DNA of 64,000 nucleotides from a virus (Duplodnaviria; Caudoviricetes). Numbering within the stretch: the stretch's first letter is position 1; the number at the start of each line of letters is the position of its first letter. This document shows positions 1 through 64,000 of this stretch, one piece after another. Under the pieces are notes generated by a model that was given only the letters and a program-made list of their open reading frames with translations, did not search any database and was not told where the DNA came from. Both the position numbers and the translations under genes were made by a program. The DNA lies in IMG/VR virus record IMGVR_UViG_3300028886_000036, positions 96,001-160,000 of that record. The stretch is one strand, 5' to 3'.

Positions 1-1
1 T

Positions 2-2131
2 AAAGAAGACTATCAAGGCTATGCTGGAGTAACTGGATTAACTAATATAATTGCTCTTCCTATGCTTAACAGAAGAGATGTAGTTGGTAATGATATTACT
101 ATTTATAATGCATTATATGATGATGACTTTAAATTAGTCCCAACAGCGTCTATTCCAGTTAGATTAGACAGTTCTAATAGTTATATACCTAAAGGATCTA
201 GTATTATAGGATTTGATGGGAATACATACTGTTGTCCATTTGATATAGTTTATGATGATTCATATGATGTTCCAACTACTCAGTATATTTATAACTTGGC
301 AAGCACAAATGTTGCACCTATTCTTTTTACAGATACAACGCCAGACGATGTTGAAATGGCTGTAAGAATGATGCAAGCTAGGATATATCCAAATAGAGAA
401 GAGATTGGATATACTGCTGAAATAGTCAAGTTAGATAATATGAACCCAGAGTGCATATCTGCAAAATTGTTTATTGCTAATAATCCAGAAGTTTTAGATT
501 TAAAGTTTACTCAGCAATATAACAATAATACGGTCATGAACATGTCTAGTGATTTATTGCCATATAATCATTTACCGGTAGGAGAGTTTGATTGGAAAGT
601 TGTATTATATTATACCTATCCAAATACTGATGAGCCAGTTTATTATGCCACATATACAGGTAAATTTAACTTATTTGAAAATGGTGAAGTGGTTGATAAT
701 GTAATAGATGTTCCACTTACTCCAAATGTACCAGAAATATATGCGACTATTCCAGAAGCTACATTTACATTAACTGATGATAGAAAATCAGGGTATTTTA
801 AAGTTCCAATAGTTATACTAAATGAATATGATTATTTTGATAATAAGATAGATACTAGTACTTTTTATATTCAGTGTGAAATAGAAGATAAGGAGTACAA
901 ATTAGTTTTAAGTAGTATTAGTGATGGAAGATATGTGTATAATTCTAAATACATTTTCTTATCTGACTTACCAGTTGGAGAGTTTGAGGTTAAATTCAAT
1001 TTATTTATGAAAGATGCTAACGGAAATTTTTCAGAACCAATTACAACATATAATGCAAATATAACTGTAATGACGGATGGGAAAAGAGTTTTGGATACCA
1101 TATCAGATACCACTACTAAAGAAAGTACAGAGCCACAGATAGAATTAGTTCATTTAGGGTTATCATCAATAGATATCTCATCGCCAGATAACGGTGATAG
1201 TTATGTGTTTATATGCAATATTACTAAATTGCCACAAAACGCATCTTCTAGCATTTCAGTTAATTTAACTATGACAACTAATAGCTATGATTTAACTAAT
1301 GAACGAGAATACTATATGGAATATACTGGTGATATGATTGAAGTAACGGATGATGATGGAAAGGCTAAATCATCTATGTGTGTATTTACTTCGCCAAAAA
1401 TAAAAGCTAATACTATCCCAACTGGACAAGTTACATTTAAGATTAGTTTAAAATATAACGGAGCTAATATAACTACTTATAAGCAATCGTGTATCTTTAA
1501 ACAAGATATCTCTAGAATTATTAGATCAGATGTCCATAAGTTTAGTGATGGATTATACTATGCATGTAATGTTCCAGTAATACTTAAAGATTGGTATGAT
1601 AGTCACATAGAGTATCTTGATCAAGAAATTTTATCTAGATTCTTATACTTAAGTGAAAACTTTAATACTTATGGAATGCTTACTGATAGAATAAACATTA
1701 AGTTTGTAAGAACTTGTGGTCAATCAGTTAATATGAGACTTAATAACTACATGCCAAATCCAGTTAAAAGCTATCCAGATGATTTTAGTATTGATCTTCC
1801 TGTTAAGATCTATGTTAAATTATATGTTTCAGAAGATATTACAACTGATATAAATGATTTGATAACTGAAGCTAAAAACGTTATATACACTTTCTTACAG
1901 CTTAAATCTGGATTCAATACCAATATCTATAGATCTGAATTAGCTAGATACTTACATGATACTTTAGAGGATATTTTATTCTGTGAAGTAGTCGAGCCTA
2001 CTGACGAAATAATCTATAGCTATGATATTGATAAGATACCTAGATCTCAATATGAAGTGTTGTATCAGTATTGCCCAGAATATATCTGGTTTGATAAAGA
2101 CAATATTGTGGTTGATGTAAAGCTTATGTAA
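2..2131 (+). CDS. Putative baseplate wedge subunit (T4 gp6/baseplate-J-like), 5' truncated by the window
   Basis: Frame is open from position 2 (KEDYQGYAGVTGLTNIIALPMLNRRD), so ATG 62 is internal. The EDY motif and C-terminal IYRSELARYL resemble wedge proteins; lies upstream of tail-fibre genes. Confidence 0.5.
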   Translation, partial: KEDYQGYAGVTGLTNIIALPMLNRRDVVGNDITIYNALYDDDFKLVPTASIPVRLDSSNSYIPKGSSIIGFDGNTYCCPFDIVYDDSYDVPTTQYIYNLASTNVAPILFTDTTPDDVEMAVRMMQARIYPNREEIGYTAEIVKLDNMNPECISAKLFIANNPEVLDLKFTQQYNNNTVMNMSSDLLPYNHLPVGEFDWKVVLYYTYPNTDEPVYYATYTGKFNLFENGEVVDNVIDVPLTPNVPEIYATIPEATFTLTDDRKSGYFKVPIVILNEYDYFDNKIDTSTFYIQCEIEDKEYKLVLSSISDGRYVYNSKYIFLSDLPVGEFEVKFNLFMKDANGNFSEPITTYNANITVMTDGKRVLDTISDTTTKESTEPQIELVHLGLSSIDISSPDNGDSYVFICNITKLPQNASSSISVNLTMTTNSYDLTNEREYYMEYTGDMIEVTDDDGKAKSSMCVFTSPKIKANTIPTGQVTFKISLKYNGANITTYKQSCIFKQDISRIIRSDVHKFSDGLYYACNVPVILKDWYDSHIEYLDQEILSRFLYLSENFNTYGMLTDRINIKFVRTCGQSVNMRLNNYMPNPVKSYPDDFSIDLPVKIYVKLYVSEDITTDINDLITEAKNVIYTFLQLKSGFNTNIYRSELARYLHDTLEDILFCEVVEPTDEIIYSYDIDKIPRSQYEVLYQYCPEYIWFDKDNIVVDVKLM

Positions 2132-2135
2132 AAAC

Positions 2136-2178
2136 AAAAAGAAGGAGAGCTGCCCCGCAACAGCCCTCCTTCTTTTTT
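2136..2178. terminator. Bidirectional intrinsic terminator
   Basis: AAAAAGAAGGAG-AGCTG-loop-CAGCC-CTCCTTCTTTTT inverted repeat between convergent genes. Confidence 0.85.
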
Positions 2179-2512
2179 ATTCAATCGGATATACTTCTAT
2201 AGGGATTATCTGCTCACCCTTATACCGCCAACCTGGAGAGCATACCCTAAACTTCTTAACGTCTCCTGGACCCCAGGATATTGTGGTGTGAGAACAGGAG
2301 TATACCCCTAAACGAAACACAGGTGATTCATATTTAATCTCAATTTCTTTTCCTACAACTTCAATTGGTTCTATATTGTTATCTTTTAAAAACTTACAAA
2401 ACATTTTTTCGCCAACTGTGCCTTTTCGATGATCATACATGTAGTCCAGCAAAAATCCATATTTCGCACTGTTAAGTGTCCGCAATAGTTCTTTTACTTC
2501 TTTAACATCCAC
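2177..2512 (-). CDS. Hypothetical protein
   Basis: 111 aa ORF, GTG start with AGGGGG RBS. Confidence 0.7.
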   Translation of the reverse strand: MDVKEVKELLRTLNSAKYGFLLDYMYDHRKGTVGEKMFCKFLKDNNIEPIEVVGKEIEIKYESPVFRLGVYSCSHTTISWGPGDVKKFRVCSPGWRYKGEQIIPIEVYPIE

Positions 2513-2553
2513 AGCAATACCCCCTAAAGGATTAAGATACTTTGATTATATAC

Positions 2554-2883
2554 TTATAAAAAGTATTGCTCAGTTTTCATATCTTTATTCTTTAACAAAG
2601 CTTTCTTCAATATAGTTAACTTGCAAATATTCTTGCTTTGAATTACACAACTACTTCCACATCTATATGTAATCCCTTCCGAACTATGACACGTGATTTC
2701 ATCAAATCTAGCACATATCTGGCCATATCGATACTCTATATAATATGGTCTCCAAAGAATTAGTTTACATCTTGAAGATGATGTATCTCTATATTCACAA
2801 TCGGTATTACATTTAGTTTTACTAAAACATACATTCAATGTTCTAATAAGATATGCTATTACTATTGATTTATTACTTGGCAT
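2554..2883 (-). CDS. Small Cys-rich protein (paralog family)
   Basis: NVC-x5-C-x3-C-x9-C motif, with a second Cys cluster. Confidence 0.7.
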   Translation of the reverse strand: MPSNKSIVIAYLIRTLNVCFSKTKCNTDCEYRDTSSSRCKLILWRPYYIEYRYGQICARFDEITCHSSEGITYRCGSSCVIQSKNICKLTILKKALLKNKDMKTEQYFL

Positions 2884-3103
2884 AATATCTGAACCACCTT
2901 ATTACAAGATCTATAGCAAGTTCTATATTAAATACCAGTTCAAGTGTTGTTATGCTATTTCTATTTGAGAAGCATCCATACTTTAACGGAACTCCTAATA
3001 CTTTATGCCAAAAATATATTGGCCTATTAATTAATGGAAGAGTCTTAATAGTTATATTATTAACACAAACATACGCTAATAAGTTTTTAGATAGTCTTTT
3101 CAT
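2873..3103 (-). CDS. Hypothetical protein
   Basis: 76 aa, overlaps neighbours in a tightly packed operon. Confidence 0.55.
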   Translation of the reverse strand: MKRLSKNLLAYVCVNNITIKTLPLINRPIYFWHKVLGVPLKYGCFSNRNSITTLELVFNIELAIDLVIRWFRYYAK

Positions 3104-3482
3104 ATAAACTCTTTATAGACTTAAACTTTTTAGCATAGTATCTTTTTAGATATGCCACTTTGCAATTCTCATCAGCACCCATAAGACTAATAAGTAAAGT
3201 CCCACTAACTTTAGTTACTTTATGATCTTCAAATTGAGCTTCTTTAAGTTCAGTAAGAAACTTATATGCGAATTTATACTTGGTTTTACTAAATATAGTA
3301 ATCATTCTATCAAGATCATATCCATTGTCATACCTGTCTTCAAAGTTATATATAATATGCATTCTGATCTTAGACCATTGTTCATATGGCATATTATAAT
3401 AACCTTTTCTATCCATAAACACAAACAATATATCAAACTTTCTAGCAACAGAGTTAATACAGTAACAGTTTAGTTTAGCCAT
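3087..3482 (-). CDS. Hypothetical protein
   Basis: 131 aa, AGGGAG RBS. Confidence 0.7.
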   Translation of the reverse strand: MAKLNCYCINSVARKFDILFVFMDRKGYYNMPYEQWSKIRMHIIYNFEDRYDNGYDLDRMITIFSKTKYKFAYKFLTELKEAQFEDHKVTKVSGTLLISLMGADENCKVAYLKRYYAKKFKSIKSLYEKTI

Positions 3483-3486
3483 ATAA

Positions 3487-3696
3487 TCACTCCCTAACTA
3501 TTGGGCATACCCAGGTTGATCCCATTTTTATAGGACAAAACTTTATAAATCTTACAGTACAATCTGATTCATTTTGATAACTTCTTAATATCTTAAATGC
3601 AGAATTATCCCTTGGTACTGAATTACAAACTTTAAACATACACATGTTAACACTACAAATATAGACAAAAGCGTCTTTTGATTCTAACTTGCTCAT
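3487..3696 (-). CDS. Small Cys-containing protein (possible family member)
   Basis: 69 aa, GGAG RBS, NMC-x4-C. Confidence 0.6.
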   Translation of the reverse strand: MSKLESKDAFVYICSVNMCMFKVCNSVPRDNSAFKILRSYQNESDCTVRFIKFCPIKMGSTWVCPIVRE

Positions 3697-3697
3697 A

Positions 3698-3931
3698 TTA
3701 ACTCCAATCCAATAACTCTTTTAGCACACTATGAAACCCAACAAACCTAGTAAATTTTTCATAATGTGTTATAGGGCACGTATCTGTAAGAATATATCCA
3801 ATAGCACTACAATGTCTACATGAAAGTAACTTACTAGACTTTTTATAGTCTAATGAACACCTAACAGTATCATTCTTCATACATCTATTTAGAGCTATAA
3901 CATGTACTAGTAATAATTTATCTTTAGTCAT
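3698..3931 (-). CDS. Small Cys-rich protein
   Basis: 77 aa, AGGAGG RBS, NRC...C...CRHC. Confidence 0.65.
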   Translation of the reverse strand: MTKDKLLLVHVIALNRCMKNDTVRCSLDYKKSSKLLSCRHCSAIGYILTDTCPITHYEKFTRFVGFHSVLKELLDWS

Positions 3932-3933
3932 AC

Positions 3934-4170
3934 TTACCTCCTTATTTTAATCGCTTTACTAACAACATCAAAGTTAAAGTATTCAGTAAATAACTTAAAG
4001 TTCTTTAATATAGGCATCTTATCTAAATTAGGGAACGCATATTGAATACTTTTACACCAACAACATAATTTTTTATCTTTGCCTGGAACGAACTCACATC
4101 TTTTACTTGATAGGCATTGATTGTACAAGATATTTTTAAAAGCTAGTTCTTCTGCTTTACTGGCCTTCAT
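3934..4170 (-). CDS. Small Cys-rich protein
   Basis: NQC-x5-C...CCWC; start moved to ATG 4170, which follows a GGAGG RBS. Confidence 0.65.
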   Translation of the reverse strand: MKASKAEELAFKNILYNQCLSSKRCEFVPGKDKKLCCWCKSIQYAFPNLDKMPILKNFKLFTEYFNFDVVSKAIKIRR

Positions 4171-4228
4171 ACTTAAATACCTCCAAAGACAGGATAGCAT
4201 TAATATAATATATTTATGAAAAACCAGT

Positions 4229-4260
4229 TGTAGTATAACATTATACTACATTATAGTCAA
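4229..4260 (-). promoter_or_regulatory. SigA-like promoter overlapped by a 10-bp palindrome
   Basis: Minus strand TTGACT-17 nt-TATACT with TGn; TGTAGTATAA-ca-TTATACTACA at 4229-4250. Confidence 0.6.
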
Positions 4261-4271
4261 CTTTTTTAGTC

Positions 4272-4290
4272 TGAACAAATATATAGAGAA
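4272..4290 (+). promoter_or_regulatory. Candidate phage late-promoter motif TGAACAAATAT
   Basis: Same 11-mer followed by AGAGA also at 7229 and 27160, each upstream of a structural gene. Confidence 0.55.
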
Positions 4291-4319
4291 CTCTTACAAA
4301 AGAAAGGGGAGAAGTTAAT

Positions 4320-6503
4320 TTGTTACCAAATATAGTATATAGCGGTTTTAGAAATGATAACGATTGGGATCGTGCTCAAACTAGAACATTAGATCCATAT
4401 TCTTTATTAAAATCCGATTCTTTAAATCAAATTAACACTATCTATGGAAATAATACCATACTTAAAGGTATGGAGATGAAGATTACACCCGATACAGAGA
4501 GTCAAATTTTTAATATAACTATAAAGCCTGGTTGTTGTATTAAAGATAAAGTATTGATACAGTTTAATAAAGATACTTCTATTCTTATAAATTATCGGGA
4601 AGAAAATTTTAGGGAGCTAGTTAAAGATAGCTCAATAATGATAGTTGTTAATTATAAGTATGAAAAAGTTGTACCAGCCCCAATAGCAAAAATAGAAGTT
4701 ATACAGGAAGATGATTATGATCCTGAAATTCATCTTGGTTTATGCCGTATATTCTTTGATTCAGAAGGAAACTACACAGATATAGTAAGACTTATAACTC
4801 CAAAAGATAACATACTCTATGAAGAAATTTTACAGGAAATAAACTCAACAGCATCTTCAGCAGTATACAATGTTTTAGGTGAGTTAGGTGCAGATGGCAT
4901 TGGAGAATTATTAGGCACTTACATTAGAGTTAAAGGCACAGCTATTTCTGGAGATTATCCAGATAAGAACTATTTCTTATGTGATTCTATTCCTAAAGTA
5001 GAAGCAGTTTTAAGTGATGAGTTAGGTACAGTTTGGAGAAACTCTTTACACATTATAACTACCTTTGAGGCTAATAATAAATACTACCATAACGATTATA
5101 TCTTAAAGTTAGATCCTAATACCTATAATGAAGAAACTCCGTCTTGGAATGTGTATACTCAAGTTTTAAATACAGATACTAAAGTAAATTCTTATTTACC
5201 ATATTCAGATATAATAGTGTATGAAGATAGAGAGAGATATTATGTTTATGCTTGGTTTAAAGGAACTATTTATGGTTCTATAGAAGTTTATGAAACTGAG
5301 TTTAATTCTGATCAAGTAATAGTTAAGAATATTTCAAAAGAAGAACCCAATGAATCAGTTATGACAGAAGTATTAAAAGTATCAGATCGTCTTACTCCAC
5401 ATGCTATTATTAAAGCTAGTTTTAATAATAATAAGACTACTAGAACTAACACTACTACATTAGATTTAGATGAAACTACTACTAGAGATGATGCTACTAT
5501 GAGAAATGCTAATAATATACCTAGTAGTTATCGAGTTATTAAAACTAATACTTATATTAATAATTGTTTAATCTGGAATGAAAGTAATGATGGAAGTGGT
5601 AGCGGATTAGATGCAGATTTATTAGATGGCAGAGAAGGTTCGTGGTATGCTTCTATGGATAACATTATAGATCTTGAAGTTAGAGTGCAAGAAAAATTAG
5701 ATGCTTTAACTGAAGAAGTGGCTGCAGTTAGAAAGATAGCTGAAGATGCTATTCCAAAAGCAGAAAAGCATAAGCCATCTGGAGTGGCTATTTTAACTAA
5801 TAGTGATGGCACATATTTAGATGATTATGAGCCGGATGTAGTTAAAGAATGGACTCCTGAAGAATTAGAAGAGCATACTAAAACAGATAGTGCTCCTACT
5901 GGTGGGGCTTTAGTAGGAAAAGTTGTTCCACAATCAGAGCTTTATATTTATAGAATGTTTGGGGACGAAACTCATCCAGAAAGTGTTGAGTTTACATATT
6001 CTAATAAGAATCCCACTGGAACTAATAGAATTAATTGTGAAGGTCACTTCCATGCTACAAAAGTTTATAACCCAGCCTATAAGGATATTGCAGAAGTTTT
6101 TGAAGCTAATCAGGATTGTTCAATGTCTAATTGCTTAAGAAAGATAATGTCATTAGATACATCATCTGGTTTACTTAGAAAATGTAGACCCACTGATTAT
6201 ACTGTAGTTGGAGTTTGCTCAGATACTTATGGGTATTTACTTGGTGCTTCGGAAACCGACATTACGCAATCTGGTCATTTATTGCCTATAGGATTAGCTG
6301 GAACTGTTTGGGTCGATATTGAAAATACATTAGAGCCAGATGTCAATTATTTAGGCTGCTTAATAGGTGTAGGGGACAACGGTAAAGGTAGAATAATGGC
6401 TAGAACTGATAAGAGATATTGTGTTGGTATGGTAGTTGAATGTAACCCAGATGAAAATTCAAAAAGAGTCAAGATTCTTTTAGGGAATCGTTGGACTGTT
6501 TAA
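4320..6503 (+). CDS. Baseplate-proximal tail fibre protein with peptidase_G2-like C-terminal chaperone domain
   Basis: GSGSGLDADLLDG fibre motif; C-terminal DIAEVF...VVGVCSD...PIGLAGTV. Confidence 0.65.
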   Translation: MLPNIVYSGFRNDNDWDRAQTRTLDPYSLLKSDSLNQINTIYGNNTILKGMEMKITPDTESQIFNITIKPGCCIKDKVLIQFNKDTSILINYREENFRELVKDSSIMIVVNYKYEKVVPAPIAKIEVIQEDDYDPEIHLGLCRIFFDSEGNYTDIVRLITPKDNILYEEILQEINSTASSAVYNVLGELGADGIGELLGTYIRVKGTAISGDYPDKNYFLCDSIPKVEAVLSDELGTVWRNSLHIITTFEANNKYYHNDYILKLDPNTYNEETPSWNVYTQVLNTDTKVNSYLPYSDIIVYEDRERYYVYAWFKGTIYGSIEVYETEFNSDQVIVKNISKEEPNESVMTEVLKVSDRLTPHAIIKASFNNNKTTRTNTTTLDLDETTTRDDATMRNANNIPSSYRVIKTNTYINNCLIWNESNDGSGSGLDADLLDGREGSWYASMDNIIDLEVRVQEKLDALTEEVAAVRKIAEDAIPKAEKHKPSGVAILTNSDGTYLDDYEPDVVKEWTPEELEEHTKTDSAPTGGALVGKVVPQSELYIYRMFGDETHPESVEFTYSNKNPTGTNRINCEGHFHATKVYNPAYKDIAEVFEANQDCSMSNCLRKIMSLDTSSGLLRKCRPTDYTVVGVCSDTYGYLLGASETDITQSGHLLPIGLAGTVWVDIENTLEPDVNYLGCLIGVGDNGKGRIMARTDKRYCVGMVVECNPDENSKRVKILLGNRWTV

Positions 6504-6520
6504 AAGGAGAGATATAAAAT

Positions 6521-7171
6521 ATGATTATCTATAGATCAATTGAAGATACAACTAAAACCATTCGCATGAGTGATCTTAAGAAAATGTATCCTAATATTTC
6601 ATTTCCAAAAGAAGTTACTAACGAACAGTTAGAGTTTTTAAATATACCTTATACTGCTGAAGAGTATGTTCCTCCTACTCCTCCAGAGCCTACTCTTGAA
6701 CAGATTAAAGCTGAAAAAGCTAGAGCAATTCAGAATAGATCAAATATTCTTATGGAGCAGATTAGTGATGGTTATACTGATGGTGAAATTAAAACATTTG
6801 AACAGCAGAACTTGGGAGCTTTAGACATTCTTAATGGTACTTATAATAGCGAGAATGCTATGTTTGTTATAGCTCTTCTTAAAAATAGGCTTGCAAAAGC
6901 AGATGTTACTAACGAAGAGATTGTAGCTTTTGCTAACAAGATTAGAACTAATTATACTAATGCATCTGCATATACTTCATTAGTGGTTGGAACACAGCAG
7001 CATCTTGAACTTCTTGTTAGAGAAGCTGAAACTAAAGAAGAGGTGGAGGCTATTGATGCTTATTTTACCCCAGTTGTTCCTGATGTTCCAGCTGCAGAAC
7101 CAGAAGAAGATGAAGACGAAATAGTGGAAGAAACAGATCCAGAGGATACTAACAAAGGGCCTACTGAATAA
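6521..7171 (+). CDS. Putative tail fibre assembly chaperone
   Basis: YPNISFP...PPTPPEPTLEQIKAEK...AETKEEVEAI pattern; directly downstream of a fibre gene. Confidence 0.6.
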   Translation: MIIYRSIEDTTKTIRMSDLKKMYPNISFPKEVTNEQLEFLNIPYTAEEYVPPTPPEPTLEQIKAEKARAIQNRSNILMEQISDGYTDGEIKTFEQQNLGALDILNGTYNSENAMFVIALLKNRLAKADVTNEEIVAFANKIRTNYTNASAYTSLVVGTQQHLELLVREAETKEEVEAIDAYFTPVVPDVPAAEPEEDEDEIVEETDPEDTNKGPTE

Positions 7172-7181
7172 TAAACTATAC

Positions 7182-7225
7182 AAGAAGAACACTGTGCTAG
7201 AAATAGTATAGTGTTCTTCTTTTTT
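7182..7225 (+). terminator. Intrinsic terminator
   Basis: AAGAAGAACAC...GTGTTCTTCTT followed by a T tract. Confidence 0.75.
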
Positions 7226-7228
7226 ATT

Positions 7229-7245
7229 TGAACAAATATAGAGAA
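7229..7245 (+). promoter_or_regulatory. Candidate phage late-promoter motif
   Basis: TGAACAAATATAGAGAA immediately after the terminator. Confidence 0.55.
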
Positions 7246-7268
7246 TTTAAACAACAAAGAGGTGAATC

Positions 7269-7715
7269 TTGGTGCCCAGTATAAAAAAGACAGAAGAAGC
7301 ATTAGCTAAAGTAATTAAGGAATATATTATACCTAGCACTGCTGGCAATGCTGGTAAAGTATTATCTACATTAGATGGAACAACACTCTCGTGGGAGGGT
7401 GTTGATAATATTTTACCCACTCAATCTTCTGAAACTGAAAATAAGATATTAGTGAGCGATGGAGCTAATGTTTCTTGGAAGGCTATCAAAATGAAGCACT
7501 TTACTATTTATGCTGAAGCTAACCAAACAACCATCCCAACCAGTTCTTACAATATAAATGCATTTATGCAACTAGATGTTTTTAAGGATGGTATTAAGTT
7601 AATTGAGGGATCTGAAAATGATTACACCTATAACACTACTACTAAGGCAATTACATTAACTACACCATTACTTGATACAGACATTATAATGCTTGCATAT
7701 TTAGTTTTTGAATAA
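7269..7715 (+). CDS. Virion/fibre-associated protein
   Basis: GNAGKVL-x-DGT-x-SW repeat and VFKDGIKL...DYT domain shared with the fibre genes. Confidence 0.65.
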   Translation: MVPSIKKTEEALAKVIKEYIIPSTAGNAGKVLSTLDGTTLSWEGVDNILPTQSSETENKILVSDGANVSWKAIKMKHFTIYAEANQTTIPTSSYNINAFMQLDVFKDGIKLIEGSENDYTYNTTTKAITLTTPLLDTDIIMLAYLVFE

Positions 7716-7730
7716 AGGAGGCGATGATAT

Positions 7731-10700
7731 TTGTCAACAATTTTAAGACACACTTTAGATGACACTGCAATCACTAAAGAGTTTCATGAAAGAATATTAA
7801 CTATAGATGATACTTGTGATTCTGCTGAAGTTAATAAAATTCCTGTAGCTAATCAGCATGGATATCTTGATAGAAGCTGGTTACAAGATTATAACAGTTT
7901 TAAAATTAGAGATCTTCAAACTGTTGTTAATGATTATGTTACTGATTTAGACGATATTGAATATGTTCATTTAATAAATTTGGGTAGTAGAATAAGTGTT
8001 CAATTAACCTCACCAGATGAAATTGATGAGAGTTTACCATATAGAAAAGCTTTAATCTATAGATTTGTAGTTAAAAGTAATTCAGATGATTATACTATTA
8101 CTTGGACTTCTAATAAGCCTAATTATAATATAGTTTGGAATACTTATTCAGAGTCAGCACCAGAGTTAGATGCTAATGGAACTTACTTTGAGTTTATAAG
8201 TACTGATAATGGCTTAACTTGGTACGGAACCAGCTCTAATATGACTGACTATGATATTCACGATTATTATAACAAAACTACATCTGATGATAGATTTGTT
8301 CACTATACTGATACAGAATTATTAGTACCAGATATGACTAATATGGCTGGTAAATATCTTGTTAATAATGGATTAGAGTCATATTGGGCAGATTATAAAA
8401 AGTTAATATATGTTAGTTATCCAAGTACTGATGTAACATCAATAACAGTTCCGCAAGAATATATTCAAGATGCTACTATTACAGATATTTTTAGAAATGG
8501 AGTCTTATTAACTGAATCTGATGACTATGCTAAAAATAATTCTACTGGTGTAATAACATTTACAGATATAATACGGGCTGGTGAAAAGATTTCTGTATTT
8601 ACAGAGACTAGTGTTAAAGCACATTCTTATAGCGCATTTAACAATCTTGAATTAACTAATAGTACTGCAGATACTCCAGATACATCTGATAATAGTGACA
8701 AGATCGCCACTACAGCATATGTTAATAATAAACTAGCCGAATATAATTTAAGTAGTACTTTGGCATCTTTAGATTCTCCAGCGTTTAATGGAATACCTAC
8801 TGCTCCAACTGCTGCTGCGGGTACAAATACTAACCAAATTGCTACTACAGAGTTTGTAAATACTGCTATAACAAATAATACAACAACTACTACAACTGCT
8901 ATAAACAACGCTATTAATAATTTAAAAGATAATGCGCCTTCTGATTTAGATACTTTAGGGAAAATTGCTACTGCTATTGATAATGATCCAAATTTCTCAA
9001 TCAATATTCATAATGAATTAGATAACAAATTAAATACTAGCATTTCAGAAGTTGGAGAAGGTAATGGAGTAGCCAATGTTTCTGAAGAAAACGGAAGTTT
9101 AATTATCACTAAAGTTAATTTTAGTTTAGCTGATCATGATCATGGAGATGCATATTTAGCAGCTACTCCTAATGTAGGATCTGGTGTTACCCCAATTTAT
9201 ACTGATGAAAGCGGACAGCTCGTTGCTTCTTCATCTACAGTTGGAGATTCTCAAACTCCAGTATATTTACAAGATGGTGTTTTAACAGCTGTTAGTGCAA
9301 GTATAAGTTTAGCAAATCACAATCACGATGATCTTTATACACCATTATCTGAAAATGTTGGGTCTAATATAAAGCATATTTATTCCAATGAGAATGGTCA
9401 ACTTGTTGAATCAGATGCTACTGTTGGAGATAATTTAACTCCTGTATATCTTGATAATGGTGAATTAAAAGTTATTTCTGGGAGCGTAAGTTTATCAAAT
9501 CATGACCACGATAACAAATATGCGCCACTTTCATTAAATGCTGGTTCTAATATAAAACATATTTATTCTGACGAAGAAGGGCATTTCCTAGAATCAGATG
9601 CTACTGTTGGTGACGAATTAACCCCAGTATATTTAAATAATGGAGAAATAACTGCAATTTCAGGTAGTGTAAGTTTATCCAATCATAATCACGACGATAG
9701 GTATACTCCGTTAGCTTCAGATGTAGGATCTGGAATCAATCCAATCTATACTGATGAGTTTGGTGGATTAATTAGATCTACTGCTACTGTTGGAGATGAT
9801 GTGACTCCTGTTTATTTAAACAACGGAGAAATAACTGCTTTCCCAGTTAGTGTAAGCTTATCTACACACGATCATGATGATAGATATGTTGCAATTAGAA
9901 CCAATGTTGGTTCTAACACTACACCGGTTTTCTTAAATGGAAATGGAGTAATAACTGCATCCTCTGCTTCGATAGGAAATAATTCAGTTCCTGTATATAT
10001 GGATAGTGGAAGTATTACAGCTTTTACTGAAAGTATAGGTAATGAAACCACTCCTGTATTTATTGATTCAGGAATAATTACAGCCTTCTATGCTGATATA
10101 GGAGATAATGATACTCCAGTATATATTGATGATGGATCTATAGTTAGTACAGGTAAGCACTTTAGCGATTACCTCCCATTAACTGGTGGAGAAGTTACTG
10201 GTACCTTAACATTAACTAATGAAACCTTACCATTAGTAATAGGAGAATCTTTGGCTGAAGATCACCTTGAAATAACTTCATCATCTATTCAAGCAAAAAC
10301 CGGAGATGTTGAATCTGATATATCAATAAACCCCGATGGTGGGGCTGTTACATTTGGTAATAGTGAAACAGGGACTGTTGTTATAAATAATGGAACAATT
10401 CATGCTGACAACATAGTCGGTGAAATAACAGGAGTTATTGATAGAGCTAATAAAGACAGTAATGGGGACATTATTGTAAATACGTATGCTCATTTGGATT
10501 CACCCGATTTAGTTGGAACACCAACTGCACCTACTGCAGAATCTGGCGATAACTCTAATACAATAGCTACTACTGCTTATGTAGATAATGCTATTTCAGA
10601 ATTAATAGATTCATCGCCAAATGCATTAAATACTTTAAATGAGCTTGCTTCAGCATTAAATAACGATTCTAACTTTGCTACTAATGTTTTTAACGCTATT

Positions 10701-13055
10701 AATAATAAAGCAGATAAATTCTCGGACGATATAAGGTTAATAGATACAACGCCTAATACTGGTTTAGATGAAACATTTACCGGAGAACGTTATGATAATA
10801 ATATTAGAGGTTATGCTGTTGATTCAACTAATCTAATTGGTACTATAAGATTTAGATCTAATGCCAATGCTGATGGAGATATAGTTAAATTTATAAGAAT
10901 GTATGTTGGCGATAGTTCTATTTCGGTTAATTCTAGATATGATCACGAAACAGAAACTACAACATATTATACAGAAACTCAAACTCCTGATTTATCAGAT
11001 AATAGTACTAAAATAGCTACTACTGAATTTGTTAAATCAGTAACAAACAATATATTACCAGATCAAACTAACAATGCTAATAAATATCTTACTACTGATG
11101 GTACAACTGCTTCTTGGGCAAGTGTTGATGCTTTGCCGTCTCAATCTGGAAATGCAGGTAAGTATTTAGTTACTAACGGTACAACTGCTTCTTGGGAGGA
11201 TATTACTAATACTGAAGTTAAGATTAGTTCTATACATTATCCTTCAGAAGGAGAAACTACAATTACCTTAACTGGCTCAGATGTACTTCCAAGTGATGTC
11301 AGTAAGTATGCTATAGCAGTATATAGAGATGGCATATATCTTAATCCAACTATTGATTATAATTTTAATCATAATACTAATGTACTAACTTTTACTGTTC
11401 CGTTTGAAATAGACGAGATAGTAACTGTAATATTCTCTTACATTAGTTCTGATACACAGGCTTCGTTAGATCTTGATATAGATGAATATGAGGCCGGAGA
11501 TAATATTACTTTTGTCAATAATCCTACTACTGGTAAAGTTACAATTAATGCAGCAGCAAGCACTGCAACTGATTCAACTAAATTAGGTGGAGTTGAAGCA
11601 TCTAATTATGCATTATTAAGTTCACCTGAATTAACAGGAACACCTACGGCTCCAACTGCTGCTGCAGGCACTAGTACTACGCAGATAGCCACAACAGCAT
11701 TTGTTACTGGTGCTATTTCAGATTTAGTTAGTGGCGCTCCTTCCACATTAGACACTCTGAAAGAAATTGCTGATGTATTAAATGATAGTAGTACTGGTAT
11801 AGGTGCAATTAATACCGCATTAGAAGGCAAACTTAATACAAATATCACTACGACCGGATCTGGTAATGCTATTACTGCAATTACTGATTCTAATGGCAAT
11901 ATTACTGCAACTAAAGGAAGTACTTTTAGTTTAAGTACACATAATCATACAGGAACATACTTACCCTTAAATAACGGTATTTCTGAAGGAAATTATATAG
12001 CTTTTAAAGGTAGTCATGAAGAAGGAGTAGCTCCTAGTGCTACCATAGAAAAGTATATTACTTTTAGAGATGCCAATAGCCATAATATGGGGTCTTTGTA
12101 TTTTACTTATAATACAGATATGTCCTCATCAATGGCATTAAGAGCGTATAAAACTACTATAGCAAATGATGCCGGCAAGCAAGGACAGTTAGGAATAGGA
12201 TGGACTGCTGATAATAAAGTCTACACAGTAGCGCCTACTCCTGCAACTTCTGATAATAGCACACAGATAGCTACTACAGCGTTTGTTAAAGCTCAAGGAT
12301 ATACAACCGCTTCTGGACATAATCATGATAGTGCTTATACAGCTAAAGCAGAGTCAAAAGGTTCAGCCACGCAAGGCATTTATACTGATAGTAATGGAGC
12401 CATCCAAGCTATGACTTATTCTTTGAATAAGACAGTTCCATCTGATGCCATATTTACGGATACTAATACTAAAGTTAACGTTACTCTTGGAACTACTACT
12501 AAAGCTTATTTACTTGGTACTTCAACTACCCCTACAAGTACTGCTGCCGGGGTTACTGCAATTTCAGACACAGGAGTATATTTAGATACTACTGCTGGTA
12601 TGTTAACTGCTACAACATTTAAAGGAAATTTAAGTGGTAATTTAACTGCAACAGCACCTACAGCTCCTACAGCAACAACTACTACTAACAACACTCAGAT
12701 AGCTACAACTGCTTATGTTAATAATAGATTTGCTAATTCTACAGAAAATGTTAAAGCCTTAACTTCTGCTGCAACAATTGCTATTAACCCAACAGAGAGT
12801 AGCTTATTTACATTAACATTATCTAGGAATGCTACTATTAATATATCAACAATTTCTAATGGATACTATACTACTAATGGTGCAGTAATTACATTATTTA
12901 TGCCAGCACATAATTATACTATCTCGTGGGGATCTAGTATTTCTTGGGTAGAAGGTAGTGCACCTGATTTAAGTGAAGGATATAATATAATAACATTTGC
13001 TTCACCAAATGGCGGTACAACTTGGTATGGTAGTGCCCTTTCAGTTAGTTCATAA
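7731..13055 (+). CDS. Large tail fibre protein (1774 aa)
   Basis: Multiple PTAPT...IATTA(Y/F)V fibre repeats, LDTL-x-E/K-IA-x-AI/L motifs, HxH repeats. Confidence 0.8.
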   Translation: MSTILRHTLDDTAITKEFHERILTIDDTCDSAEVNKIPVANQHGYLDRSWLQDYNSFKIRDLQTVVNDYVTDLDDIEYVHLINLGSRISVQLTSPDEIDESLPYRKALIYRFVVKSNSDDYTITWTSNKPNYNIVWNTYSESAPELDANGTYFEFISTDNGLTWYGTSSNMTDYDIHDYYNKTTSDDRFVHYTDTELLVPDMTNMAGKYLVNNGLESYWADYKKLIYVSYPSTDVTSITVPQEYIQDATITDIFRNGVLLTESDDYAKNNSTGVITFTDIIRAGEKISVFTETSVKAHSYSAFNNLELTNSTADTPDTSDNSDKIATTAYVNNKLAEYNLSSTLASLDSPAFNGIPTAPTAAAGTNTNQIATTEFVNTAITNNTTTTTTAINNAINNLKDNAPSDLDTLGKIATAIDNDPNFSINIHNELDNKLNTSISEVGEGNGVANVSEENGSLIITKVNFSLADHDHGDAYLAATPNVGSGVTPIYTDESGQLVASSSTVGDSQTPVYLQDGVLTAVSASISLANHNHDDLYTPLSENVGSNIKHIYSNENGQLVESDATVGDNLTPVYLDNGELKVISGSVSLSNHDHDNKYAPLSLNAGSNIKHIYSDEEGHFLESDATVGDELTPVYLNNGEITAISGSVSLSNHNHDDRYTPLASDVGSGINPIYTDEFGGLIRSTATVGDDVTPVYLNNGEITAFPVSVSLSTHDHDDRYVAIRTNVGSNTTPVFLNGNGVITASSASIGNNSVPVYMDSGSITAFTESIGNETTPVFIDSGIITAFYADIGDNDTPVYIDDGSIVSTGKHFSDYLPLTGGEVTGTLTLTNETLPLVIGESLAEDHLEITSSSIQAKTGDVESDISINPDGGAVTFGNSETGTVVINNGTIHADNIVGEITGVIDRANKDSNGDIIVNTYAHLDSPDLVGTPTAPTAESGDNSNTIATTAYVDNAISELIDSSPNALNTLNELASALNNDSNFATNVFNAINNKADKFSDDIRLIDTTPNTGLDETFTGERYDNNIRGYAVDSTNLIGTIRFRSNANADGDIVKFIRMYVGDSSISVNSRYDHETETTTYYTETQTPDLSDNSTKIATTEFVKSVTNNILPDQTNNANKYLTTDGTTASWASVDALPSQSGNAGKYLVTNGTTASWEDITNTEVKISSIHYPSEGETTITLTGSDVLPSDVSKYAIAVYRDGIYLNPTIDYNFNHNTNVLTFTVPFEIDEIVTVIFSYISSDTQASLDLDIDEYEAGDNITFVNNPTTGKVTINAAASTATDSTKLGGVEASNYALLSSPELTGTPTAPTAAAGTSTTQIATTAFVTGAISDLVSGAPSTLDTLKEIADVLNDSSTGIGAINTALEGKLNTNITTTGSGNAITAITDSNGNITATKGSTFSLSTHNHTGTYLPLNNGISEGNYIAFKGSHEEGVAPSATIEKYITFRDANSHNMGSLYFTYNTDMSSSMALRAYKTTIANDAGKQGQLGIGWTADNKVYTVAPTPATSDNSTQIATTAFVKAQGYTTASGHNHDSAYTAKAESKGSATQGIYTDSNGAIQAMTYSLNKTVPSDAIFTDTNTKVNVTLGTTTKAYLLGTSTTPTSTAAGVTAISDTGVYLDTTAGMLTATTFKGNLSGNLTATAPTAPTATTTTNNTQIATTAYVNNRFANSTENVKALTSAATIAINPTESSLFTLTLSRNATINISTISNGYYTTNGAVITLFMPAHNYTISWGSSISWVEGSAPDLSEGYNIITFASPNGGTTWYGSALSVSS
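9123..9900 (+). repeat. 183-bp (61 aa) internal tandem repeat, about 4.3 copies
   Basis: SL-x-x-HxH starts at 9123, 9306, 9489, 9672 and 9855. Confidence 0.85.
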
Positions 13056-13069
13056 GGGAGGTGAATAGA

Positions 13070-15709
13070 TTGGCTGATACTAATAAAACTAGAGTAACTA
13101 TTGAAATGATTAGTCCGACTATTTTATCCAAGGCAGAAATTGAAAGTTTATATGCTCCATTAATTTCTCCGGCATTATCTGGAACGCCAACTATTTCTAC
13201 AACTCCTGATAAGACAGATAATAGTCATAAAATAGCAGATACTGCATATGTTAAAAATAATTTAGCCGATTACTTACCATTAACTGGTGGAACTATTTCT
13301 AACAGTGGTGCCGTTAACGGATTAACAATCTATAGTCCAAAGAATAATTATGCTTTAAGATTTTCAAATGATGTAGATAAAGGAACTGCTCCTAGTTCTA
13401 ATAAGATACATGGAATAGAATTCTATGGATCAGACACTTCTGCAACTAATAAAAGATTATCCAATATAGATGCTGGTGTAACTACAGAAAATGCAAGTTA
13501 CATTACAATGGCAGCATATGGATGTAAAACTTCTACAGATACTACTAGATCTGTTATTGGGGCGTATGTAGATGCTAATGATAATATATACACATCTGCT
13601 CCAACTCCAGATACCAATGATAATAGTACTAAGATTGCTACTACAGCGTATACTAGAAAATATGCTGCAGCAACCTATCTACCCTTAACTGGTGGTACTA
13701 TAACAGGAAATATAGTCTATAAAAATGCTAATATAACCAGAGGAACAGCTCCTTCAGCATTAACTTATCATGATTTTGCATTTAAAGATTCAAATAATGA
13801 ATATATTGGATTACTTCGTACTGAATATGATACCAATAAATCATCTTTAGTTAGTTTAAAAACTTTTAATACAACAGTATCTGGTACTAGTAATAATATT
13901 GCTAGATTAGGAATCGGATGTGATGCTTCTGGGAATGCTTATACAGTTGCGCCTACTCCGGCTACAAATGATAACTCTACTAAAATAGCTACTACAGCAT
14001 ATACTAGAAGTTATACAAGTGCTACTTATTTACCATTGACAGGCGGAAATGTTTCTGGCAATATAAATAGAACGCATACTTATACAATAGGAACTGCACC
14101 TAGCTCAACTCAAGAATCAAAATATAGTTTTTTAGATTCAACTGGGCTTAATATGGGGACTGTTTATTTTACTTATAATACTGATAAATCGTCATTAATA
14201 TCTTTAAGAGCCTATAATACTACTACTAAAAATAGTAATGGTAACATTGGAATGCTAGGTATTGGAAGTAACTCTTCAGGAGCGGTGTATACTATAGCCC
14301 CTACCCCAGCTACAGCAGATAATAGTACTAAAATTGCTACTACTGCATATGTTAAAAGTAACTTAAATAGTTATTTACCATTAAGTGGTGGAGTTTTAAC
14401 TGGAGCTCTTCAGTGTAAAACTACTTATACTAATGGATCTGGAACAACATATACCAGTCCATTAATTCAATTTAACTCTTGCAATGCTAGTTATGGTAAT
14501 AATGTTGCTTTTGGTGGGTTAAGTAATACTATTGTTGGATCTGGCGAATCAGTAAATAGCCAGTTAACAGCTTTAGCTGGAGTTGAGGCAGAACAACTAT
14601 ATTTAGTTTCAGATTCAGTAATTAATTTCAAGGTTAATTGTAATACTTGGGCTAATGCTAAAACAATTACACTCAATACTAACGGGGAATTATCAGGATT
14701 AACCAAAGTAACTTCAACTAGCTTTGTAGGAACTCTAACTGGAAATTGCTCAGGAACATCTGCAAATGTAACTGGTACTGTTGCAATAGCTCATGGTGGA
14801 ACTGGAGCCACTACTAGATTAGAAGCTGTTAAAGCGTTAACCAATGAAAATGTTGGGACTGCGGCTACTCATTTCCTGACAATCACTACATCTTGGGGCA
14901 AGGCAGGATATAGTACAGTTGCTAATGTCAAGTCTATTTTAGGATTAGGAAGTGCCGCTTATACAGCTAGTACAGCTTATGCAGCTAGTAATCATAATCA
15001 TGACTCTACTTATCTGAAATTATCTGGTGGAACTATGACAGGTCAGTTGGTAATTAATAAAAATACAGGTCTTTCTGCTACAGCAGCAAATGCGTGCGCT
15101 TTAGTTATTGGTGGTACTCAAACTGCAGCCCATATAGAGATAGATCCTAATGAGATACAGGCTAAATCTAATGGTACTACTGCTACTGCATTATATCTTA
15201 ACAATGGTGGTGGAACAGTATATTTATCTAACGGAACAGCTATTTCAGCAGCTAATGGTACATTTACAGCAACTAAAATAGTTGGAGCTTATTATGCTGA
15301 CTATGCCGAATGGTTCCCTCGTGGCGAGGAAACAGAACCCGGTGATGTTATTGTATTAGATTTAGATTCTGATAAAGAACAATATATTAAATCTAGTAAA
15401 GATAATAAAAAGGTTGTTGGTGTTCATTCTGATAATTATAGCCATATAATAGGTGGTGAGCAAGCTCCTGAAGGAATTGATCACAAAGAATATAATGAGC
15501 CAAAGTATATTCCAGTAGCTTTATGTGGTAGAATTGAAACTAAATTTATAGGCGCAGCTAAAAAGGGAGATTATGTTGTTCCTTCTGATATACCTGGCGT
15601 AGCTAGAAGTTATAAAGAAACGGATAATCCTTTATCTGTATTTGGTATGCTGGTTGAAGAAGATAATTTAGTTGATACAATAAGAAGGTTAAAGGTTAAA
15701 TTAAAATAA
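13070..15709 (+). CDS. Tail fibre protein with C-terminal peptidase_G2-like intramolecular chaperone
   Basis: YLPLTGG and DNSTKIATTAY repeats; ADYAEWF...VVGVHSD...PVALCGR; TTG 13070 follows a GGGAGGTGA RBS. Confidence 0.8.
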   Translation: MADTNKTRVTIEMISPTILSKAEIESLYAPLISPALSGTPTISTTPDKTDNSHKIADTAYVKNNLADYLPLTGGTISNSGAVNGLTIYSPKNNYALRFSNDVDKGTAPSSNKIHGIEFYGSDTSATNKRLSNIDAGVTTENASYITMAAYGCKTSTDTTRSVIGAYVDANDNIYTSAPTPDTNDNSTKIATTAYTRKYAAATYLPLTGGTITGNIVYKNANITRGTAPSALTYHDFAFKDSNNEYIGLLRTEYDTNKSSLVSLKTFNTTVSGTSNNIARLGIGCDASGNAYTVAPTPATNDNSTKIATTAYTRSYTSATYLPLTGGNVSGNINRTHTYTIGTAPSSTQESKYSFLDSTGLNMGTVYFTYNTDKSSLISLRAYNTTTKNSNGNIGMLGIGSNSSGAVYTIAPTPATADNSTKIATTAYVKSNLNSYLPLSGGVLTGALQCKTTYTNGSGTTYTSPLIQFNSCNASYGNNVAFGGLSNTIVGSGESVNSQLTALAGVEAEQLYLVSDSVINFKVNCNTWANAKTITLNTNGELSGLTKVTSTSFVGTLTGNCSGTSANVTGTVAIAHGGTGATTRLEAVKALTNENVGTAATHFLTITTSWGKAGYSTVANVKSILGLGSAAYTASTAYAASNHNHDSTYLKLSGGTMTGQLVINKNTGLSATAANACALVIGGTQTAAHIEIDPNEIQAKSNGTTATALYLNNGGGTVYLSNGTAISAANGTFTATKIVGAYYADYAEWFPRGEETEPGDVIVLDLDSDKEQYIKSSKDNKKVVGVHSDNYSHIIGGEQAPEGIDHKEYNEPKYIPVALCGRIETKFIGAAKKGDYVVPSDIPGVARSYKETDNPLSVFGMLVEEDNLVDTIRRLKVKLK

Positions 15710-15732
15710 TAGAAAGCGAGTGACATTTCACT

Positions 15733-16848
15733 TTGAAAACTTATGAAAATGAAAGACATTTTTTAAGAAGAAATATAGACACTATTTTTTTAATGATGGG
15801 AAATGAATGCAATCTTAATTGTAGATATTGCTTACAGCATCCTTTAGTGGAACATCCGATTTCTCACGAAATAAATCCAGATATATACTATTTTATTGAG
15901 CAAGTTTGTAGGGAGAATATTCATCTTCCTTTAGATCTTCGTTTTTGGGGAGGAGAACCTTTAGTTTTTCTCCCCAATATTAAAAATGTAGTATATGAAA
16001 TAGAACAAAGAGATTTGCCAGTATCATTTAGTACAATGAGTAATGGTAAATTAGTAACTGAAGAATTAATAGAATATTTTAAAGAACATAACTTTAACTT
16101 TGCTATTAGTTGGGATGGAAGAAATAGTATAAAGACTAGAGGATATAATGCTTTTGAAGATAAGAAAGATATATTATTTCAGATGCCACATCTTTGTATA
16201 AGTGCTGTATTAAGTGCTTATGCATATCCTAAACAAATCTGTGAAGATTTTCAACAGCTAGATAATGAATATATGGAAAAAACTGGATACCACATTGGAA
16301 TGAATGTAGATGACATATTTAATACCGGAGATCTACCAGAAGATCTTTTAAATTTTGATTATGACAAGATAATATCTGAAATGATTGAGCTAACTAGCAT
16401 TTTTATAGAAGATAGACTCAACAATAATATGCCACCAGAACATTATGCTATAAACCATTATATTGGAAATATCTATGATTCTGTTAAGCATTTTTATAGT
16501 GCTGGAGACGATGCTACCTGGAATAATATCTGGTGTTGCTGCGGTAATGGTTATACAACTTTAAATCTTGGTATAGATGGAACATTATATCCATGTCATA
16601 ATACTAGTCATAGTGTAGGAAATATTAAAGATTCATATTTTCGTTATCTTAAAAATGTAATTAAGTATGATACTACATTTAGGCACCATTATGATAATAC
16701 GTGTAACGATTGCCCAGCAATAAGTTATTGTCATGGCGGATGTAAGTTAGTGTCTGATGAGAATAGGAATAAAACATATTGTAATTTAAAAAAAGCTATA
16801 GTTCTGCCTGTAATTCAGATGCTTACTGAATTAGGAACAGAACTATAA
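15733..16848 (+). CDS. Radical SAM/SPASM-domain enzyme (peptide-maturase-like)
   Basis: CNLNCRYC, WGGEP, SWDG; SPASM CG-x8-DG-x-LYPC...CNDC-x5-C-HGG-C...C. Confidence 0.92.
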   Translation: MKTYENERHFLRRNIDTIFLMMGNECNLNCRYCLQHPLVEHPISHEINPDIYYFIEQVCRENIHLPLDLRFWGGEPLVFLPNIKNVVYEIEQRDLPVSFSTMSNGKLVTEELIEYFKEHNFNFAISWDGRNSIKTRGYNAFEDKKDILFQMPHLCISAVLSAYAYPKQICEDFQQLDNEYMEKTGYHIGMNVDDIFNTGDLPEDLLNFDYDKIISEMIELTSIFIEDRLNNNMPPEHYAINHYIGNIYDSVKHFYSAGDDATWNNIWCCCGNGYTTLNLGIDGTLYPCHNTSHSVGNIKDSYFRYLKNVIKYDTTFRHHYDNTCNDCPAISYCHGGCKLVSDENRNKTYCNLKKAIVLPVIQMLTELGTEL

Positions 16849-16866
16849 ACAAGGGGGAGTTGTTTT

Positions 16867-17271
16867 ATGGCTAAAAATGGTACTATAAATAAAACAACTT
16901 TTACCGATCAATCTAATATACAAGGCGGAACTTTAATATTAGCTAAAGCTATTCATGTTGCTGAATTGCGAACTGCTATTGGTAAACTTGAGCAATACTC
17001 TGTAAATGTAGATAATTGTGGTCAATGTGCTTGTCAGAATAAGTGTACTTGTCAATCCGATAAAGAATGTAGATGTGAATCATGTCAAGACGCATGCACA
17101 GAATGTACTTGTCAATCTGATAAGCAGTGTAGATGTGAATCATGCCAGGATGCGTGTATTGAATGTTCTTGTGAACAAGTTCGTTCTAATTCGTGTTCTA
17201 ATTGTGGATATAATAGTTGCGATTCTTGCTCAGGTGGAGACGATTGGGGAAGTAGCGGAGGTTATGAATAA
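16867..17271 (+). CDS. Cys-repeat precursor-like protein A (putative rSAM target)
   Basis: Cys-free 50-aa N-terminus, then 21 Cys; AAGGGGGAG RBS. Confidence 0.75.
   Translation: MAKNGTINKTTFTDQSNIQGGTLILAKAIHVAELRTAIGKLEQYSVNVDNCGQCACQNKCTCQSDKECRCESCQDACTECTCQSDKQCRCESCQDACIECSCEQVRSNSCSNCGYNSCDSCSGGDDWGSSGGYE
17044..17163 (+). repeat. 60-bp (20 aa) tandem repeat, 2 copies
   Basis: CTCQSDK(E/Q)CRCESCQDAC(T/I)E twice, with mostly synonymous DNA differences. Confidence 0.9.
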
Positions 17272-17712
17272 ATGGCTACTTGGACAGATTCTACATTAAG
17301 TAATAAAATAAAAATTAAAGCTGTTCATGTCAATGAAGTTAAAAACGCAATTCAATCTCTTATAGATAAAGCTAAATTGTCATCTACAGTATCAATAGGC
17401 ACTATAAACACTAGTAAAAAAGTACTTGAATCTAATATTTCAAAGTTACAAAAATCTATAAATGCATTAGAAACCAACTTTTCTGGAAATTGTGCAAAAA
17501 CTCAATGTACTTCAAAATGTGAATCTTGTCAAGATTCGTGTACACAATGTAAGTGCCAATCTGATAAAGAATGTAAGTGCCAATCTTGTCAGGATACTTG
17601 TAAACAGTGTATATGCCAAACGGACAAATGTCAAAAATGCCAATCGCAATGTCAATGTTATGATGGATGCTATGACGGTTGCAGTGGCGGAGATGATTAT
17701 GGTTCTGAATAG
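17272..17712 (+). CDS. Cys-repeat precursor-like protein B (putative rSAM target)
   Basis: 19 Cys in the C-terminal half; shares KA(I/V)HV-x-E and CSGGDD(W/Y)GS with protein A. Confidence 0.75.
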   Translation: MATWTDSTLSNKIKIKAVHVNEVKNAIQSLIDKAKLSSTVSIGTINTSKKVLESNISKLQKSINALETNFSGNCAKTQCTSKCESCQDSCTQCKCQSDKECKCQSCQDTCKQCICQTDKCQKCQSQCQCYDGCYDGCSGGDDYGSE

Positions 17713-17738
17713 CTAGTATAGAGAGAAGGTCGGTTATT

Positions 17739-18308
17739 ATAATATCTTTAAAACCCTGGTATTCTAAACTACATTTAAAAGTATTAGATACCATAAATAA
17801 AGACATTTATAAGTTTATATATCACATTTCATTAAGAAACGACTATCTTGGTCTTGTTATGAAATGGGATCAATCATGTATTGAAATAATAAAAGAAACA
17901 TTGTTATTTAAAGATATATTTTATAATATAGAGATTTCTAGTATTGAGGATTATGAAAGTATTAATCTTTCATGTAAAGGAAATACACACAAGTTTCATT
18001 ATTTTTGTGAAGTATCTAAATATAATGATCTAAAAAGTATCCCATGTTTAGGGGTATATATGAGCAATGGAAAGTTTCCTTATAATGTTAGGGAATCCAT
18101 AATAAATAAGGGTGAAAATCTTAAAAGAGCTATGTTTAAGTTTAGTTCTATAGAAGATTATATTAGGTTAAATGATTATACTTTATTTTTAGATACTGAA
18201 GGAAATGTATATGACAATGTTCTTTTTATAAACAATGTATGCAATATTTTCAATGACAACATTGATGTAAAGTTGTTTGACTACATAAGAAAGAGAGTGA
18301 GCGTATGA
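17739..18308 (+). CDS. Degenerate radical-SAM-like accessory protein (no CxxxCxxC); probable ATA/ATT start
   Basis: Frame open from 17709. The extension gives INKDIYKFI (compare INPDIYYFI in rSAM1); TLFLDTEGNVY resembles the SPASM entry. The ORF track starts at 17859. Confidence 0.55.
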   Translation: MISLKPWYSKLHLKVLDTINKDIYKFIYHISLRNDYLGLVMKWDQSCIEIIKETLLFKDIFYNIEISSIEDYESINLSCKGNTHKFHYFCEVSKYNDLKSIPCLGVYMSNGKFPYNVRESIINKGENLKRAMFKFSSIEDYIRLNDYTLFLDTEGNVYDNVLFINNVCNIFNDNIDVKLFDYIRKRVSV

Positions 18309-19096
18309 TTAAAGTTATTAATAACACTTCATTAGTGTATGATATTACAAGAATACCACACATTAATCAGTATAGAGACATAACATTATATGCGTCAGAA
18401 ACAGAGGATCAGTTATATATAAAAGTTGCTTTTATATCTGGTACAGAAGCTTTTGAAAGCTATATCTTGGAGAAGACTTTTGATAAGAATGCTATTAAAG
18501 GTACATTATGTGATATAACTTTTATTAGATCTACATCATATTCGCCTTACAATATTTTTGTAATTGGTAGGAAGTTTAATCGTGTAGATGCTCCTTTAAG
18601 AAATCCAACTAATGAAAGAATATTTTCTTTTGCAACATTATATATAGCTAATAACGGCGATGTCTACATTATACCTAGGTGGAGACTTACACACACCAGT
18701 AATAAGTTTGATGGATGTGATTATTCTGAAGTTGCATTTAATGGTAGAACTCCACAAGAAATATTATTTGAGTTAGTACCAGAAACGGTAGATATCACTA
18801 AAGCGTGGTATATCAAAAAGGAAACTCTTGGTGACTCTATTGATACTAGAACATCTGTGACCTATTTAGAGAACCAAGTAGATGTTTTGTATAAGATTAT
18901 TGAAAAGCTTATAGCTGCTACAAATATAGATGTATCAGAATATGCTGACATTCTCGATGCTGTTGATAAAACTTCAGTAATGAATATTAACAGTATTGAA
19001 AAGATTGTAAATAAGATTAATAGAGATAAGAAATATATTAGAACTAAACAGAAAGAGTATCACGATAAATTAAAAGCAGCTGGGTTTGATGCCTAG
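18305..19096 (+). CDS. Hypothetical protein in the rSAM cassette with helical/coiled-coil C-terminus
   Basis: 263 aa, overlaps both neighbours. Confidence 0.75.
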   Translation: MIKVINNTSLVYDITRIPHINQYRDITLYASETEDQLYIKVAFISGTEAFESYILEKTFDKNAIKGTLCDITFIRSTSYSPYNIFVIGRKFNRVDAPLRNPTNERIFSFATLYIANNGDVYIIPRWRLTHTSNKFDGCDYSEVAFNGRTPQEILFELVPETVDITKAWYIKKETLGDSIDTRTSVTYLENQVDVLYKIIEKLIAATNIDVSEYADILDAVDKTSVMNINSIEKIVNKINRDKKYIRTKQKEYHDKLKAAGFDA

Positions 19097-20009
19097 TTTA
19101 AAATTAAGAGTTGGAAGTAAGTGTAATCAGAACTGTAAGTTTTGTCATTCACATAAAGGGGATGAATATGTATTCAATCCTAAAATCATCCCCTTTATTA
19201 AATATAATGATTTTGATAATGTAACTTATGGCGGTGGGGAACCATTAGTATATTGGGATATTATTAAACTGATTGTTGAGTCTATACCAGACATTCATTA
19301 CACTATAGTTACAAACGGATCATTATTTAATGAGGAAATGTTAGAGTATTGTACTAAATACAACATTAGAATATACATTTCATTGACAGATTACACAAAT
19401 ATTTCCGACTATACCTATACATTAATAGGTAAAGTGCCACAACTTGGGACCGCAAAACTATATGATGGAACTAAAACTTTTCAAGAACTGGATAAATTAG
19501 TTGAAAACTTTAAGTTAAAAACTGGTAGAGATATAAATAGCTATTGGTATAACTTAATGCACACTACATGCAACAATCCTAGTATGGTTTACACTGATGA
19601 GATGAAAAAGCATTATATAGATAATATGAAAGAAAGGCTTAAGGATACATTATATTCTAAAAAAATAGGTTATCCTACTAAATGGTCATGCATGTCACAA
19701 GATCTTCACACATTTTTAGTAGGGAATAGAATTCAAGGATGCAATACATATAATCATACAACAATTAGTTTAGATGGCAGGTTTATGCCGTGCTCATATA
19801 TAGCAGAATATGGTGCTTCGATAGAAGATTTATATAATTATGATATTCCAAAGTTAAAATCTGAAAAGTGCTATGATTGTAATTTAGTATATAAGTGTCA
19901 TTCTTGTTATAAAACTTTAAACAATGATCAATGTGAAATTTATAATGAATTGTATAGTTATGTTGAGAAAATTTGTAACGAATACAATTTAGATATAGAT
20001 AAATTATAA
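19086..20009 (+). CDS. Second radical SAM enzyme with SPASM-like C-terminus
   Basis: CNQNCKFC, GGGEP, VTNG; GC...SLDGRFMPC...CYDC-x5-CHSC...C (start 19086 or ATG 19089). Confidence 0.9.
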   Translation: MMPSLKLRVGSKCNQNCKFCHSHKGDEYVFNPKIIPFIKYNDFDNVTYGGGEPLVYWDIIKLIVESIPDIHYTIVTNGSLFNEEMLEYCTKYNIRIYISLTDYTNISDYTYTLIGKVPQLGTAKLYDGTKTFQELDKLVENFKLKTGRDINSYWYNLMHTTCNNPSMVYTDEMKKHYIDNMKERLKDTLYSKKIGYPTKWSCMSQDLHTFLVGNRIQGCNTYNHTTISLDGRFMPCSYIAEYGASIEDLYNYDIPKLKSEKCYDCNLVYKCHSCYKTLNNDQCEIYNELYSYVEKICNEYNLDIDKL

Positions 20010-20025
20010 TAAGGAGGTGTAACAT

Positions 20026-23000
20026 TTGCCCGAAAAATTAAAAGAAAACTTATATAACTATCCAAACAACCCTAATCCAATTAACCCAGATTATCCTTTA
20101 GAAGCTATTTTAACTGAAGCACATATGCAAAATACTATTACTTCAGATATGGTATCTATAGTAGCTGCAAAAGGAAAAATCCCTATTGGAAATCCAGAGG
20201 ATAGTTATAAACTTGATAGTAGTTGGTTGGGAATAGATCCTGATGCATCTTATGCAGTAGACGCTACTACCACTAGAAAAGGTATTATAGAAATAGCTAC
20301 AGAAGCTGAAGCTAAAACTGGTACAGACACAGAAAGGGCAGTTACTCCAGCGGGTGTTAAAGCTAGTATTTTACAAAACACTCCTAAAGCTACTACAGCA
20401 CAATCTGGCGTAGTTACATTAACTAATCTTATAGATAATTCTCAAGATAAAGCTGTTACACCATATGCTATACAAAACTATTTAAGCAGTAGTAATTTTT
20501 CAAAAGCTTCATATACTGGATATGGGATAACCAAATTTGCTAGCACTACAAATGTTGCAAAAGTATTAACTGATTCAGCTACTAAACCAATTAATACACT
20601 TAAAAATGATACTAACTATAAAGAACAAGCTGTAGATCCATATTCATTGTATAATTATGTTTCTAATAATACAATGTATTTTAATGTTAACAAACAGTCT
20701 GTTGGTGGTATTATTTTTAGAGATTTAAGTGAAGACGATACAGCTACTAGAGTAACTGCTACTGAAAGAGCTAGACTATACGTTAATAAAGATAATGGCA
20801 ACACTTATTTAAAAGTTAATGGCAGAACTGCTACACTTTTAGATAATGCAGGTAATAGCGCTTTTCCTGTAAGCATTACAGCAAGTACGTCTGTAATTAC
20901 TCCATTAATTAAACAGTCAAACGGTAATGCTCCTAAATTAGGAACTAAAAAAATTGGAGATACAAATAAGCCTATTTATATTGCTAGCGATGGAACTATA
21001 TCAGAATGTAATAATATAGATACTGTTAATAACGCTACTAACGCTACTAATGCCACTAATGCTGATAAGGCTATTAAAGACGGTAACGGTAATATAATTA
21101 CAAGTACTTATCTTCCATTAGCTGGTGGAACTATGACTGGGCCAATTAAGGCAAAAACAACTTTTACGGATGCTAACGGGGCAGAAAAAAGCCATACGTA
21201 TAGTATTATAGATTTTAAAACAAGTGGGACAACAGCTGGAAATAATGTTGCATTTGGTGGTAACAGTAACGCCATTTTTGGCTCTGGTGAGTCTTTTATA
21301 AATCAATTAAATGCATTAGACGGAGTTGAAGCTGAAGATCTTTATTTGGTGTCTGATGGAAATATCCATGTAAAGATGAGCGAAAACAACTTTGCTAATT
21401 GCAGAGAAATATTTATAGATAAAAAATATGGTCAGATAACTACACCTAGCAATATTTTAACTAAATCTCCTGCTGTAGTTAGAGGCACTGCTCCAAGCTC
21501 TAATATAGAATTTTCTACATTTGATTTTAGAGATTGTGGAACAAGTTCCGGTAATCATAGAATAGGATTAGTTTCCACAGTTTATAAAACAGATAAATCC
21601 TCTTATACTGGTATGTATGCGTACGATACCACAGTTGCTACAGGTAATTCACCAGCAGATTGGTGGTTAGGTATTGGTTGCGATAAAAATGCTAAAGTTT
21701 ATACTCACGCTCCAACACCAGCAGCTACATCAAATGATACTAATATAGCCACTACAGCATTTGTTAAAACAGCTATATCTAATAATAACTCTAGCTATTT
21801 GCCATTGGCTGGAGGAACTATGACTGGACAGATTACCTCAAGTGTATCTTCCGCTTATTGGGTTGATATAGCGGCAAAGAGTTCAATAATTGCTTCAAAT
21901 AATACTTCTGGGGCTTATGGATGGTTAAGTGGTTATACAAAGAGTTATAGAGTTATGCTTGGTGCGTATCCCGGAAACGACGAGATGATACAGCTTTATT
22001 CATATACTAAAGCAAGAGCATCTGCAGGCGGAAAAACTAATAATACACCAACTAGCTATTTTACTTGGAATGCTGCAACTGGAGAAATCAGAAATTCTGG
22101 AGGAGCAACACTTTCAAGTACATTAAACATTGCACCAGGCGCAGCTAATAATTACTCCGAAGGAATTAGAATACAAAAAGCTACTAATAATTGGGCAACT
22201 ATAGTATTAGGATGTAAAGCAGGGACTGTTAACGGCAATCCAGCAACTAATGGCGGATGGTTTATTGGTAATAATACTTCTAATCAACTTGTTATAAATA
22301 ATACAGATTCTAGCACTGGAAAAGCTTCTATTTGGATAGATACTGATAAAAAAGTAACTATGACTGGAGCATGTAATGTAGTAGGCACTATAACTCAAAA
22401 TGGAACTGCAGTGTCTCTAAACGGTCATACACATTCTTATGCCGCTTCAAATCATAGTCACAGTGATTATTTACCATTAGCTGGCGGAACTATGACTGGT
22501 AATATTACTAGAAAAAACACATCAGTCACTAGAGGAACAGCTCCATCTTCTAATCAATATATGTCAACATATTATCAAGATTCAAAGGGGAATGCCATAG
22601 GATGCTTTGAAAGTGGATACTATAAAGATAAATCCGCTAAAACAGGTATGTATACTTATAATACTACAGTAGCATCTGGAGGAAGCGTAGGAAGTGTAGG
22701 AGTAGGTTGTGATAAAAATGGTAATGTTTATACATGGGCACCTACACCAGCATCTGGAGATAATAGCACAAAAATAGCCACAACAGCATTTGTTAAATCC
22801 GCTTTAGCTTCTGTAAAAGATGAAGTAGTTTCTAAAAAAACTGGATACTTTTATATAGGTGATGTAATTATACAGTATGGATATTATAATGGTCAAAAAG
22901 GTGAAGGAGACCAATATAATAAAGATAAAAACGAAATTCAACTTTTAGTTCCCATAAAGACAGTATATAGCTTAATGGCTACTAGTAGATCTAGAATTAA

Positions 23001-23166
23001 TAGATGGGATAAGGGTGGATGCATGATTACTAACAATGAGCTTAGATACGATAAAAATGGAAAGTTAGTTGCTTTTAAAATTAGTTGTGGAGATTATCAA
23101 GGATCTAGGGCTGGTGATAATACCGATTGGGGAGCTTATTGGATGGTAATAGGAACTAATTCATAG
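20026..23166 (+). CDS. Tail fibre protein
   Basis: ATTTRKGIIEIAT...AVTP fibre repeat, YLPLAGGT repeats, C-terminal VIIQYG...YWMVIG tip domain. Confidence 0.8.
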   Translation: MPEKLKENLYNYPNNPNPINPDYPLEAILTEAHMQNTITSDMVSIVAAKGKIPIGNPEDSYKLDSSWLGIDPDASYAVDATTTRKGIIEIATEAEAKTGTDTERAVTPAGVKASILQNTPKATTAQSGVVTLTNLIDNSQDKAVTPYAIQNYLSSSNFSKASYTGYGITKFASTTNVAKVLTDSATKPINTLKNDTNYKEQAVDPYSLYNYVSNNTMYFNVNKQSVGGIIFRDLSEDDTATRVTATERARLYVNKDNGNTYLKVNGRTATLLDNAGNSAFPVSITASTSVITPLIKQSNGNAPKLGTKKIGDTNKPIYIASDGTISECNNIDTVNNATNATNATNADKAIKDGNGNIITSTYLPLAGGTMTGPIKAKTTFTDANGAEKSHTYSIIDFKTSGTTAGNNVAFGGNSNAIFGSGESFINQLNALDGVEAEDLYLVSDGNIHVKMSENNFANCREIFIDKKYGQITTPSNILTKSPAVVRGTAPSSNIEFSTFDFRDCGTSSGNHRIGLVSTVYKTDKSSYTGMYAYDTTVATGNSPADWWLGIGCDKNAKVYTHAPTPAATSNDTNIATTAFVKTAISNNNSSYLPLAGGTMTGQITSSVSSAYWVDIAAKSSIIASNNTSGAYGWLSGYTKSYRVMLGAYPGNDEMIQLYSYTKARASAGGKTNNTPTSYFTWNAATGEIRNSGGATLSSTLNIAPGAANNYSEGIRIQKATNNWATIVLGCKAGTVNGNPATNGGWFIGNNTSNQLVINNTDSSTGKASIWIDTDKKVTMTGACNVVGTITQNGTAVSLNGHTHSYAASNHSHSDYLPLAGGTMTGNITRKNTSVTRGTAPSSNQYMSTYYQDSKGNAIGCFESGYYKDKSAKTGMYTYNTTVASGGSVGSVGVGCDKNGNVYTWAPTPASGDNSTKIATTAFVKSALASVKDEVVSKKTGYFYIGDVIIQYGYYNGQKGEGDQYNKDKNEIQLLVPIKTVYSLMATSRSRINRWDKGGCMITNNELRYDKNGKLVAFKISCGDYQGSRAGDNTDWGAYWMVIGTNS

Positions 23167-23179
23167 GAGGTGAACAATC

Positions 23180-26100
23180 ATAGCTATTAAAACCGAATCT
23201 TCAAAAAGCATAAAATACAAACTTACTGAAGCTTATTTAGATAAAGTACTTACTACTGACAATATTGCATATGAAGCTAGTGATGTTACATTACCTGTAG
23301 CTGAAAACAATAAAGTAGTAGTTACCAACGATTATGGATTAGTAGATTATTCTTTTATAGAACCATACACCACTAGTGTATATGATACTGATACAGATAC
23401 ATCTATAGTAGTTACAAGTGGCGATACAGGAAGAATAAACAACTCATTGTTAAATACTACTAATTCTAAAACTAATGGAGCTAATAAAGTTGTTGTAACA
23501 GATAATGCTGGTTTAATAAATTATAACTTATTAAAAGCTTCTACTACTCCAACAGCAAGTTATATACCAATAGCAAATTCATCAAATAAACTTGATAATA
23601 ATTGGTTAAACAATGTTGTAAGTTCTAGTGGCGCTACTGATAAAAGTAAGTTTGTATTAACTAATTCTAGTGGTAAAATTAATAACAACTTATTAAATAC
23701 TACTACAACTCCAACTGCATCTTCTATTCCATTGAGTGATTCAAATGGTAAAATAAATGATGCTTGGTTAACTACTACAGTAACTTCTACACCTAATACA
23801 ATAGTTAAGTTGGATTCTACTGGAAAGTTAGATGCTTCATTAATTAAAACCGGGTTGTTCATCCCAATGACTGGTGGAGAACCTAGTGGTAATATTTTAG
23901 TAACTAGACCGGGAGATAGTGCTAATAAATCTTTAGATAATCTTAAATCTAAATATCCAAATTTCTACGGGTTTGGTGCTAATTCATATACAGATGGATT
24001 TTTAATCGGTTTAGATGGTTCTAGTAACTCTAATAATTATTTAGTAATAGCTACATTAGACGATGGTAATGAGCCAATTTATGTTAGACAATATGGTGGT
24101 ACACAAGGCTATCTAAATATGGCTAATAATGTAGCACATGAATTAACTTTAATGGATAAAGATGGATATACATCAGTTTTAAAGTTAACTTCTGCTAATG
24201 ATATTATTAGTACTAACGGAGGACTATCTGTTAAAAGTAACATTACATCAACTAATGGAAACTTATCAATAAATGGCACTTCTAGTTTAAAAGGAAATGT
24301 TAGTGTTGGAGAATCTACTTCAAAACCTGCCAATTTAACTGTATATGGTACAGGATATTTTGTTAGAACTACAGATGCTGCTGGAGCAACTAATAATAAA
24401 CCTGCTTTAATAGTTGGTGGTTTAGACACAGCTATGCATCTTGAGCTTGATGGTAATGAAATTCAAGCCAAGGCAGATGGAACTAACTATGGCACAATAG
24501 GTATTAATATTGATGGTGGAAATGTTTCTGTTGGTAATGATGATAAAAATTCAACAGTTACTTTAAGAAAAAACACAACTATAACTGGAACTGGTACTAT
24601 AGCCGGTAATACAACAATTGGCAATGACAATTCTAAAAGCACCCTTAAAGTATTTGGTGGGGTTACAGCAGATAATGGTTTAACTGTTAATAATGCTGTA
24701 TTAACTGCTAATAAGGGTGCTACTATTAAGGGCGCTGTACTTGATGCTCAAGCTGGAACTAAAACTACTACATTAAATGCTACTGGTGCTGCCACTTTAG
24801 GAAGTACTTTAAGTGTTACTGGTGCTAGTACATTAACTGGGGCTGTAGAAGCTAAAAACGGTATAAATGTAACTGGAGGTAATATTACAATTACTGCTGG
24901 TGCAAGTACAACTAGCGGTATTGCGAATTATATTAGGGGGCAAACTGCTGCTAATGACCATTGGAGAATTGCTGGAGGTGCTACGGCATCTAATTCTGGT
25001 TATCTAGAATTAGCTACTGCAGATGATTCAACAGAGCCAATTCATATTAGACAATATAGTGGAGATTTTGCTACTCTTAAACGCACTGCGACTTTGCTAG
25101 ACGGTTCTGGCAATACTACATTCCCAGGAACAGTAACTGCAGGAGGGTTATCAACTACTGGGGCAGTTTCTGTTGGCTCTCTAAAATCAACCGGCTTAGT
25201 AGAAGCTGGTAGCATGAAAAGCAATGGTACCTTTTCAGCCAGTGGCAATACAACTATTGGTGGTACTTTAGGAGTTACTGGAGCTACTACGTTAAGTAAT
25301 ACTTTAACAGTTACTAAATCTACTACATTAAACGATTCATTAACTGTATCAAAAGCTACTACTATTGGAGGATTACTTACTGCTAATGGTCATATAATTA
25401 TACCTAATGGTGGAAATGTTGTAAGTGCATCTTATAATAGTCCCCATTTAACATTAGGGTCAAGTACAGGAACACATATCGAAATAGATAATAATGAAAT
25501 AGCAGCTAAAGCAAGCGCTTCTGATGTTGGTGTTTTATATCTTCAAGATGGCGGTGGTAGTGTTAAGATTGGCGGTGGAGAAGGTACTGCCGACTTACAA
25601 GTATGTGGTAAGGTTCTTATAGATAATGGAAAAACTTTGAATATGAGAGCCGAAGATGGTAGTGAAAGAGTAGTCCTTAGAATATCTAGAACTGGCGGTC
25701 ATGGTGGTGGTGGTGACGATGTATTTTTAACCGGCGGCGGCAATATGACAGCTATATTTAGCGGAGATGCGTATGGTGACTGGTCTTCTTACGTTAATAA
25801 TAATTCTTTAGCTACTATTGAAGCAGAAGGATTATGGTCTGTTAAAGCTGCTGAGGAAAAGGATGCCAATGGTAATACAGTCATTAATAAGTATGTAGTA
25901 GGTGTTGGTAATGGTAAAGGTGGATATAGTGATGATTTATATTTAATGGCTGATAAAGACCTTATTATTCAAACTTGTATACATAAGTTTGATAGTCAAG
26001 CATCTGGATATTTTGGATATAAAAATAGAAAAAGTTTTGTGTTTGGTAATAGCGGTAATTTAACAGTTCCAGGTGTTGTAAAGTGTAATAATGGTTCAGC

Positions 26101-26374
26101 AGAGTTATTATCCGCTACTAAAGGAACAAATTATACAAAATTATCTAATGGTTTGATTATTCAATGGGGGTCTGGAGTCGAAAAGGGATCGGATCAAATA
26201 ATATCATTTCCAGTAGCGTTTAGTAACACTAAATATCAAGTTGTAATAGCTGCTACTGACTCATATGGCGGAGCTGACCCAACTTACGTAAAGTCTAAAG
26301 CTACAACAGGATTTTATGCTAGTAACGATTATTGGAGCAACATGACAATATATTGGATTGCTATAGGATATTAG
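23180..26374 (+). CDS. Tail fibre protein; probable ATA start at 23180
   Basis: In-frame ATA 6 nt after GGAGGTGA, open into the ORF at 23447; extension resembles the N-terminus of 26392; C-terminal LSNGLIIQWG...YWIAIGY tip domain. Confidence 0.8.
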   Translation: MAIKTESSKSIKYKLTEAYLDKVLTTDNIAYEASDVTLPVAENNKVVVTNDYGLVDYSFIEPYTTSVYDTDTDTSIVVTSGDTGRINNSLLNTTNSKTNGANKVVVTDNAGLINYNLLKASTTPTASYIPIANSSNKLDNNWLNNVVSSSGATDKSKFVLTNSSGKINNNLLNTTTTPTASSIPLSDSNGKINDAWLTTTVTSTPNTIVKLDSTGKLDASLIKTGLFIPMTGGEPSGNILVTRPGDSANKSLDNLKSKYPNFYGFGANSYTDGFLIGLDGSSNSNNYLVIATLDDGNEPIYVRQYGGTQGYLNMANNVAHELTLMDKDGYTSVLKLTSANDIISTNGGLSVKSNITSTNGNLSINGTSSLKGNVSVGESTSKPANLTVYGTGYFVRTTDAAGATNNKPALIVGGLDTAMHLELDGNEIQAKADGTNYGTIGINIDGGNVSVGNDDKNSTVTLRKNTTITGTGTIAGNTTIGNDNSKSTLKVFGGVTADNGLTVNNAVLTANKGATIKGAVLDAQAGTKTTTLNATGAATLGSTLSVTGASTLTGAVEAKNGINVTGGNITITAGASTTSGIANYIRGQTAANDHWRIAGGATASNSGYLELATADDSTEPIHIRQYSGDFATLKRTATLLDGSGNTTFPGTVTAGGLSTTGAVSVGSLKSTGLVEAGSMKSNGTFSASGNTTIGGTLGVTGATTLSNTLTVTKSTTLNDSLTVSKATTIGGLLTANGHIIIPNGGNVVSASYNSPHLTLGSSTGTHIEIDNNEIAAKASASDVGVLYLQDGGGSVKIGGGEGTADLQVCGKVLIDNGKTLNMRAEDGSERVVLRISRTGGHGGGGDDVFLTGGGNMTAIFSGDAYGDWSSYVNNNSLATIEAEGLWSVKAAEEKDANGNTVINKYVVGVGNGKGGYSDDLYLMADKDLIIQTCIHKFDSQASGYFGYKNRKSFVFGNSGNLTVPGVVKCNNGSAELLSATKGTNYTKLSNGLIIQWGSGVEKGSDQIISFPVAFSNTKYQVVIAATDSYGGADPTYVKSKATTGFYASNDYWSNMTIYWIAIGY

Positions 26375-26391
26375 TTTGAAGGTGATAACAA

Positions 26392-27144
26392 ATGGCTATA
26401 TTACAACCTAAAAATAAACCTACTAATCATATTCTTAAAGAAGAATGGTTAGATACAGTATTAACTATATCTGATACTGGAGATGCTGGAACACCAGAAG
26501 TATTAGTTGATTCCGATATTAATGGTAAAATTTCAGATAACTGGTTAAATGTTACCAAACAGAAGGTAACTACCTCAAGTAGTAATTATGATAGAAATGC
26601 TTCTGGTTATCTTGTAAAAGTTAATTTAAACAGCACAATAGATCCATCATTATTAAACTTATATCATTCAAATAGTAATACAGCAATAGTCAATTTAGAT
26701 TCAAATGGTCAAATACCGTTAAGTCTAATACCAAGTTCTACCTCTGGAGGAATTAGTGGAAGATTTGTAGAAACTAATTCAGATGGTAAAATTGACTATA
26801 GCTTTTTATCTATAACTGCAGATGTATTAGCAAATACTATAGTTAAAACAGATACTGATGGGTATATTAAAAGAAGTTTATTAGATATAACTAGAATAAT
26901 TAGAGTACTTAAAGTTACTGTTTCAGCTAATGCTAATTATAAGATTAATGATACTTCACAAAATTCTAACGCTAATTCTAGTGAAACTTTAAAGATACCT
27001 GAAAATAGAAAAGATCTATATGTATTTCACAATGGAATGCTTTTGATGGAGAATACCGACTATACACTTGCTACTAATGGTACATTTACATTTACAAATG
27101 GGTTATCAAACGGAGATGTTTTACAAATCATAGCCCTGAACTAG
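26392..27144 (+). CDS. Virion/fibre-associated protein
   Basis: V-x-D-x-NG-K-I-D-x-S-x-L repeats as in 23180; VFHNGMLL...DYT domain as in 7269. Confidence 0.7.
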   Translation: MAILQPKNKPTNHILKEEWLDTVLTISDTGDAGTPEVLVDSDINGKISDNWLNVTKQKVTTSSSNYDRNASGYLVKVNLNSTIDPSLLNLYHSNSNTAIVNLDSNGQIPLSLIPSSTSGGISGRFVETNSDGKIDYSFLSITADVLANTIVKTDTDGYIKRSLLDITRIIRVLKVTVSANANYKINDTSQNSNANSSETLKIPENRKDLYVFHNGMLLMENTDYTLATNGTFTFTNGLSNGDVLQIIALN

Positions 27145-27159
27145 TGAAGAAAATAATTC

Positions 27160-27176
27160 TGAACAAATATTAGAGA
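27160..27176 (+). promoter_or_regulatory. Candidate phage late-promoter motif
   Basis: TGAACAAATATTAGAGA. Confidence 0.55.
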
Positions 27177-27244
27177 TAGTGAAGTATACTCCAGACTACT
27201 CTATTATCTCTAATACCTATCTTTTAAAATAAAGGAGGTGAGGA

Positions 27245-29194
27245 GTGCTGGCTTATACATATAAAGGAATACAAAATGTTACTAACCAGAATGTAGACCC
27301 TACTAATAAAACATATTTTATAGAGCATGCTGAAACATCGGCTAATCAAGTTATAGTAAATCAAGAAAGAAATATTAGACTTAATGAAGTATTAGCAGAC
27401 TTAGAAACCAGATTATCTGGTGATTCTATGTTACCTTCTCAAGCCGGTAATAGTGGTAAGTTTTTAACTACAAATGGATCATCTATGAGGTGGGCAGTTG
27501 TTGATGCCTTGCCTTCACAAACTAATAATGATGGTAAGATATTATATACTAATGGTACTAATTCTTATTGGGCTACTCCATTAGCTTTAACCTCTACAGA
27601 ATATCCAAAAGTATCTGTTGATAGTATAGGTTCCTATGGAAGTAGTAATGAAGCTGCTAGAGCAGATCATAGACATCCAATACCTGTTTATCATTTAGAA
27701 AGTTATAGCGTAGCTATTGGCGGAGAAACTGAAATGTATTTAACTGAACAACAGTATCCATCAAATGATAGACCTGTTGGATTCCATTTATATAGGAATG
27801 GGTTATTATTAACTCCAGATGTAGACTATACATTTGATGTTACTAATAGAAAGATTACATTTCAGAAAGCTTGTGAAGCTAGAGAAAATATTATTATAGT
27901 ATTAGGATATTTGCAAGGATATAATTCTCAGCAAACAGAGAGTAATATAGAGAATATATTAAATCAGATTTTAACTACTACAGATTTGCCATTGATGGAT
28001 GGAGAAGTTGCTATTGGTAATTCTACTAAAGCAGCTAATGCATTACACAGGCATCCTACAGATACTAGTAGAGCTCCTATATTCTCACCAAATTTTACAG
28101 GAACTCCTACATTAACTACTTCTCCAGGTCTTAATGATAATTCAAATAAAATAGCTACTACAGCATATGTAATGAATCAATTTGATCATTACAGTAGTAA
28201 TGTTGTTGATAATATCATACCAGATCAGACAGGTAAAGCTAATCTAGTTTTATCTACTGATGGAGAACATTTAAGATGGGTTCAAAATAAAAGTGCTCAA
28301 GAGCTTCCTGATTATAGTACTGCAACTTCAGGAGATGTTTTAGGTATCGATGAAGAAGGTCATCTTCATTGGACTGAAGTATCTTCACCCACTGGAATTC
28401 CAGATACTATTACAGCAGAAGCTAATGAAGTATTATCGTTAGATAGTAATAAAGAACCGATATGGAGACCTATATTAGAAATTCCTAGTATTTCACCACA
28501 GTTGCATGATAAAGTTCTTAGTAATGATGGATATGAATTATTTTGGAAGGATAATCCAAAGTTAAATGTTACATCAACAGTTGTTCCTGCTAATAGTGCT
28601 CCTAGAGCATATATTGGAGTTTCAGAAGAAGCTGCTAGAGCTGACCATGTGCATTTAAGTGATGAAACAAAGGCTGATATAGATTCACCTGAATTTACAG
28701 GCACTCCAACATCACCTACACCTAGTTTAAATGATAATTCCACTAAACTTGCTACAACAGAATTTGTTAATAGTAAAATTTCAAGCAGTGTTACAGAACT
28801 ACTTAATACTATAGATTATGATAATTTTATATTAAATGATGATTCAAGAGTTAGAACACTGACCAATGTTGTAGAAAAACTACAAGATCTTGGTAATCTT
28901 GATGAAACTATAAATGAAGTTACTATTGACTGGAGTTTGGGCAATGTTGCACAGTTAATGTGTACCAATAACCTTAGTATTAACTTTGAAGTTAATAGTA
29001 CTCAAAATAGCAATTTTAGAGAAGTTACACTTATTTTATATGCTGCTGATAGCTATATGATTGAATGGCCAGAAAATGTTCACTGGAACGATGTGAATGC
29101 ACCCACATTTGAGACAGTGATGTCTATAATTAAGTTTGTTACTATGAATAATGGTGACGAATGGTATGGAAGTGTATTTGGTAACTTCAATTAA
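27245..29194 (+). CDS. Tail fibre-like protein
   Basis: AARADH-x-H, SP-x-FTGTPT and DNS-x-K-x-ATT motifs; C-terminal W-YG domain like 7731. Confidence 0.75.
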   Translation: MLAYTYKGIQNVTNQNVDPTNKTYFIEHAETSANQVIVNQERNIRLNEVLADLETRLSGDSMLPSQAGNSGKFLTTNGSSMRWAVVDALPSQTNNDGKILYTNGTNSYWATPLALTSTEYPKVSVDSIGSYGSSNEAARADHRHPIPVYHLESYSVAIGGETEMYLTEQQYPSNDRPVGFHLYRNGLLLTPDVDYTFDVTNRKITFQKACEARENIIIVLGYLQGYNSQQTESNIENILNQILTTTDLPLMDGEVAIGNSTKAANALHRHPTDTSRAPIFSPNFTGTPTLTTSPGLNDNSNKIATTAYVMNQFDHYSSNVVDNIIPDQTGKANLVLSTDGEHLRWVQNKSAQELPDYSTATSGDVLGIDEEGHLHWTEVSSPTGIPDTITAEANEVLSLDSNKEPIWRPILEIPSISPQLHDKVLSNDGYELFWKDNPKLNVTSTVVPANSAPRAYIGVSEEAARADHVHLSDETKADIDSPEFTGTPTSPTPSLNDNSTKLATTEFVNSKISSSVTELLNTIDYDNFILNDDSRVRTLTNVVEKLQDLGNLDETINEVTIDWSLGNVAQLMCTNNLSINFEVNSTQNSNFREVTLILYAADSYMIEWPENVHWNDVNAPTFETVMSIIKFVTMNNGDEWYGSVFGNFN

Positions 29195-29200
29195 AAGCTA

Positions 29201-29228
29201 TTGACAAGTGAGATAAAACTGTTATAAT
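29201..29228 (+). promoter_or_regulatory. Consensus SigA/sigma70-type promoter
   Basis: TTGACA-16 nt-TATAAT with extended -10 TGn. Confidence 0.75.
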
Positions 29229-29257
29229 AACAAGTAATCTCAAAAAAGAAAGGTCGT

Positions 29258-30067
29258 ATGTTTATGATTAGAGTTAAGCTTAGTGTTCCAGAAGTTGAAG
29301 ATCCTATTTTTGACGATGAAGTTACTATGAACAATATCGAAGACTTTGAAAAAAAGTTTGACGAAATGAATGTCTATGATAGCTTCAAAGGTTATAAAGA
29401 TAGGATAAGAAATGATGTGGAAAAAGATGATGGGCTTTACAATAAAGAATATGATATTACTAGAAATAGTTTCCATAGTAAGATGACTACAAATCTTAAA
29501 AAAGAAGAGATTTCTGAAAAGGATAAGAAGTTCCTTCAGCAGTGCAAGGAAAGTGATCTTTTTAAGAAAGCACCTAAAGAAGTTATGGATTTTCTTAATA
29601 GCTTGGACAATATTAAGTTGCCAGAAATTGATCCTAATGAAGAAATTTCATTCTGGGTTACTTATCAGGCTACATTCTTAACTGAGCTGTACTCACCAGA
29701 GTTTTTTAAGAGAAATCCTAATGAAGTCATTGACAATATAGATGATCTTTCAATTAAGATTGCTATTCCTAGATCTGAATTAAACACTAAAGATGCTTTT
29801 GGATTAGTTAAAAAGAAGTTTGTAAATGCACTGTTTACTACACTTAATATTGATCCAAATACTCTTGGTGAAGATTTTAAGGATTCTTTCTTGGCTAAAA
29901 CTGGTATTATCTATTTAGACATTATTGGCGTTGATCTTACTAGAGCTACTAGAGAGAAATGTATTGATGATAGTGATGTAGATGAATTTATTAAGAATCT
30001 CTATGATGAGATGACTAAAGATACTGATATCATTACTTATAGAAATATTGTGGGATTGATTAACTAA
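29258..30067 (+). CDS. Hypothetical protein (probably early-expressed)
   Basis: 269 aa with its own promoter and terminator. Confidence 0.75.
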   Translation: MFMIRVKLSVPEVEDPIFDDEVTMNNIEDFEKKFDEMNVYDSFKGYKDRIRNDVEKDDGLYNKEYDITRNSFHSKMTTNLKKEEISEKDKKFLQQCKESDLFKKAPKEVMDFLNSLDNIKLPEIDPNEEISFWVTYQATFLTELYSPEFFKRNPNEVIDNIDDLSIKIAIPRSELNTKDAFGLVKKKFVNALFTTLNIDPNTLGEDFKDSFLAKTGIIYLDIIGVDLTRATREKCIDDSDVDEFIKNLYDEMTKDTDIITYRNIVGLIN

Positions 30068-30069
30068 TA

Positions 30070-30110
30070 ATAAAACCCCTCCTCATTTTTAAGTGAGAAG
30101 GGGATTTTAT
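30070..30110. terminator. Bidirectional terminator
   Basis: ATAAAACCCCTCCTCA...TGAGAAGGGGATTTTAT between convergent genes. Confidence 0.7.
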
Positions 30111-30118
30111 TATCCTAA

Positions 30119-30808
30119 TTAAGCATACTCGTGAAGATCGTCAAGAAGCTTGTTATAGATATTTTTAATAGCTGTATAATATCTCTGCTGTTCTTTTTCT
30201 GGGACAGATAACCCACGATATCTTCGAGTTGCTTTCTGGTAATTGCCGTGTTCTATTGCCAGATATTTCTGGAAAACAATAATCCCAGCCTTAATAGATT
30301 TACTGGGGTCTGTATAAAGATCTTCAGATGTGATTCCGGCTTTAGCTAACTCCTTTTTATGATAACGCGGAATAACTTGTAAAAATCCGCGTGCGGAGCT
30401 AACTTTCGGATCAGCGGTAAGTCTATAACTGCTTTCTACCTGGGCCATAGCGGTAACCCACAAGGCAAGCTTAATATTGCCTTTGGTATGATTTAAAACC
30501 GCTGACGAGATGCTTGTGACATATACATCCCGAGTCATTCCCATACATTTGTACTTATTTCTGTTAAGAATTTGATTAATATGCTCTTCAACAACTACAT
30601 CAGAGCTGTCAATCATCTCCAATTTTGACAACTTTTTCCAGTCAAAAGATTTAGGCACCTCTTTTGGAGGTTCTATTTTCTTGTTGATTGGCGGGATGTT
30701 ATTTTGCGGCACTGGTGTTGTTTCATATTGATATAACTGCACCCCCGCATAAATTCCAAAAGAAATGACCGTAACAGCGATTGCATTGATGATTCTAATC
30801 ATACCCAA
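30119..30808 (-). CDS. Lytic transglycosylase (SLT domain) with N-terminal membrane anchor
   Basis: AQVESSY catalytic Glu motif, ARGFLQV, SIKAG...Y; hydrophobic N-terminus. Confidence 0.85.
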   Translation of the reverse strand: MGMIRIINAIAVTVISFGIYAGVQLYQYETTPVPQNNIPPINKKIEPPKEVPKSFDWKKLSKLEMIDSSDVVVEEHINQILNRNKYKCMGMTRDVYVTSISSAVLNHTKGNIKLALWVTAMAQVESSYRLTADPKVSSARGFLQVIPRYHKKELAKAGITSEDLYTDPSKSIKAGIIVFQKYLAIEHGNYQKATRRYRGLSVPEKEQQRYYTAIKNIYNKLLDDLHEYA

Positions 30809-30905
30809 ATACCCCTTTCAAAGGTTAATTTCTCCCAAATAGGGAGATTGATACTACCACAATATATATACAACTAAAATTTTTTATAAACGGAGTGATA
30901 TAAAT

Positions 30906-31421
30906 ATGGATCCTAACGAAATCATTGATACCCCTACTGGCGATACCCCTACTGGCGATACCCCTACTGGCAATAACCCTGCGCAGCCTGATACAACCCC
31001 TGGCGCTACTGAAGGTGGCGAGGGCGAAGCTGCAGAGAGCACCGAAGTTTCTGCTGGAGCTGCTGCACTTGATTCACTTGAAAAGAAGTTTGCTGATATG
31101 ACTGCTACAGAGTGTGCTCTTGGCTTTGGCGATAGTCATTGCGATTGGAGAGCTCCTCTTGCTAAGGTTGCTGTTTTTGCTGCTGCTGAAGAAGCTGCTG
31201 ATGCGGCTAAGAAGTTTACTGTTGACTACGATTTAGATGGTACTGAAGAGGAGATGACTGGCCCAGCTATTGCTGCTGCTGTTCTTGAGAAGTTCCACAG
31301 CAAGACTCAGGGCAAGATTGATAAGGAAAAGGCTATGTCTGGCGAGAAGGAAGAAGAGAACAAGGAAGAAACTGGCAACTCAGGTGGGACCGGAAACGGT
31401 GACCCAGAGGGTACTGACTAA
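30906..31421 (+). CDS. Acidic low-complexity protein, paralog of 31447
   Basis: Shared KKFADMTATE-x3-GFGD-x2-CD-x-R-x-PLAKV. Confidence 0.75.
   Translation: MDPNEIIDTPTGDTPTGDTPTGNNPAQPDTTPGATEGGEGEAAESTEVSAGAAALDSLEKKFADMTATECALGFGDSHCDWRAPLAKVAVFAAAEEAADAAKKFTVDYDLDGTEEEMTGPAIAAAVLEKFHSKTQGKIDKEKAMSGEKEEENKEETGNSGGTGNGDPEGTD
30927..30971 (+). repeat. 15-bp perfect tandem repeat x3 (DTPTG)
   Basis: GATACCCCTACTGGC three times. Confidence 0.95.
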
Positions 31422-31446
31422 TTTACTATATTAAATATAAAAGGAT

Positions 31447-32040
31447 GTGATAGTTGTGTCTGCAGGTAAAATTGCTCTTGAAGAAACTGCTAAAAAATTT
31501 GCAGATATGACTGCCACTGAAGGTTTGTTTGGCTTTGGGGATCTATTTTGTGATCATAGATCCCCATTAGCTAAAGTTGAAGTTTTTAAAGCTGGTGAAA
31601 TTCCTTTAGATGAAGATGTTCAAACTTTATTAGATAAAGCTAAAGCATTACACAATAAAACTAATAGGAAGAAAGAATTAGATAAAAGGTTTTATGGTAT
31701 TGAGGATAAGGAGACTGAAGAGGACTCTACTGCTTCTCCAGACACTTCGATATCTACTACTGATGAGGGCAACGATACTCCAGATAGTAATGATAACCAA
31801 AATGAAACTGTTACACCTAATACTGACCAAGTCGTAGAAACACCAACAAACAATGATCCTAAACCGGAACCTGTAGTTGAACAAACTCCAGAGGAAGAAG
31901 AAACTCCAGAAAATTCTGATCCTGAAGAGTCAACTAAAGATGAGGTAGAGGATTTAATTAATGAGTTAGATGAATTCATTAATGGTAATAATTCACCTAA
32001 CACACCTGATAATGAAAATCAGGAGTTAGATGAACCTTAA
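31447..32040 (+). CDS. Acidic low-complexity protein, paralog of 30906
   Basis: Shared N-terminal domain plus a long acidic tail (start may be GTG 31456). Confidence 0.75.
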   Translation: MIVVSAGKIALEETAKKFADMTATEGLFGFGDLFCDHRSPLAKVEVFKAGEIPLDEDVQTLLDKAKALHNKTNRKKELDKRFYGIEDKETEEDSTASPDTSISTTDEGNDTPDSNDNQNETVTPNTDQVVETPTNNDPKPEPVVEQTPEEEETPENSDPEESTKDEVEDLINELDEFINGNNSPNTPDNENQELDEP

Positions 32041-32088
32041 GTGGCAAAGCTTCTATTAATATAAAAAAGGAGGCTAAAGAAAAAACAT

Positions 32089-32850
32089 ATGAATCCTAAT
32101 GAAGCACCAAGGGCTTTTAGGCCCAATCGTTGGGGTGAATCCACAAAGATAGTTGTTGAGAATAACTATTTTGGTGAATGCCCCGGTCTTTATAATACAT
32201 TTGAATTAAATTGTTCTGTTGCAGATGGTTCTAAGTTTAACAATAATACATTTGTTCCAGAAGCATCTACTCATAACTTTATTAATTTATATCAGGTTGA
32301 TAGTGGTACAGAGGATAAGCCAGTTGTAATTGAAATAAAGGATAATGTTTTTGAGTGTAGTACAGATACTAACCCAATCAGAGTTGCTTGCAAGGGTGCC
32401 CCAAAGAATGTTGAAATACATATCGAGGGTAATAAGTATATCTGTGAAAATCTTGATGAGAATTATAGTGGGCTTTTCTTTATTCAGCCCTATAATATGG
32501 ACACTGAAGATTTAAGTGGAGTTACGATTTATCTTAAGGATAACGTTATCCCAGAAAATGCTAATCTGTTCTACTATTATGCTAAAGATGGTGTAGATTC
32601 TAAGTTAATTACTCTTAATGAAGAGTTACTTCCAAAGGTTTTTATCTTTGAAGTTGATGAGGATGGCAATGCTGGTTGGAAGCAGCTTTCAATTTTACAG
32701 TATCTTTCACCTTATTCAAAACAGAAAGAGCTTGATCCACTTTTAGCTGCTTTGGAAGTTACTGATGATACAGATACTACTACACCAACAGACAACACTG
32801 ATAATACAGATGATACTGATGGTGGAGAGACTATACCAACTGGCGAGTAA
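32089..32850 (+). CDS. Hypothetical protein, possible beta-helix
   Basis: Recurrent (V/I)-x-(N/D)N-x-F/Y motifs; AAGGAGG RBS. Confidence 0.6.
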   Translation: MNPNEAPRAFRPNRWGESTKIVVENNYFGECPGLYNTFELNCSVADGSKFNNNTFVPEASTHNFINLYQVDSGTEDKPVVIEIKDNVFECSTDTNPIRVACKGAPKNVEIHIEGNKYICENLDENYSGLFFIQPYNMDTEDLSGVTIYLKDNVIPENANLFYYYAKDGVDSKLITLNEELLPKVFIFEVDEDGNAGWKQLSILQYLSPYSKQKELDPLLAALEVTDDTDTTTPTDNTDNTDDTDGGETIPTGE

Positions 32851-32862
32851 TAATTAAACAAT

Positions 32863-32899
32863 AAAGATACAGTAGGTGTTATGCCTATTGTATCTTTTT
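32863..32899 (+). terminator. Intrinsic terminator
   Basis: AAAGATACAGTAGG...CCTATTGTATCTTTTT. Confidence 0.65.
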
Positions 32900-32916
32900 A
32901 TAATGTGTGATATAAT
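32888..32916 (+). promoter_or_regulatory. SigA-like promoter
   Basis: TTGTAT-17 nt-TATAAT with TGn. Confidence 0.55.
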
Positions 32917-32949
32917 TATAAACATCTCTAGGAAGGAGATGAGAGTAAA

Positions 32950-34824
32950 ATATTTATTATTAAAGAAGTAGATAAGTCAGATTTAGAAAAATTAGCTGAC
33001 GCATATTGTAAAGCATTTTTACCATTAAGACCTACTAATGTTAGTGAAGAAGTTAACATAAAGAATATGAAGAATTATTTTTTGAAAGATCTTCAACAAA
33101 AAATGAATCAATATGATTCTATACAAGAATGTATGGTTGAAACAGATACAAATGATTATGTGGCATATTTTTCAGCATATGCAAATCCAAAATCAGATAC
33201 TGGAGATTCTTTTGTACATATTCCAGAGATTTTTGTTAACCCAGATTATCAAAAGTATGGTCATGGTAGAGCTATAATGAGAGATGGATTAGCATTATGT
33301 TCTGCTAGATTTGAAAATAGTGAATGGATTGATCTTAATACTCAACCCTATAATGAACGAGCTATTAAGCTATATAAGGCTATGGGTTTTGAAGTAATGT
33401 TTGTAATAGGGCATACCGATAATTATTATGTGGTAGGACCAGATAATGAAAAGCACGATATTATTAGAATGGCAAAACCTTTACACGATGAGTTTGCTTT
33501 TAGGCAGTATCCAAACTTTAATCCTACTAATGAAAATAAACCTATTATAGAAAACTATTTTACTAAAGATACTAGGCATACTGAAACTTATATTAAGAAA
33601 GATCAATTCAATGAAAATATAGAATTAATTAATGAAACTGCTACATATCCAGTTAAGTTCTATGATAAATATAAGAAAGACTATTATGGTGAGATGATTA
33701 GATTCCAGTATGGAGTATATGAAGATGATATGTCTTTAAGTAAAAAGGAAGTTAATAGAAGAGCTAAAAGAGACGCATCTACTCTATTATCTGCACAAGA
33801 AAAATTACCAGACTTTACAGTATGGTGTGGAATAACAGATGTATCAATAGCTGCATATATAGTAGTTGCTAAACTTAATGGTGTATGGACATTTACTATG
33901 GATCATTATTATGATACAGATGGTAAAGTTCTAAAAAAATTAGTTGATAAAGCTGTTAGTATAACTAAATTAAAAGAACTTAAAGGCCAAGAAGATTTTA
34001 TATTGGAAAGTATGATGAAAGTTGATGGTTTAAGAGAGAAGAGTAAAACTAAATATAGATCAGTGTTTAAGATTAATGATGAGTTCTTAAATAGTCTAAA
34101 GCAACAAGAAATCCCTCAAGAAGAAACTCCAGAAGAAGAACCAGCACAACCTACTGGAGAAACTATACCACAAGAGAAAGGACCAACGCAGCCTAATGTA
34201 CAACAACCAGTTCAGCAACCACAAGCTCAACCGATTCAGCCTCAAAAACCTGAATTTCAAACGCCATTACCAGCATCAGCTCCGATTGAACCTAAACTTA
34301 AAAACTACGATCAATTCATCAAAGACAGAGAAAAGAAACAAACTCAACTTGCAAAAGATATCAAATCTCAAATTCAGAAAACATCTAAACAAAAACTTCC
34401 AGAACCACAAGTACCTGAAACTCCAGAACCAGAACAACCAAGTGTTGATTCAGAAACTACACCAGCCTCTTTGGAAAAAGATTCTAAACAAATTGTTAAA
34501 GATGCTGAAAAAGTAAGTTCACAAGAACCTCAAGATAATCTTGAAGATATTGGGGAATTTCCTCCGGATATGTTTAAGGAGCCAGATGAAAAGAAACCTG
34601 AAATAAACTTACCAGGGAGGCCGGCTGTTAAACCTGTTATGAGAGACACCAATAATGTAACTAACAAAGTTCTTAATGATTTACCTAAAGGTAGAAATGT
34701 ATCTCCGGTACAAATAATTGATGTTGATAATATAACTAACCCAGATATTAATGGAAATGGTAAGCAAGAAGAAAAACGAGATACTGTTCAGAACATAATG
34801 AATCCAGATATTAAGAAACAATAA
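32950..34824 (+). CDS. GNAT-family N-acetyltransferase with Pro/Gln-rich tail; probable ATA start at 32950
   Basis: FVNPDYQKYGHG and N-x-RA-x-KLY-x-x-MGF motifs; in-frame extension IFIIKEVDKSDLEKLAD supplies the GNAT first strand and helix. Confidence 0.75.
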   Translation: MFIIKEVDKSDLEKLADAYCKAFLPLRPTNVSEEVNIKNMKNYFLKDLQQKMNQYDSIQECMVETDTNDYVAYFSAYANPKSDTGDSFVHIPEIFVNPDYQKYGHGRAIMRDGLALCSARFENSEWIDLNTQPYNERAIKLYKAMGFEVMFVIGHTDNYYVVGPDNEKHDIIRMAKPLHDEFAFRQYPNFNPTNENKPIIENYFTKDTRHTETYIKKDQFNENIELINETATYPVKFYDKYKKDYYGEMIRFQYGVYEDDMSLSKKEVNRRAKRDASTLLSAQEKLPDFTVWCGITDVSIAAYIVVAKLNGVWTFTMDHYYDTDGKVLKKLVDKAVSITKLKELKGQEDFILESMMKVDGLREKSKTKYRSVFKINDEFLNSLKQQEIPQEETPEEEPAQPTGETIPQEKGPTQPNVQQPVQQPQAQPIQPQKPEFQTPLPASAPIEPKLKNYDQFIKDREKKQTQLAKDIKSQIQKTSKQKLPEPQVPETPEPEQPSVDSETTPASLEKDSKQIVKDAEKVSSQEPQDNLEDIGEFPPDMFKEPDEKKPEINLPGRPAVKPVMRDTNNVTNKVLNDLPKGRNVSPVQIIDVDNITNPDINGNGKQEEKRDTVQNIMNPDIKKQ

Positions 34825-34863
34825 AAAAAAACTACCAGACCTAATTTGGTCTGGTAGTTTTTT
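34824..34863. terminator. Bidirectional terminator
   Basis: AAAAAAACTACCAGACC-taattt-GGTCTGGTAGTTTTTT. Confidence 0.9.
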
Positions 34864-34864
34864 G

Positions 34865-35167
34865 TTAATCGCTTATCTTAACTATATGCTCAGATAGTAT
34901 ACTAAAACCACAAGTATTATTCTGATCAGTTATCAAATTAAATTCACAGAAGTCACAATTTTCATCACAGCAAGCATTCAGATTAAATCTACTACTAAAT
35001 ATATGTTCTATTAATTCATTATTATCTATTCTAGAATAGAATGAACACCTTCCAGATCCCTTTCTAAACAAGTTACACAATCCACATGTAGAATGACTAA
35101 AGCATGTATTATTAATTATAGAATACATCATATAAGTTAAAGTTTTTAAGGATTGTAAGTTATGCAT
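34865..35167 (-). CDS. Small Cys-rich paralog
   Basis: NTC-x5-CGLC-x9-C, then a second C..CDFC..C cluster. Confidence 0.7.
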   Translation of the reverse strand: MHNLQSLKTLTYMMYSIINNTCFSHSTCGLCNLFRKGSGRCSFYSRIDNNELIEHIFSSRFNLNACCDENCDFCEFNLITDQNNTCGFSILSEHIVKISD

Positions 35168-35468
35168 TTCTATAGGTTATCTTAGAAGCAAAATCTCCAA
35201 ATCCACAAAATCCGCCTGGCCTACTTATTTCACAATCTTCACAACTGATATCGTTAGTACAGCTATTGACTAACTGATTAATCATTGGACTAACAGTTTT
35301 ATCCAAATGAATTATAAACTGTGAAATATGTCTTTCTCTTAAGCTACAGTCTCCATTCGACAATGCTATAGGACAATCTCCCTTGTAGCATTTAGATGCT
35401 GCTTTACATATGTTAATCAATATAATACACATCAGCAATCTAGATTTCTTAGATGCCAGTGAAATCAT
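35160..35468 (-). CDS. Small Cys-rich paralog
   Basis: NIC..C..C..C and C-x5-CEDC-x8-C. Confidence 0.7.
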   Translation of the reverse strand: MISLASKKSRLLMCIILINICKAASKCYKGDCPIALSNGDCSLRERHISQFIIHLDKTVSPMINQLVNSCTNDISCEDCEISRPGGFCGFGDFASKITYRNA

Positions 35469-35773
35469 TTTCTTTCCTCGTTTTCTTTACACATTATAAG
35501 CTTCTTTATACTATACTGTGCAACGCAATTAAAATTTTTCTCTAAATTACAACTTTCACAAGTAAGGTTATTATCACAAAAATCTTGATATAACTTTATC
35601 AATTTAATAGGAGATACACAACATTTACTTCCTCCAAAACGTTTTTGCATAAACTTACAACTAGAGCATGGTTTGTTATAACAATAATTGTACATATAAA
35701 TTAAACAGAATGCTATTGGTAACTTTTTTAACATCTTTTCATGGTTCTCCATATTGGGTCTAGTAAACAACAC
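35465..35773 (-). CDS. Small Cys-rich paralog
   Basis: NYC-x4-CSSC and C-x5-CESC (true start probably further downstream). Confidence 0.65.
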   Translation of the reverse strand: MLFTRPNMENHEKMLKKLPIAFCLIYMYNYCYNKPCSSCKFMQKRFGGSKCCVSPIKLIKLYQDFCDNNLTCESCNLEKNFNCVAQYSIKKLIMCKENEERK

Positions 35774-36087
35774 TTAGTTGCTGCTTTTATAACTCTAAAT
35801 TTGCATCCATTACAACAATCAAATCTACCATATATAAAATGATTATTACAATGCTTCATAAAGACATCCCACAACTGTTTAACTGTAGGACTGGGAGATA
35901 CACCCACTGACTTACCTCTTAGTATAGAAGATAATCTATCTAACGGATTTACATATAAAGTTAATATACATCTTTTAATTAATGTTCTAGGTTGTATGTT
36001 TGGTTCATAAAAACTACAATTCTCACAGCCAGTTGATATACAGTAGTTCTTAACTATAACATAGATTAAATTATATACTTCGTTCAT
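35728..36087 (-). CDS. Small Cys-rich paralog
   Basis: NYC-x4-CENC and CNGC. Confidence 0.7.
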   Translation of the reverse strand: MNEVYNLIYVIVKNYCISTGCENCSFYEPNIQPRTLIKRCILTLYVNPLDRLSSILRGKSVGVSPSPTVKQLWDVFMKHCNNHFIYGRFDCCNGCKFRVIKAATKCCLLDPIWRTMKRC

Positions 36088-36418
36088 TTAGAGTAACCTT
36101 CCAATACCCATAGAAATGATGTCTTGATACAGGATATCTATCTCCATATTGATTCTTTAATAATAAGCACTTATTATTGGTTTTATCAAAGCAATAACAG
36201 TTTACACAGTACATATCCATACCAATAAAATCAAACACGCATACCTTATTAATTAAACAATAGCTATCATCTTTTACATCATATCTACTTGGGACTGTAT
36301 CTTCATTTTTAGCTTTACATCTTTTACATCCAAGTTTACTGAAACAATAGTTTCTATATATCAATTCTATTATAAGTTCTATCTTATTTAAAGGCATTCT
36401 TATTTCCTTTTTGAACAA
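36071..36418 (-). CDS. Small Cys-rich paralog
   Basis: NYC-x5-CKRC and CVNC (start likely MPLNK). Confidence 0.7.
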   Translation of the reverse strand: MFKKEIRMPLNKIELIIELIYRNYCFSKLGCKRCKAKNEDTVPSRYDVKDDSYCLINKVCVFDFIGMDMYCVNCYCFDKTNNKCLLLKNQYGDRYPVSRHHFYGYWKVTLNERSI

Positions 36419-36714
36419 ATATTAGGAAGAACCAATTCATGTAAATAGATTAAATACGCACAAGTAAACCACACCTTGCCTCTCAATATATTGTTCCTGT
36501 TTACACAAATAGTACAGTTTCCAGTACACATTTTTCTAGGATTAATTATAGGAGGCACAAAGAACTCTACATACAACATCAAACTTTCTTTGTCAAAAGT
36601 TTTGGTAGTTCCATTATAGTTCTTTTCAATAAAATCTAAAACAGATGGTTCTAGAGAAATCATACGATTAGATATATGTGTCATAGTAAATAAAGTTATA
36701 GATTTATTATTCAT
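36400..36714 (-). CDS. Small Cys-rich protein (single cluster)
   Basis: CTGNCTIC...C. Confidence 0.65.
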   Translation of the reverse strand: MNNKSITLFTMTHISNRMISLEPSVLDFIEKNYNGTTKTFDKESLMLYVEFFVPPIINPRKMCTGNCTICVNRNNILRGKVWFTCAYLIYLHELVLPNICSKRK

Positions 36715-36970
36715 ATGAGCCCCTTATTTTTTGTAAAACTATCCATAGAGGACAAGAATAAGTTGTTAGATACCTCTTTCCTCTAAACACACATCCAACA
36801 CAATCAGCATCATTTTTACAAAATCTATTTGTAAAGATTCTACAGATATAATTTAATTCATCTGAACCAATAGCATTGTAATATGGTTCAGTGTGAATAT
36901 CCTTATTAAACTCTTTATTTAAAATTTGAGTTACAGCAAATATATACCACGATTTATAAGGGTTTACCAT
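36707..36970 (-). CDS. Small Cys-rich protein (single cluster)
   Basis: FC-x5-CVGC...C. Confidence 0.65.
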   Translation of the reverse strand: MVNPYKSWYIFAVTQILNKEFNKDIHTEPYYNAIGSDELNYICRIFTNRFCKNDADCVGCVFRGKRYLTTYSCPLWIVLQKIRGSYE

Positions 36971-37274
36971 CTGAGTCCCTCCAGCAGCAAACTAAAGCCT
37001 TATTCAAATAGATTAACAATATACAAGTACACCATCTATCATATTCCCTATTACCATTTAAAATACACCCATCACATATATCGACATCTAAGCCTTCATA
37101 TTCTGGATTTGCATAACTACTACAAAAGTCATGTATATAATAATTTAAAGTGTCTTTCTCTATATTTTCTGTTTCATCATAAAATCTATTAGATAGATCT
37201 TTAAGCAGCATAAAACGATTAGATGTCATAATAATTGTCATGAAATACTTTCCACCAACAGTCAAGTTATACAC
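36954..37274 (-). CDS. Small Cys-rich protein (single cluster)
   Basis: FC...CDGC...C. Confidence 0.6.
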   Translation of the reverse strand: MYNLTVGGKYFMTIIMTSNRFMLLKDLSNRFYDETENIEKDTLNYYIHDFCSSYANPEYEGLDVDICDGCILNGNREYDRWCTCILLIYLNKALVCCWRDSDGKPL

Positions 37275-37300
37275 CTCATTTGAAAGGAGTTTTATTAAAT

Positions 37301-38023
37301 ATGAAAAGATATAGACTTAAACTTAAAGAATCAGATCAACCAATGAATCCACCAAATGTTCCACAGGTATCTGATCCAAATATGCAAGCAGATCTTCAAG
37401 AACCTGCAGATACTGATAGAAATGAAATTCAAGTAATCACTTCAATACCTCCCGAGATGAAAGAGTCTTTACAAAAGTTTTTTAATAAGACTCATACCCA
37501 CCCAAATCAATATTATCCAGAAGACAAATCAGATAATCAAGCTATCATGAGATATCTTGGTACTGATAATAAGAACTTTAGTTTTAGAGTAGCCGCAGTT
37601 CAAGGTGACGAGATAATAGCACTCATAGATAGTATTCCTCTATTTATAAACAACAATCAACTTAAGGTATATGCATCATATACCTATGGAGATCCTACAG
37701 ATAATTCAGATATTAATCAGCAAATGATACAGCAAGCTATTCAATTAGCTATGAAGAACCCAGATCCACAAGTACAGTGGATGGTTTTTAATGATTTATC
37801 TAAACACGATGACAGATCGTGGGTAAATGCTTTACAAGACTTTGGTTTTATCCAGCCATATAGATTTGTAAACCCAGCTTTTAAAGACACAGTTGTATTG
37901 GTTCATGTTATTAGATCTAATGCTCCATCTCAATATCCGATTACAGCTGAACAAGATGTTAGAAATGCTGGGGAGAATCTTCCATTTGACCAAGCTAAAG
38001 ATGAATTGTTAAGCATACGTTAG
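37301..38023 (+). CDS. Hypothetical protein, possible divergent GNAT fold
   Basis: ATG 37301 after AAAGGAG; FRVAAVQGDEIIALI and LQDFGF. Confidence 0.55.
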   Translation: MKRYRLKLKESDQPMNPPNVPQVSDPNMQADLQEPADTDRNEIQVITSIPPEMKESLQKFFNKTHTHPNQYYPEDKSDNQAIMRYLGTDNKNFSFRVAAVQGDEIIALIDSIPLFINNNQLKVYASYTYGDPTDNSDINQQMIQQAIQLAMKNPDPQVQWMVFNDLSKHDDRSWVNALQDFGFIQPYRFVNPAFKDTVVLVHVIRSNAPSQYPITAEQDVRNAGENLPFDQAKDELLSIR

Positions 38024-38078
38024 TAAAACTAAAGACACTAACACAATAATATAATATATATAGAAAGTTTGTGATAAA

Positions 38079-38777
38079 ATGTCATTAGATTTAAGTAAAT
38101 GCTATAGAGCTAAAGTTACAAATAATAATTATAAAAAGGCACCGGCAAAAGCTGCTCCAGGTAGTGTGGAAGTATTTGTTCCAGACTGGACAGCTGAGAA
38201 AGTGGCTGGCAATAGAAAAGGATTAGTATGGGCAGCACCATTAAACGCATGCTTCTTAGGTTCAGATTCAAAAGAAGCTAATAAGAATGTTGGACAATGT
38301 ATAATACCTCCTGTTGGATCTGATGTGTGGGTTGCAATTGAAGACGGTAATTATGCTAATGCTTATTATTTTGGTTCAGTTGCATTAGTTAATCAAGATA
38401 CTATCCCTGATGATAACAAGCAATTATCTTGTCCTCAAAATGCATATACTCTTTTAAAAACCCCAATGGGTAGGGGCATTGTAGTTGTTGACGAAGGTAA
38501 AGATAAAAAGAGTGGAATAGTTATAAAGGGTAAGGGCTCTAATACTAGTAAAGTATTAGGAGATAGTAATCAAATGTATATAACCCTATCTGAAAACTCA
38601 TTTAACGGAATACGTATTCAGTCTGGAAATGGACAACAATTTATTATTATTGATAAAGATGCAAATACAATTGATATTGTCCAAGGTGGATCAAGAATAC
38701 ATATGACTGAGGATAGAATAGATATTGAATCTGATATAGTTAATATCAGAGGAGAAACTAGAATTAATTTAAACTAA
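38079..38777 (+). CDS. Baseplate hub/spike protein (gp5/VgrG/GpV OB-fold type)
   Basis: YRAKV...G-x-V-x-V-x-VP...WA-x-P...IPPVGSDVWV-x2-EDG...YFG; beta-rich C-terminus ending INLN. Confidence 0.8.
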   Translation: MSLDLSKCYRAKVTNNNYKKAPAKAAPGSVEVFVPDWTAEKVAGNRKGLVWAAPLNACFLGSDSKEANKNVGQCIIPPVGSDVWVAIEDGNYANAYYFGSVALVNQDTIPDDNKQLSCPQNAYTLLKTPMGRGIVVVDEGKDKKSGIVIKGKGSNTSKVLGDSNQMYITLSENSFNGIRIQSGNGQQFIIIDKDANTIDIVQGGSRIHMTEDRIDIESDIVNIRGETRINLN

Positions 38778-38817
38778 AACCGGATACAGGGAGAAATCCC
38801 TATATCCGGTTCTTTTT
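38778..38817. terminator. Intrinsic terminator between convergent genes
   Basis: AACCGGATACAGGGA...TCCCTATATCCGGTT followed by a T tract. Confidence 0.8.
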
Positions 38818-38819
38818 AT

Positions 38820-38981
38820 TTACACACTAAGTTTATCGATTTTGTTCTGAATATTTTTAAGATGCCTTTCAAGCTTTTGAATAATTTTAGTTCTGGTATG
38901 ACTAGATTTTTTATGGAATTCAATTTGCTTAATCAAATTTCGTTCTATAGCTAACAACATATTCAGAGTAGGATTGTCCAC
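38820..38981 (-). CDS. Small basic helical protein (53 aa; absent from ORF track)
   Basis: GAAGGAG RBS, GTG start, MDNPTLNMLLAIERNLIKQIEFHKKSSHTRTKIIQKLERHLKNIQNKIDKLSV. Confidence 0.6.
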   Translation of the reverse strand: MDNPTLNMLLAIERNLIKQIEFHKKSSHTRTKIIQKLERHLKNIQNKIDKLSV

Positions 38982-39013
38982 GATACACTCTCCTTCTAAA
39001 GCTGCTTATAGAA

Positions 39014-39220
39014 TTAATGACGAGTACTATCATACCATCCGATTAAAATAGCTATAAACATTAGAATTGCGACAAATGCTGCTCCATATTCAATAATTAT
39101 AGAGTTTGTTTGATCTGGAGGTTGTTTAACCGATGTTTCCGTATTTTGATTATGATGTCTAACCATGGGTATAAATATAAATGTATTTCTTCCTACAGGA
39201 ACAAACATAATAATCTCCAC
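39014..39220 (-). CDS. Small membrane protein
   Basis: C-terminal hydrophobic helix. Confidence 0.55.
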   Translation of the reverse strand: MEIIMFVPVGRNTFIFIPMVRHHNQNTETSVKQPPDQTNSIIIEYGAAFVAILMFIAILIGWYDSTRH

Positions 39221-39223
39221 CTT

Positions 39224-40060
39224 TTATTGTTGTATTAACTTGTCATATCTGTCATAAGCTTTTTTCTTCTCAAGTTCAGAAGCATTATCACAGATATCTG
39301 AAACTATATCGTGTATCTGTTCTTCAATATTATTAAACTCATCAACTTTAACTATTATACTATTGTCATATTCATCACAGTAGTTTTTCTCTGGAACTGC
39401 TTCCATAAAAGATTTGATTAAATCCTTTTTACTTCTAACTGTGCATATGATATCTTTACCAGTATAGTTCAATTGGTATGTGATTATAAACTTCAACCCA
39501 GATTCAGCATAGTTATCAATAATCATTTCTTCAATGTATCTAGATAACCTGAAGTTTGATCTACAGATTGCTATATCATTCTTATAGTAACAAAATTTAT
39601 TTACATAATCTGTAGCTAGCTTTTGATGTTCAACCACATACAATCTACCTAGATCTTGTTCAGCTTTAGTTAAAGTTAACGAATCTGTACTGATAAACTT
39701 ATTTACAAACTGCTCATGCCCGACTGCTTCATAGTAATTATATACTACTTCTAGATCTACATTATGGGATAAGAGAGAGTTTGCTATAGCAGCGTACTTA
39801 AACAAAGTTCTATCTACATTTAAAAGCTTACCAAGATTAGCTGTAGCACTAACTTCTTTTTCTCTATCAATAATGTAAGCATCAGTTAAATAGCTAAGAT
39901 CAATTCCAAATCCAAGAATATGAGTTGGGTTATATAGTTGAATAGCTTCTTCAATTCTTTTTTTACTGCAAGTAAAGAAGCTTCTTTCTTTAGTATGATG
40001 AAAATATAGGATTTGGGATAGAGCAGAGTCTATCCCATAGCTACTTATTAGAAAGGACAT
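39224..40060 (-). CDS. Hypothetical protein, possibly a degenerate DHH-family phosphoesterase
   Basis: YGIDSALS near the N-terminus and TVRS late in the protein; canonical DHH motif absent. Confidence 0.35.
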   Translation of the reverse strand: MSFLISSYGIDSALSQILYFHHTKERSFFTCSKKRIEEAIQLYNPTHILGFGIDLSYLTDAYIIDREKEVSATANLGKLLNVDRTLFKYAAIANSLLSHNVDLEVVYNYYEAVGHEQFVNKFISTDSLTLTKAEQDLGRLYVVEHQKLATDYVNKFCYYKNDIAICRSNFRLSRYIEEMIIDNYAESGLKFIITYQLNYTGKDIICTVRSKKDLIKSFMEAVPEKNYCDEYDNSIIVKVDEFNNIEEQIHDIVSDICDNASELEKKKAYDRYDKLIQQ

Positions 40061-40784
40061 TACAGTAATGCCAAATGGTACTCTGAATCTTTTCCGCCAT
40101 TTGTCTTACAGTCATTCCGGTAGTGTTAATAGTAACAGTATAATCACTATTGGAGTATTCTTCTGTAAAGATCTTGTTAGTGTATGCTCGATTAAGTTTC
40201 TCCTGAAGTCTTCTAGCTACATCAATAGGATCATTATTAATAACTTCACGGCTATTCATTCTATCCTTAATTGTATTAGAATCAGCTACAAACACTATTG
40301 TGAGCTTGGCTTTAGGAATCATATAGTTGGTCATACCAACACTATACCAAAGATCCTTAAGCATTTCTCTACACACTGGATCTGAATCATCCGAGTAAAT
40401 ATTATCGTAGTCTTCAATGAGCAATTCTGCACAGCATTTGGAGTAAACTGCTTGAGAAAGACTATACCTATCAAACAAATAGATATCTCCTTTCTTTGCA
40501 TAATTCTCAAGCTCTTTAGAACACAGCAATTTATCTGTAGTATGTACAAAATCAAATCGCTTAAGTGCATCTGCTCTTTCTACAAAACTCTTTGAATTAA
40601 AGAATGTTTCAATACAAAGTTTTGCAGTATTCTTAAGATATTCCGCATCATTAAAGAATGAAGTCTTTGGATAATTATATGCTGGAAACTTCATTCCATA
40701 TTGATAGACATGCATAAACTGGTTAATCTCGTTAATAGCGCTGGTCTTGCCGATACCATCTTGTCCTTCAATAGCTACAATCAT
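40041..40784 (-). CDS. tmk: Thymidylate (dNMP) kinase
   Basis: IEGQDGIGKTS P-loop, FP, DRYSLS-x-x-VY. Confidence 0.85.
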   Translation of the reverse strand: MIVAIEGQDGIGKTSAINEINQFMHVYQYGMKFPAYNYPKTSFFNDAEYLKNTAKLCIETFFNSKSFVERADALKRFDFVHTTDKLLCSKELENYAKKGDIYLFDRYSLSQAVYSKCCAELLIEDYDNIYSDDSDPVCREMLKDLWYSVGMTNYMIPKAKLTIVFVADSNTIKDRMNSREVINNDPIDVARRLQEKLNRAYTNKIFTEEYSNSDYTVTINTTGMTVRQMAEKIQSTIWHYCNVLSNK

Positions 40785-40786
40785 AG

Positions 40787-41281
40787 TTAATAGTCTCCTT
40801 TCACAGGGTCTTCTTCAGCATACTTGAGTACAACTTCAATACCGCTATGCTTCTCAAGAGAATACTTACTGATACATCCAAGATAGTGATAATGTTCATC
40901 ATTATCTTTAGTGCTAAACCATACATGAATCTGTCTATAGTCTTCATCGAATTTACACAACACTTTACCTACAAACTTATCCTCTCTATGCAACTTATCT
41001 CCAACCTGGACTACTGTAAAGTCTTTACACCTAATGAGAGGAACATTCTCACTAACTTTAGTTACAACATTATTTTCATCCATTTCAAATTTATCCTCAT
41101 TAGGAAATTGCTTATAAAACCAGTCAACTTTATCATTATAGTCATATGCTTTAGTAGAGATGTTATGACCATATGCTGCGGTCCAGGTACTGTTATCTAA
41201 AAATTCCTTATCAAAACAGAGAAAACCGTTATTATCATCAGTTACAATAGCAAGGAGCCTAGAAACATATTCCTTATTCAT
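40787..41281 (-). CDS. Hypothetical protein
   Basis: ATG 41281 after AGGAGGAG RBS. Confidence 0.7.
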   Translation of the reverse strand: MNKEYVSRLLAIVTDDNNGFLCFDKEFLDNSTWTAAYGHNISTKAYDYNDKVDWFYKQFPNEDKFEMDENNVVTKVSENVPLIRCKDFTVVQVGDKLHREDKFVGKVLCKFDEDYRQIHVWFSTKDNDEHYHYLGCISKYSLEKHSGIEVVLKYAEEDPVKGDY

Positions 41282-41643
41282 TAGTGTCTCCTCCTTCTTG
41301 GCAATGTGCCATTTGAAGATGTACAAATATAACCATTATCGTAACTGTTTGGAACAGTAGCATTTGTAAAATCCCAACTTGTATCCCAATTATTTTTTAT
41401 GATATATTCCATAACATCTATATGCTTTAAATTCTGATGAGCATATATAGGGTCATAAGGGGTCTTTAAATGATTAATATACATTGAGTTTACTTTATCT
41501 ATAAACTCATTTTTTAGCCATTCTTTAGCTAGATAAAAAGAGTTATCGTTAAATGCTGAAGATACATGAGTCTGCGAAGTATAATACGTATTATTATTAG
41601 ATGGAAGTATACTATTAGCTATATCTTTATAATCGATGTCCAA
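41281..41643 (-). CDS. Hypothetical protein, paralog of 41673
   Basis: YIIK-x-N...WD...Y-x-CTS-x-NG-x2-P-x-RRR. Confidence 0.65.
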   Translation of the reverse strand: MDIDYKDIANSILPSNNNTYYTSQTHVSSAFNDNSFYLAKEWLKNEFIDKVNSMYINHLKTPYDPIYAHQNLKHIDVMEYIIKNNWDTSWDFTNATVPNSYDNGYICTSSNGTLPRRRRH

Positions 41644-41672
41644 CTAAACCACCCTCACGAGATCCTTATTCA

Positions 41673-41870
41673 TTAGCATCTCCTCCTTACAGGTTGAACT
41701 CCATTAGCCGATGTGCATACATACCAGGAGTCAGCACAATAACCAGTACTAGCTGTCTGAATATCCCAAATAAGATTAAAGTTGCTTTTAATAATATATT
41801 TTACAACTGAAGAGCACTTTATATCGCTCGGAGGATATCTAGGTATACAAATATCAGATTTAATATACAT
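41673..41870 (-). CDS. Truncated paralog of 41281 (possibly frameshifted)
   Basis: Matches only the C-terminal half of the neighbour. Confidence 0.5.
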   Translation of the reverse strand: MYIKSDICIPRYPPSDIKCSSVVKYIIKSNFNLIWDIQTASTGYCADSWYVCTSANGVQPVRRRC

Positions 41871-41974
41871 ATTATTAAAGATTATTTTGATCTAAATAGT
41901 AATAATCATACACGCTAATACCATCTTGAGTCTCAGAGTTCATTATACTCTTATACTCAGTAGTATCTACATCA

Positions 41975-42754
41975 CTAACTTTTTTGTGGATCCTCCTTAG
42001 AGGCTTCTTTGTATTCTGCTCCATTTTCACTAACAGGCTCCTCCTTATTAAGTTCTTCAGAAACGCCAGTCGAACCAAAACCGCCTTCGCCTCTGTCTGT
42101 TTCTTCCTTGTCAACATCACCTTCAAGAATTCTAGCAGAAACAAATGGGGCAAAAACTAACTGAGCAATTCTATCGCCTTTTCTAATTTCAAAATCTTTA
42201 TCACTAAAATTAGCCAAGATAACACCAATTTCACCACGATATCCACTATCAATAGTTCCTGGAGTATTAAGTACAGTAATTCCGTGCTTAAGAGCTAATC
42301 CAGATCTAGGTCTAACTTGAATCTCAAAACCTTCTGGGATTCTAACTCTCAAACCTGTATGAACAAGCTTATGACCTCTAGCTGGAATTGTAATTTTCTC
42401 AATAGATCTAATATCCATTCCAGCATCGCCTGGATGTGCATACTCTGGAAGATCTGCAGTAGGATCGATCTTTTGAAAAACTAATTTAGGCGTACTAAGA
42501 ATACTATCTCCATCTCCACCACCAAACATCTTGAAAAGATTCTGAAGTTCATCTAATCCAGCCATATCCTCTGGATTAAACTCCTCATCTCCAATAGTAC
42601 CATCTTCATTAGTGAAAATATCTTCAAGTTCTTCTTCATTAGGTTTTGGAACACTATCAAACACCTTTTTAAGCTCTGGGTTATTTTCTATTGTTTCATC
42701 CAACTTACTACCCATTGTCTCAATATTAGAATTGTTTTCGTTAACTTCACTCAT
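41975..42754 (-). CDS. dut: Trimeric dUTPase with acidic N-terminal extension
   Basis: AGMD, RPRSGLA, GTIDSGYRGE, RIAQL and RGEGGFGSTG motifs. Confidence 0.95.
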   Translation of the reverse strand: MSEVNENNSNIETMGSKLDETIENNPELKKVFDSVPKPNEEELEDIFTNEDGTIGDEEFNPEDMAGLDELQNLFKMFGGGDGDSILSTPKLVFQKIDPTADLPEYAHPGDAGMDIRSIEKITIPARGHKLVHTGLRVRIPEGFEIQVRPRSGLALKHGITVLNTPGTIDSGYRGEIGVILANFSDKDFEIRKGDRIAQLVFAPFVSARILEGDVDKEETDRGEGGFGSTGVSEELNKEEPVSENGAEYKEASKEDPQKS

Positions 42755-42865
42755 AACTAAACTCCTCCTAAAATTTTAAAGATTAAGGAACAAATTAAAA
42801 ACTATTAAACATCACATTAATATGCGATATTTACTCCATTTACCCTTGCGGGAAGGAGCAATTCC

Positions 42866-42902
42866 AATGATGTTATTATACATCATTATTCTTAAATGTC
42901 AA
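42866..42902 (-). promoter_or_regulatory. Consensus SigA-type promoter with an 8-bp palindrome over the -10
   Basis: TTGACA-16 nt-TATAAT; AATGATGT-tattat-ACATCATT at 42866-42887. Confidence 0.7.
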
Positions 42903-42932
42903 TAGTTTAAGTTCAATAGTCTATCACAATAT

Positions 42933-43080
42933 TTAATTACAGTATTAATTACAATAATAACTACAATAAGACAGACTGACAGACTTAACTGACAGAACTG
43001 TTTGGTACTTAATTACAATAAGTGTTACTTAATTACAATAGTTTGGTTCTATTTAGGTACTGAAAAGGAGAATTACAATA
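42933..43080. repeat. Iteron-like direct repeat array
   Basis: AATTACAATA at 42947, 43011, 43031 and 43071 plus near-matches; ACTGACAGA twice. Confidence 0.75.
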
Positions 43081-43098
43081 TTAGTATATATTTACAAA

Positions 43099-43133
43099 AA
43101 TTGAGATGGACTAATATCTAGCCCATCTCAATT
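43099..43133 (-). terminator. Intrinsic terminator
   Basis: AATTGAGATGGACTA...TAGCCCATCTCAATT with T tract on the minus strand. Confidence 0.75.
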
Positions 43134-43138
43134 AAGCT

Positions 43139-43528
43139 TTACCAGCGTTTATATCTCCAATTACATCCAACATACTTATTAATACAGTTTCTCAGTTTAG
43201 AGATAAACGCAAAATATGAGCATTCATGATATCTACCTTCATCACATACGACTAATTCACAATCTCTACAGCTAGTCATTATACACTTATTTCTTAAATT
43301 TCTAAATAAGGGGTACACTATTGCAATCTTGTTATACATAAACGAATTTAAACTTGATAACCAAGTTGGTTTTACTATGATCTTACATCTATAGTATGGA
43401 TCTTTAAGTGGGCATTTAGGAGTACATCTAGATTGCCCCAAACAAATATTTTGAATAAATATTGTAAATGCTATCAAATCAGGTTGTCTAGGTTTGTTTG
43501 GTTTATTGGATTGAATCATTTTCTTCAC
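43139..43528 (-). CDS. Small Cys-rich paralog
   Basis: NIC-x5-C-x3-C and C-x4-CRDC. Confidence 0.7.
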   Translation of the reverse strand: MKKMIQSNKPNKPRQPDLIAFTIFIQNICLGQSRCTPKCPLKDPYYRCKIIVKPTWLSSLNSFMYNKIAIVYPLFRNLRNKCIMTSCRDCELVVCDEGRYHECSYFAFISKLRNCINKYVGCNWRYKRW

Positions 43529-43907
43529 CCTTTTTTAACTTGATAAATTCCTCTTCAATTGCTTCTAGTTCTGGAGTTGACATTCGATATCTGTAAATAG
43601 TTCTTACTATGCCAAACTCAGATTGTGGTATTAAGAAGTCTTTCTTATTATCAGTGCCTTTAAACCAGTATATTAGGCCGTGCTCTTTGTCAAATGTTTT
43701 CCCAAGATAATGAGTAGCTTTGTACTCATCTGTTAGGCATTTAGTTATAGACATCGAAGCTTCAAACCTATCCAACTTCTTGTTTACACGTTGCCTATAT
43801 CTTCTAATACTATGATTAGTGATATAGAAGTTATCTGAAATTTTTTCTTTAACACGATCTCTTTCATATAGAATTTTACTTACTTCAGCATCCTGCTTCT
43901 CCTTCAT
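43503..43907 (-). CDS. Hypothetical protein with T-x-H-x-x-x-R-Y-x-x-R motif (RelE/DUF4258-like)
   Basis: ITNHSIRRYRQRV...VRTIY; ATG 43907 after GGAGG. Confidence 0.5.
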   Translation of the reverse strand: MKEKQDAEVSKILYERDRVKEKISDNFYITNHSIRRYRQRVNKKLDRFEASMSITKCLTDEYKATHYLGKTFDKEHGLIYWFKGTDNKKDFLIPQSEFGIVRTIYRYRMSTPELEAIEEEFIKLKKGEENDSIQ

Positions 43908-44172
43908 ATTTCCTCCGACTATTATATTTCTCCCACATAGTTGCAAATATACAGTCTTCTGTATTACTAAGTAACTCGCAATCTGAACACGTAAGTAACG
44001 TATCACATATATCCACAATCGGACTATCTACTTTTTTATAGAGTCTACATGGTATTACAAAGTCATACTCTCTACAATATAAATCACATTTATCACAAGA
44101 TCTTTTAGTTAAGCACAAGTTTAACATCTGGATTATTAACAAGTTTGCTAAAGATTTCTTGGTATCCTGCAT
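43885..44172 (-). CDS. Small Cys-rich paralog
   Basis: NLC-x5-CDKC and C-x5-CSDC. Confidence 0.7.
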   Translation of the reverse strand: MQDTKKSLANLLIIQMLNLCLTKRSCDKCDLYCREYDFVIPCRLYKKVDSPIVDICDTLLTCSDCELLSNTEDCIFATMWEKYNSRRKYEGEAGC

Positions 44173-44435
44173 ATTATTTTACAGAAATAACATAAACCTC
44201 CTTTAGAAAATTTATCAAGTATACAATCTCTACAATCTGTAAAACTACAAAGTTTTATTACGGGATTATCTTCGAGTATAGTGCCTTCTAAATCTACGGG
44301 AGCTATAGAATCTCCATATTCAAATATGCACTCGTTCCTAAACTTACAAGTTCCACAATACTCGTAAGAATAACAAGTATTTGTAGCTTGAATATACAAC
44401 AAATTACAGCTAGCATTAAGTTCGTTAACTGTCAT
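44148..44435 (-). CDS. Small Cys-rich paralog
   Basis: NTC-x5-CGTC and C-x4-CRDC. Confidence 0.7.
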   Translation of the reverse strand: MTVNELNASCNLLYIQATNTCYSYEYCGTCKFRNECIFEYGDSIAPVDLEGTILEDNPVIKLCSFTDCRDCILDKFSKGGLCYFCKIICRIPRNL

Positions 44436-46402
44436 TTGTTTAAATTGATAACCACACTATTACTGCCAATTATATTATCATCATGAGTGCTTACAAAACA
44501 CTGTGACGCTGCACCCATATGTGAAAGTAACTTCGCAATATCATTCTTACGATCATCATCTAAGAATGTAGTTGGCTCATCGACTAGCATAATAGGAACA
44601 CACTCCCCCATAATTTTTAATAATGCTAATCTAAGAGACAATCCAACTGCTACCATTTGGGCTCCTGATAACTGCTCAAATCTCTTATCTCCAACAGTTA
44701 TTAGAACTTTAGACCAATCTATCTTAATCTCACCCAAACCAGAGAAACTAAACAGATCATAAAACTCTTTATTTAATACAGCTACTACTGGATTAAACAA
44801 AGTTTGTCTAAGTCTATTTGGCACCTCAGAAAATATGTCTTTCCAATGCTGTATAGCTTTTATCTTATCATAAATCTCATTCTGCTTAACCATAAGATTA
44901 TCGATAGTAGATTTGGATTGATTATACATATCGAGATGCTTCTTACACAAATCAACCATACTAATCAAATGATCAAGATTTCTCAAGTTGGAGATTTCTT
45001 CCAAGCTAGGGACACCAGAAAGCTCATTAGACAATCTTTTAAACTCAGAATAGTTTGGCATCATAGACTTTTTAATATTTTCAAAGATAGATATCTGTGA
45101 TTCATAATAACTCCAAGCTTTTTGGACCCTATCAAATTCTTCATTGGTTACTTCAGATGGAGAATCCTTACAAAGTGCTTTAAGGCTATCAATTTTAGAA
45201 TCTATTTCAGATAATTTATTTTCAATAGCTTCCTTAGCTGATAGACCAGTTGCTCTAACATACATAACAACTTCTTTATAAGGATTCAATTCTTTAACTA
45301 GATAAGCTACTCTTTGCTTTAACTTTAACAATTCATTAGCATCAATATCGTCAAGTTTATGATACTCTTTCATTAACTGAATTGCTTCTTCATTATCTGA
45401 TATTTTATCTTCATTAGTGATGTAGTAGAAGATGGAATCCTTTATATCTTTGATGTGTTTTAACTCTTCTTCAGTATGACCTACTCTCGGAAGTTTTATG
45501 TTAATGTATTCATCAATTAGATCAGTCACATTGCATGACTTGAATCTTTCAGCTTCTTCAGATAATGAGTTAATTTCAGTAAGATTCCTTTGGTATGCTT
45601 CGTACTGAACTTGCTGTGCTCGTAAATCGGCTATAGTTTTTTCCGGCTTAACAAGAGTATCAACTAAAGCTTTAGCCTCATCATATCTTTTTTTCTGATC
45701 ACGCAATATAGCTTTTAATGAGGCAAGTTTATTATGCATTTCTTCAAATCTATTTAAAGAACTATTACTAAGATGAGGAAGATCGTTAAGTTTATTAAGT
45801 TTAGAAGAGTAGTCACTGTATTCAGATATTAACTCATCATACTTAATAGAATTCATAAGATCTCTATTGTGCATAATATCATTATCAATATCTGATAATT
45901 CAGACTCATATTGTTTAACCATTCTAGTAAGTTCAGTATTACCATCACTTATTCTCTTTGAATCTATTATCAAAGAAATAAGTTTATCTACTACAGCCTT
46001 ACCATTGCCAGAGAGGAAGATATCAGCAATTTCTCCCTGTCTGACATAAGACAAATTGTATAAGAGGGCTGGATCAAAGGAAAGATGATCATATACATCT
46101 TTTACTTTTTTAAATACAGATCCATTAGGCAGTTTTAATTTTGCACCCTTGCATGTGCGCCCAATTTTAGTCCCGTCATCCAACTCTAACACAATTAAAA
46201 AATCTTTATCGGCTGGGCCTATGTATGCATCATTAGTAATACCTTTAGCCACCTTACCAGTTAACGCTAGAGATATGGCTTGCAGAATGGTAGTTTTTCC
46301 ACTACCATTCTGCCCAAGTATAAAGACATTCTTATTATTACTGCAATCAATGTTTAAATCTTGGATTTTTCCAAAGTTATGTATTTGTATTGTTTTGATC
46401 AC
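44432..46402 (-). CDS. sbcC: SbcC/Rad50-like SMC ATPase (T4 gp46-like)
   Basis: GQNGSGKTT, coiled coil, LSGAQ signature, LVDEPT, STH. Confidence 0.92.
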   Translation of the reverse strand: MIKTIQIHNFGKIQDLNIDCSNNKNVFILGQNGSGKTTILQAISLALTGKVAKGITNDAYIGPADKDFLIVLELDDGTKIGRTCKGAKLKLPNGSVFKKVKDVYDHLSFDPALLYNLSYVRQGEIADIFLSGNGKAVVDKLISLIIDSKRISDGNTELTRMVKQYESELSDIDNDIMHNRDLMNSIKYDELISEYSDYSSKLNKLNDLPHLSNSSLNRFEEMHNKLASLKAILRDQKKRYDEAKALVDTLVKPEKTIADLRAQQVQYEAYQRNLTEINSLSEEAERFKSCNVTDLIDEYINIKLPRVGHTEEELKHIKDIKDSIFYYITNEDKISDNEEAIQLMKEYHKLDDIDANELLKLKQRVAYLVKELNPYKEVVMYVRATGLSAKEAIENKLSEIDSKIDSLKALCKDSPSEVTNEEFDRVQKAWSYYESQISIFENIKKSMMPNYSEFKRLSNELSGVPSLEEISNLRNLDHLISMVDLCKKHLDMYNQSKSTIDNLMVKQNEIYDKIKAIQHWKDIFSEVPNRLRQTLFNPVVAVLNKEFYDLFSFSGLGEIKIDWSKVLITVGDKRFEQLSGAQMVAVGLSLRLALLKIMGECVPIMLVDEPTTFLDDDRKNDIAKLLSHMGAASQCFVSTHDDNIIGSNSVVINLNK

Positions 46403-47033
46403 GGTTTCCTGAACATCTCCTTAAATAAGCTTTGTGCATTAATTCTTCTATCTTTAATTTAGTTCTTACTTCTTTTCTCCACTCTGGGCACGAATAATTT
46501 CTCGATGCGATCTTATCCTCAACCATGCTAAATACATTAGTACTAGTAGACTCATGTGTTACTAGCCTAATATAAACTGATGATCTGCCAATTGAGTGCT
46601 CTTCGCAATATTTAAAATACTGCTCAAACTTTGGTATATCCGAATATGTATCAATTCTCCCAAAGGTATAATGGTAATAATACCCACCAGTACTTATATT
46701 AGCAATAGCACGGTTTTTAAACATAGTATATAAACGCTTTATCGACGGGTACGACACTAATTCAAGATATAGATATTTATTTGTTAGAAAGTAATCTAGT
46801 CCTTTTGTTATAAAATCAGATTCTGTATGGGGTGGCTTTACAACAGAACCTGTTCTAAAGTACCATCCATATTTTATAGTTTCCTCGCCATTCTCAACAA
46901 TAATTTTATTATAGTATCTTTTTAGAGTTTTTTCAATGTAGTCATTTACAACATTGATATCCTCTGTAACAAATTTATAATCAGTTGAATCTCCACCGAT
47001 GTTAGTTATAACTTCATACGCTGGCATCATCAT
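46377..47033 (-). CDS. Hypothetical protein
   Basis: GAGGAG RBS before ATGATGATG. Confidence 0.7.
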   Translation of the reverse strand: MMMPAYEVITNIGGDSTDYKFVTEDINVVNDYIEKTLKRYYNKIIVENGEETIKYGWYFRTGSVVKPPHTESDFITKGLDYFLTNKYLYLELVSYPSIKRLYTMFKNRAIANISTGGYYYHYTFGRIDTYSDIPKFEQYFKYCEEHSIGRSSVYIRLVTHESTSTNVFSMVEDKIASRNYSCPEWRKEVRTKLKIEELMHKAYLRRCSGNRDQNNTNT

Positions 47034-47109
47034 TCTCCTCGTTGATAAGCTTATCAATATCTTCTTTATTTACTGGTTCACTATCAAGTTTTAATATGAG
47101 TTATGTATC

Positions 47110-47463
47110 TTAACTGTTTTTATCACACATACCATTCTCCTTTTTTACATTTTTAATGAAAGCCTCAAGATCTTCTTTAGAATAGATCTTACCATCAATT
47201 CTAAGATTATATGATCCAAGATCCATATCGCTAAGAACTTTTTCTAGTACTCTCAAACGCTCTTCTAATGTAGCTTCTTCTGGGAAAGTGTAACGAATAG
47301 TATTACTAAAGAAATTACTATATCCTTTATAATACTCGTTATTATCCTCGTCGCTAGATTCATAAAAATACTTACTAGCTACACAACTATTTATACACAT
47401 GCAAATTGCAATTACACTAATTGTAGCAGCTAGGCAAATGCTAATGATTGCATCAGTTGACAT
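47110..47463 (-). CDS. Membrane-anchored hypothetical protein
   Basis: N-terminal hydrophobic segment. Confidence 0.65.
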   Translation of the reverse strand: MSTDAIISICLAATISVIAICMCINSCVASKYFYESSDEDNNEYYKGYSNFFSNTIRYTFPEEATLEERLRVLEKVLSDMDLGSYNLRIDGKIYSKEDLEAFIKNVKKENGMCDKNS

Positions 47464-48632
47464 TAAAAGTCATCCTCCTTATCAATAAGACCTTCCATCT
47501 CTGCATTCAAATCAACTTCGCTGATCTGGTTTGTCCTATCAACAACAGGAATCTTAATACCACTAATCACATCAAGAACTTCAATTTCACCTTTTGCAAA
47601 CATCTTCAATTTCATCCTTTCATCATCTGATAATTCTGGGAACATTAACCCAAATATCTTATCTTGGTTAACACTCTTAATTTCGACGCTATCCAAATCC
47701 AATTCTTCAGAAGTACCCTCAGTTAAGTTAACTGGTTTATACTTTAAGAAGACATTGGGTTTGGTTATGGCGACTGCTTCGCTAGATACTATGAGATACA
47801 TTTTATCATCATCGATAGCTTCCTCCTCACTGTCTATTAAAATTGGTTTCATTTCTGGGTAAGTATGTCTATTAATACTACCAGTTTCTGGGTTTACTTC
47901 AACGTATGACGGGATACAGTTTTTACTGTATAACTCATCCACATTGAACATATAACTTGACCCAGTAGTATGAAACCTGCCACGATCATAGCAAATGTGA
48001 CAATCTCCAGCGATAATAACATCATATGGATCAAATACATGCGCATCCTCCTCTACTATTCCTGCGAACTTATTTTGGTCTATAGTAGTAAAATGACTAA
48101 CTAAAATTTTATTTCCTTTGAAGTTATCATTTTCAACTAATTCTTTTACTTCCAATAGATCAGCTAATAACATCCCAGAGTAAGGAATTAAGTAAAGTCT
48201 TGTATTAGCTTCAGTATAACTATTATAGCTAATGAAGAAATCCCTTCGTAACTCTTCAATAATAGTGTAGCTTTCAGCTGCATAAAGACTTTTCTCATAT
48301 TCTTCCTTGAAAATACTCGCTGGACAAACTCCGTCGATGCTAATCCTGTCATGATTTCCAGGAATAAGTATAAAACGAATTTCATTAGGATTGTTAATCC
48401 TAATGCTATTAAGAGTATCCTTAACCCATAAGAGATCATTTGGCCTAGGATTGTCGCTATCCCAAAGATCTCCAGCAAACACGTATGTGATAGCATCATG
48501 ATCACCAAACCTCTCTCTATGAGTTTTAGCTATATCCTTAACAATGTATGCCCAAGAGTCTCTAATCTTTTGGGCATACATTTTATTCCTACGATTAGCT
48601 CCAATATGACAATCTCCCATAATATAAATCAT
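47463..48632 (-). CDS. sbcD: SbcD/Mre11-like metallophosphoesterase nuclease (T4 gp47-like)
   Basis: GDCHIG, AGDLWD, PGNHD, SH, GDCH. Confidence 0.92.
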   Translation of the reverse strand: MIYIMGDCHIGANRRNKMYAQKIRDSWAYIVKDIAKTHRERFGDHDAITYVFAGDLWDSDNPRPNDLLWVKDTLNSIRINNPNEIRFILIPGNHDRISIDGVCPASIFKEEYEKSLYAAESYTIIEELRRDFFISYNSYTEANTRLYLIPYSGMLLADLLEVKELVENDNFKGNKILVSHFTTIDQNKFAGIVEEDAHVFDPYDVIIAGDCHICYDRGRFHTTGSSYMFNVDELYSKNCIPSYVEVNPETGSINRHTYPEMKPILIDSEEEAIDDDKMYLIVSSEAVAITKPNVFLKYKPVNLTEGTSEELDLDSVEIKSVNQDKIFGLMFPELSDDERMKLKMFAKGEIEVLDVISGIKIPVVDRTNQISEVDLNAEMEGLIDKEDDF

Positions 48633-48685
48633 GTTCTAATAGCCTCCTTATGTTTTTATTATAGATTATATCATAGTTACTCATA

Positions 48686-49048
48686 TTAGTCTAGCCCTTC
48701 TTGGTTACACAATTTTAAAAAAAGATTACGTTCTTTCCAGAAGGTTACATTACATTTGTTTAGCTTATGGTTATAGAGTGGACAGGTTTGACAGTCATCT
48801 TTGAACTGATTATGAATTACACCTGCTTCTCTAACTGCATCAGCTTTTTTATCAAGAAGTGGTTTCTCATCAAATGAAATATTTTTAACCCAATCGTCCA
48901 TACTATAAACGAGTGCTGCACACTCGAAAGTGTGCAGCACTTTGATATTGAGCTTACATCCTTGGCATTTACCCGCACAAGGATAACTCAAAATGTCCTT
49001 TATATCTTTAGTTCTCATCGTCGGATACATCAGGATTTTCAAGTTCAA
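48686..49048 (-). CDS. Small Cys-rich paralog
   Basis: C-x3-CQGC...C and CQTCPL...C. Confidence 0.6.
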   Translation of the reverse strand: MNLKILMYPTMRTKDIKDILSYPCAGKCQGCKLNIKVLHTFECAALVYSMDDWVKNISFDEKPLLDKKADAVREAGVIHNQFKDDCQTCPLYNHKLNKCNVTFWKERNLFLKLCNQEGLD

Positions 49049-50543
49049 TTAATTTAACATTTTTACAATCAACAAATTTATCTTTATATTGCTCGACTTT
49101 TGATCCACCGGCGAGACCTATAATAATCTGATGGTTTTTAGATAGTTCTCTAATAGTATCAAAATCACGCTCTGGAGTATACAAATCTGTCAAGAAAACG
49201 ATAAGATTAGTTCTGCCTTTTTCAGCAGTCATAATCATTCCTTCTGACAAATCAGTTCCTCCGCCACTAGGAATTTCAAGCGACCTCAATTTACTGGTAG
49301 TAATGTTCTTATAGTCCTGCACAAAATCAGTATCCCACAAGAGCATATACTTTACTTTACCAATAAAGGAACAAATTTTCGAGATATTTCTAATAGCGTT
49401 AACGATATCATCTGACATAGACCCAGATACATCAACCATAACAGAAACATCTTGATAAGCATCCCTTCTACTGCCAGGGCAAATCTCACCAAATCTTCTG
49501 TTAGGTCTAATCCAAGTCCTCTGACGATAGGCGGTCTTATTACAGACTCCACCTGTAAACTTACCAATAATCCTTTCCCATTCAGACTTAAGCTTCTGAG
49601 GTTTTGGAAGTTTTAGCTTAATTATCTTATTGAGCTGGTGATTGTTGCCAAACATCTTTGCAGAAGATTCTCCAACAGCTTTTTCAAAATCTTGAAGAAC
49701 CTTATTAACTGCATTATCAATTTGTTCACTATCACCAATACTAGGATTCATCCCAGTGTTGTTAGGATCACTATCAGGATTATTTCCATTCTCAACAGTA
49801 GTTGCTGATGAATTACTATTACCCTGACCATCTCCAGCACTACCGATCCCAATACTAGGCGGATCTTTAATATTTGCCTCCATCCATTTATACAGATCTT
49901 GCCAAATATTATGATCAGCTTTCTTTAGGAAACCACTAATATATTTTCCAATATCTGCAGAGTCCTCAATTTCTGGAATTTCGTTATCTTCCGGTTCTTC
50001 AGGTTCTTCAGGTTGAGGATTAGCAGCGGCTTTCTCTGCAGCTTCCCTGAGCTTTTTAGCAATTTCAGACAGTCGCTTCAGAATTTCTTCCTTTGAATTA
50101 TGCTGATTTTGTTCTTCAACATATTCAGTAACTGTCATACTATTATACTTCATAAACTCTGGGAAGGTAAACAAATATGAATTAATCTGGGCATCCATTG
50201 CAACATTCTTAAGTTCATGATTAGGATATTTCTTTCCTGTATAGCTCATATGCCTGAAGATAATATGACAAGCTTCATGACTAAGCAGAAAAGAAAGATA
50301 ATTTATCCTATCATCAAAGTCTTTAACTTTACTTACAATATCTTCATTAAAGTAAATCGCAAGGTAATTGTTGACCCAACGAACATATGCGATACTTCCT
50401 TTCATATATTCGTTGGGTCTAGCAAATACGGGAATCCTTGCGAGGACATAATAGATAAAGAGTTTGAAATAGTCAGTTTTAAAACTAGTAACAGCTCTAT
50501 CTCTAATCCTACGGATTGCTTCGTCTGCTAGACCCAGATTCAT
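49008..50543 (-). CDS. DUF2201-type metallopeptidase-vWA protein
   Basis: HEACH...H, NVAMD-x-x-IN; MIDAS DVSGS, GGGTD, LTD. Confidence 0.85.
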   Translation of the reverse strand: MNLGLADEAIRRIRDRAVTSFKTDYFKLFIYYVLARIPVFARPNEYMKGSIAYVRWVNNYLAIYFNEDIVSKVKDFDDRINYLSFLLSHEACHIIFRHMSYTGKKYPNHELKNVAMDAQINSYLFTFPEFMKYNSMTVTEYVEEQNQHNSKEEILKRLSEIAKKLREAAEKAAANPQPEEPEEPEDNEIPEIEDSADIGKYISGFLKKADHNIWQDLYKWMEANIKDPPSIGIGSAGDGQGNSNSSATTVENGNNPDSDPNNTGMNPSIGDSEQIDNAVNKVLQDFEKAVGESSAKMFGNNHQLNKIIKLKLPKPQKLKSEWERIIGKFTGGVCNKTAYRQRTWIRPNRRFGEICPGSRRDAYQDVSVMVDVSGSMSDDIVNAIRNISKICSFIGKVKYMLLWDTDFVQDYKNITTSKLRSLEIPSGGGTDLSEGMIMTAEKGRTNLIVFLTDLYTPERDFDTIRELSKNHQIIIGLAGGSKVEQYKDKFVDCKNVKLIELENPDVSDDEN

Positions 50544-50558
50544 TCTATCTTCTCCTAC

Positions 50559-51266
50559 TTACTTCTTAAAGTTCTTAGGGAATTTGTACTTATCAGCTTG
50601 CTCAAAATCAAATGTCTTGATGATATCAAAGTTATCATCGTAAACATCGATCTGAGGAGAACCATTCTCCATATTCATCTTAGCTGCGAAAGTATAGAAG
50701 AAGATATGTTCCTCACCCTGAGGATCGGTTTCAATAACACAATTACTATACTCAACAAAGTTAAACGGATATTCAGAACTATGCTTGTTCATAATATTTC
50801 TTGTAAACTTCCAGGCTTCTTTCAGAAGATGGACAAGACAACGACTATCATGAACAACCTGAATATCGTTAATCATTTCATCCTGAAGCATACGATTAAC
50901 GAAATCCAATTCATACGACTTATCTTCACAATAACAGATAACATTAGCGTCTCTGATAACATCCTGAACATCAGAGAAGCAATGATAGAATTCATCCCTG
51001 AACTCTTTATTCTCCTCTGTTTCAGTAAACAAGTTGTCACAGATACGAGTCATCTTAGCAGAACTTGAGACAGGATTACTCACCAACGCAAAGAAGTGCG
51101 CGTTGGGAATCAAATGAGTATATACTGCCTTTACAATTTTATCAAGATTACCGAGGCCGGACTTATTAGCAGGAAGAGCATTATTAAAATCATCAATAAA
51201 CTTATCATCAATAACCATAATTCCAGCATAACCAGGCATAAGAATACCACGATAATTGTACGTCAT
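50559..51266 (-). CDS. Hypothetical protein between AAA+ and vWA genes
   Basis: ATG 51266 after GAGGAGG RBS. Confidence 0.75.
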   Translation of the reverse strand: MTYNYRGILMPGYAGIMVIDDKFIDDFNNALPANKSGLGNLDKIVKAVYTHLIPNAHFFALVSNPVSSSAKMTRICDNLFTETEENKEFRDEFYHCFSDVQDVIRDANVICYCEDKSYELDFVNRMLQDEMINDIQVVHDSRCLVHLLKEAWKFTRNIMNKHSSEYPFNFVEYSNCVIETDPQGEEHIFFYTFAAKMNMENGSPQIDVYDDNFDIIKTFDFEQADKYKFPKNFKK

Positions 51267-51267
51267 A

Positions 51268-52374
51268 CTAGTTGTCCTCCTCTTCGTCATTGGACGCATT
51301 CATAGCAGCTTCTGCAGCAGCAGCACGTTCTTTGTGATTCTGCTTATATACCTTCCTAATATTATTAAGCCTCTCAATATACTGATAGAAATTAGCATCA
51401 TCACTATTAATCTTCACCTTAGTAAGAACTTCTTTAGTATGCTCAGGGAAGATATTCATATAATTCTCAACCCACTGGAACATACTATCCAATTCTTCAT
51501 TAGACAAAGATTCAGCGTTGCTCATAGCATTAAGAATATCTGCTTTTCTCTTAAGTACATTACTAATATCCATATCTTTCTTAAACAGATCAATCAGATT
51601 ACTAAGACCTTCATCACTTTCAAGGCTAACAATAATTTCATCAGTGTGTTTTGCAACATACTCCTTTCCAATAATACCAGAGCACGCAAGCAAAACTACA
51701 TCTTTATCAAAATATCCATGATGAGTTTTGTTATACTCTTTAGCTACCAAGATCATATCGATCATTTTAGTAAATGATCTTGCACACGCAGGCTGAGGGA
51801 ATTCAAGCTGCTTATTGGTCTTAACCAGCTCTTCTTCCATACTGTTAATAAGATGCGGAACATTTCTTCCAGTATTTTTCAGCCAACCCTTCCACGCATT
51901 AAGATCATTACCAAGCTGGATCTTGCACATACGAGAACTTACTGCCAAGTCCTCATAGCTAGATACCAAGTCATAATCTGACGTATCGGGATTACTGGCG
52001 GTCATGCACCAACAATCTTCAGGAAGTTTGTGCTCGTGCAATACGCCATTCAAAAGCATAGGCATCAATGCATTAATTACAGACTTATCAGTTCTATTAA
52101 TTTCATCAACAAACAACAATGTATTAGGTTCAGTAGGAAACCATGCTGGCCTGGACCAGTGCATTTCATCCTCAACACGATACGGAATGCCAATAAGGTC
52201 CTCTACTGACTGAAGAGCTGCATTAATAGTTACTAACTTCTTTCCATGTTCCTTGGCAATCTCTTCAGCCATAGCGCTTTTACCACAACCTGTAGTGCCA
52301 ACTACTTCAGCAGTGGTTCCAGCCATAAGACACAGCACAACAGCTTTTTTCACATTCTCACGAGTTTCAATCAT
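51268..52374 (-). CDS. MoxR-like AAA+ ATPase
   Basis: GTTGCGKS, DLIG-x-P, LLFVDEINR, TASNP, SR. Confidence 0.9.
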   Translation of the reverse strand: MIETRENVKKAVVLCLMAGTTAEVVGTTGCGKSAMAEEIAKEHGKKLVTINAALQSVEDLIGIPYRVEDEMHWSRPAWFPTEPNTLLFVDEINRTDKSVINALMPMLLNGVLHEHKLPEDCWCMTASNPDTSDYDLVSSYEDLAVSSRMCKIQLGNDLNAWKGWLKNTGRNVPHLINSMEEELVKTNKQLEFPQPACARSFTKMIDMILVAKEYNKTHHGYFDKDVVLLACSGIIGKEYVAKHTDEIIVSLESDEGLSNLIDLFKKDMDISNVLKRKADILNAMSNAESLSNEELDSMFQWVENYMNIFPEHTKEVLTKVKINSDDANFYQYIERLNNIRKVYKQNHKERAAAAEAAMNASNDEEEDN

Positions 52375-52509
52375 TTGTTAGTTTCCTCCATCAGGAATAC
52401 GTTATTAAATAAATATTAAATTAAGCAACTTAATTAAATACTTAACCTCCCTTTCTGAACTTAATAACTCCGGAACACTTATAGTATATATATACAAATT
52501 TTTAGATAA

Positions 52510-52551
52510 AATAAAGGCCTAGATAACTTTTATGCTATCTAGGCCTTTATT
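52510..52551 (-). terminator. Intrinsic terminator
   Basis: AATAAAGGCCTAGATA...TATCTAGGCCTTTATT. Confidence 0.8.
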
Positions 52552-52554
52552 CAG

Positions 52555-53394
52555 TTAATTAAACATCTTGTCGATTTGATCGATATCAGCTTCGTCAAAA
52601 CCAGTATCTGGGATAGGATAATCATCTTCTGGCATAGGAGCAGAAGGTTTCTTATACTGCCTATATGATCTTGGCTGAGGCATGTCATCGGGTGGAATAA
52701 ATTTAGTTTCACGATATCCCTTATCCTCATAAGAAACATTAGAAGGAGTATAGCTATTACTGCTACCTCCGCTATTATACTTGAAGGTTTGAACATCATC
52801 AAGTACAAGCTGCTCCATAGCAATTTCACAGCATTTACAGAACATTCTAGTAGTGTTTTCATTCATAAACATAGTGAGCTTCTTATCATCTTTATTAATA
52901 GTAATGCCACAACCCATTGGATCATAACTATTCTTATAGAACTGCAGTGTAGAAGTCTTATCTTTAAATTTATGGAAAAGCTTTTCACTATAAACCTTTG
53001 GACTACCATTAGACTCAGTTTCAAATACGGGTCTACCATCTTTTTCGACAGGTCTACCAGTAGTCTTATCATACATAGGAACTTTAGTACCAAGTCTACG
53101 CAAATAATAGCTATCAGTATACTTACTAAACATTGCAAGTTCATCAGCACTAAGAGACATCATAACCTTCTCATTAGCCCAATCGCATTTAGTTTTAACT
53201 CCACCAAATGAATTAGTCTCTTGAACTCCGGGACACATCTCAATAGCGCAAGACATGTCATGACTACCATCCTTATAATATGTAGTATTCAAATTAAGCT
53301 GAAAGCCAGTATTCTTAGAATAGGTCTCCATAAGAGTTCTCTTCTCACCACGGTCGCGAACCTTCTCAGCCCTCTTGATAAACGAATCACTCAT
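52555..53394 (-). CDS. Putative ssDNA-binding protein
   Basis: Beta-rich body, flexible linker, acidic/aromatic C-terminus (FDEADIDQIDKMFN); ATG 53394 after AAGGAGG. Confidence 0.4.
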   Translation of the reverse strand: MSDSFIKRAEKVRDRGEKRTLMETYSKNTGFQLNLNTTYYKDGSHDMSCAIEMCPGVQETNSFGGVKTKCDWANEKVMMSLSADELAMFSKYTDSYYLRRLGTKVPMYDKTTGRPVEKDGRPVFETESNGSPKVYSEKLFHKFKDKTSTLQFYKNSYDPMGCGITINKDDKKLTMFMNENTTRMFCKCCEIAMEQLVLDDVQTFKYNSGGSSNSYTPSNVSYEDKGYRETKFIPPDDMPQPRSYRQYKKPSAPMPEDDYPIPDTGFDEADIDQIDKMFN

Positions 53395-53782
53395 CTTCGT
53401 CTTCCTCCTTATTATTTTGTTTCTGATCCAATGCATCTGCTACATCATTAACAATATTATCCATAATATTAAACACACCAGTCATTATGAATACAAATAT
53501 AGACACCCCTATCATCAAAGAACTATACTTAATACCTATATTAAAACCTAACTCTCTAAACAAATATACAGTAAAAGGATATTCACTAAACAATATCCCA
53601 AATACAAACTTATTAATAGTTGTCATTGGTGCATTCCAAAAAACATTTACAAGTACGCCAATCAAAGTTATTTTAGATAAAAATAGTCCTGCAGCTTGAA
53701 CTGATTGAAATGCTATGGCTTCATCTAATAATGATTCTAGTTCTTCTTTAGTGTATCTTTTAAAATAATTATAACCAAACAT
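53387..53782 (-). CDS. Membrane protein
   Basis: 2-3 hydrophobic segments. Confidence 0.65.
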   Translation of the reverse strand: MFGYNYFKRYTKEELESLLDEAIAFQSVQAAGLFLSKITLIGVLVNVFWNAPMTTINKFVFGILFSEYPFTVYLFRELGFNIGIKYSSLMIGVSIFVFIMTGVFNIMDNIVNDVADALDQKQNNKEEDEDE

Positions 53783-54105
53783 TACTTAACTTTTTTATAT
53801 TCCTTATACATTGCGTTAAGAAATGCTTCTGAGATAATTCCAAAAACTGCAAGCCAAATAGTAGTTGTGCTAATACTAAAGTTAAAAGGAACTCCAATGT
53901 ACTTCATCAAGTTTATACCAATAGGAAGCCAATTGCTAGACATAAACAAAATGTATATACACAAATTCTTAAATGTAGCAGCAATTCCACTAGCTACAAA
54001 AATATCTTGCCATAAATTATACATCATAAAAATCTTAATAGACAATGCAGTTATAGCGCATATAGATGCACCATAAAGATTAGCTTCTTTGTTAAAATTC
54101 GACAT
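53782..54105 (-). CDS. Membrane protein
   Basis: About 3 hydrophobic segments. Confidence 0.65.
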   Translation of the reverse strand: MSNFNKEANLYGASICAITALSIKIFMMYNLWQDIFVASGIAATFKNLCIYILFMSSNWLPIGINLMKYIGVPFNFSISTTTIWLAVFGIISEAFLNAMYKEYKKVK

Positions 54106-57055
54106 CCAAACCAGCTCCGTTCATAGTAGTTTTAAATGTATCTTTAGTAATGGTATCAAGTGACAAGGGTTGATATGCTTCACTAATACCATCATAAAGA
54201 TATTCCCATAGTCTTACTCTTTCTTTGGGATTGTCAGATTTAATGCTCATGAACTCTTTTTGAGTATCAAATGCTTCATATGCTTGTAAAGCCCAGTTTT
54301 CCATCTCTCCGAGCCTATGCGAATTAGCTCCAGATGGAGGTTGATTATGTTTTCCATATGCGCCAAGGGATCTTCCAAATATCTTATGGTCAGGTTCATG
54401 GTGTAAGTGTAACATGTACATCCAACCAACAGAGCACTTGTACGTATTGTTATTATACACTACATCAGTTTCATAGTCAATCCCTACTAAGTTTTTAACC
54501 TGTTCAAGCTGATCAATATTACAACACCTAAATGGTTCTTGAATAATCTGTAATCCATGTTCTTTTATATCTTCTATAGTATCATCAAATTGAATTAATT
54601 CTTCAAGTTGTTTAGTGTATATCTTATCTTCAGTACAATCCACTATCTCAGCGAATTTAAGAATTGCTTCAATAAACTGCTCTTTAGTATCATTATAATG
54701 CTGTTTGATATACTGATCCATAAACCAAGTTAAATGCAGCTCATAAAGTTGTCCGACATTCATTCTAGTGATAACACCTAATGGATTAAGTACAACATCA
54801 AGATGTCTACCATCAGGCAGTGTTGGCATCTTTTCGTCTGGCATAATAATAGAAATAGTTCCTTTATTACCATGCCTATTACTGATTTTAGATCCAACAG
54901 TTAAAGGTCTTTCACTATAGATAGAATACTCAACAACGCCAGTGTCATCATTGATCTTTTTAGTTTTATCAAGATAGCAATACATTTCAGTATATTTTTG
55001 TTCATCTTCAAGATAAGAGAAAACGTTCTTCATCTTATCTTCAAGCTTTTGTCTTTCAGATACTTGCTTTTTTAACCAAGCACTCATTTGAGTATTTTCT
55101 GACACAGAGTTTTTAACATAGACTTTAGATGTAAACCTACCATCACTATATGCCAATACTTCTTCAACAGTTGGAGTTAATCCAGCTAATGATTCTGTAT
55201 CAACATTACCTAATTTAAAGATTACATCACCTTTATGAACAAAGTCTCCATTATTAGGAAATGGCATATACTCGCTAGAATCTGGTTTTATGTTAAACAA
55301 GCAGTCATTATTTAAATTAATCTTAGCAATATGATTGCATCTGTATGCCATCTTTTTAGCACAAGATTCAGATACAACAATTGCATCCTCGAAATTCCAT
55401 CCATCCAAGGACATAAACCCAACTAAAAGATTCTTACCTAACATTAATTCGTGTGTATAAGGATTAATGTTATTAGTGTGTGCCAATGTACTTCCTTTAC
55501 AGAACTTATCACCATCATTAAGACTAGTTAATAATGTTTTATCAAAATCTGTAAATGCTTTATTACTTAAGTCAATTACTTCTCCATCTAAGTCATTATA
55601 CTTAACTACCATTAAGCTGTCATCTTTATAGATAACCTGACCATCATCTTTAGCTAATTTTAATGAGGAAGTATACTCTGTATATAATGACTCATTTCCA
55701 GTCTTAACTAAAGGAATTTCAGGGTTAGCTATATTTATTGCCTGTCTTTGCTGATTACAACCCATTTCAACTCTAATACCATCGTTATGACAAAGTAATG
55801 GAATCATTTGAGAAGCAGTACTTAATATACTATTAGATTTACTTGGCTTAAGTATTCCATTTTCAAAACCGCAATCCGGTACCAGATGTTGACATATTCC
55901 AATAGCAGGGCCAGATGGAGAATCTATAGGATCAATAATTCCTCTATAAGATTCGTGCAAATTTCTTACTAATGCACTACACGATTCTTTAGCAATTCCA
56001 CCAGGACCATTGTATATAATTCTTGACATCATACACAATTCTCCTAAAGGATTAACCGAATCATCAAGGATTCTACGCTGATCCAAAGTTAAGACCCCAA
56101 TTATAGCATCGGTAAAAACATTATTACTCTTTTTCTTTTTATTGATTTTGTGTTGCTGAGCAAGTTTATAACAAATCCATTCTGAAAGTCTAGCTCGTCT
56201 TTGGCTAATATCATTAATCTCTCTAATTGGCATATTCTGATATTCTAATCTATGTTCATAAAGATACTTTATCATATCTTTCATAGAATAGGGATTATCA
56301 AAAATTCCATTTGGAACCATAATATAATCAATAAGATCTAATACATTAAGTATCTTATCAAGTTTAGAAGCTTTATTCCAAGACTTTAATACTCTTTTGA
56401 ATGCTTCACCATCTTCTAAGCTATATTTAGATTGGCTTTCTTCAAAAGACTTACATCTTTCAACATCATTAAATGGGTCAAGAAGATCTTTGAAATAATC
56501 CTTCTCAAAATTAATATAAATACATTTTTCAACTTGTAATGATAAACATCCATCCATTGGTTCAGAGCTATAATGAATATGTGGCTCATTTTGAATAAAC
56601 TCATCACCAAAACAGTATATCATTAAAAGAAGTAATGGCCACTTATTAGTACTAATCCTAAACTCAGTTATTTGTTTGTCGAATACAAGAGTACAATAAG
56701 TGTTGTGTATAAGTAGAGTGTTTTCATTCTTATTAAATATTGGTATATCCGATATCTGAAATATTGGAATATACCTATTACCATTGATAAGATACGATCC
56801 ATTCTCATATAAAGGGATCTTTACACTAACTTTTTTCTTAGATCCATCTTCAACTACACCAACTTGTTCTGCAGTAAGTATTCTACACAGAGTTTGAGCT
56901 GTTGGATCTACTACATCCACTTTCCCGTGTTTAAATAAAGAAAAGCCTGTGGAGGCTAATATATTTTTAGTAATAGTCTCCACATTATCTATCTGCTGTT
57001 GTCGTATTTCGTAGATGTTGTCTTTAGGTGTTTCAAATGGGATAATGCTATACAA
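54092..57055 (-). CDS. rpoB: Phage-encoded RNA polymerase beta subunit
   Basis: GPGG, NQQRQA, GKNLLV, GWNFEDA, GSKISNRHGNKG, NPLGV-x-x-RMNVGQ, RLGEME. Confidence 0.95.
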   Translation of the reverse strand: MYSIIPFETPKDNIYEIRQQQIDNVETITKNILASTGFSLFKHGKVDVVDPTAQTLCRILTAEQVGVVEDGSKKKVSVKIPLYENGSYLINGNRYIPIFQISDIPIFNKNENTLLIHNTYCTLVFDKQITEFRISTNKWPLLLLMIYCFGDEFIQNEPHIHYSSEPMDGCLSLQVEKCIYINFEKDYFKDLLDPFNDVERCKSFEESQSKYSLEDGEAFKRVLKSWNKASKLDKILNVLDLIDYIMVPNGIFDNPYSMKDMIKYLYEHRLEYQNMPIREINDISQRRARLSEWICYKLAQQHKINKKKKSNNVFTDAIIGVLTLDQRRILDDSVNPLGELCMMSRIIYNGPGGIAKESCSALVRNLHESYRGIIDPIDSPSGPAIGICQHLVPDCGFENGILKPSKSNSILSTASQMIPLLCHNDGIRVEMGCNQQRQAINIANPEIPLVKTGNESLYTEYTSSLKLAKDDGQVIYKDDSLMVVKYNDLDGEVIDLSNKAFTDFDKTLLTSLNDGDKFCKGSTLAHTNNINPYTHELMLGKNLLVGFMSLDGWNFEDAIVVSESCAKKMAYRCNHIAKINLNNDCLFNIKPDSSEYMPFPNNGDFVHKGDVIFKLGNVDTESLAGLTPTVEEVLAYSDGRFTSKVYVKNSVSENTQMSAWLKKQVSERQKLEDKMKNVFSYLEDEQKYTEMYCYLDKTKKINDDTGVVEYSIYSERPLTVGSKISNRHGNKGTISIIMPDEKMPTLPDGRHLDVVLNPLGVITRMNVGQLYELHLTWFMDQYIKQHYNDTKEQFIEAILKFAEIVDCTEDKIYTKQLEELIQFDDTIEDIKEHGLQIIQEPFRCCNIDQLEQVKNLVGIDYETDVVYNNNTYKCSVGWMYMLHLHHEPDHKIFGRSLGAYGKHNQPPSGANSHRLGEMENWALQAYEAFDTQKEFMSIKSDNPKERVRLWEYLYDGISEAYQPLSLDTITKDTFKTTMNGAGLDVEF

Positions 57056-57058
57056 AGC

Positions 57059-57460
57059 TTATTCCCCCTTATCTTCAGGCTCCTTTAAATCTTTTTCTTC
57101 AATAGGGAAGTCTGCAATAATGCTTTCATTAAAGGTATCAATTTCCTTAATGTTTAAAAGTGAGATCTCAGTAAAAGTATCTTTATACTGTGAGTTATGA
57201 AGTATCATATTAATCTTTGCAGTAAGCCACATTGTAAAGCTCTTACCCAGTACTTTATCATAAATATCTCCGAGCTTATTTTTGAATTCTTCTTTCTCAA
57301 TATACTCGGTAATATTAAAATTAAGCATAGTACTTCCACAACCCTTTGGCTTAATCTTTGGGTTGAAGTTAACAATTACACCAAGTCTACGTTTAGTAGC
57401 ATCACTTAATGTAATAACAACATCACATACTAACAATGTATCCATTTTGTGTACTGGCAT
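57059..57460 (-). CDS. Hypothetical protein between beta' and beta genes
   Basis: 133 aa, AAAGGA RBS. Confidence 0.7.
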   Translation of the reverse strand: MPVHKMDTLLVCDVVITLSDATKRRLGVIVNFNPKIKPKGCGSTMLNFNITEYIEKEEFKNKLGDIYDKVLGKSFTMWLTAKINMILHNSQYKDTFTEISLLNIKEIDTFNESIIADFPIEEKDLKEPEDKGE

Positions 57461-57476
57461 ATTTAATCATCCTTTC

Positions 57477-60296
57477 TTAAATAAATAACGCTGATCTTAA
57501 CAATGAAAAGTCTTTTACTTCTTCTAATTGAGGTAATCCCTCATTTAAATACTTTTTAAGATGATATGAAAACCTTTCAAAAGCTAATGCTTGTTCAGGC
57601 ATCATACTAATAATCCTATTTAGACCAACAAATTCATACCCTTCATCTTGATGAAGTCTATATGAATTATAATGATTACTAGCACTTCTGCAAAGCATAG
57701 CAATTATTAGCTCAAAGTTTACTAAGTCTATTGTAGCACAAGATCCATATATGTCAATTATTTGATAGATATACTCTTGTATACTTAAATCGGACTTGTT
57801 ATTCTTGTAGGGATTGTTAAGCAGAGTTGATAATGTTGTAACTGCATTAACAACATCTTTAGATTCAATATTAACTTTAGCAATCTTCTGCCCTGAAATA
57901 AACTTATAGCAATTAGGATCATCACCATATGGTTCTATTAATGGATCAAAGTTTTCTATATTGGTAAGCTCACGTTCAACCCCATCAATATCAAATATTA
58001 CTGTATCATTATTAGTCATAAACATACCGTCAACTTTAGCTCTCCAAACGCCATTTTTCATATCAAAAAATTCCTTAAACTCTGTTGTCGGATCATCTAC
58101 AGAACCACTAGTATGTTTAGTCCTAAGTGTTAACTGGGTTGTTCTTTCACCTAACGACTGGGCAGCTATAAGACCTATTAAATGAGATTTATGAACATTA
58201 AATAAATCACCATAGCATCTTTTACAGATTTTACTGTCAGTACATGTAATAGGTGAATATAAGTCTATTACCTTACCAATATATTCTTTATAGTTATCAT
58301 CTGTGATCTTTCCTTGTTTAGTATATCTACCGTGTAGCATTTTAGCTATCTTTTCATCTCTTACATAGAACTGAAAGGTCTTATCTTCATCACAATGATC
58401 CTTATCAGATAATTGCAATGGAGATAATAGATAAACTAACTTTCTAGTAAGATATCCAGACTTAGCTGTGTTTTCAGCAGTATCTATTAATCCTTTTCTA
58501 CCACCATAACAGGTAGTAAAGAATTCTTCTTTAGTTAACCCGTCCAATAAGGAATGAACAACCGGATCAGGAAGTATCTTACCAGTAACATCGCTAATAT
58601 ACCCCTTTTCCGAAGCGATCTGTCTATATTGATCCCAATTACCTCTAGCACCACTTCTAATCATAAGAGTAGCACTATTATCTTCTACGGTATCTGGGTC
58701 AAAATGCTTAGGATCTTTTATTATAAAATCTTTAACACTAAGTGTTCCGAAGCTATTACTAAACCCTTCTCTGCACAACACATCCATCATATAAATCCAA
58801 TCATAACTATTGATTACTTTTTCAGCATAATCTATAAAGGCATGAATCTTCTTTTTTACAAGTTGTGTATTGAATACTTTAAACAACTCTAAATTATTCC
58901 AAGAAGATTCTGGTATAGCTTTTTTAAATAACTCAATACGTCTTTCAGTGGTGGGTATTCCAAAATACTCAGTTTTAGCTGAATAGTCTCCTGAAGTAAT
59001 TTTAGCCAAACCCATAACTTCGTCCTGTTTAAATGTATAAGTTATTTCTCCATTAGATGGTAATCTTTTATTAGATGTAATCCACATCTTTTCAGCAGCA
59101 TCTTTTATTGAGATACTACTAGGCACATACATGGCCATCTGATCCCCATCAAAGTCTGCGTTGTACCCATCTGTAACTAAAGGATGTATAGTTATAACAT
59201 CATCCCAAATAACGTCAAATACTTTGGAGGATTGGAATGATGGCCTGTGTAAAGTAGGTTGTCTATTAAGAAACACATATGTTCCAACTACTATTTTTTT
59301 AAGTATTGACATTATTGATTCCTTTAAATATGGCTTATCATAATCCCTCAATACTTGTAATGGACTTATGTGATTTTCTTCAGCAACTAATCTTAATACT
59401 TGTGGTTTATATACTTCTTTAGCAATTCCATAAGGTATCTTACAATAACCTAGTGGTAGATTTGTTCCATCTACTGTAATAACTGCTCTGCCACTATAAT
59501 CTATTCTTTTCCCTAACACACTAGATCTAAGAAATCCAGTCTTCTTTTCAAATTTGCCAAGTAGAGTTTTAAAGAGCTCATCTACCTTATATTGTATGGA
59601 AGTGTGTGTTGACTGGAAAATAAATGGTGCGTACTCAATATCAGCTAATTGCCTAAGTATATTAGTATACTTTTCATTTAACTCATCTGAAAAGAATTGT
59701 TTCTCATCATTAGCAGATTGCATAAGTGGTCTAGTTTCTGGTGGTATAACTGGAACATAATGAAGAAAAAGATACTTCTCATATTTACTTACAAATTCTT
59801 TAAAGTTATCGGAGTGTTCCATTAGATATGGATATACTATATCCTTAAATGCTTCTGGTCCACTCTCATATCCGTCTTCAGTTCTGGGTCCAACTATTAC
59901 TTTACCAGAATCATCAGTTTTCACACCGATTCTACCAAGTATTAGTTTACTAATTTTTAACTTACTAATAGCTTTAGATATGCTAATCTTATCTAACATA
60001 TCTAATAGTATTGGATTAACTATTACAATGTTTTTAGGTATTTCTATAGCTGCAAATGTAGTTCTTCTCTTATCACATGTATCTACAGTAACTCCGCAAT
60101 ATTCACAGGTTAATCCTATATGTTCTTTACCATGAAGTCTTCCACAGCTACATGTATAATCTTTAACTGGTCCAAAAATAACTTCACTAAATAACCCATC
60201 TTTATGGAAGGATCTAGCTCTATACATTATTTGTGGGGATTTAACTAGTGGCAATTTACTACACCACTCATTTATATCAATAAGTTCTAGTTTCAA
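57477..60296 (-). CDS. rpoC: Phage-encoded RNA polymerase beta' subunit
   Basis: GLFSEVIFGP with Zn finger, GKRIDYSGR, LNRQPTLHR, NADFDGDQM, bridge helix TAKSGYLTRKL, trigger loop AAQSLGE-x-x-TQLTLRT. Confidence 0.96.
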   Translation of the reverse strand: MKLELIDINEWCSKLPLVKSPQIMYRARSFHKDGLFSEVIFGPVKDYTCSCGRLHGKEHIGLTCEYCGVTVDTCDKRRTTFAAIEIPKNIVIVNPILLDMLDKISISKAISKLKISKLILGRIGVKTDDSGKVIVGPRTEDGYESGPEAFKDIVYPYLMEHSDNFKEFVSKYEKYLFLHYVPVIPPETRPLMQSANDEKQFFSDELNEKYTNILRQLADIEYAPFIFQSTHTSIQYKVDELFKTLLGKFEKKTGFLRSSVLGKRIDYSGRAVITVDGTNLPLGYCKIPYGIAKEVYKPQVLRLVAEENHISPLQVLRDYDKPYLKESIMSILKKIVVGTYVFLNRQPTLHRPSFQSSKVFDVIWDDVITIHPLVTDGYNADFDGDQMAMYVPSSISIKDAAEKMWITSNKRLPSNGEITYTFKQDEVMGLAKITSGDYSAKTEYFGIPTTERRIELFKKAIPESSWNNLELFKVFNTQLVKKKIHAFIDYAEKVINSYDWIYMMDVLCREGFSNSFGTLSVKDFIIKDPKHFDPDTVEDNSATLMIRSGARGNWDQYRQIASEKGYISDVTGKILPDPVVHSLLDGLTKEEFFTTCYGGRKGLIDTAENTAKSGYLTRKLVYLLSPLQLSDKDHCDEDKTFQFYVRDEKIAKMLHGRYTKQGKITDDNYKEYIGKVIDLYSPITCTDSKICKRCYGDLFNVHKSHLIGLIAAQSLGERTTQLTLRTKHTSGSVDDPTTEFKEFFDMKNGVWRAKVDGMFMTNNDTVIFDIDGVERELTNIENFDPLIEPYGDDPNCYKFISGQKIAKVNIESKDVVNAVTTLSTLLNNPYKNNKSDLSIQEYIYQIIDIYGSCATIDLVNFELIIAMLCRSASNHYNSYRLHQDEGYEFVGLNRIISMMPEQALAFERFSYHLKKYLNEGLPQLEEVKDFSLLRSALFI

Positions 60297-60328
60297 AATA
60301 AGTACTCCCTTCTAATAGGATACTTATT

Positions 60329-60356
60329 ATTATATACTAAAAATTAAAAAAGTCAA
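60329..60356 (-). promoter_or_regulatory. SigA-like promoter for the rpoC-rpoB operon
   Basis: TTGACT-16 nt-TATAAT about 30 nt upstream of the TTG start. Confidence 0.65.
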
Positions 60357-60383
60357 GTGGATGGATGTGTATCCACCCACTTG
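60346..60383 (-). terminator. Intrinsic terminator after the HNH gene
   Basis: CAAGTGGGTGGAT-acac-ATCCATCCACTTG then a T tract on the minus strand. Confidence 0.75.
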
Positions 60384-60390
60384 AATTATA

Positions 60391-61536
60391 TTATTTATTA
60401 TTTTTTCGTCTATTACAATCTTTACAAAGCATTTGAAGATTGTCTTCGCTTGTATGGCCGCCAAGACTCCACGGAATAATGTGGTCACCTTGCATATCTT
60501 CAAATTCAAATTTCTTACCACAAATCGGACATATATGATTTTGTTTCTCATAAACACGTCTTTTCTGATTTTCTGTAAAAGATCTAATAGACAAATATTT
60601 CTCATAGTTAATACTTCTATCAGAAAGAAGATATGGAATAATGCCAGAATGTTTGGTTACATCATCATCTTGCATAAGTTCAGTCACTTCTTTAGAAAGA
60701 TTGTTTACATCATAATAATTATCTTTATATTTATTATAAAGTAAACCCCAATCTTGGCAATCTGTAACACCTTTTATTTTTATCGGGAAAAGATCTTTAG
60801 CCCAAGTGATTACAGCCTTAAAGTATCTCCACAATTCACTCGCATCTAAATCATGTTGATGAAGAGCCATATACTCTTCAATTGAAGACACATTAGTCTT
60901 ATCAACTATCCAAGCAAGTACCTTTTCAAAATATTCTTGCCTAATTGAATTACCTTTAACATATCCTTCAGAAAGTTTATATGCTGCACAACCCTTTTTA
61001 GAAAAATACAGCTTTGCATCAGATACCCCAGGGCCACAATATGCAGCATTCCTTAATTCTTGACTGGTTAAAACAGCATTAGCTATATTAATAGTTTTAA
61101 ACCAATCTAGTTTTTGAGCTTCAGTACCTTCACAGATTTCGATAAGTAATTCATAATTCAAAATAGAATTTTTCTCTTCATCAGATAAATTATGAAAATA
61201 TCTTGCGTTTCCGTCTATAACAACTGCAAACGTATCCGTCACAAATTGACAAATCGAAATAGTTCTTTGCTGTCCATCAATCAGCTCATACGTATCATTG
61301 CCTTTATCATCAACATTTTTAGACCAGTACATTGCATTAAGTGGCCTGTGTTTAAAAACTGATACAATAACTTCATTTCTTTGTTTTTCGTTATATACAA
61401 ACTCTCTTTGAAAATTAGGTCTTATAGTAAGTTTACCATTATATCCAAAAACACCATCATCCCCAAGATCAACATATCCATTAACTACTTCAGATACTTT
61501 AATAGATTTTGCCGTATAAGTCATATCTGCAGCCAT
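60391..61536 (-). CDS. DUF262 (GmrS-like)-HNH endonuclease
   Basis: FQREFV, DGQQR, F-x-x-IN; C-terminal CPIC...DHIIPW...GG...NLQ-x-LC-x-x-CN. Confidence 0.9.
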   Translation of the reverse strand: MAADMTYTAKSIKVSEVVNGYVDLGDDGVFGYNGKLTIRPNFQREFVYNEKQRNEVIVSVFKHRPLNAMYWSKNVDDKGNDTYELIDGQQRTISICQFVTDTFAVVIDGNARYFHNLSDEEKNSILNYELLIEICEGTEAQKLDWFKTINIANAVLTSQELRNAAYCGPGVSDAKLYFSKKGCAAYKLSEGYVKGNSIRQEYFEKVLAWIVDKTNVSSIEEYMALHQHDLDASELWRYFKAVITWAKDLFPIKIKGVTDCQDWGLLYNKYKDNYYDVNNLSKEVTELMQDDDVTKHSGIIPYLLSDRSINYEKYLSIRSFTENQKRRVYEKQNHICPICGKKFEFEDMQGDHIIPWSLGGHTSEDNLQMLCKDCNRRKNNK

Positions 61537-61548
61537 TATAATTTTCCT

Positions 61549-62523
61549 CTACTTTCTTTTTATAAAAATTCTAGTATACAATCTCTTACCATTAATAACC
61601 CCGCATCCGCCTCTATCTTCATCACTTTGCTTATACTTTAATTGATTGTCTAATATATGTTTAGGGCAACATGCTTTAGTATTACCACTAGCTTGCCACA
61701 CTATTTCAAATTGATCTGGACAATATTTATCTATAAACGATATTGGAACTCCCATTATGCCAATATAGTTATCAGGAATCTTGTCAGTTTTATCTACATT
61801 AATAGCGTCAAAATTATCATATTTAGGATATTCTTTTGGGTCATATGTTGCATATAACTTCAATTCCTGATGTCGTTTATTATGGTCAAGATTTGTGAAC
61901 CAACAAATATTACCAAGTGATTGATATCTAATACCATCTTTCTCAATCTGATTATCTCGCTTAGGAGCATTATTAGGTATTTTAAAAGTCATGCTTTTAT
62001 GGGCAGACGCACCAAGCCATATTTTATCATATTTAAATAGTGGAAATATCTCTTTACACACTATAGCATTTTGATTTCCTATAATTAAAAATTTTTTATC
62101 GTATTCTATTAATTGCGCTAAGTATTCTCTAAACAAACTAAATGGAGGATTAGTTACAACTATATCTGCTTCTTTTAAAAGATCGATGCATTCTTGATTC
62201 CTAAAATCACCGTTAGATATCAATGGGGTCGTTGTACAAAATGAAACATCATTATCGTTACCACCACAATATTCTACTTTATATGTAGGTTTTTCTTTAT
62301 CATAATGAGTAGCTATAAGTTTCTTTAATCCTAGTGCCCCAAATAATAAATGAAAATATTCCCAAAAAGCTGAACTTTCATCATCACAATTACACAATAC
62401 AATTTTATCTTTAAAATGAGATTTATAATAAACTAATTCGTTTTCAACATCTATTCTCTGTGTATAAAATTCATCGTTTTTTTCTTTTTTAGCTTTATGC
62501 AGTGTCTTAATACTATTAGCCAT
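61549..62523 (-). CDS. Adenine-specific DNA methyltransferase (EcoRI-methylase family)
   Basis: KNDEFYT, LCNCDD, GDFR, DIVVTNPPFSLFREY, GIMGVPI. Confidence 0.9.
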   Translation of the reverse strand: MANSIKTLHKAKKEKNDEFYTQRIDVENELVYYKSHFKDKIVLCNCDDESSAFWEYFHLLFGALGLKKLIATHYDKEKPTYKVEYCGGNDNDVSFCTTTPLISNGDFRNQECIDLLKEADIVVTNPPFSLFREYLAQLIEYDKKFLIIGNQNAIVCKEIFPLFKYDKIWLGASAHKSMTFKIPNNAPKRDNQIEKDGIRYQSLGNICWFTNLDHNKRHQELKLYATYDPKEYPKYDNFDAINVDKTDKIPDNYIGIMGVPISFIDKYCPDQFEIVWQASGNTKACCPKHILDNQLKYKQSDEDRGGCGVINGKRLYTRIFIKRK

Positions 62524-62570
62524 ATTTTAATAAAAACACTCTCTCTTTCTTATTCTCTATTTTTTTTTAC

Positions 62571-62602
62571 TGTGAGATAGTGGTAAGTGCCACTATCTCA
62601 CA
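62571..62602. other. Perfect 13-bp inverted repeat
   Basis: TGTGAGATAGTGG-taagtg-CCACTATCTCACA; no T tract in the transcribed direction. Confidence 0.8.
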
Positions 62603-62612
62603 AGTATTACAT

Positions 62613-63887
62613 CTACTTTAAACTATCAACAATTTCATTTACACAAAAACTATCAAGATTAGTTAAGTTATTCTGTGTTTCTTTTAATTCATCTTCTACA
62701 CTTTGCAGTTTCTTTTCAGCATTACAGATCTGCTTAAGATTGTACTGCATAAGTGTATCAGTTAACTCATCAGAAATACCAAGCTTCTTTTTAACACGAT
62801 CCCTTGTCTTATCATTCAAAGGATTCAAGTAAGGCTTCATCTTAATCAGCCAATTAGTAAGATCAATTTTATCTTGAAGAACTTTAACTGCCTTATTAAG
62901 ATGATTCTCTACAGCTTTCTTATAATAACTATAGGTAGTTTGTACAATTTCAGGCAAGCTGTAATGTCTCACAATTTGCTTATTGTGAAAAATCAGCTCA
63001 CATTTTAACTTACCCTTAAGCTCTTTATTCAGATCATAACTATCAATGTTTTTCCCTCTCGGTAAAGATACTTCAACATTTGTAGTATCCTTACTAAGAT
63101 CTGTAAGGGATGCATCTTCAAAAGAACTTAACAAACCCCTGGGTGAATTTTTCATCAAAGGAAACTCTAATATATTAAACGACTTTTTATCCGAAGCTGT
63201 TACATATCTAGCAACTGTTTCAATAGTTCCAACACCTTTACTATACAAATCAGCTGGGCACGGAACTTCAATTGTTCTATATTGGACTCTAACTGATTGA
63301 GTTTTCGGATTCTTTAAAAGTTCAAGAAGATCTTCCATTTTAAACTTTGGAAGATAAAACGCTATACAAAATCCTATTGCATATACAAATGTTTCATAGT
63401 TTGTCAAATGACAGATATTAAGCGGAAACGGTGTAGGCAAATACTCCGGTTCTTTATTACCCAAATCATTGATAAAATATGGAACATCGTCTATATACTT
63501 AAAAGCTAATTTCAATATTCGTGGATCCAACATACATTCTGTATATCTAGTAGCTGCGGCTTCAATTGGATCCAATCCGACATTAGATCCAAAATTACCT
63601 TTGCCTTTCATTAACCCATCTCTAACCATCCCTTCAATACATCCAGCGATTGAAGAATCACCGTGTGGGTGAAACTTTCCCATAGTCTCACCCACAACTC
63701 GTGCAGTCTTAGTTAATGAATCTTTAGCTACCAGGTATGTTGCATATAATGTTCTTCTCTGTACTGACTTAAGCCCATCAGCTTCGTAGCAAACTACTCT
63801 ACCATCATCAATATTAATATATCTTCCGTATTCTGTGTAGTTTGCTTTTACAATGTCACTAGCCGCTTTTTGCGTTATATATGCCAT
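62613..63887 (-). CDS. Type IIA topoisomerase GyrA/ParC-like subunit lacking the CTD (T4 gp52-like)
   Basis: DGLKSVQRR, GKFHPHGD, GNFGS, AATRYTE (catalytic Tyr); only 424 aa. Confidence 0.92.
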   Translation of the reverse strand: MAYITQKAASDIVKANYTEYGRYINIDDGRVVCYEADGLKSVQRRTLYATYLVAKDSLTKTARVVGETMGKFHPHGDSSIAGCIEGMVRDGLMKGKGNFGSNVGLDPIEAAATRYTECMLDPRILKLAFKYIDDVPYFINDLGNKEPEYLPTPFPLNICHLTNYETFVYAIGFCIAFYLPKFKMEDLLELLKNPKTQSVRVQYRTIEVPCPADLYSKGVGTIETVARYVTASDKKSFNILEFPLMKNSPRGLLSSFEDASLTDLSKDTTNVEVSLPRGKNIDSYDLNKELKGKLKCELIFHNKQIVRHYSLPEIVQTTYSYYKKAVENHLNKAVKVLQDKIDLTNWLIKMKPYLNPLNDKTRDRVKKKLGISDELTDTLMQYNLKQICNAEKKLQSVEDELKETQNNLTNLDSFCVNEIVDSLK

Positions 63888-64000
63888 TATAAATAGTTCC
63901 TCACGTAGTATTCAAGTTCTTCTTCAAAGTTATCCATCATGATATCACTATTTGTTTCTGCTGAACCTTGTTCAATATCTGACGAATATCTTCTCAAAGC
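63887..64000 (-). CDS. 3' end of an upstream gene (partial, unknown)
   Basis: Open frame ...DNFEEELEYYVRNYL* whose TAA overlaps the topoisomerase ATG. Confidence 0.6.
   Translation of the reverse strand, partial: ALRRYSSDIEQGSAETNSDIMMDNFEEELEYYVRNYL

Follow-up and report, generated by a model that had tools for sequence, protein, structure and literature searches.

What does a phage make with two radical-SAM enzymes and two cysteine-rich proteins encoded among its tail-fibre genes? The question is raised by a cassette (15733–20009) in a stretch of 64,000 nucleotides, hereafter the window, which covers positions 96,001–160,000 of the viral record IMGVR_UViG_3300028886_000036. The genome is that of a complete 275-kb phage, a giant rumen phage from the bovine gut, and bovine gut sequencing runs contain the stretch.

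As originally predicted, the cassette consists of six tightly packed genes on the + strand, rSAM1, CysA, CysB, orf4, orf5, and rSAM2, all found as open reading frames at the predicted positions (Table 1). The intergenic spacing is −11 to +23 nt, counting the extended orf4 described below. The genes are real and not chance frames, since each has relatives at 40–76% identity, with the gene order conserved, in independent assemblies. The flanks match the tail-fibre families phrog_2631 and phrog_910, and the fibre gene downstream has fibre motifs in common with those 5′ of the cassette. No terminator-like site was found on the + strand within 15733–20009, in agreement with the absence of a separating terminator reported at first. 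The explanation favoured here, to which we give about an even chance, is a conserved tail-module cassette for post-translational protein modification, with a stapled, tail-associated product.

Table 1. Features of the cassette and of the surrounding tail-fibre region (positions in the window)
Feature	Coordinates	Strand	Length	Assignment
Tail-fibre gene	7731–13055			phrog_2631, E 1e-72 (PHROGs)
Tail-fibre gene	13061–15709	+	882 aa	phrog_2631, E 2e-8; phrog_4209 tail fibre; directly 5′ of rSAM1
rSAM1	15733–16848	+	371 aa	Radical-SAM/SPASM enzyme by sequence, CNLNCRYC
CysA	16867–17271	+	134 aa	Cys-rich protein, 21 Cys
CysB	17272–17712	+	146 aa	Cys-rich protein, 19 Cys; CysA paralogue
orf4	17736–18308 (first called 17859–18308)	+	about 190 aa	Modelled radical-SAM fold without cluster cysteines
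orf5	18305–19096	+	263 aa	No family match; candidate helper
rSAM2	19086–20009	+	307 aa	Second radical-SAM enzyme by sequence, CNQNCKFC
Tail-fibre gene	20026–23166	+	1046 aa	phrog_910 tail collar fibre, E 2.6e-9; directly 3′ of rSAM2
Tail-fibre gene	27245–29194			phrog_2631, E 5e-17 (PHROGs)

Relationship of rSAM1 and rSAM2 to known maturases

rSAM1 contains a radical-SAM core without a preceding N-terminal extension, with the cluster motif CxxxCxxC (C26/C30/C33) and seven SPASM cysteines (C270, C288, C324, C327, C333, C337, C350), all invariant among six orthologues. Its original assignment as a SPASM enzyme was upheld by PF13186 (26.2 bits, cut-off 21.5) and TIGR04085 (43.8, cut-off 27); Fer4_12 also scored above cut-off. 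rSAM2, first described only as a radical-SAM enzyme, matches PF04055 (E 1e-12, 48.7 bits, cut-off 29.5) and carries the motif at C13/C17/C20. To this is added a complete seven-Cys motif of SPASM type (C219, C236, C262, C265, C271, C274, C283), which goes unflagged by Pfam and is invariant in three sequences. Residues 2–299 of rSAM2 match phrog_1802, and the full length aligns with L022_347 at 30% identity. On these motifs both enzymes are radical-SAM/SPASM proteins, with auxiliary-cluster motifs typical of peptide modifiers.

The best full-length match of rSAM1 is the PapB model NF047865 (E 1e-26; 93.9 bits, cut-off 340), residues 15–340 aligning to positions 2–319 of 330. QhpD is second (E 1e-19; 70 bits, cut-off 453), mainly through the N-terminal core. 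Other close families are CcpM, SCIFF, and the nif11 maturases, and the anSME models match at E 1e-14. By sequence, the nearest relatives of rSAM1 are PapB, QhpD, CcpM, and the SCIFF maturases, which form thioethers in peptides or proteins. Among the curated NCBIfam models, the cut-off of no RiPP maturase family is reached by the cassette enzymes, and the cassette yielded neither an RRE nor any other domain known to recognize substrates.

In the ranthi- and sactipeptide systems PapB/PapA (freyrasin), CteB/SCIFF, and CcpM, as in the cassette, a SPASM radical-SAM gene stands beside short Cys-rich repeat substrates, and the chemistry expected for the cassette, as for PapB/PapA-type systems, is a Cys thioether crosslink. 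The cassette differs from the PapB/PapA type in its scores far below cut-offs, its lack of RRE, leader peptidase, and exporter, its candidate substrates of 100–165 aa with a foldable head, irregular Cys spacing, CQ bias, and no CxxxD-type motif, and its location in phage tail-fibre modules. The CXXX-repeat/radical-SAM maturase system (TIGR04114, TIGR04117, TIGR04115) also pairs Cys-repeat targets with radical-SAM/SPASM maturases, but the Cys spacing in the cassette is 1–4 residues instead of a fixed CXXX, and TIGR04115 is absent from the 25 best matches of rSAM1.

The two enzymes could instead act on a cofactor, a nucleotide, or a sugar, in metabolism or DNA modification, with the Cys-rich genes as unrelated neighbours. 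The N-terminal part of rSAM2 does match viperin-like, MoaA, and QueE models weakly (E 6e-9 to 2e-7), but these matches extend no further than the generic radical-SAM core, and their scores fall far short of the cut-offs. The SPASM-type motifs in both enzymes, and the linkage to CysA, CysB, and tail modules conserved across unrelated phages, also argue against this role, which is very improbable. The nearest curated families are Cys-crosslinking maturases of peptides or proteins and not cofactor or nucleotide enzymes, as the original prediction implied.

The cysteine-rich proteins and candidate helpers

CysA consists of a Cys-free head of 50 aa with one helical unit (FTD...KAIHVAELRTAIGKLE), a junction NVDNCG, and a tail of 84 aa with 21 Cys, which includes a 20-aa repeat in 2.2 copies (17044–17172) and ends in CSGGDDWGSSGGYE. 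In CysB, a Cys-free head of 73 aa with two helical units, of which the second is degenerate, is joined through FSGNC to a tail of 73 aa with 19 Cys ending in CSGGDDYGSE. The tails contain about 25–27% Cys, 15% Gln, and 15% Ser, and hydrophobic residues are almost nil. Their Cys are irregularly spaced by 1–4 residues, with CxC and CxxC present and a bias to CQ; this irregular spacing would equally suit metal binding. No fixed acceptor motif such as CxxxD is obvious in the tails, no NCBIfam target model matches CysA or CysB at E 0.1 or better, and no signal peptide-like N-terminus is visible.

The second unit of CysB aligns with the unit of CysA (hhalign, probability 88%, E 3e-6). The underlying motif of about 35 aa was found in 1736 proteins, mostly as three tandem copies. 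A triple-copy protein was modelled as a three-helix bundle (pLDDT 85.6, pTM 0.75), to which no related solved structure was found; P0075 combines three head units and a Cys-heptad tail on a single chain. On these results, the heads seem to be building units of a common three-helix fold and not leaders to be discarded. CysB(1–78) and CysA(1–55) gave a pairing score of 0.44 (best of three controls, 0.02). Overall, 58 of 80 solved complexes and 2 of 110 mismatched pairs reach the pairing mark; of these, only 7 of the solved complexes, but both mismatched pairs, do so with a score of 0.60 or less. At least 83% of contacts agree between runs, with a partner pLDDT of at least 61. Pairing of the two heads is thereby weakly supported by modelling.

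Such heads make modification of a protein, as by QhpD on QhpC, a better fit than a classic leader-and-core RiPP. In that system the gamma-subunit of quinohemoprotein amine dehydrogenase, a small protein, receives several Cys-to-Asp/Glu thioethers from a SPASM radical-SAM enzyme and remains a structural subunit instead of being exported as a peptide, much like the product proposed here. The cassette differs in its viral context, its lack of dehydrogenase genes, and its repeat-rich candidate targets with far more Cys. The RiPP-like system first proposed is partly supported, by its nearest families, the Cys-crosslinking maturases, but not by maturase cut-offs, an RRE, or classic leaders.

The start of orf4 was moved to a likely ATT or ATA codon near 17736, behind GAGAAGG and about 40 codons 5′ of the called start, because the reading frame is open over this distance and its translation aligns with relatives whose full length is 188–193 aa; the start at 17859 was dropped. 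The protein has a single invariant Cys, C91, and lacks the cluster cysteines. Its AlphaFold2 model (pLDDT 87, pTM 0.85) matches BtrN, SuiB, anSME, ChlB, and TigE best (Z 8.1–8.6), the closest solved folds being anSME and the twitch enzyme BtrN (Z 8.3–8.6; Foldseek probability 0.96–0.97). Unlike these, orf4 lacks the cysteines that would bind a cluster and is therefore unable to cleave SAM; no sulfatase is nearby. It thus models as a radical-SAM fold without cluster cysteines; the likeness to radical-SAM proteins suspected earlier holds for the fold but not for the sequence, as hhalign comparisons with rSAM1 and rSAM2 were not significant.

orf5 matched no family in Pfam, NCBIfam, or PHROGs. 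The helical C-terminal part of the protein (YLENQVDVLYKII...) is also present in L003, L011, L014, and L022, and weakly in gp029 of phage JWF; BLASTP gave E 2e-9 for a 264-aa protein of L022 and E 0.015 for gp029.

Linkage of the cassette to tail modules

Orthologues of rSAM1 with 40–49% identity (L003, L011, L018, L020, L022, L024–L026) are carried by other jumbo phages and by siphovirus prophages of Megasphaera and Acidaminococcus. The synteny proposed as a check was found: in all readable contexts, orthologues with at least 40% identity have a fibre gene 5′ and CysA-type and CysB-type genes directly 3′, although L024–L026 were found through rSAM1 and are hence biased to contain it. Homologues usually without Cys-repeat neighbours are thus not what is seen. 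Below the orthologues, the next-best GTDB matches have at most 26% identity. A reduced cassette in L007 keeps CysB, orf4, rSAM2, and CysA; phages of this type have neither rSAM1 nor orf5, and some lineages can thus do without rSAM1. The setting is a tail/fibre module in every case, between fibres in jumbo phages, and between TMP-Dit-fibre and endolysin in sipho-type prophages.

The tails could bind metal, metallothionein-like or as Fe-S sites, or be disulfide-bonded fibre parts, with the radical-SAM target elsewhere, for example another fibre residue. In favour of this, the tails are rich in Cys (about 27%), spaced as CxC and CxxC, have hardly any hydrophobic residues, and show no evident acceptor motif; the terminal CxCxCGDD found in three proteins could be a metal site common to them. 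We consider this unlikely, as rSAM1 orthologues always directly adjoin CysA/CysB genes and all of the closest enzyme families have Cys-containing peptides or proteins as substrates; disulfides would probably not last in the rumen.

In L020, L024, L025, and L026, a tail-module protein of 207–287 aa ends in a CxCxC(G/S)DD tail of CysA/CysB type. The cultured Achromobacter phage JWF encodes a fibre-like protein in which NCNCDCNCNCS immediately precedes a Hint domain (PF05203, E 3e-12), and the gene of this protein adjoins an orf5-like gene and a radical-SAM/SPASM gene; the arrangement in L027 is similar. These proteins bear on the possibility that matured CysA and CysB do not belong to the particle but are freed at lysis, as a bacteriocin-like RiPP directed at competitors, host receptors, or defence systems. 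An enzyme beside a Cys-rich precursor is a RiPP hallmark, and the number of tail repeats differs among close relatives, as in multi-core precursors. This fate is nevertheless improbable: the heads resemble a folded domain and not a leader, the cassette always lies within tail modules, and a tail-module protein terminates in the motif of the CysA and CysB tails, with a similar Cys run in the JWF fibre-like protein. Leader peptidase, exporter, and immunity gene are absent from all cassettes read; in the window, searches of Pfam, NCBIfam, and PHROGs with the six genes matched no peptidase, transporter, or immunity family, as noted originally.

Genes adjacent to fibres often encode assembly chaperones, and CysA, CysB, orf4, and orf5 could be fibre chaperones or scaffolds absent from the finished particle, the enzymes modifying them or the fibres during assembly. 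The C-terminal 150 aa or so of the fibre 5′ of rSAM1 (YADYAEWFPRGEETEPGD...), which also end the cassette-preceding fibre in L003, L007, L018, L020, and L025, weakly resemble the autocleaving intramolecular chaperone domain PF11962 (Peptidase_G2 IMC; E 0.019, 14.8 bits, cut-off 25), and in relatives Hint domains come after the Cys run. However, a chaperone system of four to six genes of its own, two of them for Fe-S enzymes, would be unusually expensive, and the JWF Cys run belongs to the fibre-like protein itself. Such a role is quite unlikely.

A proposed stapled tail-associated protein

For the favoured tail-module cassette, we infer CysA and CysB as substrates, thioether chemistry, pairing of the two heads, and a location in the virion. 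CysA, with one helical unit, and CysB, with two, would be made in the host cytoplasm, and their heads would probably pair into a three-helix bundle like the single-chain triple-repeat domain. The hydrophilic tails would be acted upon by rSAM1 and rSAM2, which most likely would take hydrogen from a neighbouring residue and join that residue to a Cys sulfur (sacti- or ranthi-type), while orf4 and orf5 may assist without catalysis, by holding or presenting the substrate. The outcome would be a multiply stapled knot resistant to reduction and proteases. As the cassette has no protease or exporter, the product would remain a protein, most likely assembled with the adjacent fibres, as tip, joint, or decoration, and leaving the cell at lysis. 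Oxygen-sensitive enzymes suit the anaerobic bovine gut, and so do thioether links, more than disulfides.

A literature search found no paper describing such a phage cassette, and the enzymatic stapling of a tail-associated protein has not previously been described for a virus particle. The same gene set in unrelated phages indicates that phages probably staple a tail-associated protein enzymatically.

Locus and conservation of the gene order

The parent virus record of 275,466 bp is rated complete by CheckV. The stretch is present in bovine gut metagenome runs, and the virus is therefore regarded as a jumbo phage of an anaerobic gut habitat. No match was returned when GenBank phages were searched with the DNA of the cassette. 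All six tightly packed ORFs of the original prediction were found on the + strand, with intergenic gaps of -11 to +23 nt. As it had stated, the + strand from 15733 to 20009 is devoid of terminator-like sites, and tail-fibre genes stand on both sides. The fibre gene just upstream of the cassette ends with a domain of about 150 residues (AYY.DYAE.FP.GE..E.GD), as it does in the related contigs and prophages L003, L007, L018, L020 and L025. This domain bears a weak likeness to the autocleaving chaperone domain Peptidase_G2 (E-value of only 0.019) and had no match among PDB sequences.

In a rumen metatranscriptome library (run X3), one contig covers positions 7500-19882 with zero differences. Contig depths in this library are uneven (5-73), whereas a DNA run, which may be the source of the window itself, has a flat depth (about 41-45). 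These data fit transcription of the cassette together with the fibre genes, but are only a hint, since transcription cannot be demonstrated by contigs and DNA may have been carried over. A genome-wide Cys scan also turned up several small ORFs with 8-12% Cys at two places on the minus strand; these show no sequence relationship to CysA and CysB and have no GDD tail.

The six-gene order between fibres recurs on the jumbo-phage-size contigs L003 (293 kb) and L011, found via CysB. Variants from the same clade are L007 (281 kb), which holds CysB, orf4, rSAM2 and CysA and lacks rSAM1 and orf5, and L014, which carries a fused double radical-SAM gene. This single ORF of more than 509 aa, within which the contig ends, replaces rSAM2 and has tandem cores (CNCNCKYC and CNNNCIYC). 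An exhaustive profile search for distant CysB-type proteins led to L018 (a 218-kb phage), L020 (a sipho-type prophage) and L022, in which an rSAM1 orthologue follows a fibre gene and directly precedes CysA and CysB, with 37-49% identity among them. In L022, CysA and CysB are surrounded by four genes of the radical-SAM type, with products of 363, 324, 347 and 322 aa; an orf5-like gene upstream of rSAM1 and a 295-aa protein, possibly orf4-like, were also observed there. Among GTDB genomes, close relatives of rSAM1 (43-45% identity) occur only in Negativicutes prophages (Megasphaera sueciensis, Acidaminococcus fermentans and an Acidaminococcus MAG), all three with CysA and CysB; the next match has 26% identity. 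Scanning IMG/VR yielded no relative with rSAM1 and one distant match with the rSAM2 alignment. The middle genes differ by cassette type: the clade of the window has orf4 and orf5, and L018, L020 and the M. sueciensis prophage L025 encode a Hint-like protein of 131 aa and a further protein of 273 aa. Synteny of fibre, radical-SAM and Cys-repeat genes, for which the original prediction had proposed a search, was observed: rSAM1 orthologues adjoin both Cys proteins in every readable context (L016 and L017 are too short to provide one), across phages that otherwise share little. The arrangement of the cassette is genuine, conserved and specific.

Coordinates of the cassette, its neighbours and related features; positions without prefix are those of the window
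Feature	Position	Strand	Remark
Tail fibre	7731-13055		PHROGs, E 1e-72
Tail fibre	13061-15709		PHROGs
Fibre C-terminal domain	15263-15706
rSAM1	15733-16848	+	radical SAM/SPASM
CysA	16867-17271	+	Cys-rich protein
CysB	17272-17712	+	Cys-rich protein
orf4	17736-18308	+	probable start
orf5	18305-19096	+
rSAM2	19086-20009	+	radical SAM
Tail fibre	20026-23166		PHROGs
Tail fibre	27245-29194		PHROGs
Small Cys ORFs	34865-36087	-
Small Cys ORFs	43139-44456	-
Tail-module protein, M. sueciensis prophage	L025:5595-6218		end NCNCDCGDDM
Tail-module protein, sipho-type prophage	L020:6190-6813		end NCNCDCGDDM
Tail-module protein	L024:2855-3718		end NCNCDCGDDM
Tail-module protein, A. fermentans prophage	L026:4658-5314		end NCNCDCGDDM
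gp028, Achromobacter phage JWF	L104:2670-4121		fibre-like, Hint domain
Fibre-like protein with Cys run	L027:6330-7058		Cys run before Hint domain
Fused double radical-SAM gene	L014:11797-13323
Four radical-SAM genes	L022:6923-12657

Radical-SAM enzymes and the middle genes

Members of the radical SAM superfamily (PF04055) carry a CxxxCxxC cluster motif within a partial β/α barrel core. SPASM domains (PF13186/TIGR04085), C-terminal to this core, have a seven-Cys motif and hold two auxiliary 4Fe-4S clusters. The assignment of both enzymes to the superfamily was confirmed by their motifs and by HMM matches to PF04055 for rSAM2 and Fer4_12 for rSAM1. In rSAM1, the cluster motif C26/C30/C33 is invariant across six orthologues; the PF04055 score of 26.0 is just below the cut-off of 29.5, and that of Fer4_12 is 24.3 (cut-off 22). 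Its SPASM domain, also predicted, scored above cut-off with PF13186 (26.2 against 21.5) and TIGR04085 (43.8 against 27), and the seven Cys are invariant. In rSAM2, the motif is C13/C17/C20 and PF04055 scored 48.7 (cut-off 29.5). The original prediction had rightly read rSAM2 as a radical-SAM enzyme and had overlooked seven Cys in a complete SPASM-type pattern (CX16C...CX2CX5CX2C...C), invariant in three sequences. By this motif rSAM2 is assigned a putative SPASM domain; no SPASM HMM matched it, and Pfam reports the radical-SAM core only. Both enzymes belong to phrog_1802.

The best match of rSAM1 was PapB (NF047865), aligned over the full length with an E-value of 1e-26, followed by QhpD, CcpM, and the SCIFF and nif11 maturases. 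All these families modify peptides or proteins, and several make Cys thioethers. With PapB, rSAM1 scored 93.9 bits against an equivalog cut-off of 340, and thus resembles this ranthipeptide maturase family without being a member. The scores were 70.4 bits for QhpD (TIGR03906, cut-off 453), 62.6 for the SCIFF maturase (TIGR03974, cut-off 425) and 68.7 for CcpM (TIGR04068, cut-off 500). Because all its scores are far under the family cut-offs, rSAM1 stands outside every curated family. rSAM2 matched several families, through the generic core only.

The start of orf4 had been placed at ATG 17859. This was revised, as the frame is open for 40 codons further upstream, matching the N-termini of full-length relatives (188-193 aa). 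These conserved codons contain no ATG, GTG or TTG, and translation probably starts at an ATT or ATA near 17736 (17736-17744, in the region 17713-17745), 7-10 nt past GAGAAGG. The protein has one invariant Cys, lacks CxxxCxxC, and its sequence matched no family. Its confident model (pLDDT 87, pTM 0.85) displays an alternating β/α core, after which come a hairpin and a helix. Foldseek placed anSME and BtrN on top with a probability of 0.96-0.97, and VIA-align found BtrN, SuiB, anSME, ChlB and TigE at Z 8.1-8.6, generic TIM barrels scoring only slightly less (Z of 7.8 or below). Since radical-SAM enzymes carrying a SPASM or twitch domain head the ranking of these two independent aligners, orf4 is probably a cluster-less radical-SAM paralogue. 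The radical-SAM likeness that had been proposed is one of modelled fold, because hhalign with rSAM1 and rSAM2 gave a probability under 1%. Such a paralogue may serve as a substrate holder. The C-terminal helical part of orf5 has a counterpart in L022 (E 2e-9) and a weak one in gp029 of the cultured Achromobacter phage JWF. A search of the Atlas gave nothing usable for orf5, its own model was poor, and it showed no similarity to a 277-aa protein of L018.

Heads and tails of CysA and CysB

CysA and CysB are paralogues with Cys-free heads of 50 and 73 residues. A fixed junction (NVDNCG or FSGNC) leads to the tail, which ends with CSGGDD(W/Y)GS. Across 18 relatives, Cys makes up 27% of the tails, Gln 15.5% and Ser 15%; hydrophobic residues are almost absent, and nearly half of the Cys are directly followed by Gln. 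Successive Cys are irregularly separated by 1 (62 cases), 2 (94), 3 (49) or 4 (54) residues, and the number of repeats differs among close relatives. Neither protein matched a target family of NCBIfam or Pfam. The CXXX-repeat targets of radical-SAM enzymes (TIGR04114/TIGR04117) were considered and rejected: CysA has no NCBIfam match, CysB has unrelated weak ones, and Cys does not occur at every fourth position. Tails so rich in Cys could alternatively bind metal; the constant position of rSAM1 orthologues beside CysA and CysB agrees with modification.

The head profile detected 1736 proteins with an E-value of 0.001 or better, most with three tandem copies of a motif of about 35 residues, (F/W)TD...KAVHxxELRxAI, for which no Pfam family was found. 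More than a thousand proteins of bacteria and phages carry the motif in triplicate, often at the C-terminal end of large Ig-domain proteins, and Cys-rich regions were also seen in the motif proteins P0060, P0067, P0093 and P0143. The model of a 118-aa triple-copy protein (pLDDT 85.6, pTM 0.75) shows a bundle of three helices together with extended arms. The head profile and the motif protein P0025 gave nothing significant against PDB sequences, and Foldseek found no PDB match to the P0025 model at an E-value of 0.001 or better. According to the models, the heads consist of units of a folded domain.

CysA has one helical unit and CysB two, a clear first one and a degenerate second one, which aligns with the unit of CysA (hhalign probability 88%, E 3e-6). 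One unit plus two makes three, which suggests that a CysA:CysB heterodimer would restore the three-helix bundle. Complex prediction weakly supports this pairing, with a score of 0.44 for A+B against 0.02 for the best of three controls, at least 83% of contacts agreeing between runs and a partner pLDDT of at least 61. Of 80 solved complexes, 58 attained the mark of this test, as did 2 of 110 mismatched pairs; scores of 0.60 or under that reached it comprise 7 of the 80 solved complexes and both passing mismatches. In P0075, a single-chain form, three units precede a repeat tail of the CTCNCNY type.

Relation to the tail and proposed modification

In Negativicutes prophages, a tail-module protein of 207-287 aa, encoded two genes before the fibre, ends with CxCxC(G/S)DD like CysA and CysB, which hints that the three proteins share one site. 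In phage JWF, the fibre-like gp028, annotated with a T4 gp36-type hinge, contains NCNCDCNCNCS immediately before a Hint domain (PF05203, E 3e-12). Next to its gene come the one for gp029, weakly orf5-like, and one for a radical-SAM/SPASM protein, just ahead of the endolysin. A Sutterella MAG has the same Cys run and a Hint-like start adjoining its radical-SAM gene. P0101, in which a CysB-type protein is fused to a C-terminus with weak likeness to Hint, and the fibre-like protein of L027 likewise have a CxCxCxC run directly before the first Hint Cys, and radical-SAM genes nearby. Hint self-cleavage in gp028, P0101 and the L027 protein would generate a Cys-run C-terminus, possibly as a thioester. 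Assignment to Hint fell below cut-off for the C-terminus of P0101 (E 0.015) and for the stand-alone 131-aa protein (E 2.8e-4).

The chief reason to propose a virion role for CysA and CysB is that Cys-run tails occur on proteins belonging to the phage tail; lying in the fibre module, CysA and CysB could also be assembly factors. In a classic RiPP cluster, a leader is recognized by an RRE and removed by a peptidase, crosslinks are made in the core peptide, and the product is exported. The cassette does not conform to this scheme: no peptidase, transporter or RRE family matched the six products, although remote RRE-like folds could escape, and the core of rSAM1 starts at about residue 20. The predicted lack of transporter and peptidase was thus upheld. 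Release of a CysA/CysB product at lysis would dispense with export; the tail-borne Cys runs favour the virion. Of the RiPP-like modification originally put forward, the enzyme class and the Cys proteins stand, and no RiPP maturase or target family could be assigned. The mode of action may be likened to the maturation of ranthipeptides, sactipeptides or QhpC, but the cassette belongs to none of these families.

The best reading is enzymatic crosslinking, probably by thioethers, of a two-chain tail-associated protein, for which we infer the chemistry, the A:B pairing and the virion location. More specifically, and tentatively, CysA and CysB might form a heterodimeric fibre part (tip, joint or decoration) whose head is a three-helix bundle and whose tail is knotted by numerous thioethers made by the radical-SAM enzymes; this is possible rather than probable.

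No description of such a cassette was found in the published literature, and neither "radical SAM" nor "Hint" appears in the text of a paper on AchV4, a different Achromobacter phage. To our knowledge, thioether formation by radical-SAM enzymes has been described for small exported peptides and for one enzyme subunit, QhpC. HK97-type links belong to autocatalytic virion maturation. If CysA and CysB are indeed fibre parts, theirs would be the first enzymatic crosslinking by radical chemistry of a structural protein of a virus; it would put a new class of maturation alongside the HK97-type links, and would be widespread among phages of anaerobes. The uncurated head domain would gain its first functional context, and peptide engineering new stapled scaffolds and enzymes. 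Such crosslinks would provide a redox- and protease-proof substitute for disulfides in anaerobic guts, and a dedicated version in tail-fibre modules would imply that natural-product chemistry has been adopted by phages for building or hardening part of their host-recognition apparatus.

Follow-up and report, generated by a model that had tools for sequence, protein, structure and literature searches.

Related systems and the position of the cassette

To our knowledge, thioether formation by radical SAM enzymes is a feature of small secreted bacterial peptides and of QhpC, and is not known from virus particles. The locus described here lies within a 64,000-nt stretch of DNA (referred to below as the window), which corresponds to bases 96001-160000 of an IMG/VR virus record, a giant gut phage of 275,466 bp with a G+C content of 32%. 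Two adjacent genes encode Cys-rich proteins, A and B, and two flanking genes encode radical SAM/SPASM enzymes, rSAM1 and rSAM2.

The closest described systems are (i) PapB/PapA (freyrasin), in which a radical SAM/SPASM enzyme likewise acts on a Cys-rich repeat, and whose enzyme is the best NCBIfam match of rSAM1, (ii) CteB/CteA (SCIFF; 5WGG/5WHY), the nearest solved structure to rSAM1, over the radical SAM and SPASM parts, (iii) QhpC/QhpD, a precedent for a radical SAM/SPASM enzyme that installs several Cys-Asp/Glu thioethers in a retained structural subunit, and the second-best NCBIfam match, (iv) the CXXX-repeat system (TIGR04114/04117, TIGR04115, PF27846), which shares with A and B a helical N-terminal part followed by a long Cys-repeat tail, encoded beside a radical SAM/SPASM enzyme, and (v) the metallothioneins, which A and B resemble in Cys density and in C-x-C and C-x2-C spacing. 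The cassette falls short of the score cut-offs of the PapB/PapA, CteB/SCIFF, QhpD/QhpC and CXXX-repeat systems, and further differences lie in the Cys period, the two-chain target, the missing RRE and the genomic setting.

In PapB substrates Cys is the donor, and the acceptor is an Asp or Glu at i+1 to i+7 (PMC12373016). A donor Cys with a downstream Asp/Glu fits most Cys of the window A and B and a C-x3-D motif kept throughout the family. In contrast to PapB/PapA, however, the cassette has no RRE domain, scores 94 bits where 340 are required, contains two enzymes and is located in a phage tail module; its putative targets are 134-146 aa long, form a pair, start with a folded N-terminal unit and carry a main Cys-Gln-x repeat that is free of acidic residues in most lineages. 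The N-terminal 95 residues of CteB (the RRE) are without a counterpart in rSAM1, and SCIFF peptides are of about 45 aa with six Cys, whereas A (134 aa, 21 Cys) and B (146 aa, 19 Cys) are longer and do not match TIGR03973. In the core of SCIFF peptides, too, Cys residues alternate with Gln, Thr and Ser. In the case of QhpC/QhpD, rSAM1 scores 70 bits against a cut-off of 453, and QhpC, which is periplasmic and belongs to an enzyme, has its leader cleaved and is associated with a quinone cofactor. The CXXX targets have a Cys period of 4 in one chain, in contrast to a period of 3 in two chains; A and B match none of the target models, and TIGR04115 is absent from the top 25 matches of rSAM1. In gut phage record MT835573 a CXXX protein is encoded after a fibre that shares its C-terminal domain with the fibre found here; the N-terminal part of that CXXX protein was tried as a member of the triple-repeat domain described below and rejected (profile match E 0.11). 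Unlike metallothioneins, A and B have no Pfam match, are accompanied by dedicated radical SAM enzymes, keep a Gln after Cys and in some members carry Asn in place of Cys.

No publication describing the cassette was found in the literature, and DNA and protein searches of an isolated-phage collection (50,697 records) revealed neither the cassette nor A nor its siphovirus-type relative. Our tentative reading, to which we give not quite an even chance, is that A and B form a tail-associated pair whose (Cys-Gln-x)n tails may be cross-linked by both enzymes.

Organization of the cassette

The cassette is placed in a tightly packed run of genes on the same strand, between two tail fibre genes, as follows.

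13061..15709, + strand: tail fibre gene with PHROG tail-fibre matches, directly upstream of the cassette
15257-15706, + strand: conserved C-terminal domain (last 150 aa) of the 13061..15709 fibre
15733..16848, + strand: rSAM1, radical SAM plus SPASM without an N-terminal RRE (Pfam Radical_SAM, Fer4_12, SPASM)
16867..17271, + strand: protein A, 134 aa; residues 1-50 loop-helix unit, residues 51-134 Cys/Gln-rich core
17272..17712, + strand: protein B, 146 aa; residues 1-73 two loop-helix units, residues 74-146 Cys/Gln-rich core
17715..18308, + strand: cassette gene of unassigned function; open frame from 17715, 149 aa from the ATG at 17859
18305..19096, + strand: cassette gene without a family, 263 aa, conserved in the loci L003, L006 and L069
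19086..20009, + strand: rSAM2, a shorter radical SAM/SPASM enzyme (Pfam Radical_SAM E 1.3e-12)
20026..23166, + strand: next tail fibre gene (PHROG tail collar fibre and tail fibre), which closes the cassette downstream

A strong Shine-Dalgarno sequence precedes A, and the ATG of B directly abuts the stop codon of A. The gene at 17715..18308 has no Pfam, PHROG or NCBIfam family; its homologs (188-189 aa) start further upstream, and it is kept in the jumbo-type cassettes L003 and L006. The possibility that the frame starting at 17859 is a dead radical SAM paralog was unsupported (hhalign against rSAM1 gave E 0.058 over 26 columns). The 263-aa product gave no match in the Pfam and PHROG family scans, its ESM Atlas model (pLDDT 0.42) was too poor for use, and no likeness to the 274-aa product of siphovirus-type cassettes was detected. 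The middle genes of jumbo-type and siphovirus-type cassettes are unlike each other by both BLAST and hhalign.

The C-terminal 150 aa of the upstream fibre are 41% identical to the fibre of the siphovirus-type locus L009 (E 7e-36). This domain is encoded directly upstream of rSAM1 in nearly all loci, with a gene in between in L006-L008. Its AF2 model (pLDDT 88) resembles the C-terminal fragment of phi29 gp12 (3GQH; TM 0.66, E 2.7e-4).

Distribution of the cassette

Homologs of A (P0002-P0011) and of B (P0167-P0173) are all unnamed metagenome proteins. The same six-gene order was found in 293-kb and 94-kb contigs, and a 33.5-kb siphovirus-like contig carries genes for a tape-measure protein, Dit and a 499-aa fibre, then the cassette, then an amidase gene. 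A scan of IMG/VR, with gene order mapped by tblastn, yielded 43 cassette loci. In 42 of them, jumbo phages and siphovirus prophages of Negativicutes included, the genes are again ordered fibre, rSAM-SPASM, A, B; in every locus that reaches far enough, rSAM1 is directly upstream of A (42/42) and B directly downstream of A (42/42). A and B always co-occur in the loci examined, with A before B. The apparent A-B frame fusions seen at some loci proved to be merely an open alternative frame over the core of A, with no frameshift.

A second radical SAM gene is present in 36 of the 43 loci and two more loci carry other paralogs, while three have other genes in place of rSAM2. In the divergent loci L069 and L070 a radical SAM gene is likewise followed by A and then B, and up to three further radical SAM genes or a ThiF-like gene are added; among the variants as a whole the number of radical SAM genes ranges from one to seven, always around A and B. 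Genes resembling Hint, ThiF and, apparently, PP-loop proteins are found with some cassettes, but these are lineage-specific and absent from the window.

Cys-rich cores of A and B

The preliminary description had taken A and B for paralogs with Cys-free N-termini, Cys-rich cores built on a shared 20-aa repeat, and a common acidic tail, and all of these features were recovered. The two proteins are 39% identical over 120 columns (BLASTP E 2e-19), and homologs are present in dozens of contigs. Their first Cys is residue 51 in A and 74 in B, and both N-termini contain K-A-(I/V)-H-V-x-E-(L/V)-(R/K)-x-A-I, as claimed. The cores hold 21 Cys in A and 19 in B; the 20-aa repeat is present as two copies in A (residues 60-79 and 80-99) and as one intact copy (93-112) plus a degenerate one in B, and TRF detects a 60-nt period with 2.2 copies and 82% matches. 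C-S-G-G-D-D-(W/Y)-G-S closes both proteins, as had been written, with C-S-G-G-D-D-W in the tail of A and the same acidic tail in B.

The statement that repeat copies differ mostly at synonymous sites is correct within A, where seven of the nine differing codons are synonymous; between the copies of A and that of B, synonymous and non-synonymous differences number 7/6 and 5/7. Among 12 or 13 distinct siphovirus-type orthologs, pN/pS is 0.14 for the N-terminus and 0.11 for the core of A, and 0.10 and 0.04, respectively, for B. These values (0.04-0.14 in both halves) indicate purifying selection, and hence that A and B are constrained at the protein level.

Neither protein belongs to a family in Pfam, PHROGs or NCBIfam (no NCBIfam match at E 0.01). 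Across the A/B family the commonest distance from one Cys to the next is 3 (374 of 799 cases) and Gln follows 56% of Cys, which defines the family unit as (Cys-Gln-x)n. From the tail only C-x-C-(G/S)-D-D, with its C-x3-D motif, is kept family-wide; it is present in the last 16 residues of 41 of 44 distinct A/B sequences (two of the other three are truncated by contig ends), and the aromatic residue is not conserved. Asp and Glu are nearly absent outside the tail in siphovirus-type cores.

A core Cys density of 25-35%, with C-x-C and C-x2-C spacing, would also suit unmodified, metal-binding or disulfide-rich proteins of the metallothionein kind, with the radical SAM enzymes acting on the fibre or on a small molecule. 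The ESM Atlas (ESMFold) model of A, which shows no confident fold (pLDDT 0.50) and is too poor for use, would fit a metal-dependent fold, and neither enzyme reaches any family cut-off. Nevertheless, we think this explanation improbable. Phages that are otherwise very different all keep rSAM1, A and B in this order, the one to seven radical SAM genes of the variants always surround A and B, and the nearest relatives of the enzymes all take Cys-rich peptides. Furthermore, many repeat Cys of the L070 and P0050 proteins are replaced by Asn, a substitution that would break a metal cluster.

A proposed split triple-repeat domain at the N-termini

A search of 1.84 billion library proteins with a 52-column profile of the N-terminal part returned 2528 matches. 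Most of them contain exactly three tandem units of about 38 residues each, and small Cys-rich A-like proteins were matched too. The three-unit domain is located at the very C- or N-terminal end of larger proteins; in many of these, FG-GAP, Calx-beta, fn3, beta-helix or InlB B-repeat domains, or signal peptides, are also present. Each unit follows the pattern (F/W)-T-D, loop, K-A-x-H-x-x-E-L-R-x-A (alignment A3), to which A and B conform, and no Pfam family covers it. Two members, P0020 and P0029, come from siphovirus-like prophages, where each is the product of the final tail gene ahead of a BhlA holin.

A model of the three-unit domain built from an alignment of 100 sequences is confident (pLDDT 92.8, pTM 0.85) and consists of three helices with long loops. 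Foldseek searches of PDB and BFVD with this model returned no match at E 0.001 or better, and no usable match came from PDB sequence searches in which the N-terminal unit, the triple repeat and the fibre C-terminus served as query profiles. Naming the fold was abandoned, because the best VIA-align scores (Z 8.9 with a designed helical filament, Z 7.3 with BARA) are in the chance range for helical bundles. In the ESM Atlas this shape recurs in clusters that are mostly viral and contain Ig or fn3 domains (TM 0.82-0.89). The triple repeat is a newly defined domain that folds confidently in prediction, has thousands of members and is found at the ends of phage fibre-position proteins and bacterial surface proteins.

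Profile alignment with hhalign placed A on unit 1 (97.7%, E 1.3e-12), although this placement is soft since the units are alike, and B on units 2 and 3 (97.9%, E 5.4e-13), the second unit of B being degenerate. Such a division of the units indicates a heterodimer rather than a homotrimer, and the constant co-occurrence of A and B and their abutting genes suggest a 1:1 heterodimer that would rebuild the domain. A complex prediction with residues 1-52 of A and 1-75 of B gave an ipSAE of 0.44 against 0.00 for the best control, a result graded 'weak support' and obtained from shallow alignments; among reference cases, 58 of 80 solved complexes attain the mark used, as do 2 of 110 mismatched pairs, and at scores of 0.60 or less only 7 of the 80 solved complexes reached it, as did both mismatches. 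Contact agreement between runs was at least 88% and partner pLDDT at least 67. Judged from sequence comparison, A and B thus look like a natural split version of the triple-repeat domain. No fused longer form of A was found, fusions of the core to a fibre included, but this is weak evidence.

The shared helix had been interpreted in the preliminary description as either a leader recognized by the maturase or a virion attachment or trimerization element, and a search with the N-terminal profile had been proposed for hits to virion proteins. That search did reach domains that end prophage proteins in the tail-fibre position, and the virion alternative is favoured, with the difference that a heterodimer would take the place of the trimer. 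Within the phage's own genome the motif is confined to A and B; a six-frame regular-expression search of the whole genome (275 kb) did not find it in the fibres, and the idea that it is common to them was dropped. The leader role is weakened by the lack in rSAM1 of the RRE domain that its relatives use for leader binding, and by an N-terminus that is no more conserved than the core. We favour the view that the N-terminal part behaves as a folded, retained module of the fibre position rather than as a disposable leader.

This bears on the explanation of the locus as a classical RiPP system, carried by the phage as a moron, in which the N-terminal leader would be cut off and the cross-linked core released at lysis as a bacteriocin or signal. 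The leader-plus-core layout beside radical SAM/SPASM enzymes whose nearest relatives make ranthipeptides is what such a system would show, and the sequence leading into the first Cys is highly conserved (A, N-V-D-N-C-G; B, F-S-x-N-C), as a cleavage or recognition site might be. The siphovirus cassette is placed between tail and lysis genes, an interval that is a common site of accessory genes. However, what would be the leader corresponds to one unit of a domain that is retained in mature secreted and fibre proteins, the core is conserved as much as the N-terminus, unlike typical RiPP cores, and rSAM1 has no RRE domain. In the Pfam scan, none of the genes in the L003, L006 and L009 cassettes was recognized as coding for a peptidase or exporter, and the jumbo-phage cassette is embedded in a tightly packed, same-strand run of fibre genes. 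We consider release of a free peptide improbable, and prefer the retained, tail-associated pair.

The radical SAM/SPASM enzymes

Both enzymes contain the CX3CX2C motif and the seven-Cys SPASM motif of the radical SAM/SPASM group. In rSAM1, CX3CX2C at residue 26 occurs together with CX9-15GX4C and CX2CX5CX3C; in rSAM2, CX3CX2C at residue 13 is accompanied by SPASM Cys motifs. The SPASM assignment of rSAM1 is above threshold in both models applied (Pfam SPASM 26.2, cut-off 21.5; TIGR04085 43.8, cut-off 27), and the two enzymes are homologous over 295 columns (hhalign, 99.8%).

Of the NCBIfam models, rSAM1 scores best with PapB (93.9 bits), and QhpD, CcpM and the SCIFF maturase come next. These are Cys-thioether formers without exception, and each was matched at a score far below its cut-off. 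The PapB family model NF047865 (cut-off 340 bits) gives 93.9 bits for rSAM1 and 29 bits for rSAM2, and 112 and 60 bits for the orthologs in L009. With the SCIFF maturase model TIGR03974 (cut-off 425) rSAM1 scores 62.6 bits, and the match begins at profile position 94; similarly, the match to the nearest solved structure, CteB 5WGG (E 5.6e-13), starts at residue 96 of CteB, which indicates that the RRE domain is missing from rSAM1. Since rSAM1 remains below every family cut-off, the type of reaction it is assigned below is a guess.

The earlier proposal that the core carries many thioethers is the best-supported chemistry, though suggested solely by kinship of the enzymes. The PapB rule (acceptor at i+1 to i+7) accommodates 17 of the 21 Cys in A and 14 of the 19 in B, but in siphovirus-type relatives only 3-7 of 17-21 Cys, all in the tail. 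Only the terminal C-x3-D fits the rule family-wide, so that cross-linking of (Cys-Gln-x)n would need another acceptor or another chemistry, possibly by way of the second enzyme. The Cys to Asn replacements in L070 and P0050 mean that not every Cys is needed, and thioethers alone leave the conserved Gln unexplained. The further suggestion of the preliminary description, that triplets with an aromatic residue might be cyclophane substrates, is unsupported: aromatic residues are absent from most members, and cyclophane enzymes appear only as weak matches of rSAM2.

A and B could also be substrates of the enzymes for a chemistry other than the formation of side-chain thioethers, such as alpha-carbon (sactionine) linkage, oxidation of Cys to formylglycine, epimerization, methylation, or activation of the C-terminus for covalent attachment. 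There are weak matches to anSME, sactipeptide and other maturases, the residue that follows 56% of Cys is Gln rather than an acid, and some cassettes have Hint-, ThiF- and apparently PP-loop-like neighbours, which elsewhere act on C-termini or carboxylates. On the other hand, neither A nor B contains the anSME target motif C/S-x-P/A-x-R, and the window has no Hint, ThiF or PP-loop genes, which are restricted to particular lineages. We regard these chemistries as unlikely, if somewhat less so than a released RiPP or a metal-binding protein.

Proposed role of the A and B proteins

If A and B are a tail-associated pair, A would supply unit 1 and B units 2 and 3, as profile alignment and gene arrangement suggest, and the two proteins would assemble 1:1 into one three-helix module, from which the two Cys/Gln-rich tails may hang side by side. 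By analogy with their relatives, the flanking radical SAM/SPASM enzymes would act on these tails, abstracting H from a side-chain or backbone carbon and joining that carbon to a Cys sulfur, with many non-reducible thioethers as the putative result. The genomic context points to a product that would be a rigid part of the host-contact apparatus, able to withstand proteases and reductants in the anoxic gut, rather than a diffusible peptide. A more specific version of this proposal, in which A and B form a split fibre tip with thioether-laddered rods at the tail fibres, and some lineages (those with Hint- or ThiF-like genes) ligate the rods further through an activated C-terminus, seems to us possible but doubtful.

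If A and B do form a cross-linked tail component, this would amount to a new form of virion maturation, in which RiPP-type radical chemistry builds a part of the virion in phages of strictly anaerobic gut bacteria. It would also illustrate how the parts with which phages contact their hosts are hardened in a gut that is reducing and rich in proteases.

Hosts of the prophage form

The prophage form occurs in Acidaminococcus, Succiniclasticum, Dialister, Megasphaera and Selenomonadaceae, all of which belong to the Negativicutes. These bacteria are strict anaerobes and would therefore suit oxygen-sensitive enzymes. Cultured carriers of the prophage form are Acidaminococcus fermentans (WCA-389-WT-5B), A. 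massiliensis (Marseille-P2828) and Megasphaera sueciensis (TMW 2.2488), in which the system is directly testable.

Conserved domains of the fibre and of other proteins

The tail fibre gene upstream of the cassette (13061-15709) encodes the following terminal domain:

15257-15706, conserved 150-aa C-terminal domain of the fibre

The predicted fold of these 150 residues resembles the C-terminal autochaperone fragment of phi29 gp12 (3GQH/3SUC; TM 0.66, E 2.7e-4). The same domain terminates PA5oct gp359, which was identified as a virion protein by mass spectrometry and which has no adjoining radical SAM (rSAM) gene. In the divergent cassette L070 it is encoded as a free-standing gene of 205 aa (5883-6500). 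It is also shared by a fibre of the human-gut phage L068 (MT835573.1, 7350-11267). Downstream of that fibre gene come, in order, a CXXX-repeat protein of 193 aa matching TIGR04114, a pair of small genes, and an rSAM maturase of the TIGR04115 type, which scores 300.6 bits. The arrangement belongs to a family known by HMMs only and is analogous to the cassette encoding the paralogous Cys-rich proteins A and B.

The triple-repeat (loop-helix) domain, for which no name was found in Pfam or PDB, had 2528 matches in the library. In its alignment (A3), one His per unit (three in all) is invariant, and an Arg is invariant or nearly so in each unit. The domain forms the C-terminus of the final tail gene before the BhlA holin in two prophages (L071, 8001-10121; L072, 89-2083), and is present in many bacterial surface-type proteins.

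Variation of the cassette

In L070 (1296-2112) and in the family member P0050, the period-3 repeat is Asn-Gln-x in place of the Cys-Gln-x of other members, and Gln is therefore the more constant repeat residue. This constancy is accounted for by none of the readings offered for A and B.

The gene content of the cassette also varies, one variant containing an additional gene:

L069, 4071-4736, ThiF-like gene

Genes judged by eye to be PP-loop ATPase-, aminotransferase- and transporter-like lie downstream of B in L042, L049 and L050, where the second rSAM is absent. L070 carries four rSAM paralogs, and L044 (a 95.6-kb IMG/VR contig; 980-12028) encodes a single A and B pair amid seven.

In one A-like protein (P0017, 282 aa, from a 1-kb metagenome contig), a Hint/intein-like domain (Hom_end_hint, E 1.4e-5) is inserted immediately before the acidic tail. 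In siphovirus-type cassettes B is followed by a separate gene of 136 aa (L009, 8749-9159), whose match to Hint_2 is weak.

The gene read from an ATG at 17859 (open frame 17715-18308) has homologs whose ATG start lies approximately 36 codons further upstream. In the window this upstream frame is open and resembles theirs, but ATG, GTG and TTG are all absent at the corresponding start position; the gene has either an unusual start codon or a shortened coding sequence.
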